Made by a program: the position numbers and the translations under genes. Shown in pieces: positions 1 through 64,000 of a stretch of 64,000 nt of DNA (position 1 is the stretch's first letter; every line of letters starts with the position of its first letter). The notes beneath the pieces are model-generated. The model searched no databases, was not told where the DNA came from, and saw nothing but the letters and a program-made list of their open reading frames with translations. Origin of the DNA: Tubiluchus corallicola (Eukaryota; Animalia; Priapulida); contig JAQGDQ010000008.1 in the NCBI GenBank assembly GCA_030141605.1, forward strand, positions 1,636,707-1,700,706, read 5' to 3'.

Positions 1-683
1 GTCCCTAAACAGTCTTTGCGTTTTTAAATTATTTATACCATTGTCACTGCCCTATCCCAGCCTCCTGCATTTGCGAATTAATGTGAATTAAGAGTGGGTG
101 CTTAAGAAAACTCTATGACCAACAAAATGAGACGATGAAATCAGCGAATGGGTTTTTCTTGCAATCCGCTGCTTGCGGATTAAAAACTCGATACGTGCAG
201 GTCAACCATTATTAGTGGAATTTCCCTAAATAGATGTATTAGAATAGAATATAAGACCTATCGTTAGTGCCAGCTCATTATAGCTTATATTAACTTGTAT
301 CTGATGAACAAATATACCAACCGGCTTTCCTAAAATTGTGTAATTGACATTACAATGGCCTTCAAATATTTACCCACTTCGGCGGCTCTGCGTATACCCG
401 CACCCCATCTTAAGCACAGCGCCCATTCGCATGTTAGCGAATAATAGCTTGACAGAAGCCCAGTTTTGGCTTCACTCATAACAAACACTGAAACCTGATT
501 AGCTATGTAAAGACAGCTAATTGTAGCTCATGTATTCAGCAACAGGTGTCGTGTTATCATAGAGGCAACAGGACACACTCTATAATGTCATAGCTGATCA
601 AACAACAGCGAATCTTTTACTGCACAAACAAATTATTTGAAAACACAAGGTCATGGTCATAGTGTAGAGACTGTACATCCCGT

Positions 684-689
684 CCTCTG

Positions 690-745
<56 letters not shown>

Positions 746-781
746 TCTCCTCTCTTTCTCTCTCTCTTTCTTCGTCTTTTC

Positions 782-827
<46 letters not shown>

Positions 828-975
828 CTTTCTCTCTCTCTTTCTTCGTCTTTTCGTCTCTCTCTCTCTCTCTCACACTCGCTCTCTCTCTTTCTCTCCT
901 CTTTCTGTCTCTCTTTCTCTCCTTTCTCTCACTCTCCCTCTTTGTGTATGTCTTCGTTTCTCTCTCTCTCTCTCT
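684..975. repeat. (CT)n/(GA)n microsatellite, imperfect
   Basis: Visible runs of ctctct; these explain the spurious ORFs 598-876 and 637-1134. Confidence 0.95.
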
Positions 976-2608
976 CGGTTTCTGCCTTTAACTGTTCTCT
1001 CGCTGGGACCACCTATTTACTCCACTCTTCCAAAGAAACAAATATGTAATGGTAATCAACAATACTACTGTGTTTTGTGCACGAATATCATAGTTTGCTT
1101 ATTTCAGCATGTTTCTATACCTAATGGATTTTAGTAAATGCCACCCGTAGTATCAGTCAAGTTACATGTGCACATCAAGATCAAATTAAACGAAATAACA
1201 TAATATTCGACGAAGTGGCTCGAATCGGACGCGCAGCGCCTGACCACCAATAACTTGCATACACAAAATTGACTTGTTTCATTTAAATTTTAGTTTGACC
1301 ACCTGATGCACGAAGTCCCAAGCGTTTCAACTCATTTTAGGAAAAGTCTTCAATTTATTGCTTACGATCGAAATTGTATTGAAAGTTGAACTTTTTTGTT
1401 GTGCAGGGGAGCCAACTGTTTCCAAAACGCAATTATCATAAAGGGAGGGCTACGATGCTAAGATGAAAAACTTGTTGAATAAAGGTTATTAAAGGACTTT
1501 ATTTACTAGCATTCCTACGTTTATTTACTAAATTTTGCTACAGGTGATTAAAAAAGGTCATAGACTTCTTCATACGGAAAATTGGCATAGCTAGTTTTCA
1601 TGAAAAAGTTTTAGTTTTTGCACGTTCGTAGAATGAGATGCTAATGTTATAAATCAGTAGAGTTGTTTGTAAGAATTTATATTTAAACCCTTAATTAAGT
1701 GACATTTAAAAGCGTAAGACGTACGCAAGAGTATTCAATTTTGTCTTCTGATCAATATTAGCTCTGTTGTACTCATCATCTCCTGTGCAAAAGTCACAAA
1801 CTGGCACACTTCAGGACCTACTGTTGCTTTATTAGTAAAAGGGTCTAATCCTAATCGAGGCTACACAACAGAAGTAGATTGAAATGAAGCTTATGAGTTT
1901 ACCTCTAATGCGATACTCGTCCAAGTCCATTCCACAACGGGGCCACCCAGGCATATGAACTACAACGTTCTGATGGGAGACCGGCTGAAAACTCGGCGCC
2001 TCTGGATCTGGATTCGGGATGTCCGGTGTTGTTCCGGCGTCCTCGCAGTGCTCTCTGTTTGTTTCTCCCGCCAGGATTTCACAGGACGCACCGACGAGTT
2101 TAGCTGCTTTTGACTGCAGAATACTTTTGGCGTGCTGCAACGAGAATTGTGTGTTTTCTGACCCACTGTCCAGACACAGATGGTCAACACGCTCTTGCAA
2201 GTTCCCCACTTTTGCGGTTTCTTAGGTTCTCTGTTTAAATGTTTCTCTGCAAGACAAAATTTAGGAGAATGTTACTTGATCTTTGAATACCAGGTCCCAT
2301 GATAGGAGTGATTTAATATAATCTTGTCTCCGCAATATTCCAAAAACAGCGAAAGGGTTTAAAGAGTAAAAACGCCGTGAAAATGAAAACTACTTTTTAC
2401 TCTTGGGGCATTTACGTGTTTGTTATACGTAGTTTATTACAAATGATTTATACTACACCGCGAAGGCGTCGATGGTTTCGTCTGTTTCAAGGATTCTTAC
2501 ATCAAACAAGAAATCTTGTTCAGATTCTTTGCATTGTTGGCTTATTTTTCAACTTAGGACTATAAAACATTTTCTCTCTGTTTTTTTCGAAATTATGCCG
2601 AATAGTTT

Positions 2609-2866
2609 CATAAGCGTACGGACTGACTTTTCCGGGGGGGGGAGAGTTGAGCCACTCTTGCCCGAAATATGCAGCGCCAACCAGTATAAAGTCCGTCGTC
2701 GAGTCTTGTCTCACCCCGCCCCATGGTCAAAAAATGTCCGGATTCCGGGCATTTCATTTGGCGGCATGGAGAAAGTTTGCGATTTTGTTTACCCGAAAAT
2801 ATGTGTTTGCCGAAAACGGGGAAGCTGCAGTACCCCCCCCCCCAGCCCTCGGCTCGTACACCTATG
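2609..2866. mobile_element. Non-autonomous hAT-like MITE
   Basis: Terminal inverted repeats CATAAGCGTACG...CGTACACCTATG with G-run/C-run subtermini; flanks aatagttt / actaattt look like a decayed 8-bp TSD (6/8 match). Confidence 0.65.
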
Positions 2867-3691
2867 ACTAATTTCGCAGAAATTGGATATACTTTTGGGC
2901 AAATTGCTGACGCCTAAATAGACCGTTCGACTTAGGGTGTTGTAGGTCCATTAGGTTTTGTGATAGAGGAGGCCGCAGTCTAAGAACATATAGGCTCGCC
3001 ACGCGATTTTTTCGAAAGGTCTGTGATGTTGTTCAAATGCGCGTACGCGGTTCTTCGTGCAAGGTTTGCTATTGTAGGGTTTTAGAAAAAGAACACATGT
3101 TAATATGAATTGCTTTTGAAACATCTGAATCAGGTCGAAATGATTAAGTTAATTCCAAGTGTCCTTTCTGGATTTTTTTGCTAGGACATTTGGCTACTGT
3201 CTAGTGCCTAGTCATTATTTTTATGCAGTGGCATTATTTCTGCAGTATACACTGATTATATCATAATACAACTGGCTTTTACTACTTTTTGTAAGTGTTT
3301 ATCTGTTAGCTTGTCACCAATTAACGACGATCAAATTAATGGCGATGATAAAAGTTGATGATTGATTATAGAACGAAACTACAATTGTCAAGTTTATGAA
3401 GCCAAGCTTTCTGCGAAAGAAACATGAAAAAAAGATCAGAAAAGGTGCCATTCAATGTCGTGAACATGGACAAAAATATATTAATTTGAGTTTACTACCG
3501 GTAATTATTTAAAATGCAATTAGGATACTATGTGCTTAGTTAATTAATATGGAATTATCTAGACTGAAATCGATTAAATTATTACATTCATTTAGTAGTT
3601 ACTCTGGAGTGAATAAAGTAACGCTGTATAATTATGTTGGATTGTTGTTGATTTCTTAAGTTTAAATAAATGCCTGCTTTGATTATAAGAG

Positions 3692-3770
3692 ACTGTGTGG
3701 TCTAACGGTTGTAGTAACAAATATATATACGATCTAAAGCATCCCAAGTTCAAATTTAGGCCCAAGACGC
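3692..3770 (+). mobile_element. Degenerate tRNA-derived SINE head
   Basis: A-box-like TGGTCTAACGG and B-box-like AGTTCAAATT at tRNA-like spacing; no intact cloverleaf. Confidence 0.35.
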
Positions 3771-4276
3771 AATACTGAATTTTCCATTTTTTTCTTTCTT
3801 GACTAAGATTTAAAAACTTAATGACTCATACTATTAATTATTACAATTATTACGAACACCATAATTACTTATAGCCTAAATAAGCAATTAGGATTTTAAA
3901 TAATTAGTGAAACAATGATGGTTATGTCGAAGATGATGACGGTAATGATAACAATAATGATAAGGCAAGTATTGTTTAAAGCAAGTCCAGTTTGAATGAT
4001 GTGATGAATACTGCATTTCGGTGCTTTGCTAATACTGTAAGCTGTTAATAGTAATAGTAAGATCAAGGTTACAACTTACCTATATATGAAAGACGATTAA
4101 GAAGATCACATTTAAAGTTTAAGCTATCACATTCGGCGCATTGATAATGCTTCAGCTAGAGCCTGTAAAGAATATTGTGTTAGCAACATCAGTTTTCTCA
4201 TACTGTTTTGGGAATGGTTTGTTTGGTCTTATTAAGGGTCAAGTATTCAACAAAATAGACTGCACTAAAAAATGGA

Positions 4277-4291
4277 TTATTATTGTTATTA

Positions 4292-4389
<98 letters not shown>

Positions 4390-4395
4390 TATTAA
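4277..4395. repeat. (ATT)n microsatellite
   Basis: Long tattattatt run; source of the poly-Ile ORF. Confidence 0.95.
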
Positions 4396-6120
4396 TTAAT
4401 TAATTAAAATGAATGTGAAACGTGTTTAAGGTTTATGATGCTTGCAATATAAAAATTGTAGCACGAAGAACCAAATTCAAACTTCCCGTACAATTCTCGT
4501 ATTCAAATACTCAAATTCAAATCTCTTAAACATAAACTAATCATTTAACACAAGAGAAATAGTTAAAAACTCCGCAGTGAGATTCCATACGTGTGTGTAA
4601 CAAAAACGGAATTGCACGCATATGGCAATTTAAATTTTGTGGGTTTTAATGAAAAAGTTTTACAGTGATTCTTTCCCGTATAGGTAGATTAGATTTAGCT
4701 TTAAACTATCGTTATCTTTAAACTAATAGAAAGTGCTGTGACATTTTAGTTTATATGACTACATTATAAGGCATAGTAGACGCAGTTCAACGTATTTTCT
4801 AATGTTAATGCGATAGGAAATTTCATATTAACCACCATATTTTTGGTGAAGCTAAAAAAACAGAGTTGTTTGCTATAGAAAAGCCTAATAACGTAATGCA
4901 TCTTCAAAATATGCATTGCTCACATTTGCTTAGTAGTAATAAGAATACGCGCAAGTTGGGAAATAACGAAGCCAGGTTTTTACTAGAATGGATTTCAAGA
5001 ACAATAGTAACGCAAATCGCGCGGTCACTGCTGATCAGTCAAGCGCATCGCTTTGCTTTCTTGGCCTCGCTTGGTTTGTTTGAGAAGTGAGATTCGTTTA
5101 GCGAATTCGCCACCCAAGGGAGGCAAACTGCCGATAAATAGGCAAACAGCGCATCAGATAATAGCAAAGCTAACGCTGATCACTACTCGTTTCATTTCAA
5201 TTAACTGTTTACCAATCCATGAAAAGATGATGACGTATATTTGACTTATACAGGCCCATAACTTCCATGTCTTAAAATACTGGAGCAATGTTATAAGAGT
5301 AATATTCTTTTTCTAAGATCACAGGACTTGTCAACCGCATCAATGATCTTTTAAGCAAAAAATGATAATAATTCTGAGATTTGCTTCGCGGCATCATACA
5401 GTGGATGAAACAGGAGATTTTCCTGTTATGTTCTACATTCAAAAAGGTGATAGAAAATACTTCCTTAATGGGTATCAGAAAGGTCGTAAGTCTGCCAAAA
5501 ATATTTTTCGTCAACTCTAATAAGGACCATCTAATCGCTTATTAATTTAGTTATCCTCGCTAGCTCACTGCGTTTATTTCTTTTTAAGAAAATTGGAATT
5601 ATCTTTAAAGACAAAAATACACTTCGCTAGTAATTGAAAAAAAATGAAAATTATGAAGTATAAAATTTCATGAAATCCTTGACTTTGAGCATACAGTGAT
5701 AAAGCTAAAGAACATTTATAACTTATTCTTCTTCCTGTGGAAAATCCAGGGTCGAATCCCAGTGGAAGAAAAAACCCTTTCAGAATTTTTAATTTATTTA
5801 GAGTTATCACTTGCAGAGTTTCGTGCCGCATAGCTTATAAAATGTAACTTGTTATGTCAATAACAAGAGAACGTCTTTTTACCTGCCTATTAATACCTAG
5901 CTAGCACGCATTATTGAATCAAGGAAAATGTGCCTGTTCAAACTTCGCCAGACAATCAACTTAAATCAAACTGTGAAACCACTATGTAAACTCACTGAAC
6001 AAGAAAGAAGCCATTTTGATGACAGTCGGTGTTCAAGCAATAACCGAATTACGTCATGTTAATAAAAGTCTACGTCCGATTTGAAAAATTCGTCTCGTGC
6101 GTGTGTCTAAATAGACGTCA

Positions 6121-6771
6121 GGACTAGGAATCGAAAAGATTTTCTTAACTTCTTTAGATAAAGAGAAAAGGCAATGAGTAGTGAATTCTGTGTTACCAAG
6201 TTCTATTGTACTACATAATGTAAGTCTTATTGACAATTGCTACCCTTAATTGCTCACTAACAGCAATATAGCTGAATGGGTGGCTGAGTGATTTTTTAGC
6301 TCATCGCCATCCATCCGCTACCAATGTGTCTTTTCTGTAATTTACTATTCGTCACGTAAATTTATTTTTTAAACTATATCATTCATTCTTGCACTGATTA
6401 TATTGTAGAAAGGTGAAAAATAAACCTTCCTCCTTACTTAATTATTTGCTTATTTACTTACTTACTTACCTTACCTTACCTTAACTTACTTTATCTTACC
6501 TTACCTTAGTTTAAATGATATAGTTTAAAAAAATAAATTTACGTGACGAATAGTAAATTACAGAAGAGACACATTGGTGGCGGATGGATGGCGATGAGCT
6601 AAAAAATCAGTCAGCCACCCCTTCAGCTATATTGCTGTTACAGAGTAATTAAGTGTAGCAATTGTCAGTAAGACTTACATTATGTAGTACAATAGAACTT
6701 GCTAATACAGAATTCACTACTCATTGCCTTTTCTCTTAAGAAGATAAGAAATTCTTTTCGATTCCTAATCC
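6121..6771. repeat. Long inverted repeat (~260-bp arms, ~130-bp spacer); foldback or retroelement-derived
   Basis: 6121-6383 is the reverse complement of 6514-6771 with scattered substitutions and small indels, e.g. gctcatcgccatccatccgctaccaatgtgtc vs gacacattggtggcggatggatggcgatgagc. Confidence 0.9.
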
Positions 6772-7100
6772 TTACCTTACCTTACCTTACCTTACCTTAC
6801 CTTACCTTACCTTACCTTACCTTACCTTACCTTACCTTACCTTACCTTACCTTACCTTACCTTACCTTACTTACTTATTTACTTACTTACTTGTTTACTT
6901 CTTTCCTTCCTTCCTTCCTTAATTACTTACTTATTTACTTACTTACTTTCTTACCTACCTACCTTCCTACCTACCTATCTACCTACCTACTTACCTACCT
7001 ACCTGCCTACCTGTCTACCTACCTACCTACCTACCTACCTACCTACCTACCTACCTACCTACCTACCTACCTACTTACTTACTTACCTATTTATTTATTT
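6769..7100. repeat. (CCTTA)n followed by (CCTA)n/(CTTA)n microsatellites
   Basis: About 20 perfect ccttaccttac units, then tetranucleotide arrays. Confidence 0.95.
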
Positions 7101-8849
7101 ACCTGCTTATTATTAAGCAACTTACGCCTGTAATTGTGAATAGTCATGCGATTGCGTACATGCACACTATAAATAAACTAAACCTCAAAAAATAATTCTA
7201 ATGTTTTGTAAAACGCGTAAAATGCACCCACAAGCGCGGAGTTCGCGTGCGTTATTCAATTACGTGCGAAGTTTGCTTTTGCATTCGTTTTGCAAATAAA
7301 TTGAACAATTCATTAGATAAGAAATTACAAAAAGTAGACCACTCCCAACTTTTAGCAAGCTTTTTCCGTACAGGCCAAGTCTGTTGTGATCTGTGAACAC
7401 CACTGAGAAAAAAACAGTAAACCCGTAATTAACTAATCGTAGTATGTAGTGCAAACACATGATATTGGTGGTGATAATCGTACTGATGATGATGATGATG
7501 ATGACGACGACGACGACGATGATGATGATGATGACGGAGATGATGTTGATAGCAATATTGATAGTAAGAATGCATATTAATAGAGAAAGAATTTTTTGGA
7601 TTTTTTTTAAAAAAGAGGCATAACAAGCCAGGACGTAATGTAGTATGACGTCACACGATAACTTCGGATGACATTGAAAACTTGTTTTCTGGTACTAAGC
7701 TTCTACACTTCTGTGCAGATAGGCTAAGCTGCCTGATTTTGCAATCACAATGCATATTTGAACTTCACCAATTCATACGATTTTCTTTCGAACTGAAAGA
7801 ACACGCATCGTTAATGTCATGCCAGTCAAGCAAAATCTTGTCATTCTGTTATTTATCACCGAACAACTTACATTACAAAATTATAATGGTTTCAATTTTA
7901 TGCTACCCATACAACCCTTCACCAGAAGCATATCAAGACTTTATGACGACCTAGGCTAGTAGTTCTGTCCCACCCATTTCTACCGTGAATTTATGGTCGT
8001 TTATGTAATGAGGAGATTAAACAGTTACTTGTGGTGTATTAGCAACATTATTAACCTAGTTTCAACGTGGTCATTATTAATTACACGTATTTGCATAGCG
8101 CTTACACTAAACACACTGCACAACTTCTTGTTATGCGGAAGTTATGTAGAAGATTCGCCCAGCAACTGCCTGTGGTGTATTATAAAATTTGGTCTTTTAA
8201 AAAGTATACACATTTTTTGAGGAGAATAAGAATTCTTTTCTGAAATTTCATGCCCATCAAACTTTGGCACCCTAGGATGTTGCCTAGTAAGCTTATTTGT
8301 TAATGCGCCACTGCCCTCCACTGACTTCTTGCGAATAACATCACGATGCGCTTCACTCTAAATAATGTGTGTTATTTAAAGTAAACAAAGCCACAAAAAT
8401 GGTACCATTGTTCTGCGGTGTGGCGTCTTTTATTATTGCTTGCACCGTCGATGAATAAACTTTTTTCTTTTGAATAATTTTGTTAAGTTTACAGTACGTG
8501 TGGCGCCCTCATCTGTAATAAATTAGTAGTACTGTATTATTGTACTGTATTGCCTACTGAATTATTGCAACTAGTCAAGCTTATTTTTCGATAAACCATG
8601 TAATTAATTATACGGAACTGGAATTGAAAATATATAGAAAGAGAAAGTTTTGCTTTTCTGAACAGATCTGTTCAGATTTACAATGGCGAATTCAGGAATC
8701 CTCTTTGGTAGGGTTGAATGAAAGTTACAGCAAATATATTGCAATAGTGATATGACGATTAAATTCAGGTATAGAGAATGATAAACCATACAGTCAAAAG
8801 TAACATCACACCTCGGCGACGTCCAAAATTTACTTGAATGTCTCAGCAA

Positions 8850-10520
8850 AAAGGATAGCATTAGAAGCAGCCATATACTGGCTTCGCCCGCCACTTAAGC
8901 AGCGCCAATAGACCTCTCAAAGTCACTAGAATTGATTGCTTTAACATGGCCCTTTGTTGATAGCTAGAGAACGCATAACACTTTCTGAATGAAGAATGTG
9001 TTATTTTGTTGGCGTGCCTGGTTAAGTTTCGTTGAATTAGTTTTGAAGCCTGTAGGTATAAAAGACGAAAGGGAAAACGTCTATTTTCCAGCCTTTCAAC
9101 TGAACAGTAGTAGTAGTAGTTAAAAGTAGTATCTAAAAGCCATAGATATACAGGAACTGTCCCCTTCTTCCTCTTTCTTTCAATCAGTTTATGTAAGTTT
9201 TTCATATTTCATTACTGTCTTCATATCTTTGACAGTTCTTGCATTTTCCGTGTTTGGGAACTTTTCTATGTCAATGATATCACGTTCGCACAGATGCTCA
9301 TTGATATTTCTTCTACATCTTGTATCGGTATTCGCAACAAATTGGTCGGGGTTGACCAAAATCGCTGCTCATCGGGATATTGTTGTTCTTGTTGTTGGGG
9401 GATTTGTGGAAAGCCTAAAGTTCCATGAATCGGCAATGAATCTTCATGAAACTTCACACGAATGTACTAGAATGAAAAGGTTCGCATCGACTGATAAGTC
9501 GAACTTTTGTTTGCCATTTTTAATTCAAGATGGCGGCATTGATGTTGCTTCTAATTTAGGATTTTGTTTCTACCGAGTCCCTCGATTTAATTTCATCTTT
9601 GGTATATGCCTGTAACAGACTGTCATCTTTTTGACTACTATTTGTAACATGTTGTTGCTACTCTTTTTAAAAAGCTAAGTCATGTACTTTTTCTTACTTT
9701 ATTTTGGCATATTTTGCCAAACTTTAGCTCAGTTTGTTTTAATTTATTCTCATCTTGACTTTTCTGTGCTCATACTATCTCAGGATTCAAAGTTGTATCC
9801 TATGTGTATAGTGTCAGTTAATTACTAAGCTCTCATTTCATTATCTAGTCGATCGATTAACGTTTTTCGCGCGTTTCCTTCTTCTACTAACAGATTTCTA
9901 TTAAATATCATTTTTTATAAATTCAGCACTTGTGTGATATTCTTTCTTTCAATAGTTAAAGCCCAGTATTAGATTTCTCAAAATGTTTCTCTACTACTTC
10001 ATTATTTTCTGTTCTTAATGTCGACGTTTTTAACTTTTAAGTTTCAGTTTTCCTCATCTCTTTCTTTAAACTTTTCAAATTTTCTTCTACTACGCCTGCT
10101 TCATTACTGCCTGTTCCAGAGTAGCAGTAGTAACTCTAATAATCTCTAGATGTTAAGTCTAAACATAACTCGGATGTTTTTTCTACTTTTTGGCTATGGT
10201 TATTACTACACAAGATAGTAATAATCATCTTGCTCACTGCTCATAAGTGTTTTTTATCAGTATACCTAATGGAGTGTCCAAACTAATTTCTGCCATTGCT
10301 TTCATATTGAAAATCGATTCAGTAACTAATGCTGGTGAACTCGATATAATTCACGTAACTTACCAAAATAACATACCAAAAACACTAACTGATCACACTT
10401 CATTCATGACTGTGATGTTTTGCGTCACCCAATACAGCCCTTATTGTATGAGAATTGACATCCTGACATATTACACCTTACATCTTCACATTGGAATTTA
10501 TCGAGGTTTTGTTTAAAAGT
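8850..10520 (-). mobile_element. Decayed non-LTR retrotransposon ORF1-like remnant
   Basis: Minus-strand, stop-riddled, Lys/Glu-rich frames, with a PHD-like Cys/His pattern near 10440-10490 (CNMSGCQFSYNKGCIG) and a broken knuckle-like KCYAF; weak motif-level evidence only. Confidence 0.3.
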
Positions 10521-12756
10521 TTACCTTTGTTTGTTATAAATTATTTCGTCAAAGATTATTGATAATATTTGCAGCAAAAACTTTTCTACTGCTCTTTCCT
10601 TTATAGCCAGACTTTATTTTCGTTGTTAACAAACTTTGGAAGTATTTTTTTACTCGCGTTCAACGGCTCCATTATATGAGGCTTAAAATTGAAACTAATG
10701 AATAAAGTACCTTCAGTTTTACTAGACTTACACCATTACCATTTACTAGACTATCTCTCTTCTTAATTGGGTTGTGACCTTATGTCTTCATGCCGGCATT
10801 CCACAATTGCTACCAAATGTCACAACTGTCTCTCCTAGTCAGCCTTTGCTACTGGTATCTCATTCTCCTCTTCCTGGCTGCACATGCACTGTTGCCTGGT
10901 ACTGCAGCTTTTCAAGCAAAAATTAGTACAAGCAGCAAGGTAAGCTGATGAAATAGGATGCAACAAGATGAAATAGGTACAATAATCAACGACAGGATTC
11001 CAAGCCCTTCTAAGGAACTAAGTAACTCTTGGTAATTCAGTAAATGCCCCTGAGGTGCCTGTCACAAAAAGGATCCCCTTCTTTATTTGAAACACTAATT
11101 AGTTTCACGCCAATTGATTGAGATAAGAACAGATGAACAAAGCTCTGGTGGTAATAATATTAATGATGGCGTATTTATGAGACAAATTACGCCATAGCTA
11201 GTAAGTAAACATGATAAGATCTTAGATAAGGTGCTTTGCTTAACTATGGACCAGTCCACATTAAGTAAAAGGTCACTCGGCCCACTAGTTCCACAACTCA
11301 TAGGTGTTGCCTCATAATGCATGTTTTTGAGTGCTTACAATCTAATAATTTCTGTTGGTGACACTTGGGTGGGTGACATTTTTACCACGTACGTAGTACA
11401 GGCTTCCAGAATCGAACCGGGCCAGGCCCGAATCACTGGTCACTATGCCAACGTTTGCAAAATTTTAGGCTGGACACCGTTCGAACACTGGTTGAAATTT
11501 TTATGCAGTTTGATACACCGTAGGGCGGTATCCAGCTCTACTCACTATGCCCATAGTCGTGACCGGTAATAAAGTCAAAAGAAAAAGTCACGGAAAAAAG
11601 TCACAATTTTGGCTAGGAAAAAAGTTACAAATAATTTTGGTTAGAGACAGATTATCTTTTTCCTGTGACTTTTTTACCTGGATTCCTTGTGACAAGGCAA
11701 AAATTACCTCATCATTGCCAAAAATTCTATTGTACATTTTCATTTTTGGCATTTTACGTTACATCAAAAAGCATAAGTGCTGAGGTTTTACATTTTGGAG
11801 CCTGGTTACTGGTTTCAGTAAGTCTTTGATTCAGTTTCATTCGTAGCCTACAGTGTTACTACGTCTGTGCAAAACCATCTTTAATATCGATATTGTTCTT
11901 CCACGCAGAGTGGATACTTGCCGGTTACGAATACATTGGATACTTATCATAAAGAATTTCTTTTTTAATGGCACAATACAAATTGTGGTAAGAGATATGA
12001 ATTGCTTTATAAAGGCGTGTTTTGCGGTACTTCAGATATTTTGTGGTGGTTGGACAGTGGACACTTGTAAATGGTCGTGTTTTTGAAATCAAAAAACGCC
12101 TGAAGTAATTAAAAATATTCATTAGGGATAAGGATTCTAAGTGATATCTAACTTTGTATAACAGTGTAATAGGTTTGGATCCTCATTAACTATGTATAAC
12201 CAAGTTAGTCTTCAACCATAAATAGTCTTCAGTCTTAAATACATAGTTATTTTATGCTGAACAAAGCTTTAATATCAAGATTATCAGACTTTTTTACTTA
12301 CACAAAACCAAAATTCTATGATTCTCGCTTTCGTGAGAAATGTAGGCGGATTAGCTAACAATGACTTCAAGTTTTTCCCACTTCATCATATTCATTGTTC
12401 ACCTACAAATAATGTTCTACTGGTAGCTGTTCTTTAGTTCCATTGTCTGTTAGAAATTTAATGCATTGCTTGATTCATGTGTTTGATACCAGCTTAAAAG
12501 CTTCTCTTTTTACACACAGCCACGCACGCGTGATTCGTGTGTTCAATTTATGTTCAGCTTGTGTGTGCCATAAACGACATACAGTTTCTAAAATTATCAG
12601 CCTATAGAGCTAGTTTAAATCGTGAAACAAAGATTAAGAAGTTCCTCAATAATAAGGTAAGCAGCAATAGAAAGGCGCGATGTGGTCTCTATAATCAGAT
12701 ATTTTTATGCGTTCGCAGAGGAAATGTTAACCACGGCTATCATATAATAAACGAAT

Positions 12757-13897
12757 GTAGGTAAAAATGGCACAGGAAAAACAGCACGGTAAAAATGGTA
12801 CAGGTAAAAATTGCACAGGCAAAATGGCATAAGTGGAAAAGTAGGTAAAATAGTACAGGTAAAAATTTCACAGGAAAAAATGGCACACTTAGTAAAATAT
12901 GTGCTTAGAGTTAGGATTGCAGTGCGGGATAATTATTTTAGTTATTTTTACCTGTGCCGGGAAGTTTTGCTTCAACTCAGTTTGCTTGTTTGTTTGGTTG
13001 TTTGTTCTCTGTTATGACAGTAAGCCTATTTCGCGAAAACTTCCAAGAAACTTTGTGAAGAAATGAATCTTCGCCGATTTCTTTTCCGCAAAACTTAACC
13101 GAACACGACGTACAAAAAACATTAGTGAAGCACTTCGTGGAAGTCTCAGAGGGAGTGTGTAGTACTTTTTTTGTCATCTCTACCTGGACAAACAACTACG
13201 AGTTAGTTCCAGTTTCGAGAAATTCTTGTTTATAAAATGGTGTGTATGTCTATAACCTTTATTTATTGTTATTTATAGCCTTATAAGGTAATTTGGTATG
13301 CATACATTTGTTAGTTTATGACCATCGCCAAAATTAAAGGTGAAAATGGTAGATTAACACCATGTGGAACATTCGTGCGTTCTTGATTATAAACTCATTT
13401 AATAAACGAATATTTTGTGAGTCTTTTGCTTGTCTATATAATAGCAATACAGGTACATTTTTGTATGTTTGAATGTTTATCTTTGTGTAAAATTTTCTTA
13501 ATTAAAAGAATCTGACGAATAAGTTTAGCATTGTTCGGCTTTGGCAGAGATCTGCTTCCTACTGAGCGCATTCCAGTTTTATTATAAAATTAAATGCATC
13601 AAAATAACATGTGTGCCATTTTCCTACTTTTCCATTTGTGCCATTTTTTCCTGTGCCATTTTTTCTGGTGCATTTTTTCTGTACCATTTTTACCATTTGT
13701 ACCTACTTTTCTGTTTGTGCCACTTTTTCTTGTGCCGTTTTTTCTGTGTCATTTTTACTTGTGCCACTTTTACCTGTGCCATTTTTCCTGTACTGTTTTT
13801 ACCATGCCATTTTTCCTGTGCCATTTATTTGTGTGCCATTTTTTTCCTGTGTCATTTTTACCTGTGCCATTTTTCTGCTGCAATTTTTACTGTGCAC
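12757..13897. mobile_element. Foldback/Mutator(MULE)-like non-autonomous element with inverted subterminal tandem arrays
   Basis: Left end has a tandem ~15-nt GGTAAAAATGGCACA array (12760-12890); right end has the reverse-complement TGTGCCATTTTTACC array (13610-13895). Explains the Cys/Phe-rich ORFs at 13541-13986. Confidence 0.7.
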
Positions 13898-13908
13898 CAC
13901 TGCAGACA

Positions 13909-13922
13909 GTTCCAAGGATAAC
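13909..13922. promoter_or_regulatory. Possible RFX X-box upstream of the Tctex1-domain gene
   Basis: GTTCCAAGGATAAC resembles the X-box GTTNCCATGGNAAC; about 250 bp upstream of a ciliary gene. Confidence 0.25.
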
Positions 13923-14168
13923 AACATCGCTTAATGGAAAGGACGGTCTAAGTTTCGTTTTCTCTTTTAGTCATTCCATTGGGTAGTTGAACAAATTTTT
14001 CTATGTAACCAATCCGTGCAGTCTAATAGATGTTCGTGTTCGTGTAGATGTTCGTACATTTTATTTAGAGTTCTTGCTTCGCTATCTTTATTACACCATT
14101 GTTACGTAAATAACAGAGTGTTTTTTGTTTACAGTGTCAGTACTACTTTTAATAACAAGCTGTTCATC

Positions 14169-14714
14169 ATGTCAATTTCAAGAGATTCAAGATCAAGTGT
14201 AGAAGAAACAGATGAAGCTTTGAGAACTGTATTACAAATGCAGAGCCGCAAATCAAGCTTGTTTGAAATGGGAAAGCACGGTTTGGACCAGACATCCAGC
14301 GGTACATTGAAGTTAATAGGATTTGAACCACATGGAATGGAGAGTCGACTGCCCAAGGTACCTCTTGAAAACACTTACCAGTTAGGACCTGCTGTCGTTT
14401 TCAAACCTGAGCCGGTGAAGAAAATAATAGAAGAAGTATTGGAGTGCGTTCTCAGTGAAAGACAGTATGAAATGCGCCAGGGCAGAAATGCGAGTAAGTA
14501 TATAGCCAACACAATCTTGTCGAGAGTAAAGGCACTGAATTATAAGCGGTACAAGTTTGTGGTCGTAGTAAACGTCGGACAGAAGTTCAATCAGGATGTA
14601 CACATCGGCAGCCGGTGCATTTGGGATGTAGAAAGTGACAATTTTGCTTCTGCTACCTATGAGAGCAATGATGTGTTTGGCTGTGCAGTGGTGTATGGCC
14701 TTTACCACGAATAA
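14169..14714 (+). CDS. Tctex1 domain-containing dynein light chain (TCTEX1D1/DYNLT5-like), 181 aa, single coding exon
   Basis: Motifs ENTYQLGP, RVKALNYKRYKFVVVVNVGQ, SRCIWDVESDNFASATYESNDVFGCAVVYGLYHE are typical of the Tctex-1 family. First ATG at 14169, after a candidate acceptor (gtttacag at ~14134). Confidence 0.92.
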   Translation: MSISRDSRSSVEETDEALRTVLQMQSRKSSLFEMGKHGLDQTSSGTLKLIGFEPHGMESRLPKVPLENTYQLGPAVVFKPEPVKKIIEEVLECVLSERQYEMRQGRNASKYIANTILSRVKALNYKRYKFVVVVNVGQKFNQDVHIGSRCIWDVESDNFASATYESNDVFGCAVVYGLYHE

Positions 14715-15082
14715 TTTGACGAATTTTGTTTTTTCTGCTGTTATGCAGTTATCTAAAAACATTCGTTTAATTTTTTTAGCTGTTTGTGTGTAAATTTTGT
14801 TTTTTAGTTAACTGTTAACTTTTTGATCGTTCAGTAATAATTATGAAAAGTAAACGTGTATTGCTTTAGCGATGAGTAGGTTAATGAAGACTTAATGGCT
14901 TCTCGTTATTACTCGTTATTTATTGCGCCCAACTGAATTACATTACAAAATCTGTTCATTGCATTGTGACCAACCGATTTTGTTATATTTTGAAATCTAA
15001 AATACAGGCTTTCTTGTTTAATTCAGCATATATTATTGGCATAATGCGATAATCAATTGATAGGGTTTAATGCTACTGTCGA

Positions 15083-15096
15083 TTGACCTTGGTAAC
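15083..15096. promoter_or_regulatory. Possible RFX X-box half-site upstream of EFCAB9
   Basis: TTGACCTTGGTAAC contains the strong RFX half-site CTTGGTAAC about 280 bp upstream of the ATG. Confidence 0.25.
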
Positions 15097-15375
15097 TCCT
15101 AAAACAGTAACTTGCAGGGAGGAAGTTCGGAGTCCGGAAATTGCATGGCCACAACAATTCAGTGAAGCCGTATCATGTGAAGAACGTACCACGTGATTTA
15201 AAAATAAAAAGACAATGCAATTTAAACAATATAGCAAATTTCGAATTCTGAAAACAAACAAAGTAAACCCAGATAGTCCTGATTCGTTGCAACAAAGGCT
15301 GCAATAGGAAAGTTTGTAATTCATGATAACTGCATTTTTAATCTGAAACTTCTATTTTTGCTCGCCAAAAAGAAA

Positions 15376-16107
15376 ATGATTGTGACATCGCCTACCTTGC
15401 AGTACTTGTCACTGGATGACAACTACAGTTTACTAACTTGTGTACAAGCTCGTGTTACTTTCGAACTTTTCTCATTGCTGGACGTTCATAACACGGGCAG
15501 CTTAAACGATGTCCAATTTTGCAGCTTTTTAAAACATGCCACCAACTTAACAAATTCTCAGATCTACAACACCTTTGACATGTTAGACGTAGATGCATCA
15601 GGATCCATAGATTTCAACGAATTTTGCCTGATTGTATGCATCTTAGTCGGAATTAAGGACAGGCAAGAAAAGCAGTTTATTTACCGCCATTCAGGTACAG
15701 TATTTGATCTGTTAGATGGTGATTGCAGTGGTACCGTATCTGCGGAGGAGTTTCGTTTATTCGGATTTCTGTTCAATATCGGCAGGAACACGGTAAGACA
15801 GATTTTCGAAGAGTATGACATATCCGGTGACCAGGAAATAGATTACGAGGAATTTAAACTGTTTGCAATGGCCTGCATAGACAAGCAGATCGAAATGCAA
15901 CAGAATATTGCCAGAAAGCTTCTCAAGAAAGAAGCCAAAGAAGAGTTTAGGCAGAGAAAGTATCGTCTTAAACAGCTGAAAAAGATGGAGCCCAGGTTGA
16001 AATTTGAAACAACCTACCTAGCTAAGAAACGAAACCGAGCTATTGAGTCAAACATGGAAAGGCTGGGATCGTCCGACTATACTGATTCTGATAGCGCGTT
16101 TGAGTAG
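15376..16107 (+). CDS. EFCAB9: EF-hand calcium-binding domain-containing protein 9 (CatSper Ca2+/pH sensor homologue), intronless CDS, 243 aa
   Basis: LQYLSLDDNYSLL, LLDVHNTGSLNDVQF, FDMLDVDASGSIDFNEF, KQFIYRHSGTVFDLLD, FGFLFNI and YDISGDQEIDYEEFKLF align by eye with mammalian EFCAB9 (LWYLYLDKIYCLL, LNDVLF, QFMYRHSRPVFDLLD, FLFNI, EFKLY); basic coiled C-terminal extension. Confidence 0.85.
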   Translation: MIVTSPTLQYLSLDDNYSLLTCVQARVTFELFSLLDVHNTGSLNDVQFCSFLKHATNLTNSQIYNTFDMLDVDASGSIDFNEFCLIVCILVGIKDRQEKQFIYRHSGTVFDLLDGDCSGTVSAEEFRLFGFLFNIGRNTVRQIFEEYDISGDQEIDYEEFKLFAMACIDKQIEMQQNIARKLLKKEAKEEFRQRKYRLKQLKKMEPRLKFETTYLAKKRNRAIESNMERLGSSDYTDSDSAFE

Positions 16108-18189
16108 AAAAACACTGCAGAAGTGCGTAGCTTCCTTAAGGCAGTTAAGGAATAGAATAAACTGAGCTGGTCAATGGTAAATGCTTTTATCTACGAAATA
16201 AGAAAGTGCTGACTGCTGACACTAGTTCATTTCCAGTTCAATCAACTTCTTAACCAAAGATTTGTTTGCAAAGTTCTGGGACCTTTTTGTTTCATTGCGA
16301 CTTGAGGTTACGTTAAAATTTGGAGCATGAAAACTGGTTCAGCAGATTCGTACTGTAATTGAAACAACTACGAAGCCTTTATATAGGCAACGCGGCTCAT
16401 GGAGGAACGCTAAAAGGATAAGCGCTTCTAGTTGCTACGCGGTTACCTGCCGAAAAAAAATCAAGCGACTATTTATTTCTCTCATTTTGTTGCTGACTTG
16501 TGAAATCTCATTGTGCTTTTGACAGAAAGACGTTGCTCAAAATGTGTAAAAAATAACCTGGATGAAACGGGAGAAAGACGAAAACATTAAGTACTATAAA
16601 ATTATTCATCATTGTTTACCACGTTAGAAAATTCAACCGAACAATGGTAACTACCCTACTAACTTTACTAAAAACAGATACACCTAATTTCCCTATCTTG
16701 TTTTTAGGTCGTTAATCATTAATAATTTCAATGGCAGCAGCATAATTTAATACTACAAACGCGTCAGCTGTGGGTTAAATGAGCCAGAACTGATAAGAAT
16801 TACATAAACATTTTTCATACACACATTCAAGGACATTAAATATCCATTGATAAATGGGAACTTATGAATTTGTAAAACATGTGCCTTAAATGACCTAAAA
16901 TGACCTAGCTTTAAATCAATGCCATACCAAATACCAGCCAGTTATTAAATACAGTTAGTTTAGCAAACTTAAATCTGATTTATAGAAACAATAAATTAAA
17001 ATGTTATTATATGTAAGTAATTATTGTTATCGTTAAGTTGATGTTAGTTATTATTGTAATTCTTTTTATATCAATTTAAGTTTTACAATTTACATCATTG
17101 TTAGTTTATATAAATTAATTTGGCGATTGTATAACAAATATCGTACATAAACAGGATTCTAAAGTACTTTGGATTATAATTTCTATTTTTAGTTACACTG
17201 AAATACCATCAAATTATAGGTGGTTTACACATCTCATAATTCTTGCTGATATCATTGTTTTGCCTGTTCAGTGTGTACTAAATATTTTTACTAACGTACG
17301 AGTATACGAGTATAGTCACTAATAAAATCGCAAACAATATAAATAAACCCAGAAGTAAACAAATATGTTTTAATGAATACGATTAATGTATATTCTATTG
17401 CTCGCTTGATTTCATTAAAAAAAGATTCATGTGGTATTTTCTGATTATCATCGTTAACTTCAGTCTGCATTTACTTTTTCACGAAATTAAAACAAAACAC
17501 GGATTGAATAAAAAAAATCACGTATAATGAAATCTAAGCCGGCAGTAGTATGCTCAATTAATAAATGCGCGGATATGGGGAAAAATGACCGATTCTACCT
17601 TTTTATTAATTAACTCATCAATTTACCGTAAGAAGAAGCGTAATTATTAATCATAATCTAAAGATGAACTTCTGACAGCTCTAGGATTTAATGACTGTTT
17701 TCCAGTGAATTAAATTAGTTGCCTGGTAAAGACAATGCTCCCCTACAGCTGCCTTAGATAAAATTAATAAAACCAAAAACAATGAAAAATGTGCAGCAAG
17801 GTGCTTCCGATAGGCCTGCCCTTTCTTATTGACTAGAGACATGTTGATCTGTGCTTTAGTTATGGACTCGGTTTTACATTTACATACAACAAAAAGGTGA
17901 GTAAATGAGTGGCAGTCCAGAGAAACGGAGTTCGTATATTCAATATTTAAGTGATCGACGGTACCAATTGACGTTCTTTTTGAATAAGTAAGTAAGCAAT
18001 TCATTATTTTGTAGTACGTACATCTAGTACATAATCATGAAATTTATGTGGTTTTACGTACCATAGCGAAAAAAATTAACACAAATAAATTTAACCAGTT
18101 GCCACAGAAGTGCTAAATATACAGTTATGTAGAAATCATTGTAAATTTACATAATTTACTGTTAGCTAGTACGAATTGCAACAGGATAA

Positions 18190-19020
18190 AAAACCCTTGT
18201 CGGTTTAGCATTAATTGAGCGGTATGTATGGCCAGATGAGAGCATTTCAAAAAATTATTATCTAGACAACATAAGGTTGAAGTTTCAGGGAAACAGGTTC
18301 CAGGTAGAGAATTCCACATACAAATTGTCTGAAAGAAAACTGAATTGACAAATAGACGTTCTACATAGCGAATGTCCTGAGTACATCTATGCAAAGGAGT
18401 GGAAAAACGAGTACTACGGACAAACTGCTGATGTTTGTTCAGTGACCTTGAGAACATCTTCTATGGAAGTAGTGATAAAAGACGTACTTAATAAAACAAC
18501 AGATTCTGACCTTCGCTGAGTACACAACTAGATGGTTTTAATCTTAATTCAGACCCAACCAGAGTGACAATATGCCTTTGCAATCTGCGGAGTGGAGTCC
18601 AGCATTAGGCTTACCCCATGCAAGAACGGACTGTCCATTTGTAACGACAGACCATAGCTTGCGTAGTTACAAAACTGCGACCTAGATAATTACAAGCATC
18701 CTATTTTTTATACGTTCTTAACCACTTCTGTGACATATTTCTGCCATTTGAGATCAGAAAGACCAAGCAAGTGAACATAGGAGTGACTGGGAGGAGAGAA
18801 AAAGCACCATATTTATGGTAGGTGGTATAGCAATGCGATAGTGAGAAAATAATACCAGCTTCGTCTTCCCTTCATTAAAGGTGACAAGTCAGTGACGGGC
18901 CCAGTCGAAGGAATGTTAAAATCCCTTCAAATATTTGAGACGTTTCTAGTCGCGCGTCCTTAAGGAGCACATTTTGGTATGTGTGATACAGAGTAGTACC
19001 ATCAGTACAGATAGGTAGAA
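18190..19020 (-). mobile_element. Degenerate CR1/Jockey-group LINE, 3' end of ORF2
   Basis: Minus-strand FFQTICMWNSLPGTCFP matches the post-RT FFxRxxxxWNSLP motif; frameshifted upstream RT C-terminal remnants. Confidence 0.7.
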
Positions 19021-19662
19021 TCTTTCAGGTATCTATTTTTTACACCTATACACCTATTTTTCTGTTCTTATATTATACGTACGCGAAAATGTTCTCGTAC
19101 ATACGTATTGGTGAGTGTGAATTTTAATCACCTTTACCAATCAGAAGTGGTTGTGTAAAAGTCCATCCACAAAAGGAGGGCTTACTATAATCACATAATA
19201 CGGCATAATACACCAATACGGCATAACTTTTGAATAATGATCACAGTTGGTATTCACACCACATCAGCCATCTATCTATAAACCCTTAATGTGATCAGTC
19301 ATGCTGCATGGTACTTAATAATGAAAAATAAGCATTCTAGTATAAACTACAGGACGAAGAGAATAAATAGCGATCGCAGTGACGGAATGAGTGAGTGAGT
19401 GGAATAAGTAACAAAATTTGGCTAAAGATCGACGTTGCAATTAAAATGTTTGGCTGCATTAATCACACAGATGATGCGGTTGCATTTATTTTTGCAATGT
19501 ACAATGAGATTTTTCACAATCCACTCTCCTTTTTATTCTGTGTTTTTAATTGCGTCTTTTACGTTGTATCTATGTTCCTTTATCACATTATTTTAGTTAT
19601 TATGATTTTAATATATCTGGCGTCGATGTACGTCTTAGAACACCATATGTTGCTAAAATTGT

Positions 19663-20012
19663 AAATAAAATAACGTGATTAAATAAAATATGTAGGTTAC
19701 AATACAATAAAGGCAATTCAAGCGTTACTGTTGTTACGTTTTTCTTATGTCAAAAATAAAACTACATCTTCCGTCTATAAGTTACCTATATTCTATTCAA
19801 AAATTAAGATGTTTTTCAACATAAAGTTTGTGCTCAAATAAATAACGTAATCAAATAAAATATATAGATTACAATACCCTATTAAGGCTATTCGAGCGTT
19901 ATTGTTGCACTTTTTCTTACATCAAAAATAAAACTACGACTTCTGTCTACAAGTTACCTATATTCTATTCAAAAATTTAAAGTATTTTACAACACAAAGT
20001 TTTTCTCAAATA
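19663..20012. repeat. Diverged tandem duplication, two copies of a ~172-bp unit
   Basis: caaaaataaaactac...aagttacctatattctattcaaaaatt occurs twice in direct orientation. Confidence 0.85.
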
Positions 20013-22807
20013 AGTAAAATTTGCCTGGCAATTATTTCGGCAGTGTCAGGTGCGATAATGTTTACATAAGGTAGGCCTAGCTACTGTGAAAGCGCTTCAA
20101 TGCAGACATTCAGAGTCACGTTCCATTTTGAAGCATATTCAGCCGTTAAACAAGGTTGGCATTTTGATGGGAGGGGAAGAAATGACGCTGTATACCTACA
20201 ATAGTGAAATTTTAGGCAAAAGGTATTTGTAATTATTTTAAATTATATAGCTTGTTCATTGTACAACTATGACCTATTAACAACGTAACTACAATAAAAG
20301 TTGTGTATGCCACGTAATTCAAATTCGTTTCAGTTGCTCCCTGTGGTCTGTAATCCTATTCTTTTATAATAGGCCCTCGAAATACATTGAAACCACATGC
20401 AGATAATAATTATGACCTATGCCAAACCTGTGGATTAGACGGTGTCTCAAGTAAAACAATCTATCACTTTCCCCAATCCTGTTTCAATCGTCTTAGGCGA
20501 CTTAACAGTAGATCTATCAGAGCAATTAGATGATCAACGCGTCTTAATCTTCCCGTGAAGGTGCTGACAGGAAGTGCTGTTGCGTTCTGAGTACGCCGCT
20601 CTAGAAACGCCCCTTCTGTCTTTGCAGAAAATTCACCCTAGAATGACAATCACTTCCACTTATTAACTGCGTGTGTGTTGAGGAGCTAATAGTTGTGCTG
20701 CAAACAACGACTAGCTAGGCAATATTGTAAGATGTTTCTTCAACAAATTTTGTTCAGGTGAATAATATAAAAAACTATGTCTGTAATCTATATGTCTATT
20801 GGAAAGTTGCTTGACGTGCGGCCAAGACTAATTTCACTCATTTTCTTTAGCACAACGCTTGATGTTTTGCACAAATTTTAATAACTGCAATCTTAAAATT
20901 AATTCTCAAACTAAATTAAGTCTAAGATTTGCATCATTGAACTGTAAACGAAAGCACGGTTGCTGCGTAGAAGCTGTGTAGTTGAATGGTGAATAATGTC
21001 GCATAAAATTACCACCTTACAAGTATTATGAGAGTTCTACTAAACTTTAAAGAAAACACCTTTCATAAATAAGACTTGGAAAATTCGTCTTGGAATTTTA
21101 TATACTTATATATCGTCTCAGTGCATATAGAACTTGCATTAACAGTAACGCTGTATAAAATTCGTAAGAAGTCCCGCGATAACCCGCTAAGCACAGCCAT
21201 TTCAACAATCGTTTAAAGCAAGTTTAAATAACATTCTGCAAAGTTTGAAAAAATAAGCAGGCCATTCGTAGCACACTCTTCATTAACTAAGCAAAAATAT
21301 AAATAACTTTATTTTGTCAATAAGATCAATAGATGAATAAGTGGTGCGCACTGTGATGGCGATGCACTGCTGTGTTACCAGGTGGCGCGAATGTTTTAAA
21401 CTTAAGAAATTCCTTTTCCAGTTACACAAGTCTTTCAAACAGCTAAGCGTAATGCTGAACAACATAACCTTGTATGGAAAGTTTTTTTCAGACACACTTT
21501 AGAGTTTCCTATTCTTCCCCTTAAAGCATTAGTACCAGTCTGAACTTAACAGCATCCTCATTACAGTGGTGATAACTGAAAAAGTTTATTTGTGTATTTA
21601 TTTATTTATGTAAGTATTTATTTATTTATTGATAGCTATCATTTATTCGACATTATTTACAGTAGTAGCAACAAAAATGGATCAATTATTTTGTTCAGGT
21701 AACATAGTGCGTTGATACAAAAGAAGCGAGGTCAAAATCTTCACAAATGGCGTTCAATGTTTCGCAAAAATCTACTTAGTCTGTCAACGTTTATTTCGAG
21801 TTCAACTACACAAGGTTTAGTTTTGCTAAAATGAATAGGAAATCAAACACGCACTTTTAAAACTGGGCTGCTCTTGGTTATCGTTATTACAGGTCCCGTA
21901 CAGAAGGTGATGCAAATAACATAATCATATTAACATAAATTAGAATCGGGCGTTATCTATTGACAACATAGTTTCCCGCTTGGGCCAAAGCTACAGCTCA
22001 TTCCCTCAGCCCAATTTCTCTTTCCCTTCCGCTGTGCTAGCGAAATATGAATAGAATAGTTTGAATATCCAGGCATAGAAAAATATGTCATTAGATACAA
22101 ATTTAAACTTCTAATTTTAATTTTAATTTTCATGCGCAATTGAAGGATGGCTGATCTCGCAACTTGTCAATAAATATGCAGGAACTAGAAAGGAAACAGG
22201 TATGTCACGTTCACACAACACTTATAGGTTTATCACTCACATTCAAAACAAGAATAAACGCAATGAACATGCATACACGCATATTAGCATATTATGTTCT
22301 CTAATTAGCTGATTCTATTAATCAATTCATTAATAAATCAATCTTTAAAATAAAGAAAACTTAATGTTAATTTTGAACAACAAATGCTGACACACAACAA
22401 ATTGTTTAAATTATTATAATGTACAAGGAAAGCGAGATTGATAGAATCACATGAACAGTTCATTTATTAAATTGTTAATATTTCTCTAAAATGTGAAGCG
22501 AAACAGTTTTTAGTTTTAACTTGAGTGGTTGAAACTGAACTTTTAATGATCTTTCAAATTTTTCATGCATGCGACAGACAAGACATGCGTTTTCTCAAAT
22601 TGAAGTGATTTTCAATAAAAAAATGTTTTTCTTACCTCTACTAAAACCAAACTTTCCTTCCTAGAATATGCTACTTAAATACCGGTTCGCAAATAAACAA
22701 TTTGTAGCGTATAAAGCTGTGTTAATTTCGTTGTTCCTGTAACCACAATTCGAAGTAATTATCATAGAGCTTCATCTAGGTGATAAAGAAAGTTTTGCTA
22801 ATTTTTA

Positions 22808-22868
22808 TGTGCTGGTGTCCCGTCACTTGTGCTGGTGTCCAGTCACTTGTGCTGGTGCCCCGTCTCTT
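22808..22868. repeat. Short tandem repeat, three copies of a ~20-bp unit
   Basis: tgtgctggtgtcc(c/a)gtcact repeated three times. Confidence 0.85.
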
Positions 22869-23239
22869 GGCTTCTTTGTTTGGCTTCACGTGTGCGATGT
22901 CTGCAGAGCTTCTAACACTGCCTTCTGAAGAGGTGTTGTTCGGTTTACTATATAAGTTGCTTGGAATGCGCAAGAAGCCACCCACGCATTTTTTCTTAGT
23001 CACACTCAATGATGGTTACTCACGCTAAAGAAAAAAAGAAATCGAAAAGTAATAAAGCGAGAAGAGAATGAAAAAATGTTGAAACAGAAGGGAGAAAAAC
23101 GAAAGAGAGAAAGAATGAAAAAAGATAAGAAAAACGAAAAAAGAACGGAAAAGATAAATAGGAGAAACAAAGGAAAGGAAAGGGAGAAGAAAGAAAACAA
23201 ACGCAGCAAGAACAGAAAAAAGAAAAAGCCAGGAGGAAA

Positions 23240-23400
23240 AAAGGAAGGAATAAGAAGAAAGAAAGAAAGAAAGAAAGAAGGAAGGAAGATAAGAAGGAAG
23301 GAAAGAAAGAAAGAAAGAAGGAAGGAAGGAAGGAAGGAAGGAAGGAAGGAAGGAAAGAAAGAAAGAAAGAAAGAAAGAAAGAAGGAAGGAAAGAAGGAAA

Positions 23401-23441
<41 letters not shown>

Positions 23442-23470
23442 AGGAAGGAAGGAAGGAAAGAAAGAAAGAA
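23240..23470. repeat. (GAAA)/(GGAA)n microsatellite
   Basis: Purine tetranucleotide arrays; source of the spurious ORFs at 23006-23529. Confidence 0.95.
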
Positions 23471-24323
23471 ACCACGACCCTGAAAAAATGCTTTATGAAT
23501 AGGCCTATACATATTTCGTACAACAGCAAACTAATGATTTAGCACTTAATTAAACATGAGTAGGTAACGTGTGACCAACAACGCTTAGTTAGTCAGACAC
23601 GTAGCCTACGTGTCTCTTTTCGAATAACATATTTCTGATGAAGCGAGGGTGGAACCATTAATAAAAGAAAAGAATCATAAATAACACAGTCTTTATTCGC
23701 GAATGCTGAAAACAGTTGTTACCGATCTTAGTGAAATATGATGAATTAGCAAACGGGTAATTAAAACTAATAGTGTTGCGTGAATGGATAAGAATTCGAT
23801 GCATAAGAGCAAGGAAAAAATAAAACGGGATTAATTTTTAAAGAGATTAGGCAACTGATGCAGAATTAGAGGCATTTAGTAAAGCAATTACAAGATGATA
23901 TTAAACACGAGTAAACACGCATGCACGCCTCAGGATAATGGGGAGCCGCCACCCCTCAGAACGGCAGCAGAGTGCACGAATGAGCCGTGCATCATTAAAG
24001 TAATCGGTGTAATAAACCGCAAGCTGAGTAAAAGTAACAATTCTATTCATTAAGTACTCGCCCCTGTGTGTCAATTAATCGATAACTTATAAGAGGTAAA
24101 GCAGTTGTGTAATAAACACATTTTTATCATAACTTCTTTGTAAGTGAAAATAATAAAGCGGGTGGACAATTGTTGAGAGTTAGAGAAGAGATTAAACCTG
24201 CGGCTAACTTGTACCCTACAGCCTATTTTGCTGTACTTATTTTGCCTACGTATAGCTTAAAGCAAAACCGGACCCAATGTTAAACTGTATGTCAAAAGAA
24301 CCTATTCTTTAAAATATTAAAAG

Positions 24324-24864
24324 GAAACATACTATTTTTTCGAGAATGACTTACGTGAAGGAATTATTACCGCAGAAACGTAATTTGCGCCACTAATCCT
24401 TCGCTGTTATATGCATTTCGCCATTCGCTAGTTAGACAGACACTAGCGCCTGCATTTCGGAAAGCGTTCCGCAAAAACAGGTGTTGTACCTCTCGGTTCA
24501 CATGTGTTAGTTTGTGATGAACTACACAAGTTCCACAGCTCACGTGTGAGCACAGCGTAAATTTAAAATTTAAATTTTTATCTTAAAGTTGCCTAGTTTT
24601 AATACAACACACTGAATATCTCACAGTAGCACCGTACTTCAATTTTCGCTTTCGCAACACGTACAACACGCTCGTGGAATACTTTTGCTGTTAAAATTAT
24701 GTTAGTTTGTGATGTCATCAATAGTTGTGCTCGCCCGCGTTAATTAAGATTTTAATCTATTATTTAATTATCAGAAATAATGTAGTGTTTGTATTAATTG
24801 TGTATACTTTTTATCGGACTTGAAAATCGGGTACTGTATGAAAAATCACCTTGTCTTCCTTTAA
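24324..24864. mobile_element. Kolobok-like non-autonomous DNA element, copy A
   Basis: Ends in cttcct|TTAA; homologous in inverted orientation to 26145-26680, e.g. gttagtttgtgatgtcatcaatagttg vs caactattgatgacatcacaaactaac. Confidence 0.55.
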
Positions 24865-26144
24865 CTAAATACTGAAAGCTAGATAATAATTTTCTTTTTG
24901 CTCATTGCGTTGTAGATATTATGCAGAAAAAAGAAATATTTACATGTTCATTTTTGAATACGTTATCATTTATCTACAAGCTTACTAGTATCTCACAACT
25001 CGTAAGTTTCTATTACTTCGTTTAACGCAATACCTGATGTAAGAAAGGTTTCTGTAAAACCTAGTCAGCACAACGCACATAAATCATTTTGATGATTTGA
25101 CGTTATAATGGTTAATCAAATTCAAGGCTGTTATGTTTAATTGAATCGGAATACCAGGCCCCTTTACTTTGTGTCCCAACTTTTCCATTACAAACGCAAA
25201 AAACATTTTGCAGGATTACTGAGCTGGTACGCTCAAATTTAAGTACAAAGTACACAAAAGATTGTCATTTGATTTATGATGTAATATAGATATTTTTCAA
25301 GGCATATAACATGGAGAAGGATTCAAAGAAAGCTAACTAGTAGTAAGTGCATCGTAAACAAAACACAGAGCTGTGTTTGTTGTTCAAAGCACAAGAAAAC
25401 CGTTTAGTTACATCAAGCAAAAAATTCGCCTTCAAATTTTGTATCGCCTAAATACTGTCTTATTGCACACACAGCTTGTATTAGCAGTAATACAGTAAAA
25501 AACTTGAAAATTTAAACTGCTGCGATGTCTGTTAGACGTAGCCATTTTGACAAAAGTTGTTTGAAAGTTTAGATAACATTGCGGAAAGTTTGAAAAAATA
25601 ATCATAACATTCGTAGTACACACTTCTATATATAAATGTAAATTACTGTATCTCGTAAATAAGATTAAAAATACGTTTTTGGTGAGTCAGTGGTGTTCAC
25701 TGGGAAGGTGAGTCAGTGACATTTTACTAGTTGGCGCGAAGATGTTTGATTATTAAGAATTTTCTTTCCTGTTACATAAGTTTTTCAAGTAGGTAAGAGT
25801 AGTGCTAAGTAATATGGGGTTATGTGGAAACTTTTTTGAGACATACTTTAAAATTGCTTATTCTTTCCCTTTAAGTTTTATGTATAAATTGAATGATTTA
25901 CTTCGAGTTTTATAATCTGAGCACCAAAGTTGCTTCGAGCTGACTTTGATCCAGAAGATCAGATGCTCGAACTGAGCACCTTGATTCTTATAAAGAAACC
26001 AAAATCTTATTTTGTGGTAACTGGTCCACAAATAGAGCAACTTAACGTCTAAACTTGGAGTCTCTGATTTTCAGAATATCAAACAAGAATAAGGCTCAAG
26101 CTTGGTGTATAATCTTGATAATGAATGTGGATGTCCAACGATCC

Positions 26145-26680
26145 TTAAAGGAAGAGAGTATGACTTTTCATATACTACCCCATTTTCGGGTCCGATAAAA
26201 AGTAAACATTTTAACACAATTAATACTGCAAAAGCGTTTCTGATAATTAAATAATAGATTAAAAGCTTAACTAACGGCGGGCGAGCCCAACTATTGATGA
26301 CATCACAAACTAACATAATTTTCAACAACAAAAATATTCCACGAATGTTTGGCTCGTGTTGAGAAAGCAAAAATTGAAGTACAGTGCTACTGTAAGATAT
26401 TCACCGTGTTGTACTAAAACTAGGCAAGTTTTAAAAATAAAATTCAAATTTCAAATTTGCCGGTGTAGTCACGCATGAGTTGTCGAACGTATGTAGTTCA
26501 TCACAAACTAACACAGGTGAACAGAGGTACAGGACCTATTTTTTGTGCAATGTTTGTCCGAAATACAGGCACTGGTACCTGTCTAATTATTGAATTATGA
26601 AATTCATGTAACAGTGAAAAACGCGAAATTGTGTTTGAATAATTCTTTTACGCAAGTCATTTTGGAAAAAATAGTGTTTC
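26145..26680. mobile_element. Kolobok-like non-autonomous DNA element, copy B (inverted relative to A)
   Basis: Begins TTAA|aggaag; about 540 bp of diverged reverse-complement similarity to 24324-24864. Confidence 0.55.
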
Positions 26681-27207
26681 GTTTTGGTTTAATTATGTAA
26701 ATTTGTGCTCAAATTAAAATAATTGAACTTAGTTTGAGACTTTTCTATTCAAGTGAAACGTATTATAATCTGGGATTTTATTTTCACTAACAGCGCTTTT
26801 AAAGCTGCAAAAATAAAATAAAATAGAATAGATATTATAAATAAACATTTAGGTGTGTCAAAATTCGGCTTTTTATTGTGGTTATTAAAACAGTTTTAGG
26901 ACAGTGGCTTCGTTTCATTTGGAAATCAACCCAAACGAAATCAGCTGCACAAATCAAGATTCTGCTCAAAGAATACACATTTTCTTTGGCGCTGTACCAT
27001 TGTAGCACACATTGTTTTCATAAGACCATTAATAGTTGTATAAACTTCTATCACATATCATAGGTCTTGCTAAAATATGTATGCTGTGCAAATTTGCTCG
27101 ATTATTTGAGTCAGCATATCGAGTCTCTACCACGTGGACACGTCGACAAATTGCAACAGTACTAAATAAGAACGAAATGCAATAAAAATATTTTATTGTC
27201 ATTTTGT

Positions 27208-27640
27208 AATGAATGAATGAATGAATGAATGAATGAGTAAACGAACGAATGGACGAACGAACAAATGAATGAATAGACGAATGGATGGATGAATGAATGA
27301 ATTGAATGAATGAATGAATGAATAAAGAAATGAATGGGCGAATGGATGGAAGAACGAATGAACGAATGAATAAAAGAAAGAACGAACGAATGAACGAACG
27401 AACAAACGAACAAACGAACCAAAGAAATGAACAGATTAACAAAAATACTGAACAGAGAATGGAAAGACAGTTATAGTGATAGTAGTTGTCGTTGTTGAAG
27501 TAGCAGTAGCGACAGTAGTAGTAGCAGTAGAGGTAGTAGTAGTTGTTGTAGTAGCAGTAGCAGTCGCAGTAGTGGTAGCAATAGCATTAGTAGCAGTAGT
27601 AGTGTTGTTATTGTTGTTGTTATTAAAACCTACTGTAGTA
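27208..27640. repeat. (GAAT/GAAC)n and (GTA/GTT)n microsatellites
   Basis: Visible arrays; source of the low-complexity ORFs at 27029-27661. Confidence 0.9.
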
Positions 27641-29094
27641 ATTTTATTAGTACGTATTTAGTAGCATAGTATTAGTACTAATGGTAGTATCTAAAACTGA
27701 ACTGCGAGCTTTTAGCAAATTTCAAATCTATTTCATTTTTCTATCACCCTTTTGAGTCGAGGAGACGTTACAACAATTGCGTACTATGCTTTCTGTTGAA
27801 TTATTACAATTTTTCCGTTGATCTAAGGCTGATTTTAGCCGTTTTAAAGTTCACGCCATCTAATACTGCTTTCCATGAATCTGTGAAACTGTTACCATCT
27901 AGGACATTTCCAAATGACATAAGCCTGTTCGAACTCAAAGAGTTTTTAATGTGCATACTGCTTAACATGCTAACAAAGTAGCGCAAGATTAAAGAACTTT
28001 GGTGTTACACTAATCGAGTGCTTGAATGTTTTCTGCTAATTCGTTAATAACGTGTTCTATTGATGCAGCTTTCTCGTTCTTCAGTTTTACAAATAGTCTT
28101 GTAATTTCGTCATTAGTAAGTCTATACTCTTTATTAATAGCATCAGTAAAAGAAAAAAATTATCATGTTTCTGGTCAAACTATCATTATTAACACGTTCT
28201 GTACTGGCGCAGCTTTTGAAAATGCACAAATTACTACATTGAAATGTAGCGCTTGTAGATGACCTTTTTTATACTTTGACCTCTTAATAATTTTCAATTT
28301 GTTCAGGGTTGATAAAACGCAAATTTGGAATTTTAAAATTTTAAATTTTTTTTGCATTTTTGTTCTTTTTTCACCTAACAGTTTTTGTGTAATTTAGCTT
28401 GTTTTTAACGTAGAATACTTTGCCTCGCACTTTTTCTTTCTTTACCTTATTTTTAAGATATAAATAATTTTTCCTTTTTGCACTCAGCATCAAACCAAGG
28501 TTGTTAAATATTTCTCCTTTCTCCTTTTACTTGCTGTATTTTGGTAGAATTTAAACACTTATAGTTATGAAGGCTGGCTTAAGCGTTATACTACACATTA
28601 ATTAATTAATCTATTACTTTCTTCTCTGTATTTATAATTTTATATGACCAGTCGTGTTAATCATCAATTTGTATGTTAACAATAGCGTTACAGTTGAGTG
28701 TTTCTTGAAAAGTTAATAAAACATTTCCGGGCAGTTTAACCATTTGAAACATCCTATTTCTGCAAATGCATTTCTGAGAATGATCTATCAAGTCTAGAAT
28801 AAATTATAATCAGCACCATTAGAAAGACATAAAAAGAGCAATAAACTTGTGATGCGAATTTGTAAACTACAATCGAGAAAACAATTTCAAAAGTCAAAAA
28901 CTGTCATACCAGAATGTTCATAAAAATCAACTTTATCATTTCATGTTACGGTGCCCGTTAAAAGTTGTGAAAAAAACAGACTGATGTTCTTAAGCATACT
29001 TGCAATCGCTGATATGAAACGACTTTTTGTTTTTTCACGAAAAAAAAAGAAATATTTTGAAACTATGTAGACTAATAACATGATAAATAAATTA

Positions 29095-30114
29095 TCAACT
29101 TTCTTCTCTCATTGCATCCCAGTTTAACTTGACCGGATCGTCGAGAAATTCCACGAACGAAGAGTTCCAAGATGTCAGCGGTTCAAAATCACATACACCC
29201 AGTGCCTCTTTCCCATTACTCTTATAATTCATTCCCTTTTCTCGTCTATTGCAAGCCAGTGTTCTATTCTCAGGTAAATTAGCGTACAGCGTATATAAGT
29301 TGTTCACTGCGAAATAATACATTATGTAAGAAGAAGGCATGGTCTTCATTTTTAAATGTCGCTTTGGCAACCAGGCATTTGTGATCAATCTTTGTCCAGA
29401 AATTTTTGGAACAAAAGTGTCATCTTTCATGACTGAGTACACCCAGTGCCGAAACTGCTTCCACTTTTCTGGAATAGGTGCTAGTCCCCAAGTGCCCACT
29501 TGGTGATACGCAAACACGTCTATGTCGCGGCACTCTTGACAGAGAGGGTTTCTGTGTCTTCCAGTACGCGAAATCAAAGTACCTCTCTGCAATGTTACAG
29601 CCCCAATGTCTGTTCTGTTATGATATCGCAAAAGTGTAGCTTTGAGCCAGATGTAGAAGTAAGGAGAGACTTCGAGATCGTCTTCCAAAATGAGCCCGTA
29701 CTCCCCTTCTACTTCAGAAGGTCTCCAGCAATCGTACCATTGCAAATATGGACCTTGATGAATAGGATGTACTATTGTTTTCTTTTCTCCGTATTTCCAC
29801 ACGAATGAGTTAATGACATCAAGCGTTTCCTGTGACACTGTACCATCTGTGGCGTCTCTATCTACACATATCTTCAGTCGAACTTCTTCATTGTTGTATT
29901 CGCTAGAACTAATAGATTTGAGTAGTCTCTTCAACGATTCTGGTCTGTTGTGCGTCAGCACAGCCAGCTCTAGCAGGAAAACCTCGTCGTCTGTTTCTTG
30001 GTTAACCCGCAAGACTAGAGAGATTATTAGATGTCTGATTATCAGAATAACACAAGTTATGCAGAAGACAGATTTTAGTCTGTCTTTCCAACGTTGTATA
30101 CGTAGTTTATGCAT
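29095..30114 (-). CDS. Type II membrane GT-A-fold glycosyltransferase (GT2-like), intronless, 339 aa
   Basis: Short basic N-terminus plus TM anchor (VFCITCVILIIRHLIISLVL); GT-A start LAVLTHNRPESLKRLLKSI; DXD-type motif GLILEDDLEVSPYFYIWL; later QVGTWG. Confidence 0.85.
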   Translation of the reverse strand: MHKLRIQRWKDRLKSVFCITCVILIIRHLIISLVLRVNQETDDEVFLLELAVLTHNRPESLKRLLKSISSSEYNNEEVRLKICVDRDATDGTVSQETLDVINSFVWKYGEKKTIVHPIHQGPYLQWYDCWRPSEVEGEYGLILEDDLEVSPYFYIWLKATLLRYHNRTDIGAVTLQRGTLISRTGRHRNPLCQECRDIDVFAYHQVGTWGLAPIPEKWKQFRHWVYSVMKDDTFVPKISGQRLITNAWLPKRHLKMKTMPSSYIMYYFAVNNLYTLYANLPENRTLACNRREKGMNYKSNGKEALGVCDFEPLTSWNSSFVEFLDDPVKLNWDAMREES

Positions 30115-30799
30115 TCAAATAATTTACTATTCAACGTTGAGCTTCAAATCGTTCATGCACTTTTTTCATTCTAAAATTACCACACTAGTGTGGGCAACAT
30201 TAAGTACTGGGATACATTCACACCTGGGGAAGTATTTTAGTGACTGAGTTCACTAACACTGACTGATGTTACTTGTCGTTTTAAATTGGTCGCTTCCGCA
30301 TAAATAAGTGCTACAGAGCTATTCAAATTGCCCCCAGCGACCAACTGTTCGCGGTACTTTGCATGTAAGAATTCTCCAGTCGTGCAGATTTTGGCTATTG
30401 CGTTTATGAAAATCAATATCTTGCTGTGCAGGTATTTCTTGCTTGGATTTAGGATATACTTAATTATCAAGAAGTCAAAAATTATATCCTTGCGTATAAA
30501 CTCTTTGATATAAGTCATTCAATGAAATGATCATGTATAGAACTGGAGCAATTGCAAATTAATTCATTAAGTGGCAATTTAAATGAGACAATAGCAAAAT
30601 ATTTGATTGTAGAAGCTACGATGTCCGACTTCTTCTTTTCAGCTTCTCTCTTTTCTTGTTTTCTTTTTTCTTCTGTCTCTCGTGTTTCATTTTTGCCTTA
30701 TACACATTAACAAACACACCACGCTCGCAATATGGTGAGTCAACCAAGATTTGAACTCAGAACATGTGTTTGCATTCCAGCTATTTACTCAGCATGGCA

Positions 30800-30802
<3 letters not shown>

Positions 30803-30875
<73 letters not shown>

Positions 30876-30913
30876 GTCTCTCTCTTCTCTCTCTCTATTT
30901 CTCTTCTCTCTGT

Positions 30914-30997
<84 letters not shown>

Positions 30998-31030
30998 TCT
31001 CTCTTCTATCTTTGTCTCTCTCTCTCTCCT
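30803..31030. repeat. (CT)n microsatellite with a short (CG)n
   Basis: Visible array. Confidence 0.95.
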
Positions 31031-31639
31031 ATTTTTCTCTCCTTTCCTTCTGACATGGTTATTCCAAATTGAAATAGGCAAAACATTTAGGCCAAAGTTC
31101 TAATGCAGAACCAGCCAGTATTTAAATTACAGTTCAGTAAATTTGACTAGCCGCAGGCGGTCTACTGCAATTAAAAGATTATTCACGTTCTAAAAGTTAC
31201 ACTGTCGAATAAACTGTAATGAGAGGAGCTGTTGTGGTACAAATTTGGGCAAAGATTCAACTTTTACAGCTTTCTAAATTGCTTTCTTGTTAACATGTCC
31301 TATCTGTAATTTATTGCGCCTTCCTTTTTATATATTGTTTCATTTATATGTAAATAAATAAATGACTAAATAAATAAATAAGTGAATGAATGAATGAAAG
31401 CAAGAAAAATGACTACCTGACGACCGAAAGTACGCGCAGCGTAAAACTGAATAAAGGTGGCAGCACCTACCAATGTGCCTTCCTGTTTATATATTGTTGC
31501 ATTTATATATAAATAAATAAATAAATAAGTGAATGAATGAATGAATTGTCTGTGGCTGATTTGTGATCATCTGTTTTTATTTATTTTATTATTCGCACCC
31601 AATAGTAAAACACAGTCTACAATAAAAACAGTATATATA

Positions 31640-32045
31640 AAACACGTTGGCAAAACATACAAATAAAATATTTACAAGAGTGTGGGAAAGACACAAAGAG
31701 ATTAACTACTTACATGTGTCTATTGTGTACAAGGAATTTATGCAAGTTAACTTTATATAAGCGGCTTTTAAATAACTTCATATTTTGTGCAGTTATGAGT
31801 GGTGCACCATCAACATATGCAGGCAATGGGTTTCAAATCGATAAAACTCGATTTGAGAAAAGTTGACCAATGATACTTTAGCTGTTCGACTCACGAAAAG
31901 CTTTAGAAAATGATTTTGCCTTGTTCTATTGTAAGATACACGAGTAAAAAATTTGTCAACATCAACTTCTCTATGAATAATTTGGTAGCATAAAGCTAAA
32001 TCTTTTTGAATGGGTCTTTCCTCTAAAGACTTTAGATCTGTCGGA
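31640..32045 (-). mobile_element. Degenerate CR1-type LINE 3' fragment
   Basis: Minus-strand LKSLEERPIQKDLALCYQIIHREVDVDKFF...TRQNHFLKLF matches the CR1 post-RT pattern LxSLExRR..DL..YKI..TRxHxxKL. Confidence 0.7.
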
Positions 32046-32690
32046 GATCTGATATATCAGTGTGCAGAGGTATGATGCTGATGACGATAGTGGCGATGAT
32101 GAAAATGGTTACGATGATGATGTTAAATCGGAAACCAACGGCCATTTTTTCCATTGTATTAAATGATAAAGCCTTGTACAGAAATAAATGCATATATGTA
32201 TTAAACTGGTTTCAATGATATATGATATTATATTTTTAACCGAGCGCCTATTGGTAATGTTGTGACAGGTGTGTTATTTTGTATCTTAAGACTACTTCGC
32301 GAATTTCTTGTTTAAATCACGGATGTAAATGTATAAAAGGAAGTGGAACTTCCATTCCATACCCTGGATGGGGGAAGATTAGCACTTTTAAACACCTGTT
32401 GCTAGACTCACTTTGACAACTCTTTTCACTGTAAGCATACATCTGTAAGCATTGTCGATAGAATGTTAATAATTAACCTGAAGTATATATATATAATAAT
32501 ATATATATATATATAAATCCATGCCATCAATCCATGCATGCATGAAATGCTACATGGTCATTAATAGTAGTTTTGATTTCAGGCAGGATTTCAAGGACTG
32601 TGTTTTTTTGCGAAAGGCAAAGTGAATTTTGAATACTATATAGATACATGTATATTATGTATTTGTTTTAGGTATATTGTTAAAAAGGCA

Positions 32691-35600
32691 ATGGAACGTC
32701 TTATTGTCTTTGCACTTCTTTTTGCTGGCGCACGGGGTAAGCAGTTTTCAGGTTACTAGTTCGTGGAAATTTTGCACACATAATTCTGAACAAAATGGCA
32801 GCTTTGAACAGTTGAGAATTATTAATCGAAGAATGTTGAAGGATGGTGATGGAATGTAAAATACGTATAACTTTCTAATAATCTAATGTGTGCTGGCTGT
32901 GCCAGTATTTAAAGATAATAGATGTAGAATTTGGCAATTGGGGGTTACATATCAGACAAGACGACTCCGTACAGCTATTTGCACATCTATTTCCAAAAAT
33001 TGTGTTTAAAATATGAAAATAAGACTAATAAGGTGGAAAGTATTAACGTTAGGTTATTTTTCCCAACAAATGTAAAATTTATATGTGCTCCATTTCTGGG
33101 GCAGTTCGTTCTTCTTCGTGCTGTTTAAACTTTCATTTCTGTCATTAATTAAGCGCCTATGATCACACAAAAGCTATGAAAATTATTTTGAGTGTAATTT
33201 TTAACAGAATTTTCACTACATTACCGTCGTCTAAAGTCTTTCATGCCCACTGCAATAAGAAGTTCGTATATATTTTTACAGCTTACTACCAAGAGTCAGC
33301 TTGTGCAGCAGTAGGTGGTAGATGTTCGTATGTGTCATATTGTCGGGGCACATCGTTGAGTGGCAAATGTCCGACACAGCCATATGACGTTAAGTGCTGC
33401 ACCGGAAGTAAGTTATTTTCCTATGTTTTGCACTCGCCGAGTTCTTAATATTCCTTTTACCTACAAAGTTTACCCGAGAAAGCGGATAGTTAACTAAATC
33501 CTTGTAATTTTGCATTCTCTAATGCTACCAATTCTGATCATTGTTACTGAGTAAATTTTTTGTACTTTGAAAGAAATGTCAAAATTTCTGTGTCAGCACC
33601 TTAATTTTTTGCTAACATTTTGCTTAACAGTTTGAAGTTGTTTTTTACAAAGCAACTGTAATTTCCGACAAGCATTGGTGGTCATTGACGTAGAAAATCT
33701 TCGTACAACGCAAATGCAAAAGAGAAGCAGAGCCGAGATACAACAACAACAACAACGACGACGACGATGACGAAGACGACAACGGCGGCGGCGACGACGA
33801 CGACGACAACAACAACAACAACAACAACTATAATGATAATAATAACTGCAAATTTATAATAGTATTAGGTCAATGTTTTAAAAAAGCTTATATATTTACA
33901 TTTATTACAACTGTTTAAAATTATGCTAGTTGAAATCCAAGCAAAAGACAAAATAATGATAAAAAATGCCAGTCTATTAAGGCGTACAATATTAATTTTT
34001 TTCAGTCTACCAGGAAGACAAGTGTTCTCGCATTGGCGGAACGTGCACAACTAGTTGTTTTGGTACAACACATAGTGGCTACTGTCCGACTCAGGGTAGC
34101 AATGTTCGATGCTGTGTGATCAATAGTGGTAAGAATTCAATGTTAATTTTTGCGTCATCACTATACTGCTTTTACAAGTTATTTATGCTATATCATTTTG
34201 TTTTCTTGTGGTTTAGAACTTCTTTCCCAGTAAAAGAGATAAAATTATCTATACAGCAACAGGTTTATTTTATCGTTTAATTTTAAGCTTTCTGCGCGAA
34301 TATAACTTTTTATGAAACTTTCTCTTTCTTGTCAACACTGGTACGTACGCTAGTGACATTACCATGAGCAATACACTTTAAAACTAGCTTCTGTTGCTGC
34401 TGAGGTTAGTAAAACGCCAATTATATTTTTATTTCTACCGCGCATTTAATCAGATCATAAATTTTATACTAATTATTGTTACATAGACTCATATTGTTAC
34501 AGATACTTGTGATGATCCTGTTGCTAAGGAGTATGCTTGCAAACTGTTCTCCATGCACGAACAAAACAAAGTGTTTCTGAAACCAAACCACTTCAATTCT
34601 GTTGCTAGGTACCTGTGACGACCCTGTCGCTAGGGACTATGCCTGCCTCCTAGTTTCAATGCACGATCAAGGCAGAGTTTACCTAAAACCAGATCATTTT
34701 GACCCACAAGGTAACAATCCATATGATGGTGCAGCAGTTCTTGACAACATCAAAGACACGTGCAACGGACTAGCAGTAAAGCGGTCCAGGTACATTTACC
34801 AACAGTATAAATTAACTTCTTATAGAATGTCTGTATTTGGGTAATCTTTGTCCTTTTGTTTGGAGACTTTATTTGAGCCCCAGTAATTATGGTAACATAT
34901 AATACTTGGTTGGTTTTTTGTTTTGTTTACTGTAGCTATTGCTGCTCTTCGGGCTGTTCCCCAGGTGGAAAGGTATGCCTGCAAGGCAAGATGGTGAGAA
35001 ATCTGTACAATTATGCAGACAGCTTCTGGAATACCCATTCTCAAGTTATGGAAGTGAGTGTAATTAGACTTATATTGAAAAGAAAGTGGATTATCATTTA
35101 GCGTGCAAGATGTTTATTCTTTTAAAATTGGCATGATTCTAAAGCACTGGTTAGCACGAACCCTATTTATACTTTTGTAATTTGAATGAACGACTTTGTG
35201 AAGTTACATTTTTTTGCTGGGTATTATAATATTTTTATTACTATGTAGATCATTGCCACTATAACAATCATTACAACGTTGACATGTTAAGCCTTTAAAA
35301 AAACAGTGAAGTGGATAACACAGTACTCATAACGCCTACAAATTTTTGTGTTGTTGCTTGCTTCATAGTCAAACGTAGCCCAAGAATGCAACTTTTAACA
35401 GGGTGCCTTAGTACTTGAGACTGTTCATTCAGTGCTTTGATGTAAGGAGTAGTAACACTGAGAATGACATACTTAAAATTTCGTTTTTTTATTTAGTAGT
35501 AGTTTACAAGAATTAATATACATATCACATGATTCAACGACTCATTTAATGATACGCTCTTATATAAATCAATTCGCTTCAATTCCAACAGGTTAACTCC

Positions 35601-35792
35601 TTGGCTGGTTCCTGTCACTCGACCACCTCTAAACACTACCGTGGGTCCACGTACGATGTACGCTGTACATATCCCATCAACCATTGCAAGGCTCTTGAGA
35701 ATCATTGTAGGAGTGAAGACCCTGTGGAGCTGTGTTACCCTGGTGGCCCTTGCTCTGGACACAATACCTGGGTGCACTGTGCTTTTGCTTAA
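32691..35792 (+). CDS. Secreted beta-defensin-module / M15-like Zn peptidase, paralog 1 (264 aa, 6 coding exons)
   Basis: Exons 32691-32736, 33282-33407, 34006-34128, 34609-34789, 34936-35053, 35592-35792 all have GT-AG boundaries and join in frame (795 nt). Product: MERLIVFALLFAGARA|YYQESACAAVGGRCSYVSYCRGTSLSGKCPTQPYDVKCCTGIYQEDKCSRIGGTCTTSCFGTTHSGYCPTQGSNVRCCVINSGTCDDPVARDYAC...NIKDTCNGLAVKRSSYCCSSGCSPGGKVCL...VNSLAGSCHSTTSKHYRGSTYDV...ELCYPGGPCSGHNTWVHCAFA. Exon sizes are identical in paralog 2. A competing acceptor at 34502 makes exon-4 usage uncertain. Confidence 0.85.
34503..34608 (+). other. Truncated original, or alternative, exon 4 of paralog 1
   Basis: After acceptor ttgttacag it encodes DTCDDPVAKEYACKLFSMHEQNKVFLKPNHFNSVA, a diverged homologue of the exon starting at 34609. 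Confidence 0.8.
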
Positions 35793-37010
35793 TCAAAGGC
35801 AGAGTTAGAGACATATTGCTAAACTTTTAGCATGTTAACAAGCCATATATCTCATGCTATTGCAGTATGTAATCTTTATGCTGTGCACATTTTTACTGTA
35901 TTTAAAAGTAATTGAAAATTACTGAAAATTAACAATGTTATTAGTTATTACTAGCAAAAACGTTTTTATCTTTTGTTTGTTGAAGTAAGGATGTTACAAC
36001 GCAGCCTTACTACAACTGCATAGCCATTAACTTATACAAATACTTTACTGTCATCACGGCATTACTATTATCACCATGTCGATTACTGCTGCCATCATAA
36101 TCATCATCATCATCATGATCATCATCATGGTCGTCATCATCATGATCATGATCATCGTCATCATCATAATTAATTTTGCTCTCATTAGTGCTACTGTTGC
36201 CACTACCGCCACCACACTCCTCGTCGCTATCACCCTCAGCACCCATTGTCATTACAATTATATCGATCTGCACACCTCGGCACCTAAAAGATGTCTGGAT
36301 ACATATGTTATAAAATTTATGGCACTAGTTTGGTTGAATAAAATCATCAGCGTGTTTTTAATAGATTGCTGACCATCACGGAGTGTGTCAGAAAAATTTA
36401 TTGTATTTCAATATTATGGGTTTTGTAAATTAAACACTAGCAGAATAAAAATTTATATGAACTGGCTATAAACGCTATAGTATTAATACTATTTTTTGGC
36501 GATATACACGAGCAACAAAGATTTTTGAATAGACAATTATAAAGTAGGTCTGCTGTTCAAGTTGCACGTGAGCTAGCATTGTACCTGTTATATGTACCTG
36601 TAACTTTGATTTAATAAAAGGTTTCTGCTGTATGCTACCAGTCAACGCTTCAACTCGGGTGGATATTCGAGATTATAAAGAGGTATGGTTTACTGTAGAT
36701 TGTGACCAGAGTTTTTCAGCGTTTATATGCTAGCCTGTAAACATGCTGAATAAGTTCCCTCACATGCGATTGCGTATAAAGTTCAGTATGCCCACATTCT
36801 TCATAAGCCCAATTTAGACATCTGGATATTATCAAATGTCCCACTTGAGTCGTGACTATGGTGTTTGTTTAACAAAATTGTCAAGGCGTTTTATCTAGTG
36901 ATTGTCGTAACAAGTCTGGCACACCACGTGATACAATTTTGTCAATCGGCCACTTTGCCTTAAATTTAAAATTCTCTGAGTCTGTTTGTTGGTACGCCTA
37001 GATTACCACG

Positions 37011-40000
37011 ATGAAACTTTTGGTGGCGTTTATGCTGCTTGTTGCTGGCACGCAAGGTAAGCGTTTTCCGCATTTAGCCACATTTGCATGATAAGTGCAC
37101 AAATACTCCATACCTAAGGTAATACTTTAAAAGTAAGCTTCAAAAGTAGTTGTCTGCAAATACTTAGAAACATTGCCTTTTTAACATTTGACCTTGCAAC
37201 AAAGATAAATGACTGTAACTAGTTAATTGTGAAATAAAGTTCATTGAAATGAGAAAATGTTCAGTGAAGATATCCTAAATTTGCCCAATGTGAAATAAAA
37301 CTCGTCCAGGTAAGAAAACAGACAGTAAAGATATCCTAAATTTGCCCAATGTGAAATAAAACTCATCCAGGTAAGAGAATGGACAATAAAGAAATTATCA
37401 CGACCTCTTTTCTCGATAGATTGATCGTATAGTTTATCTAGCCGTATCGAGTGATCATGAATTAATCGTATAGATTTTATGGATGTATTAGATTTTATAG
37501 ATTCGCTTCCCGTTTGCTATGAGGTGATTGATCGCTTTTCAGTCACCTGACTCCGAGGGCTTTAGTTCAGTCTATCAGGCAATGATGATGTCCTTCAAGA
37601 CTATCACTTCGACCTTGCATTGTGAGTGGAGGCCTATTTCCCTCAAGTTAACAAGCGTAGCTCCCGCAATTGAGCTTTCTTAAGTACAATGTGAATCTCT
37701 CAAGTTCGTATCTAGGATTTAGTGTTGCTTTACTGTGAACGCTCTTAATCATACAAGAACTTGTTATCTGCGTTACTACAGTGAACAGACTTTATTAGAT
37801 TACAAATTACATGTTATCTACTCTGGCTTTCTTTACACGATTTGTCCTTATATGCCGGTGGGCGCTTACAACTAGAGTATAGCTCCAGCGAAGATGCTAT
37901 TCACTTTAAGTACTCACAGTTCGATATGCTGCACTGAAGGTGGTTAATACAATGCGAATGCTACAGTTATACAGATTTAGACTCAGATACAAATAAGTTG
38001 AATTCATTTAACTTGTGGATTGACCAATGTACCCTTACACTTGGTCAAATCCTGATTGCTTATCGAGACCACGTCGCACCAGTGCTCAGTCTTGGCTGAG
38101 AACGTAGAATCCGATCCACGCTGGGCTAAAACGCTGCTTCTGTCATCTAGAAGTTTGTCTCGGACAGAACACGATGGCGGCAACCACTGTCAGACTCTCT
38201 CCTTCGTTGTGTAAATCTCTAGTATCTTACCAGAGCTTATATCTCTGAGAGCTGACCTTCGATGATATTGCACCGTATGGCACATCCAGCAACATCTGTG
38301 GCATCTGCTACCTCCCGTCAAGAGACTTCTGATTTTACAATCAGTAATGAGTTCTCTTGAATTCCATCGTCTTTTGAGACCTTCCTACCGTCGTCGGCAA
38401 ATCTTCAGATTTCTCTCTCTAATGTCACTGAGCACTGATAGAGACCTTGGCTGCTATCATAAAGTTACTTCTACGCGACATCTAAATCGCTCTAGAACCT
38501 CTCTTAATTAGTTCTAACTCTGCATGTATCCCTTTTGAGACAATAGTGGCTTTCTTAAACAAGACACTTGCATTTCTGTAACACGTGTGACAATTCTGTC
38601 GCATTAAATTCGTACTACCAGCTGGGTGAGTTTCTCTGTCAACCGTGTAAATTTATTTCATGAAATCAGGGAGGCGTGAGTTTATCAACTGAATCTAATT
38701 CAGCTGATAACTCTATTAATTATCTTCCAAAATACATATTCATAAATTTATTCATAGCAATATCCTAAATTTGCCCAATGTGAAATAAAGCTCGTCCACG
38801 TAAGAAAATGGACAGTAAAGATATCCTAAATTTGCCCAATGTGAAATAAAACTCGTCTAGGTAAGAAAATGGACAGTAAAGACATCCTAAATTTGCCCAT
38901 TGCGAAATAAAACTCGTCCTGGTAAGAAAATGGACAACAAAGATATAACCTACGTAAAGTTAATGTGCACATGAAATAAACTGAATAGAATAGATATTCT
39001 TGTGAAAGACTATAATATTCAATGTGCTTCACAGAACAGAACAATATGCTTTAATTTTGAAATTTTATTAATCTGTATTCATAACTTGTTGAATGGAGTA
39101 TGAATGCCGATATTTTAGTTTACAATCAAAGTATGTTAGCAATATCAGTGCCAGAATCTTACCAAGATCTGGTTTTATTGTAATTTTTTTTACAAAACAG
39201 CTCGAATTGTATGATTCAATATGGATGCTGATTACTGTAAAGAAAACTGGACAGAATGCTTTTGCTGCTGGTATACCTTGTATTGGAAAATATTATTTTT
39301 GCTCTTACAGCTTATTACCAGGAATCGGCTTGTGCAGCAGAAGGTGGCTGGTGCACTTACGAGTCCTACTGTCGTGGGTCGTCATTGACTGGTAGATGTC
39401 CTACTCAACCAAACGATGTGAAGTGTTGCACCGGAAGTAAGTAACAGTACTCTTTTGCCATCACTTTCAGGCCTTTGATTATTCGTGAATTGTCTTGATC
39501 ACGTACATTGGATACTTTAAGTCATATAAAACTCCCAGTGGAATGCTTACAGTATTTCTTAAATGATTGCAATTCGTTGTAAATTAAAATTATATTTTAG
39601 AATAGAAAAATAATTTTTTACTGATCTAAATTTGACTAAAAATTAAGCTTAATCTTCTTCTAAATTAAATTTGCAAGTTTATTTTTAGTCTATCAGGAGG
39701 ATGAATGTGCTCGTATTGGCGGCACGTGTTCGACTAGTTGTTCTGGTACAACACATAGTGGCTACTGTCCAACCCAGGCTAGCAATGTTCGATGCTGTGT
39801 GGTCAATAGTGGTATGAATTCAATGTTAATTTTTGCGTTATCACTATACTGCCTTTACAGGTTATTTATTTATATAATTTTGCTTACTTGTGGTTTAGAA
39901 CTTCTTTGCTAGTAAAAGAGATAGAATGATCCATACAGCGACACGTTTATTTTTATTTCATTTACTTAATTTTTAGCTCTATGCGCAAGCAAAACTTTCT

Positions 40001-42525
40001 ACGAAGTTATATGGAAAATTTTTGTGTTTTTACTTGGTCCTGTAGGTATGATACCATAGACCAAAAATGTTTTCAAACCACAATTTTTACTCGTTCTTAA
40101 GAAAGTTGGAAAATCTTTTTGGATTACAGACCTGATCAAGTTATATGCCATCTGACTAGTAATTTTTGCTTTAATTCACAATTCTGTTGCTAGGTACCTG
40201 TGACGACCCTGTCGCTAGGGACTATGCCTGCCTCCTAGTTTCAATGCACGATCAAGGCAGAGTTTACCTAAAACCAGATCATTTTGACCCACAAGGTAAC
40301 AATCCCTATGATGGCGCTGCAGTTTTGGATAACATTAAAGATACCTGTAATGGTTTAGCCGTAAAACGGTCCAGGTATATATTAGTTTTATCGGCTTAGA
40401 TTTGATTTTTTTAAAACTTAAATGGTAGACGAGTTGCTGTAGGTATGCTGCAAACCACTGCAATGTTAATCTTCTGAGTAATCAAGGCGTTGCGTATGAC
40501 AGTTTTGTATTATTTTTATTTGTATTATTTATTACTTTGTATCGTTATTATTTAAACAGTATATTATTTAGTATCTTTAGTCGTAGCAGAGCCGCGATTT
40601 AAAACAATCGATACAATTATCTAACCAGTAAAAATCGTACCCGTCTTCAGGTCTATTCAATGCCATTTTTAAGTAGAAAAATTATTTTAAAGATGTGGGC
40701 AATCATTTTAATGAAATCAGCTTTCTTTAGACCGGTTTTGAATAAACCGATTTGTATACGGCAAACTTGATCTGACGTTTCTATCAACATACTAACACGC
40801 ACCACAAAATGTTTAAAATTATGTGTTTAAACTGATGTTTTTCGTTATTATATTGTTACGAAACGGCATGGTTATTGATTCGCTGTGTCACAGCATAGCT
40901 GTGCAGAAAACGTCAAAATGTGTAAAATAAAGTGAAGATACAGATTATAGTAACTGCAAATAACTCGCTTGAGATCTGATCCATTGTCTTCGTTCTGACT
41001 TTCTTTACGGAACAGGTGCTGAGATGAAATGCGCACCTGTCGGCCCACTGAACAGACGAGGTCATTCGATAGCGACCGTTTTACACCTGGTATTCAGTAC
41101 CACTGTGTAATGGTTTCTTACTGACGAGTATCATCACAATGGAGGTCAAAAATAAATAGCTTTTCGCCCCCATATTAATAAATATTCTTTAGTATTTGTC
41201 CAACACATATTAATACTGGCCGAGAGTTTCAAACTAGGCCATGGAATAGTAGCTTTCTGCTGCAATTTTGCAGTTAGTATAAAACTTTTCTAAACTAGTC
41301 AACAAGTCTAAACGGCGAAATTATAACATCATGTTCTTGAAATAATATTGTCTTATAGGTAAACATGGTCGCTTTTGCTTTATTGATTTTTTTTTCATTG
41401 TTTTTACAATCAGCTATTGCTGTTCCGTTGGGTGTTCGCCTGGTGGACAGGTTTGTCTACAAGGCAAAATGGTGAGAAATCTGTACAACTACGCTTCTAA
41501 CTTCTGGAATTCTTACGGGCAGACTATGCAGGTAAGTACGGTCTTAGTTATGAAGAAAATTATCAAAAGTCTGGTAGTTCATGGTATTCTTAAACTGGCC
41601 ATAAAATTAGCATAAGAAATTCACATAGTTTTAACTGCGGTTAATAGTTCTAGATCTTAGACGAAAGCCTATGGTAGAAAAAATAATTTTTTTGAGACTT
41701 AAGTAGCGTTTACGTAGCATATGGATGCGGATGCGTTTTTGAGGGTGCGGAATAGATGAAATCTGTTTATATTGTTTTCAAAGCACCCATTTATGCAGCT
41801 GCGCATGCGTTGATTTTGATTGATTGATTTTTCTATTGATTGTCTATTGATTTTTTCAGCAGGCTGTTCCGCATGGAAAATGCTTCCGCATCAGCATCCG
41901 AATGCTACATAAACGCCGCTTTAAAATACTTTCTGACTTCTTTTGCTGTTAATATTGTACGATTCACAAGATTTGCCCCGTTTCCTATTTTACTTTCGAG
42001 TAGCAGCAGCTGTTTACTCCTGACATGTCGTGGTATATATACGTAATAGCAGATTCGTCGACGAATGACACGTTTGGTCTGTGTACTAAAACTTGATTTA
42101 TTTATCTGCAAAGCAAAAACAAAAAGAAACAGCCGCCCAGCTTCGAACCAGACGGCAAGATCATATTGCAGTTAACTTCCTTTCTATGTCCAGGTTATAT
42201 AACATGAAATTATTGTTGCAACAACCGTTGCCTTCGTTTCTTTTCGACATTAGTGAAGTCAAAGCAAACAAGAATTTTGATTTTGCTTTTACTGTCTACA
42301 ACAAATTTAACTTTATTCTACTAGGTTAACTCCTTGGCTGGTTCGTGTCACTCGACCACCTCCAAGCACTACCGTGGTACCACATATGACGTAGGCTGCA
42401 CATATCCCATCAACCATTGCAAGGCTCTTGAGAATCATTGTAGGAGTGAAGACCCTGTGGAGCTGTGTTACCCTGGCGGTCCTTGTTCAGGACACGATAC
42501 CTGGGTGCACTGTGCTTTCGCATAA
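37011..42525 (+). CDS. Secreted beta-defensin-module / M15-like Zn peptidase, paralog 2 (264 aa, 6 coding exons)
   Basis: Exons 37011-37056, 39311-39436, 39689-39811, 40194-40374, 41414-41531, 42325-42525; GT-AG, in frame, same sizes and phases as paralog 1. Signal peptide MKLLVAFMLLVAGTQA; motifs SKHYRGTTYD and GHDTWVH. Confidence 0.9.
37240..38945. repeat. ~60-bp minisatellite in intron 1 of paralog 2, split by an LTR insertion
   Basis: Unit aagatatcctaaatttgcccaatgtgaaataaaactcgtccaggtaagaaaatggacagta occurs at about 37240-37395 and resumes at 38760-38945. Confidence 0.9.
37396..38759 (-). mobile_element. Solo LTR (Gypsy-like, 1364 bp) with 4-bp TSD
   Basis: Ends TATCACGA...TCATAGCA (decayed TG...CA inverted termini), flanked by aaat/atat, which duplicates the ATAT of the interrupted minisatellite unit. 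Minus-strand TATA-like (~38240) and AATAAA (~37793); no long ORF. Confidence 0.7.
41702..41920. mobile_element. PIF/Harbinger(Tourist)-like MITE, same family as 56651-57085
   Basis: TIRs AGTAGCGTTTACGTAGCAT...ATGCTACATAAACGCCGCT; internal cggaatagatgaaatctgtttatattgtttt shared with the 56.9-kb copy. Confidence 0.7.
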
Positions 42526-43564
42526 TCAGACACAGTCAAAAACTTTTTGCTAACAGCTTCGTAAATTTGTAGCATAGGTTAACAAGTTACGTGTACACTT
42601 AATTATGTTTTATTTAACGGATGTACATAATATAACCAGCGGTGATGTTACCCTATTGGTCCATGTGCATGACACCTGCGAATATTGTGCCTTTAGACAT
42701 GGAGACCTCGCAAAATTAGTGTTTCTTCTGTTAATTAAATTAAAATAATTTTACAGGGTTATCATTTTTTTGATAAACGAATGTAAATATAGTATAAATC
42801 TAATTATATTTTGCTATCTGCAAATTAAGGTTTCACAGTAGGTGATGAAAAAATTTGTATAGCCACCTGTCTTACATAATTATAGTAATAAATCCAGTAA
42901 TAAGTAATTGATGCTAAACGAAATGAATTTTTGATATTAATAAAACATTTTTTGAGAAACCACATCGGTGTTATGATTTTTGTATAGAGGTAGAGTAATC
43001 TCTACACAGGTTTATGTTAAATCTATAAGTTTATGTAATATGTAATATCCATGCAACAAAATATCAACAATGAAACAACTAAATAAAAATCTCGCGAAAT
43101 CAACTGTTATCATATAAACCTTGTGAAAATAAAAATTAAGGTATTGTAACAACGTGATGTAATGTATGATGTTTTGTAATGTATGTCAACAGTATTTAGA
43201 TTAATCCTGGGAACTCATTAGAAATGTGTGAAAGCTGTGGCAGTACACCAGTGTAAATGCAATAAATTCATGTGTTGAACAAAAAGGCGGTTAGGCTTGT
43301 CTGCACAGTTGACTACTGACCACTGACCAGTGGCATGTTTTGGTAAAATAGGTGCTGATTAGCATAGTGCTTAAATTCAGTGTACGCCATCTTTTGAAGA
43401 TTTTTATCAAAAAATCCCTTGCAGTAGCTGAGTGTTATCGCACAAAGTCTGAGAAAAAGGAAGCTGCTACAGAATAAACTCACCCAACGTGTCAGCTTGT
43501 CATTTTATCTACAGATTGTTTAATGTTCAGTACTCAGTAGCTTTTCTTTGCTTGTTACCAGACA

Positions 43565-43690
43565 GTACAATGTAATGGTATCGCGCCCACTTTCCGTCTA
43601 GGAGGTCGTGAGCTTCCGATCGGGTCATACCAAAGACTCTAAAATAAAAATGGTACCAGCTGTTGTCCTGCCTGGTGCATTGTTTGAGGT
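43565..43690 (+). mobile_element. tRNA-derived SINE fragment with a MetaSINE-like central domain
   Basis: GGTCATACCAAAGACTCTAAAATAAAAATGGTACCAGCTG resembles the conserved central domain of widespread metazoan SINEs (recalled, not searched); preceded by a decayed tRNA-like head. Confidence 0.5.
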
Positions 43691-44238
43691 TAAAAGTTGG
43701 GCAATAACAATTTCTATTATGTAATCGTAAAATCGTTATTTGCCGTCAACAAAAACTTTTTGAGTTGATGTTAATTGTTAGTCCACATACTGATTTTAAA
43801 TAACAATTTATTACTAATTTTAAAAAATTATACACAAATAATATTATAATTGTTGTTGTTGTTGTTACTTATCTTGTAATTATCTTATAGATACCAAAAA
43901 AGGTAATCATTATTGTGAGTCCAAAGTTAACATTATTGCGTGCACTAAATACTGCATGACAGTTCAGTCATAGGCTAGAATATTCTGGAATGTCATGCGG
44001 AGCTATTTAGAAGGTTGTGAACCTAGAACGAGCCGGCAGGCAGAATGGGAGCTACTCTAAAAGTTATCGCCTTTGCATTATTTTTGTTAACGCGTACGGG
44101 AATATTTTGGAATATCATGCAGCTTCTTGAACCGAAATTCTCTTCAACTTAATTCTTTCATATTTCAGCTCGGTTTTTAGTCGTATTTGAGCACGAGCCG
44201 TCTGCTAAAGGTTACATGGACACTGTTTTAGTGTCTTA

Positions 44239-44573
44239 AGCCTACGAAGCTACACCAAACCGTCGAGCGTCTGCCATCTCGCTTCCAGCATCCAGAGTCT
44301 GGTTGCTGGCTTCTTTGCCTCCACAGTCTGGCGTTGACCTCTACGATCTTCGCAGAGAACAAAGTGGACGAGATCAAAGTCATTTTTGCAATGCTCTTTT
44401 CTTTTTAGGTTTATTTGTTCATACAATATCACAGGCCCAGTCATCATTAGTTGATTGAGGAATAGACTCTGAACGTTCGACGCTAAAAATAGGAAAAGCT
44501 GCCAGCCTCAACTGCAAAAATCTTTGGTTTCATCACCCATTGCAGACGCTGGACGCTCGGTGTATCATAGGCT
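44239..44573. mobile_element. PIF/Harbinger-like MITE
   Basis: TIRs tta|AGCCTACGA...TACACCAAACCGTCGAGCGTCTGC and GCAGACGCTGGACGCTCGGTGTATCATAGGCT|taa. Confidence 0.65.
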
Positions 44574-44879
44574 TAAAATATTGCAGCAGAAGTTTAGACT
44601 AATTTTTTGTTCGCATAAATTTACAATTCAATTTTGATAACTAAGCTAGTACATTTCTTTCCAACAAAAAATTTTCTTTTTTGAAAACGTTATGTATTAT
44701 TTTGCATATAATTTCAGTGTCATTTATGTTAAATTTAACAATATAACAGTTACGAGAGCAACAACCTATAATTAACCATTACTTTATTTTTTTACTTATT
44801 TGATTATATGTTCAGATGTTGAAATTTAAGAAATTCTATTACGTGTGTGAATTCAAAAATAAACGTCATCACTCATTAG

Positions 44880-47109
44880 TTAAACCTTTAAACTAGTCAG
44901 ACAAGCCAAAATTTTATCCCAGTACGCTTCGGTGTTGGGATTGTACCATCCGTTTGGTCCGCCATTGTGGATTCGAGAAAATTCGTGGCATGTTGGTGGG
45001 TATCCGATGATATTAATTGTGGCGTATCTGCTCATGTAGCCCTGCACTGTGCGCTCACTGCAGTCAAAAGTTGCTGTGCATGACTTCCAATCTGAAAGAT
45101 TTTGACAATGAAGAAAATTAATCCACACTGGGTGAGATACATTTTCTCAGTAAAAGATAAAATTCATGAGTAACAGCATTCTTCTTTGTTTGTTAGGTCT
45201 TTTTTCTCTCGAATCGACCCGATCATCTTAATCGCAGAGTGTACGCTCTTACTGTACTCCAAGTGCCAAAGACGGTTTGTTTGGAGCTAGTAAATGCATT
45301 GATGCCGAAGTGTTAATGTTATAATTAACAATCAGTTGCTGCATGAGAGGTGCTGCCACGATCTCAAATTTACTAACTGCTCCACTAGATTGCTATTGAA
45401 ACAGAATAACCTACTTCCTGTGTCCAGTTCTCGAGGCCACACATCATTTCACATTACTCTATCAATCTTCTTTTCAACTAGTATTCATTTACCAACTCCA
45501 TTTAAATATGTAAAATACTGAAATACGCAGTTTTGCCCAAGATTAATCATTAATTAGGTTTGTTAATTTTACCTTAAGTAATGAACAAACCTTGATTAAT
45601 GATTAATCTTGGGCAAGACTGTGTATTTCAGTGTTTTGCATATTTTAATAGAGCTTGTAAACGAATACTAATTGAAATGAAGATTAGCTTAAATACCTTA
45701 ATTGCCTTAATTTGAAATAAGGAGACATTGAAATATCTTCTTATTGCAAACGGTATTAAACGTTGTCTTTTATTAATTAAATTAATATATTTACTAAATT
45801 GTTCATTATCTGCTATCAGATTTTAGCACTTAGACAAAATGAAACAGCATAACGTTATTAATGTAAACTATCCTGGAAAACACTACTGACTCAGTGTAAT
45901 TATGTTTTAGTCTTTGATCTTTTAGAAAAATTAACGCGCTCGACCACCTGCTATCTTTTTAATGTTGTAATCGACAGACTGAAGTACCTTTATGGCAGAA
46001 AATCTTGTACCTAGAGACCCTACTTGCACCACGCTACTACGGCCCTCTCTTGGATTAGACCAAAACTAAATAATAAAATAGAATGTAACAAAAACCTAGA
46101 TACAATTTGGGTTTTTGCAACTAAGCGTGAGCAACTTGACTGATCAGATCCAACGTGACTTCCTTCTACATGTACACCAAAAAAGTTCTTGGGCTAAAAG
46201 TCGAAAGCTTGTCAAATCTGAAGGCTACAGATTACCTCCACCCAGTCGCCCACCATCAATCCAGTACGGTTCTTTGATTTGGTAAGGCCCACAAGACTCC
46301 GAGTAAACGTCCCATTTGCAGATGGGCTCAGGCATTACACAATTCGATTCCACGTAGCAAATACAGTACATGCAGTCGTCTGGCACCGGTCCAGGGGCTA
46401 AAAAGCAATAAAAATGGTGCCACTTTAAACAAACGTGAAGCAATTATTTTCGGTACATTAACATATATGTTGCCAAAATATTTCTTTCAGTGCTATACTA
46501 GGCCTAACACAAAGTAATTAAAGTAATTTAAACCACGCAAAATGCAGATGAAATGGAACTTTATTGATGTTGTGAACAATTTTTCGAGACGCTGTCTGAT
46601 TAATAAGTTCCAGTTAGCAACATCAATAAATTTCTATTTTATCTGTATTTTATTTTTGTTTATATTGCTTTTCGTCGTTTTAATGAAGAATGTAATAGCA
46701 CTCAGAACAATTTATTTGTGTGTTTGAACTGTTTACAAACGTAAAATCCTGTCACCGGCCGTGATCAATCGTTATTTAAATTTGAAGACTTGCTAGCTGT
46801 CAAAACAATAGAAGCCTACTAGTTTGTGGCAATGATCTACTAAAATAGATAAAGCACTGAAATTCACTTTTGTAATATAGTTTCTGATTTTTCGGTTGCA
46901 ATTATATTTTATATATTTTAATAGATGTCTCAATACTGGTCATACTTTCAAATTAGATACCGGAAACTGCTAAATATTGAAAAATAAATAATTGTTTGTT
47001 GCAACGTGTCTGATTTCATCAGACATTTAGTTTGTGGTAACTTGAAGTTTTTTCTCTTACCTGCTGAGCACAAAGCTACGAAAGCTAAACACAACACAAC
47101 ATGCAACAT
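44880..47109 (-). CDS. Invertebrate-type (i-type/destabilase) lysozyme, 140 aa, 3 exons
   Basis: Exons 47109-47061, 46397-46236, 45091-44880 join in frame (423 nt). Signal peptide MLHVVLCLAFVALCSA; CMYCICYVES (catalytic Glu), WDVYSESCGPYQIKEPYWID (catalytic Asp), DWKSC, YMSRYA, RIHNGGPNG. Confidence 0.95.
45463..45686. repeat. Hairpin/palindrome (~105-bp arms, ~13-nt loop) in lysozyme intron 2
   Basis: aatcttcttttcaactagtattc...gcccaagattaatcattaattaggtttgtt pairs with aacaaaccttgattaatgattaatcttgggc...gaatactaattgaaatgaagatt. Confidence 0.88.
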
Positions 47110-47250
47110 GACGTAAGATTTTGGTTACAACAAAATTTCTGTGCCGCAAAAGTTCTTCTGGATGTCTTAAAAGCAATTGCCAAAATGATTGATTTGCACT
47201 TCATTTACCAATAACCAAAACTTTGGTCGTGCAAATAAAGCATCAAAACG

Positions 47251-47260
47251 AAAAATCCCC
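47251..47260 (-). promoter_or_regulatory. Candidate NF-kB/Rel site upstream of lysozyme
   Basis: Minus-strand GGGGATTTTT, matching the insect antimicrobial-gene kB motif GGGGATTYYT, about 145 bp upstream of the lysozyme ATG. Confidence 0.3.
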
Positions 47261-50200
47261 AGTCCAAACCTTCGAGAAACCAACAGGTGGCATTTGAGAT
47301 ATTAGATAAAAAACTACATTGATATCATGTTATTGTATCTGATTAAACGAGAATTCACTTACAAAAGAGAGCGGACCCAAGTTAGTTTATTGAAAAACAC
47401 GTGTGACTTAACGTACTCGTTTAACACCTGACAAAAATTCATTTAGATCTAAAATAAGACATCTCATTCAGAAATACATAGTAAACTATTAGCCTGCCTT
47501 AAAGCTTTTTCTCAAATTATTAGAAATTCTAAATCGATACCAAGAGTTGTGAAAATTTAAAAAAAAAACAAAATAATTATCAACGAAGTTTAATAACAAC
47601 AAAGAAATCAAAGCAGATGCTCTTACGTACATCTCAAAACTGATCAAATCCTGAGGAACCATTTTGTTTCATCATAAACATCCCGTAATAATAATAATAA
47701 ATTCATTTAAATTTTATTAGAAAAATTCAACGTTTCTTCATTATTTCTTTTGTCCTGCAAGTAATGTCAAATCCTCTGTTGGGTTTGGTTTCGTTTTGAG
47801 AGTTTTATGAATTTCCAATGGATTTTTTTAGCAGGTGATCAATCATGTTTTTATTACTTTGAAAAGGTTAAATTATACGAATTTTGTTTTCAGAAAATCG
47901 TTGAGTGGCCTAGAAGTAAACATTTTGCTCAGTTAAATAATAATCTTTCACGCCGAAATGGTGAGCTACAACAATTAAAAACATGATTGTTTCCTTTGCT
48001 CCTTGTTTAGAACAGTATAAATCAGCACTTTATGCAGCTAACATTGGGTTGGTTCATAAACATGCTACCAAATTGACTTCAGTCTTGTCACACAGTAATT
48101 CTTATAATTTAAAAAATATAAAATATTATGGTGTTTATTGCTTATTTTAAGGAAACCGATAGAATTTAGAAGTACGAATTAGAGAGCCTACGGAAGACAT
48201 ACGCCAAACAAATGCGAAAGTAAGTTGGCTGTAGACGTAAAGAAATTAACCACAGCTTTGATTATAATACAACTAAAATTTTATATCCAGCAAGAAACAT
48301 CACTAAAAGCCACACAGTTGAATCTGCCTTAACTGTAAAATTCTAATCAAAATCAAGGTTTTGCTCCACGGAACATTTTGATCTCTTAATGTATTACTTC
48401 TTTAATTAATCATTAATGATAGACTGTGTGTCTTTGTTGTTTTTCCTCTGTGATTATGGTTTCCTTGGAATGCTCATAGTTTTATGTTTTTTTCTCAATT
48501 CTTTATTTCCTGATGGCCACTGCTAGTTTACTGTAGTAACGTTAAATTTTCTAATAAAATTTATTATATAGTGGGTTATTTATGAAACAAATATTGTTCT
48601 TGGTATAAAGAATTTAAAACTTCATCAGAGTAGCCATATTTTGGTAAAAATTTGCGGAAGCAACGAAGAAAGTGATGTAAAAAAGTATCTCAACTGGAAA
48701 GCTGCTTTCAATACCTGCTAAAATAATGCAGCTGCAACTCGTTTTACGATCGAGGCGGCATCTATCTGCAACTATTTTTGACCTGCATCGTTCGGTAGTA
48801 CAATGTGACAGCGAAAACGACTGCTTAAAGCTAAAAGACTGTAAGGAAATCTAAGCAGATTTCGCTCCAATCCCAGAGCTGTTTCATTTTTGCACAAGCT
48901 AACAACATTGATGAGTTCTTCAATTTACAAATCTACTAGATATTGCAATAAACACCATGTAGTTTGGACGAGGAATGAAAAATCTTCAGTAGGGAACTCT
49001 GTAAAAATTACTAGAGCAAATTGTGAAGGAATAGAAATGATTGATTTCAGAAGAACTAAAACACAAGATTTTATGTTATAGTTCTGAAAAATTTTTTTGA
49101 GCGGATGGTAATCGCAACTTAAAGTAACGTCTAGAAGTCATACGTCATACGTCACTGTCACGCGATCATCTTTAGTAATACTTCCCACAATTAAGCTCAA
49201 TTACTTTAAAGAATGTAAAAGTAAACTTACAATTTCATGTTTCTAAAAATGTCTGTGCTAATTTCTGTTTTAAAATATTCGAAAAGTTTAATTTTTGCAT
49301 AAAATTTTTCACGGTGTCTATTTTAACATTTACACATTTTAGCATTTACTGCAGCATATAGCGATGTCACCTTTGTGCATTTAGCGGAAGAATTCTGAGA
49401 GAGAAAGAATTATAAGTTGCGCCTCTTGAGAGTCTGTATTAGGCGGGGAGCATCGAGGGTTGTGTAGGGGCTTCTCAAGTTGAGTAGCCTATAGGCCTCT
49501 TCATTTAAATCCGACTCTGACTATTTTGTTTTTTTAAAGACTTTCGCCTGTCCTTATCCTATATGATTATAGGGCACGTTATTGAAAATCACTCAGATTA
49601 CAGTAACTTGAAAATTTTTCACGGCAAATTCCTTCTGCCTCTCTTAAGAAAATTCCTATGTCTATGAGAGCAAGAGTGAAAGTTCCTAGTTAAAGTTATT
49701 AACTTTACCAGACAGAAAACAAAATCCGGTACTTTTCGTTGTTTTCTGCTCGTGCTATGCCAGAAAATAACATTGACTTCATTTTAGGCGGTTATAGTTT
49801 CGTGCTATCTAGATTTGAAACTGAAAAAAATATATAACCTAATGAGCTCATTGTTGTTGTGGGCAAAAGATAGACGTCGTCGGCACATATTAAGCGAGCC
49901 ATGGTTATTTCTGTGTTCTTGTTTAGATTTGCTTAGGTCAGAGTTTACTATACACAGTTAAAAATAATTCTTTGAGACGTCGCCGCCTTGCTTAACCATA
50001 TCAAATTTTGCTGACATGGCGTTATATACACATTGCTTGTATAAATACGTAATATAGGTTTTAGACAGATAAGTTTTAGCCTATTTACAAATAATTAAAA
50101 ATAATGCCTGTTAGATGTCTTTTAGCCGTTCAGTAAACGGCTAAAAGTGAACGAGTAAACAAATATTAAGAAGCATGTTACTTCCACATAATAGACATTA

Positions 50201-50879
50201 ATAAAGGTAAAGTCAACATTTGTCAATACCAAATTTAGGTAGCAATTAAGTTAATTGTAATGAGAGGTATAAAACAAACATTTATCGTAGTATGACTAAA
50301 GAATGCCTTTTATGACTAAGGAATAGCATTTTAAATATTCTGCAGACATTTTCTCTTCCAAAAGATTTGTTAAGCTTGCCAAACTGATGAATAAAAAACT
50401 GAACTATTATAAAACATAAACTAGATGACATTATACGTTAGTGTATCAAATTTATTCTGCATTGTATGCTAACTAAGAGGTAGAAATATTTCATAAAACG
50501 TTCACAAGTTTGTTTTCTAACATTTCATATACATATCGTTATTCTCGGGCAGCCAAGCGTATCAACTGCTACAACTATGCATAAATGATGTCAGTTAATG
50601 GTAGCTCTAAGCACCAAACTGCTGATACAAATCGAAGAAAATATAAATATGGTATTATTTCAGATATTATTTCAGTCTAATGAAGTAAACCAACAAGTTA
50701 TAATGTTTATTAAAATTCCGCAAATCTTTACTAAGCACAAACTTACTCTTACTGAAGACTTAATTTGAATGTGTCAGAGTTTTTGAGTTCGGGCATCAAC
50801 TTGCTCATGTCATGTCAAGGGGATGTTGGTGACATTGGGAGGAACGATCCTCCCTCACAATTCATTCCTATGTACATGT

Positions 50880-51660
<781 letters not shown>

Positions 51661-52596
51661 CCATGCGTAATGTAATTATATTTTTGTTAATTTAGACAAA
51701 ATTTCAATTTGTAAATTGAAAGCATTGTTTCACATTGCAAAATCGCAGTTTCAAACGGCATTTCAATTCAAGAGTCAATTTTCGTGACCAAAGGTTTACG
51801 CGCTGAAACAAGGAAGAGCGTAAGGGAAATCAGTTTAATGCTATGAACCCGAAATTGCTTCTATTATCGTTGGTCCACTCGTAATACCGTCACCGAAATA
51901 CCGTGAAATTGTTTCCAATGAAGAGGGCAAATTTACGAAAAGGGTGTCGGAAGCTACTTACAAAATTAAAAATATATGAAAAAATCAATGATTTCGTTGA
52001 CGTTAGAACAAATTCTACGCCTCTCTGTTTTCCACTTCAACCAGATGCAGTTTTTAGCCTAATTCGCCGTAGGTGGATGGTTCTAATCTAAGTTATGACG
52101 CGTTGCGTCAACTTGCCCCCACCCTCGTTCATCCTGGCATTGACAAATAGGCCCATAACAATTTTGGTAGTGGCGATAACTTCTAAACCCGCTGACGCAT
52201 TACTTAAGACGTGCAAAACTCACAGTCGACATGCTAAAGCACTTTTCCCTGCGTTTGCTAGAAAGAGAAAGCTAATATAAAGACGTAGAAAGCAAAATGC
52301 TGAATTATTATAGTTTCATACTCAAATGACGCTTAATTGTTATGTTTATAGTTAATTATTTTTTACAATTATTAACAATTAACTGTTATAGTGAAATACA
52401 TCAACCAGAACCTTTACTCTACGAAGTTATTAAATTTTGTGTCGTAGGGTGTTGCTATGATATGCCAAGACAGTGTTTTTAATCATTTTATGAACTAATA
52501 ACGTGTCCGAAACGCCCTTTTATTGCCATGGAAAACTGTGTCAAATTTCACTTTGATTAGTGAATTTGTACTGCAGGTGAATTTGTGCCAACCGTA

Positions 52597-54531
52597 ATGC
52601 TGAGAAAGCTGCAAAAGCATCAAGGTGAAACAGAGAGAAACCGGGAGCTGCCGGGACGGCGAAGGTTCGAGTTGGAATTCATCGGATCTCGTCCCATGGT
52701 GAACTCAGCCCGTGCACTGTCAGCTATTCAGGCTCACCTGAGAGAACTCTACGTTCAGTATGTGCAGCAGCAGGGTCCTAGAGTGCCCATGTACAGACGC
52801 ATCATTGTCTCAGATTCAGGAATGAAAATGATATATAGAGATGCCAATGGCGACGTACGAGAAATGTATAATTCTATTACTACAGTCTCATTCGCTGCCG
52901 CTGTCAGGTTTACCTGTCGTACAGAAAGAGGAATGAAAATTATCGGCGCTTTCGAGGCTTTGGGGAAAGAGACGCCACCAGATTGTGAGATTGACGATCT
53001 GGGGATTTTTGAAGTGCTAGATAAACGTTTTAGTAAATTTCCAGAATACAATCACCCGGCGATGTTTGTGTGCATTATGAGACGAACAGATAGACATAAA
53101 CTCTTGGATTGCTATGGATTTGTATGCTGCAGAGACAGCGACGCAGTTAACATTGTAGGTGTTCTTGCACATGCGCAAAAGCAATACAAGAGCGGTGTGG
53201 TCGAAAGAATGTTGCAAGAGACTAGAGCGATGTTCAAAGAGAAAAAGTCTAAAGAACCAAATAAACAAGAGAGCCCAGCGGTGGTAGTTTTTCCAAAAAT
53301 GAATGATCAAGCTGATAGTGCGCAAATAAAACGGGTTGATTTTTTGACCATAGAGAAAACAAAAAAGGTGAAGAGACAAATTAAACCGGAAAATATGTTT
53401 AACACTAAGTCTTGTTATAGATTTCCAAAACATGAAACTGGGCAATTCTGGAAGTCAATGAGTGACTACCAACAAAGCGCGATTCAGCAAATAAAGCAGG
53501 AAAGAGCTACGGGAAAATCAACACAAGAAAGACAACGTTGTCCATCTCGACAAATGGCTTCTGCGAGTCCCCCTTCTGATGATAAAATCTACACAGCAAT
53601 GGCAAAAACGTGCAACAAAGCTGTGCAGACTATTGATGATAATGACTCTAGTTGGTGTCAAAGCCACACCCATAAAGAAAATGCAATGTCCGTAAGAACA
53701 TTAACAAGTGATAGCTTGCAGGTTTCAAAACAATTCTATAGACGTACGTATCTACCGGGAAACGAGGGAGAAAAGGACACCTATCAAGCGTACGAAATAG
53801 GCACATTTTTCTCTCCAAATGCCAGTAAGAATTCGTTGCCCCGAACAACTGGCGTCGCTGAGATTGACTACACGACTAATAAAAAAGTTCCAACAGGTGG
53901 CGTGAAGGTATATCCGTTCTTTGATCCTTCGGAAATTAACCAACACTTCAAGCGGGCCGCGTCGCATGCGAGCACAAGCGATGCAGATGCAGAGGAGACG
54001 TTTGCTGCGGAGTTGAACAGCAAGAAGAAAAAGAAAAAGAGAAAAGCTCCTTTGGCTCCGTCCAACATCGTTGACAAGAGCATCCAACAAGCGTTAACAC
54101 TGCTCATGCGCGGCAAGGAAAACAAGAAAGAGAATGTCCACTATAGTCCAGTGAATCTATGTAATTGGTCTTACTCATCAAGAAAAGACCAGCTTGACAG
54201 CCTGGATCAGGTTGTAGGAAGAAAAAATGAAAAAATCAAGTACAGAGAAACGACAGAGGAAGCAGAAATACTGTCAGTGTCTACAAATTCTTCACTACAC
54301 GAAAATCAGAATCCTAAAAGCAACAAAGCAAGGCGAAGCTTATTTTCTCCGCCATACAAGCGTGCTCCTTTTCAGCAGGTTATACCTGATGTGACAGTAG
54401 CCAATGAAGAAGAAATGGAGGCGGTGACAGAAACCATTCTTGAGACAGGATGCCTCAGTGACAGCAGTAAGAGTTCTAGAGGCAGTTTTTCCGGTGTTCC
54501 GTTCCACGGTGCGCTTGGCTACATGCCGTAA
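52597..54531 (+). CDS. PTB/PID-domain-containing adaptor-like protein with a long low-complexity C-terminus
   Basis: Open frame of about 645 codons. FELEFIGS, IIVSDSGMKM and HPAMFVCIMRRTDRHKLLDCYGFVCCRDSDAVNIVGVLAHAQ fit a PTB fold; ends LGYMP. An acceptor at 52576 means an upstream coding exon is possible. Confidence 0.75.
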   Translation: MLRKLQKHQGETERNRELPGRRRFELEFIGSRPMVNSARALSAIQAHLRELYVQYVQQQGPRVPMYRRIIVSDSGMKMIYRDANGDVREMYNSITTVSFAAAVRFTCRTERGMKIIGAFEALGKETPPDCEIDDLGIFEVLDKRFSKFPEYNHPAMFVCIMRRTDRHKLLDCYGFVCCRDSDAVNIVGVLAHAQKQYKSGVVERMLQETRAMFKEKKSKEPNKQESPAVVVFPKMNDQADSAQIKRVDFLTIEKTKKVKRQIKPENMFNTKSCYRFPKHETGQFWKSMSDYQQSAIQQIKQERATGKSTQERQRCPSRQMASASPPSDDKIYTAMAKTCNKAVQTIDDNDSSWCQSHTHKENAMSVRTLTSDSLQVSKQFYRRTYLPGNEGEKDTYQAYEIGTFFSPNASKNSLPRTTGVAEIDYTTNKKVPTGGVKVYPFFDPSEINQHFKRAASHASTSDADAEETFAAELNSKKKKKKRKAPLAPSNIVDKSIQQALTLLMRGKENKKENVHYSPVNLCNWSYSSRKDQLDSLDQVVGRKNEKIKYRETTEEAEILSVSTNSSLHENQNPKSNKARRSLFSPPYKRAPFQQVIPDVTVANEEEMEAVTETILETGCLSDSSKSSRGSFSGVPFHGALGYMP

Positions 54532-55863
54532 TTGAAGGGACTGTGCTGCTGTGTTGACCATTGTCATGACGCTCGGTGAACCAGAAAAATGTATCTACGG
54601 ACTACGATTTTAATATCGTAATTACGATTAATTGCGCGATAACAATTGCGTGAAATTAACGATTATTTCAGATGAAATTCGAAGTTTTTGCTGCCTGGTA
54701 AATACGCATTTTTAGCAAGGCACTTTTATCTAATATAAGCAACAGTCACCACTGTAACCGCGTAGTAAATACGTAGTAAATACTTGATTGTTTAAAAAAA
54801 AATTTAAACAGAATAATTAATATCTGGAATCAATTCCCAGATTCTGTCAGGTGCCCCAACTAGCAATGAATTTTGATAATCTTCTCTGTAATATATGGCA
54901 ATCAATGCGATGCGATTTTTCTCTTGTCTGCCGATTATCCGAGGATCGTTAATCATCCACTTCATTGTTTCGTGTATCATATCATTCCATCGTCCTTTCC
55001 CAACTAATTCTCGCCATTCTTTTTCTTTGCACATGTTTTTCTTCTTGTCACTGGCTGGTATAATTTTAGTTTCATCAAAAACTTACATACATATACGCAA
55101 GAGGCTTTTATCTAGGTTGCTGTTAGCTGTTAGCTGTTAGCTGATCACTTAGTACAGTTCTATAATTATACTTGATCATGTATGTATCCATTCTAATCAT
55201 TGTTGTACTGATAAATACAGTTTAAACCAGCAGTGCCTTGGTCTGTGCTCAGAGTAGCAAAATCTTTAAAAAAAGGTTTATAAGATGTAAATATTATCAA
55301 TCATTTATCTTTTAGCAGGCACCTGAAAGTAGCCTTGTTTCTTTGTGCTTTTATCTCTTATGTTTTAATTCGCTCTTTTTATCAGAAAACTTATTCTGTG
55401 CTGCATAGTTTTATCCTGCTTTCATAGTCTATACTTTTTGTGAATATTATTAATATTTGTAATAAGGATCGCACATTAAATTAATAAGTGAATGAAAGAC
55501 GATTAAGTAGGGCCTGCTGTTGTGCCAAGGTGCAGGTGAGCCCAAATTATTTTTGCTCGATTTTTATGCACATTTCAAATAGCTAAATACAAAATTATTA
55601 TAAAAATTAATGTAATCAAATAAAAACGTAGCTTTCTAGGTACTGCCATTTTATGCCAAAATATGATTACGTTTTTGTGGTAATTACTTTCAACTGTAGC
55701 ATTACATTTACAGTTGCTTTCAACTGATGATTTTATATTTACTAACTAACTAATTCAAATTGTATATACTGATTATTGTTTTATACATATTTCTGGTGTT
55801 ACTCATTATCTATATCCACTTACCTCATATCACTTATTTCGCATATTAATGCAATATATATGC

Positions 55864-55908
<45 letters not shown>

Positions 55909-56372
55909 CAGTCTAATAAATAATTATATGCGTATAATTAATATTAATTTTTAATTATAGGATTATGAATAATAGCTCTTAATATAAAAACATAGCATTT
56001 TTATGCATTTTACTGATGTTCAATCGTATTTTTATGACTAAATGTTAAAAGCATTTTGTAAAAATGACAAAATTATGCTAAAACTAATAAAACACGAAAT
56101 TTCATTACCAGTTACAGTGTAACCAGTTTTTTTTTATTTTCTCAACGCGAGATGGCAGCACAATTAACTATGAATGGCTTCAGCAAAGACTTGCTCTCGC
56201 TTTCGGTTCAGTTCGCGTGTTATGGCTTCCGCAATGCCTTTAGTGAAAGAAAATCTGTCGGCTTAATGCATTATTTAAGAACTAACCTAAATCAGATGAA
56301 CAAATGAGCTTACATTTTTCGACAGTATTAAAACACAGAATGTTAAGTGTTGTTGGACCTTCATACAGCTGA

Positions 56373-57812
56373 ATGATAGGACCAACGCTAGTCTTCGGTT
56401 CAGCCGTGTTCTGGTGCGGGACGTACAGGCTAGTGAACAAATGTTGCAGTAATTGTTCAGCAGAATGGAATTGCCGACTGGTTACTGTGTTACACGCCAC
56501 CATTGCCGTCAGTCTCTCTGCTTGGTGCTGCTTCATAGAAGGACCTTGGCCGTTCTTACATCCAGGTATGTGTTTTCAACAAAATACAGAAATGGCTATC
56601 TCACATATGAAGATAATGAGAGTAATAGAAGGCGTGTTGAAGCTGCATAAAGTGGCGTTTATATAGCATCCGGAATGCGTAATACTGTCGAATAAAAAAT
56701 CACCCTGTAAAAACTCACTTGGCTATGGCAAAAACTTTCTTAAAAATATGCAAAGGGCTTAATATGAGGAATGAAAATGTTGGTAACCTGGAGCATATAA
56801 ATTTACGCTACACCAAACAAGAATGTGTCAAATTTCAAGGCTCCCAATGGAGGCGTAGAATATAGGAACCAACTAGATGGCATATATCACTATTTCACAT
56901 ATATCTCATGTATGATACGGAATAGATAAAACTGGTTTATATTGTTTTGGTCAATGCGCCCTTTATTAGACCAGCGTCGTGCGTTATTTTTTCTGCAGTG
57001 ACTTCCTATTGATTGATATTTCGCTGCCATTCCGCATTCCGCCTTCCGCTGCCATTCGCATTCCGGATGCTACATAAACGCCACTTTAGTAATACAAACA
57101 CATAATACAAAAGACGTACACTCTCTGTGTTTATACAGAAGCTTTACAATCATCTAGAGAAAGATCATAGGCTACATTTTGCTTTAGTTAATAAATATAA
57201 AGCAGTAAGCGTTAATAATGTGTTACCCTCGACTGTACAACAATTTTAAGCAGTTAATGTAATAATGCGTTGCCCACGAATGTACAACAATTTTAAGCAG
57301 TTAATGTAATAATTCATTTCATTTCCCACGACTGTACAACAATTTTAAGCAGTTAATGTAGCAATACGTTGACCATGACTGCACAACAATTTTAAGCAGT
57401 TAATGTAACAATACGTTACCCACGACTATATAACAATTTTTAGGAGTTAATGTAATAATACGTTACCCACGACTATACAACAATTTTAAGCAGTTAATAG
57501 TAATATACTACCCACGACTATACAACAATTTCAAGCAGTTAATGCAATAATACGTTACCCACTACTATACAACAATTTTAAGCAGTTAATGTAATAATAC
57601 GTTACCCATGACTGTACAACAATTTTTCTTTTTTAGGGTCACCAAACACGAGGCTGCAAGTGGTCACTCTATGTAATTGTATTGGATATTTTTTGTTTGA
57701 CTTTGTCTGGTGCCTTTACATGAACACAGAAGGTATTCGAAGTTCTTCCACTCATTCTGTCGTTTGTTCTTTCAATCGCTCATTCATTCGTTCGTTCGTT
57801 CGTTCGTTCGTT

Positions 57813-57843
<31 letters not shown>

Positions 57844-57871
57844 TCGTTCATTCATTCATTCATTCATTCAT

Positions 57872-57967
<96 letters not shown>

Positions 57968-59220
57968 TCGTTTGTTTATTCAGTGTTTTTCTTATTTCAT
58001 TTTTTTACAAAAGTTTAAATATATATTTTAAATAAATTATTTTTAACCAGTTTGTCTCTTACTTTCGCAATTTAGATAGTAATTAAGTTTTATCTTTTGT
58101 ACTATTTTTCTGTAGGTGTATTTGCTTTTGCTAACAGCGCTTATAAACTATAAGTTATAATTTATTGTAAGTTATAAGTTATAACACTATAATTTTTTGT
58201 GAAGAATTTTCCACGTATACCTGTATAATGTCAATACATATAACATTTGAGTTATATCATTTCTGATGCAATACTATTCATTTGAAGAAATTGCTTTGTT
58301 TATCATGTGAAAGGGGAAAAATGGCGTTCGTAACGCTTTAATTGACACTCTGTGGCACCGACCATTATAGGCAACTCATAGACTATAAGGTTTTTATACA
58401 TTGTATATAGTCAGCAAAACAGCAAAATTATGAAGAAAAATTTTATATACAAAATAGCTGACATGTTGTTCCCAAAAATGTGAGCTCTTATATTAGGCTG
58501 TATAGACTGTGACTTATGAGCTGCATTTAAAAATGTACAAACACGTCAGTAATTTTTGTAAATTATAAATTTCTTTTCGTGATAAATTTTATAAAACTTT
58601 TATAAAAAAAATCCAGCGTTTCTACTGCTAGCTACCAGTCTTCATTGGGAAATATATAAAAATTTTAAAAAAATTATTATTTATTGGGTTGTTTATGAAA
58701 CGGTTATTGTACTTGTTATAAAGAATTTAAAAACTCTTCTTTCCATGAATTTGTCGAGTATGCAACAGAACTGGTCTTCAATGTAACTACAACTTTTGTT
58801 CATTTTTCAGGACCAATAATGTTACTACATCATTTAGTCAGCATCTTTGGATTATCCTGGTGCATCTACATCGATGTTTCAGCAATAGAGGTAACTGCTA
58901 CAATATTCGGTGCAGAGCTAACTAACCCTCTACTTCAACTACGCTGGTTTCTACGGGCAACCGGACGCAAAGGATCAATCTTATACGAAATTAATGACTT
59001 TGTCTTTCTTTGTAGTTTTGCCGCCTTGCGCACAGGTGTTGGCACAAAGCTTTTGATTGCACACCTGCAACATCCGAAGCCATACATGTCTGTGAAAATG
59101 GGCGGAGTTGTGATTTATACCATTTCTTGGATTTTCATGGTTAACATTGCCGTCTATGCCTACGGGAAATACATAAATATGTTCAAAAAAATTGTTGGTC
59201 CAAGATTATCAGATCTTTAG
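56373..59220 (+). CDS. TLCD5: TLC domain-containing protein 5 (TMEM136), 232 aa, 3 exons
   Basis: Exons 56373-56565, 57637-57732, 58811-59220 join in frame (699 nt). EWNCRLVTVLH, GPWPFLHPGSPNTRLQV, GYFLFDFVWC, MLLHH and FGAELTNPLLQLRWFLR match TMEM136. Confidence 0.92.
56651..57085. mobile_element. PIF/Harbinger(Tourist)-like MITE in TLCD5 intron 1
   Basis: TIRs AGTGGCGTTTATATAGCATCCGGAATGCG...CGCATTCCGGATGCTACATAAACGCCACT, flanked by TAA/TTA. Confidence 0.75.
57207..57626. repeat. 47-bp minisatellite (~9 copies) abutting the TLCD5 exon-2 acceptor
   Basis: Unit gactatacaacaattttaagcagttaatgtaataatacgttacccac; mirrored at ~61776-62195. Confidence 0.92.
57780..57968. repeat. (TTCG)/(TTCA)/(TTTC)n compound microsatellite
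   Basis: Visible arrays; coincides with the inverted-duplication breakpoint. Confidence 0.95.
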
Positions 59221-59603
59221 ACAGTGAAGGAAACAGTATTGTTGAACATCCTCAACGTAAACAGAGAGATCATCAATATGTGTAGTTAAACAGAAACACA
59301 AAAACATTTTCAGCTTTTAACGTAGAAAAAAAGTCGCCAAACTGGCAGAATGGTGAATAATAACGGCTTTTATTAGAGGATAGTAATAGCGCCCTCTACT
59401 TTACTTAACGTACGTGAAAGCGCATACAAGCATGGAAAAGTGGTTCATAATGTTATCAAGTAGCTATTATAGGCCTAACTGCAGACTTAATCTAGGAATC
59501 CATTTTTGTGCAACTGTATGTGCTGTAACCTTTTCTGTGATATTTATGAGTCATTTATTGACATGTCAGATAGACTATACAAGTTAGTAGGTTCGTGTCT
59601 CTA

Positions 59604-60100
59604 TACATCAGGTGTCACAAAGTAAATGTGCTAAAGTTTGAACACTATTATCATAAGAAGGCAACAATGAATCACTTGGAAATTGCTAGACTGATGTTAC
59701 AGTCGCTTGTGTATAAACACCAAAAATTGTAAGCCATACCTTTAAATATACCCAGGTACAGAAGTACACAAGTTTTAAAACAACAAGTCAAAAAATGTCG
59801 GAATAAATTTCATGTGTCATTGTCATTAAAATTTACAGTAAGTGCTCTATGTGTCCAACATTTTCATTGAAAATTAGACGAAGGCATTTCATACAACAGC
59901 TGACACAGTTTGTTAAAGGGGGTATTTGGTCCCAGCGCTCAACAATTTTTACCCTTATTCCCTCTATATCAAAGTCAACTGGCTCTGTGCGGTCACCGAG
60001 CACTTCTCTGGAAATTCCAGAATTCAGATACTGTAGTTCATAGAATTAATCCCACTTTTCTTGACAACGTTTCTTTATCAGTATTTAATTTTCTATGGTG
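59604..60100 (-). mobile_element. Decayed Tc1/mariner-superfamily transposon fragment
   Basis: TA-CA..GGTGTC-type terminus at ~59604; minus-strand C-terminus ...NENVGHIEHLL* typical of mariner-like transposases. Confidence 0.5.
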
Positions 60101-61445
60101 AAGACCATGATGTAAACTTTGTAGCTTTTACAGACAAAAGTTAATGTTAACGTATTTTTGCACATGTGCAGTACGTATTGTACAGTAATGTATAGATTTG
60201 ATGAATTTTGCATAAAAAATCACAAAATGTATAAAAATATATTAAAAATTTTAATTCTAACATTAAAAGAATATTATAAATCATAAAAAAATACCGTTTA
60301 CAGTAAACAGTGTATTTATTCGGCGGATGAATACACACCATAAACGAAATGTAGTACTTGCGCCCGCTTGAGATGCTACTTGCCGACGTGAGATTGTACA
60401 CAACACACGATTGGTTGATTGATGGAAAGCGACCAACCAGATAATGTATGGCGTCCCTACTTGGCGGAAATTCACTTATCGCGGGTAGCCCTGGAACGGA
60501 ACACCCGCGATAAGTGAGGGAACATTGTATTGTGGTATCACGCTGTGAAATTTCAACTTTGCAGAGTACTTGATTTCTATATTGTTGCAGTCTAAACTTA
60601 GGCACGTTTTCTCTGTGCGCTACTCAATATATAAGGTCTAGCGTTTCTTAGCTTTGAACGAAGTAATATATAATGTTAGTTTATTAACTTTTTTATCTAC
60701 ATACACATCTTAGTTGATTTTGCTTGGTGGAGTGCCAACACTTGTATGTGATACGTTTTTGTGCTTAGTTGGAAGCTTCCATTTTATTATGTTTTTTGTT
60801 CAGTGTATAATATACAAGTAAATTGTCGCATGGACAGAGCACTTGACTACTTTGCTAGAAGTTCAATAATCTGATGTCCTTCAGAGGTCAGAAACTAAAT
60901 ATATATAAAAGTTCAAATCATGAATATCTTATAAAATTATCGAGATATATAATTTTAATCAGTGGCACTGCGTTTTGAAAATTTGGCTTAGTTGTAGAAA
61001 GAAATTATATGATGTGTGTAGTGAGAACACTTTCTTACAAAAACTACTACTGTATTTGTTACAAAAAATAAAAAGTTTGTGTCTATACAAGTAGGCATGT
61101 AGACAAGTTTTGGCGTAATGTAAGTTTTTCTAGTAAATAGGTGGTGCTGGCCCATGTAAAGCTTTAATGTTGTTTTGTCTCTGTCCGGTAGTACATGAAC
61201 TAGATACAACAATTCAACGATTAATCCTGTATTTCTATGACGGTATCACTTGAGGCCAAAATTCGGTCAAGAAGGTCACGTAAGGTCGCACGAGACCTAG
61301 GCCCACACGTAGGAAAAAACAATTCGAGATATGACTCTGTGTGGGGATTTGTAGAAATAAAAGGATGCGAACTTCATAATGAGCTCAACGTATTTCAGAA
61401 GAAAGTGCAAACAGATGGAAGTTTCCAAAAAGAAAGATGAGAATG

Positions 61446-61446
61446 A

Positions 61447-61522
<76 letters not shown>

Positions 61523-61546
61523 ATGAATGAATGAATGAATGAACGA

Positions 61547-61577
<31 letters not shown>

Positions 61578-63493
61578 AACGAACGAACGAACGAACGAAC
61601 GAATGAATGAACGAATGAATGAGCGATTGAAAGAACAAACGACAGAATGAGTGGAAGAACTTCGAATACCTTCTGTGTTCATGTAAAGGCACCAGACAAA
61701 GTCAAACAAAAAATATCCAATACAATTACATAGAGTGACCACTTGCAGCCTCGTGTTTGGTGACCCTAAAAAAGAAAAATTGTTGTACAGTCATGGGTAA
61801 CGTATTATTACATTAACTGCTTAAAATTGTTGTATAGTAGTGGGTAACGTATTATTGCATTAACTGCTTGAAATTGTTGTATAGTCGTGGGTAGTATATT
61901 ACTATTAACTGCTTAAAATTGTTGTATAGTCGTGGGTAACGTATTATTACATTAACTCCTAAAAATTGTTATATAGTCGTGGGTAACGTATTGTTACATT
62001 AACTGCTTAAAATTGTTGTGCAGTCATGGTCAACGTATTGCTACATTAACTGCTTAAAATTGTTGTACAGTCGTGGGAAATGAAATGAATTATTACATTA
62101 ACTGCTTAAAATTGTTGTACATTCGTGGGCAACGCATTATTACATTAACTGCTTAAAATTGTTGTACAGTCGAGGGTAACACATTATTAACGCTTACTGC
62201 TTTATATTTATTAACTAAAGCAAAATGTAGCCTATGATCTTTCTCTAGATGATTGTAAAGCTTCTGTATAAACACAGAGAGTGTACGTCTTTTGTATTAT
62301 GTGTTTGTATTACTAAAGTGGCGTTTATGTAGCATCCGGAATGCGAATGGCAGCGGAAGGCGGAATGCGGAATGGCAGCGAAATATCAATCAATAGGAAG
62401 TCACTGCAGAAAAAATAACGCACGACGCTGGTCTAATAAAGGGCGCATTGACCAAAACAATATAAACCAGTTTTATCTATTCCGTATCATACATGAGATA
62501 TATGTGAAATAGTGATATATGCCATCTAGTTGGTTCCTATATTCTACGCCTCCATTGGGAGCCTTGAAATTTGACACATTCTTGTTTGGTGTAGCGTAAA
62601 TTTATATGCTCCAGGTTACCAACATTTTCATTCCTCATATTAAGCCCTTTGCATATTTTTAAGAAAGTTTTTGCCATAGCCAAGTGAGTTTTTACAGGGT
62701 GATTTTTTATTCGACAGTATTACGCATTCCGGATGCTATATAAACGCCACTTTATGCAGCTTCAACACGCCTTCTATTACTCTCATTATCTTCATATGTG
62801 AGATAGCCATTTCTGTATTTTGTTGAAAACACATACCTGGATGTAAGAACGGCCAAGGTCCTTCTATGAAGCAGCACCAAGCAGAGAGACTGACGGCAAT
62901 GGTGGCGTGTAACACAGTAACCAGTCGGCAATTCCATTCTGCTGAACAATTACTGCAACATTTGTTCACTAGCCTGTACGTCCCGCACCAGAACACGGCT
63001 GAACCGAAGACTAGCGTTGGTCCTATCATTCAGCTGTATGAAGGTCCAACAACACTTAACATTCTGTGTTTTAATACTGTCGAAAAATGTAAGCTCATTT
63101 GTTCATCTGATTTAGGTTAGTTCTTAAATAATGCATTAAGCCGACAGATTTTCTTTCACTAAAGGCATTGCGGAAGCCATAACACGCGAACTGAACCGAA
63201 AGCGAGAGCAAGTCTTTGCTGAAGCCATTCATAGTTAATTGTGCTGCCATCTCGCGTTGAGAAAATAAAAAAAAACTGGTTACACTGTAACTGGTAATGA
63301 AATTTCGTGTTTTATTAGTTTTAGCATAATTTTGTCATTTTTACAAAATGCTTTTAACATTTAGTCATAAAAATACGATTGAACATCAGTAAAATGCATA
63401 AAAATGCTATGTTTTTATATTAAGAGCTATTATTCATAATCCTATAATTAAAAATTAATATTAATTATACGCATATAATTATTTATTAGACTG

Positions 63494-63538
<45 letters not shown>

Positions 63539-64000
63539 GCATATATATTGCATTAATATGCGAAATAAGTGATATGAGGTAAGTGGATATAGATAATGAG
63601 TAACACCAGAAATATGTATAAAACAATAATCAGTATATACAATTTGAATTAGTTAGTTAGTAAATATAAAATCATCAGTTGAAAGCAACTGTAAATGTAA
63701 TGCTACAGTTGAAAGTAATTACCACAAAAACGTAATCATATTTTGGCATAAAATGGCAGTACCTAGAAAGCTACGTTTTTATTTGATTACATTAATTTTT
63801 ATAATAATTTTGTATTTAGCTATTTGAAATGTGCATAAAAATCGAGCAAAAATAATTTGGGCTCACCTGCACCTTGGCACAACAGCAGGCCCTACTTAAT
63901 CGTCTTTCATTCACTTATTAATTTAATGTGCGATCCTTATTACAAATATTAATAATATTCACAAAAAGTATAGACTATGAAAGCAGGATAAAACTATGCA
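61446..64000 (-). repeat. Near-identical inverted segmental duplication of 55402-~57950, probably continuing beyond the window
   Basis: Position x pairs with 119402-x (56373/63029, 57660/61742, 55402/64000). Confidence 0.95.
61670..63029 (-). pseudogene. Truncated inverted duplicate of TLCD5 (exons 1-2 only)
   Basis: Exon 1 at 63029-62837 and exon 2 at 61765-61670 are identical in translation to the + copy; homology stops in the (TTTC)n at ~61446 and no exon-3 copy follows. Confidence 0.75.

Follow-up and report, generated by a model that had tools for sequence, protein, structure and literature searches.

Two neighbouring priapulid genes for predicted secreted proteins with paired cysteine modules and a predicted LAS-fold zinc peptidase domain

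The gene pair

The window, by which we mean the whole stretch of 64,000 nucleotides analysed, contains two neighbouring genes, A and B, and an i-type lysozyme gene. Exon models built from the window give the pair six exons each, of the same lengths in A as in B, and a product of 264 amino acids per gene. The features are:

32691..32736, +, gene A exon 1: start codon and predicted signal peptide (hydrophobic N-terminus, judged by eye, without a predictor)
33282..33407, +, gene A exon 2: Cys module 1, C-x6-C-x5-C-x8-C-x8-CC; bridged to exon 3 by the X2 contig
34006..34128, +, gene A exon 3: Cys module 2, C-x6-C-x3-C-x8-C-x8-CC
34503..34598, +, gene A's own, interrupted exon-4 start: competing acceptor AG at 34501-34502; resembles P0006 at the same place
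34594..34720, +, tract of 127 bases identical to gene B 40179-40305: acceptor and exon-4 start
34609..34789, +, gene A exon 4, downstream acceptor: peptidase domain begins
34936..35053, +, gene A exon 5
35592..35792, +, gene A exon 6: H207, H213, D220, H255, W258, H260, stop
37011..37056, +, gene B exon 1: start codon and predicted signal peptide
39311..39436, +, gene B exon 2: Cys module 1
39689..39811, +, gene B exon 3: Cys module 2; Pfam Meleagrin only at E 0.54
40194..40374, +, gene B exon 4
41414..41531, +, gene B exon 5
42325..42525, +, gene B exon 6: predicted zinc-site residues, stop
44880..47109, -, i-type lysozyme gene, three exons (47109-47061, 46397-46236, 45091-44880): Pfam Destabilase, E 3.4e-12

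All 10 introns of the pair are of the GT-AG type, with phases 1, 1, 1, 2, 0 in either gene. The two proteins agree at 231 of 265 positions and contain 26 cysteines each (6+6+14); the module spacings and the 14-Cys domain given in the initial annotation are recovered by counting in both translations. The pair is under purifying selection, with a dN of 0.072 versus a dS of 0.78 (dN/dS 0.09; 0.07 for the peptidase domain alone). An independent protein of 264 amino acids, P0006, encoded on a 1242-base Logan contig, has its cysteines at the same 26 positions and is identical to the window proteins at 215 and 213 of 264 residues. One contig from run X2 bridges 33407 and 34006, with loose ends similar to exons 1 and 5; it is a diverged copy, and the run is taken for RNA by guess only. 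Because of the low dN relative to dS, the match of P0006 and the X2 junction, the pair cannot be attributed to chance, and the two tandem spliced genes originally proposed stand.

Exon 4 of gene A poses a problem of competing acceptors from which gene B, with a clean exon 4, is free. The gene's own exon-4 start and the tract identical to gene B had been overlooked in the initial annotation. If the upstream AG were used, translation would stop after 136 amino acids and the product would be devoid of the zinc site; the 264-residue reading of gene A therefore hinges on the downstream acceptor. The 127-base tract is either an out-of-register conversion or an assembly join. Its right junction lies inside one X1 contig and its left junction is unspanned; X1 is possibly the source sample and hence provides no independent confirmation.

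Fold and predicted metal site

The fold models are those of P0006, which is 81% identical to the window proteins. Foldseek returned IhhN (E 5e-3) and 1LBU (E 9e-3), the Zn D-Ala-D-Ala carboxypeptidase of S. albus G (MEROPS M15A), as best matches; a second P0006 model yielded 1LBU at E 7e-3, and no match reached E 0.001. By VIA, the top 10 and the top 11 rows were all LAS-fold proteins: ShhN (Z 7.7, rmsd 3.5, 115 aligned), 1LBU (Z 7.3, rmsd 3.4, 109 aligned) and VldE (Z 6.6-6.9, rmsd 2.5, 82 aligned), with all Z below 8 and Hedgehog tying with 1LBU. When family profiles were run against the PDB, 1LBU was the best sequence match (E 1.4e-4 and 2.7e-5), with the ligands in register over a match that spans the last 55-65 residues only; neither phmmer with P0006 nor a WxH-rich profile, A3, retrieved anything from the PDB at E 10. 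Modest as the structural scores are, the predicted structures show the Hedgehog/DD-peptidase fold (LAS, M15A-like). The LAS/M15 assignment with its ligands, and the 1LBU match that had been expected of a structure search, are thus borne out; the S. albus motif given at the outset agrees with the 1LBU alignment.

At the curated cut-offs of Pfam there was no match; the best E for the window was 0.035, and P0006 had no match whatsoever. Peptidase_M15_3 scores 14.7 bits on exon 6, below its cut-off of 23.2 bits, and matches 15 of 29 relatives weakly (best E 1.2e-4), while M15_4 is seen in a single one of the 29 at E 0.13. A Hikeshi-like_C match on exon 5 was below cut-off and was rejected. The ESM Atlas returned unnamed clusters at 0.94, and M15_3 and HH_signal only at 0.88.

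The H-x6-D motif and the distal His are present in both window proteins. H213, D220 and H260 align with H154, D161 and H197 of 1LBU and would bind zinc. H255, which lies five residues before the distal ligand like H192 of 1LBU, with which it aligns, and the catalytic H370 of VldE, occupies the position of the general base, as discussed for VldE, and would activate the water. In an alignment of 146 rows, chosen by profile match, H207, H213 and H260 are invariant (146 each), D220 is found in 145 and H255 in 133. The proteins nonetheless differ: the window domain has about 50 extra N-terminal residues, 14 Cys and the Cys modules in front, 1LBU has no His at the position of H207, and its H195 is a Trp in the window proteins. 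The MT3 domain of VldE/Spr1875, an L-Ala-D-Glu endopeptidase, shares the fold and the catalytic His, yet is only 13-14% identical; it depends on H373 and D372 and employs R294 (PMC11667670), and none of the three is conserved in the window proteins. A conserved counterpart of the oxyanion-stabilising Arg of VldE was not found in columns 195-206 of the 146-row alignment; R157 may bind the carboxylate of the substrate.

The H-x-H at the distal ligand is a feature of LAS, or clan MD, enzymes (PMC6027127). Both window proteins read W258-V-H260 instead, i.e., WxH, which the initial annotation overlooked. The first position of the motif is His in 129 and Trp in 16 of the 146 rows, the latter including both window proteins. 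The Trp marks a derived clade, to which the window pair belongs along with Daphnia, Artemia, ostracods and Priapulus, and activity can therefore not be taken for granted. H207 may stack on W258, the two replacing the H135/H181 pair of Shh and holding the transition state. Alternatively, the WxH clade may have lost or reduced its catalysis and turned into a secreted protein that recognises or scavenges peptidoglycan, its HxH relatives remaining enzymes. The His-to-Trp exchange throughout the clade, its long stem branch (1.3 changes per column) and extra Cys pairs around the loops of the site would fit such a loss, which we consider rather unlikely: both window proteins, like the clade as a whole, retain the three ligands, H207 and H255, residues of a kind that usually decays once catalysis is lost. 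In VldE, H373A, the equivalent of the first HxH position, abolished activity (PMC11667670), yet M15A peptidases are described that have an aromatic residue, Tyr, where H181 would stand (PMC8052667).

The cysteine modules and the rusticalin-like proteins

Both modules display the six-Cys spacing ending in CC. In the second model each folds, within the whole protein, into a helix and short strands at a pLDDT of about 60-77; in the first model they stay below 50. Pfam gave only E 0.54 and 0.11, and the ESM Atlas no usable match. The structure and profile lists contained no defensin or tick-inhibitor rows, which excludes nothing, as the peptidase domain filled these lists. Over the 83 residues of the two modules the net charge is +2.7 in A and -2.3 in B, and the strongly cationic character of antimicrobial beta-defensins is absent from both. 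The antimicrobial action once ascribed to the modules is therefore doubtful. Their likely role is that of a pro-part that stabilises or regulates, or of a part that binds the wall, and not that of a membrane-lytic defensin. That they act as free defensins perforating membranes and letting the enzyme in, a role proposed for rusticalin (PMC6339383), agrees with the spacing and with the helix and strands, but is decidedly unlikely given the charges, the relatives that carry SH3-like or somatomedin-B-like parts instead (by weak Pfam matches), and the precedent of the placozoan lysozyme PLys. The latter, the sole experimentally tested case that we found of such repeats on a wall hydrolase, likewise has N-terminal Cys repeats on a bacterial-type enzyme, here a GH23 glycosidase; its repeats are a stabilising pro-part that lowers activity and is cleaved on maturation (PMC12855814).

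The layout itself is not new. Daugavet et al. (2019, PMC6339383) described rusticalin of a sea squirt and rusticalin-like proteins with a signal peptide, two beta-defensin-like Cys repeats and a clan MD domain of proposed bacterial origin, whose function is predicted only; further rows of the same architecture stand in a table of PMC7379824 (2020). The initial claim that no animal enzyme of such architecture had been characterised holds insofar as none appears to have been assayed, while the layout has been in print since 2019. Are the window proteins, then, simply divergent members of that family, of one origin and without a peptidase lineage of their own? The rusticalin-like proteins have 248-271 amino acids and five introns, two of them in the peptidase domain (PMC6339383), and PMC7379824 lists a two-repeat Trichoplax protein under Peptidase_M15_3. 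We nevertheless deem this unlikely. Tunicate and amphioxus entries are listed with M15_4 (PMC7379824), a Ply500-like domain, whereas the window family, as the Pfam counts above indicate, is M15_3/1LBU-like, a distinction drawn from listed domains; Ply500 (2VO9) was absent from the profile matches at E 10. The repeat spacing, Cx6Cx6-7Cx8Cx7CC, is close to that of the window modules, not identical; the distal loop of the window family reads G-H-x-x-[HW]-x-H. In PMC6339383, homologues are reported from tunicates, amphioxus, coral and placozoans and from no other group; the window family is spread over aquatic invertebrates, its members coming from crustaceans, a priapulid, molluscs, echinoderms and hemichordates, and no tunicate or amphioxus was among the named matches of our searches.

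Origin and probable function

In unrooted trees of the best 150 of 695 matches of an animal-derived profile, a single branch separates the animal relatives from the bacterial ones; the acquisition is therefore old. There was likely one transfer from bacteria, predating the divergence of protostomes and deuterostomes. The bacterial origin proposed at the outset thus retains its close bacterial relatives and single branch, with the direction from bacteria to animals inferred because the trees are unrooted; a local domestication must be given up for so old and widespread a family. The one alternative tried, picked after seeing the tree, derives the WxH clade separately from a Herpetosiphon-like donor; it was rejected (p-AU 0.024). 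GTDB pattern scans with animal-specific words and a phage tblastn yielded no relative; both were insensitive, as plasmid tblastn and HMMER did find bacterial ones. A literature search with most subscription papers outside its coverage found no description of the subfamily, and passages and 12 of 15 supplements of the arthropod chimera paper PMC13389597 held no match.

The association with peptidoglycan that had been suspected is corroborated by the bacterial relatives. Among 100 scanned representatives, 43 of which have any Pfam match, PG_binding_1 occurs in 27 and some peptidoglycan-binding or -cleaving domain in 34. Plasmid proteins carry PG_binding_1 in 4 of 8 cases (one also GH25) and GH46 in 2 of 8, and an amidase or L,D-transpeptidase is a neighbour at 4 of 9 loci. 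One WxH-type member, P0025, is a fusion with a goose-type lysozyme (E 1.7e-41). The i-type lysozyme gene of the window (E 2.6e-10 to 3.4e-9 against solved lysozymes) lies 2.4 kb downstream of the pair, tail to tail, a linkage seen in this one window only.

ShhN and IhhN came first or tied in the fold searches, the H-x6-D motif and the upstream His (H135) are in register, and the segment H-S-x-x-S-x-H-Y-x-G-x-x-x-D is closer to Hedgehog than to 1LBU. A role of the domain as a Hedgehog-like ligand, or on a substrate of the host matrix instead of peptidoglycan, is nevertheless highly improbable: identity to Hedgehog is 14-19%, versus 28-38% over the whole domain to bacterial proteins linked to peptidoglycan; the E177-type Glu and a Hint/Hog domain are missing, the stop codon following directly after the domain; the distal loop is of the 1LBU type; and there are the lysozyme fusion and linkage. 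Pfam HH_signal had no match in the window proteins, P0006 or the relatives scanned.

We consider it probable that these proteins, predicted to be secreted LAS-fold zinc peptidases of old and likely bacterial origin, cut peptide bonds in peptidoglycan. They would serve in the digestion of, or defence against, bacteria, probably together with lysozyme. D-Ala-D-Xaa (pentapeptide end or cross-link) is the foremost candidate for the bond cut, if short of an even bet; L-Ala-D-Glu is a serious second, and some other bond a lesser possibility. Somewhat more tentatively, bilaterian invertebrates may possess ancient, so far unrecognised secreted zinc peptidoglycan peptidases that were acquired from bacteria independently of rusticalin, with one clade whose site was rebuilt around Trp, and that could serve as a model of Hedgehog chemistry.

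Animals are known to attack peptidoglycan mainly with lysozymes and amidases. If the proposal is true, invertebrate digestion and immunity would gain an activity so far missing next to lysozymes and PGRP amidases: a secreted zinc peptidase, conserved in Daphnia, Artemia, oysters, limpets, sea urchins and acorn worms, that could be studied in tractable models. Through the Hedgehog-like zinc motif of the family, the disputed peptidase chemistry of Hedgehog could be assayed in a model, and the WxH site would widen the definition of the LAS motif. The surprise is tempered by the layout and the idea of transfer having been published for rusticalin-like proteins. At present, the animal genes of the family are labelled 'uncharacterized' or auto-named 'lysozyme 3'.

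The tandem gene pair

Two tandem genes on the forward strand, gene A (32691-35792) and gene B (37011-42525), have six exons each, of the same lengths in both (46, 126, 123, 181, 118 and 201 bases), and GT-AG introns in phases 1, 1, 1, 2 and 0. The spliced 264-aa proteins of the initial annotation are borne out, with a caveat on gene A only. Either product contains 26 Cys; 231 of 265 positions are identical. The pair has a dS of 0.78 and a dN/dS of 0.09 overall (0.07 in the Cys modules, 0.07 in the peptidase domain). P0006, a separate 264-aa family protein from a 1242-base Logan contig, has its Cys at the same positions and is 81% identical. The exact join of exons 2 and 3 is seen, about 10% diverged, in a contig from X2, a sequencing run that is RNA by guess. 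Judged by the spliceosomal introns, the i-type lysozyme and the nearest named relatives, the host is likely an invertebrate animal.

The caveat concerns exon 4. A 127-base tract of gene A (34594-34720) is identical to gene B, whereas the remainder of the exon differs at 14 sites. Immediately 5' of the tract, gene A retains an exon-4 start of its own (34503-34598) that resembles P0006 and has its own acceptor; if used, this upstream acceptor leads to a stop after 136 aa. The switch point is a short word common to A's exon and B's intron. We prefer an out-of-register conversion. The tract may instead be a misassembly. A single contig from run X1, which may be the source sample itself, covers the right end of the tract and continues, with zero differences, into sequence specific to gene A; for the left junction no spanning contig was found. 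Gene B is free of this complication.

Peptidase domain and Cys modules

The window proteins fall outside the Pfam family, the match to Peptidase_M15_3 being sub-threshold (E 0.035), and outside the strict HxH motif (LAS definitions from the accessible part of PMC6027127). In the AlphaFold model of P0006, most of residues 100-264 are predicted with confidence, and Foldseek ranked on top IhhN, a Hedgehog N-terminal domain, and 1LBU, the Streptomyces albus G carboxypeptidase that had been expected. With VIA, the top 10 and 11 rows for the P0006 models were all LAS-fold proteins, at Z < 8. Family profiles matched 1LBU with E values of 1.4e-4 and 2.7e-5, aligning its H154, D161, H192 and H197 on H213, D220, H255 and H260. 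In an alignment of 146 rows, from which 38 of 145 representatives were left out as partial, H207, H213 and H260 are invariant (146/146), D220 is found in 145 and H255 in 133. The first His of HxH is retained in 129 of the 146; in 16, both window genes among them, it is Trp (WxH). In the endopeptidase VldE, the accessible text of PMC11667670 proposes the His five before the ligand as base, and H373A is inactive. A putative His-Trp stack at the WxH site is plausible by analogy, because H135 of Sonic Hedgehog stacks with H181 and M15A peptidases may have Tyr at either position (PMC8052667, in part). On balance, the window proteins are rather likely to be secreted M15A-type peptidoglycan peptidases.

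A single exon, flanked by phase-1 introns on both sides, encodes each Cys module, as one would expect of a shuffled module. The net charge of the modules (+2.7 in A, -2.3 in B) is unlike that of cationic defensins. A second model predicts a short helix plus strands for either module (pLDDT about 60-77), compatible with a defensin-like fold, but searches with full-length P0006 models yielded no structural match for the modules. According to the available sections of two papers, Cys repeats precede many wall hydrolases of fungi and invertebrates (PMC7379824), and those of placozoan PLys stabilise the enzyme and are then cleaved off (PMC12855814). Judged by spacing, the window modules would be the same repeat.

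Relatives and origin

Animal members occur in Daphnia, Artemia, Darwinula, Notodromas and Priapulus; Ptychodera, Saccoglossus, several echinoderms and Ostrea; Patiria, Saccostrea, Crassostrea, Mercenaria and Biomphalaria; Patella, Lottia and Dreissena. With an E threshold of 0.001, HMMER collected 695 clusters; at 1e-10 there were 342. A tblastn search with the Priapulus domain hit plasmids: 24 records, of which 16 were copies from S. clavuligerus, shared 28-38% identity with it; among eight plasmid proteins scanned, four contained PG_binding_1 (one with GH25) and two GH46. Of 100 longer representatives, hand-picked among 145 new ones, 34 had a peptidoglycan-binding or -cleaving domain, nine another family and 57 none. 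A T4SS_pilin-like part is fused to the peptidase domain in P0108, P0117, P0147 and P0192, in one together with SLT.

In P0025, a goose-type lysozyme shares one reading frame with EGF domains, Cys modules and a WxH domain. P0025, P0009 and P0024 come from ENA contigs of 1.5-2.2 Mb; all three proteins are long and contain a WxH peptidase besides EGF domains and numerous Cys modules. The window itself holds:

44880-47109, reverse strand: intact-looking i-type lysozyme gene, three exons, signal peptide, its end 2.4 kb downstream of the gene pair

In an alignment with solved i-type lysozymes, Glu and Asp of the predicted protein coincide with theirs.

A tree of 39 rows sets the bacterial rows apart by a single branch (100/97), and another branch does so for the WxH rows (100/99). 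A quick tree of 146 rows has one branch (SH-aLRT 98) separating 27 animal-labelled rows (24 named, P0006 and the two window genes) from 42 bacterial or peptidoglycan-domain rows. Because the animal rows include both protostomes and deuterostomes, a single old origin is the simplest reading. Neither tree is rooted, and animal-like hits are over-represented in the sample; we therefore only infer, from a bacterial side spanning four phyla, a transfer from bacteria to animals. P0130 (557 aa, eukaryote-like signal peptide, Trp at the WxH position) forms a long branch beside the WxH clade, which may extend beyond animals.

The claim that no animal enzyme of this architecture was known needs amendment. 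Rusticalin-like proteins have the same layout and, in the accessible text of PMC6339383, are proposed to be peptidases of the cell wall, derived from phages or bacteria. Among the 70 Metazoa rows in the table of PMC7379824, a Trichoplax protein (M15_3) and three Lingula proteins (Hedgehog/DD-peptidase domain) with two repeats each may belong to the present family. The window-gene family is likely a second, parallel lineage, since it matches M15_3 (weakly, in 15 of 29 members) rather than M15_4 (1 of 29), its PDB relative is 1LBU and not the phage enzyme Ply500, and its phyla differ. Neither the subfamily nor its Trp site seems to have been published: the literature search found no paper on either, and the part of PMC11083476 available does not mention M15.

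Other features of the window

13971-16104 and 29098-30114: single-exon frames (Tctex-1, EF-hand, glycosyltransferase-2-like)
37228-37395 and 38760-38946: 61-base tandem repeats bounding 1.4 kb of gene B intron 1
41700-41910: short high-copy, MITE-like element in gene B intron 5, with opposite-strand joints
52564-54528, forward strand: 655-codon open frame without Pfam match
55402-57973 and 61428-64000: 2.57-kb inverted duplication, 99.5% identity, flanking a TLC-domain gene and reaching the window end

The inverted duplication is either recent or an assembly artefact. The 1.4-kb stretch has far deeper coverage in run X1 and is probably a transposon insertion.
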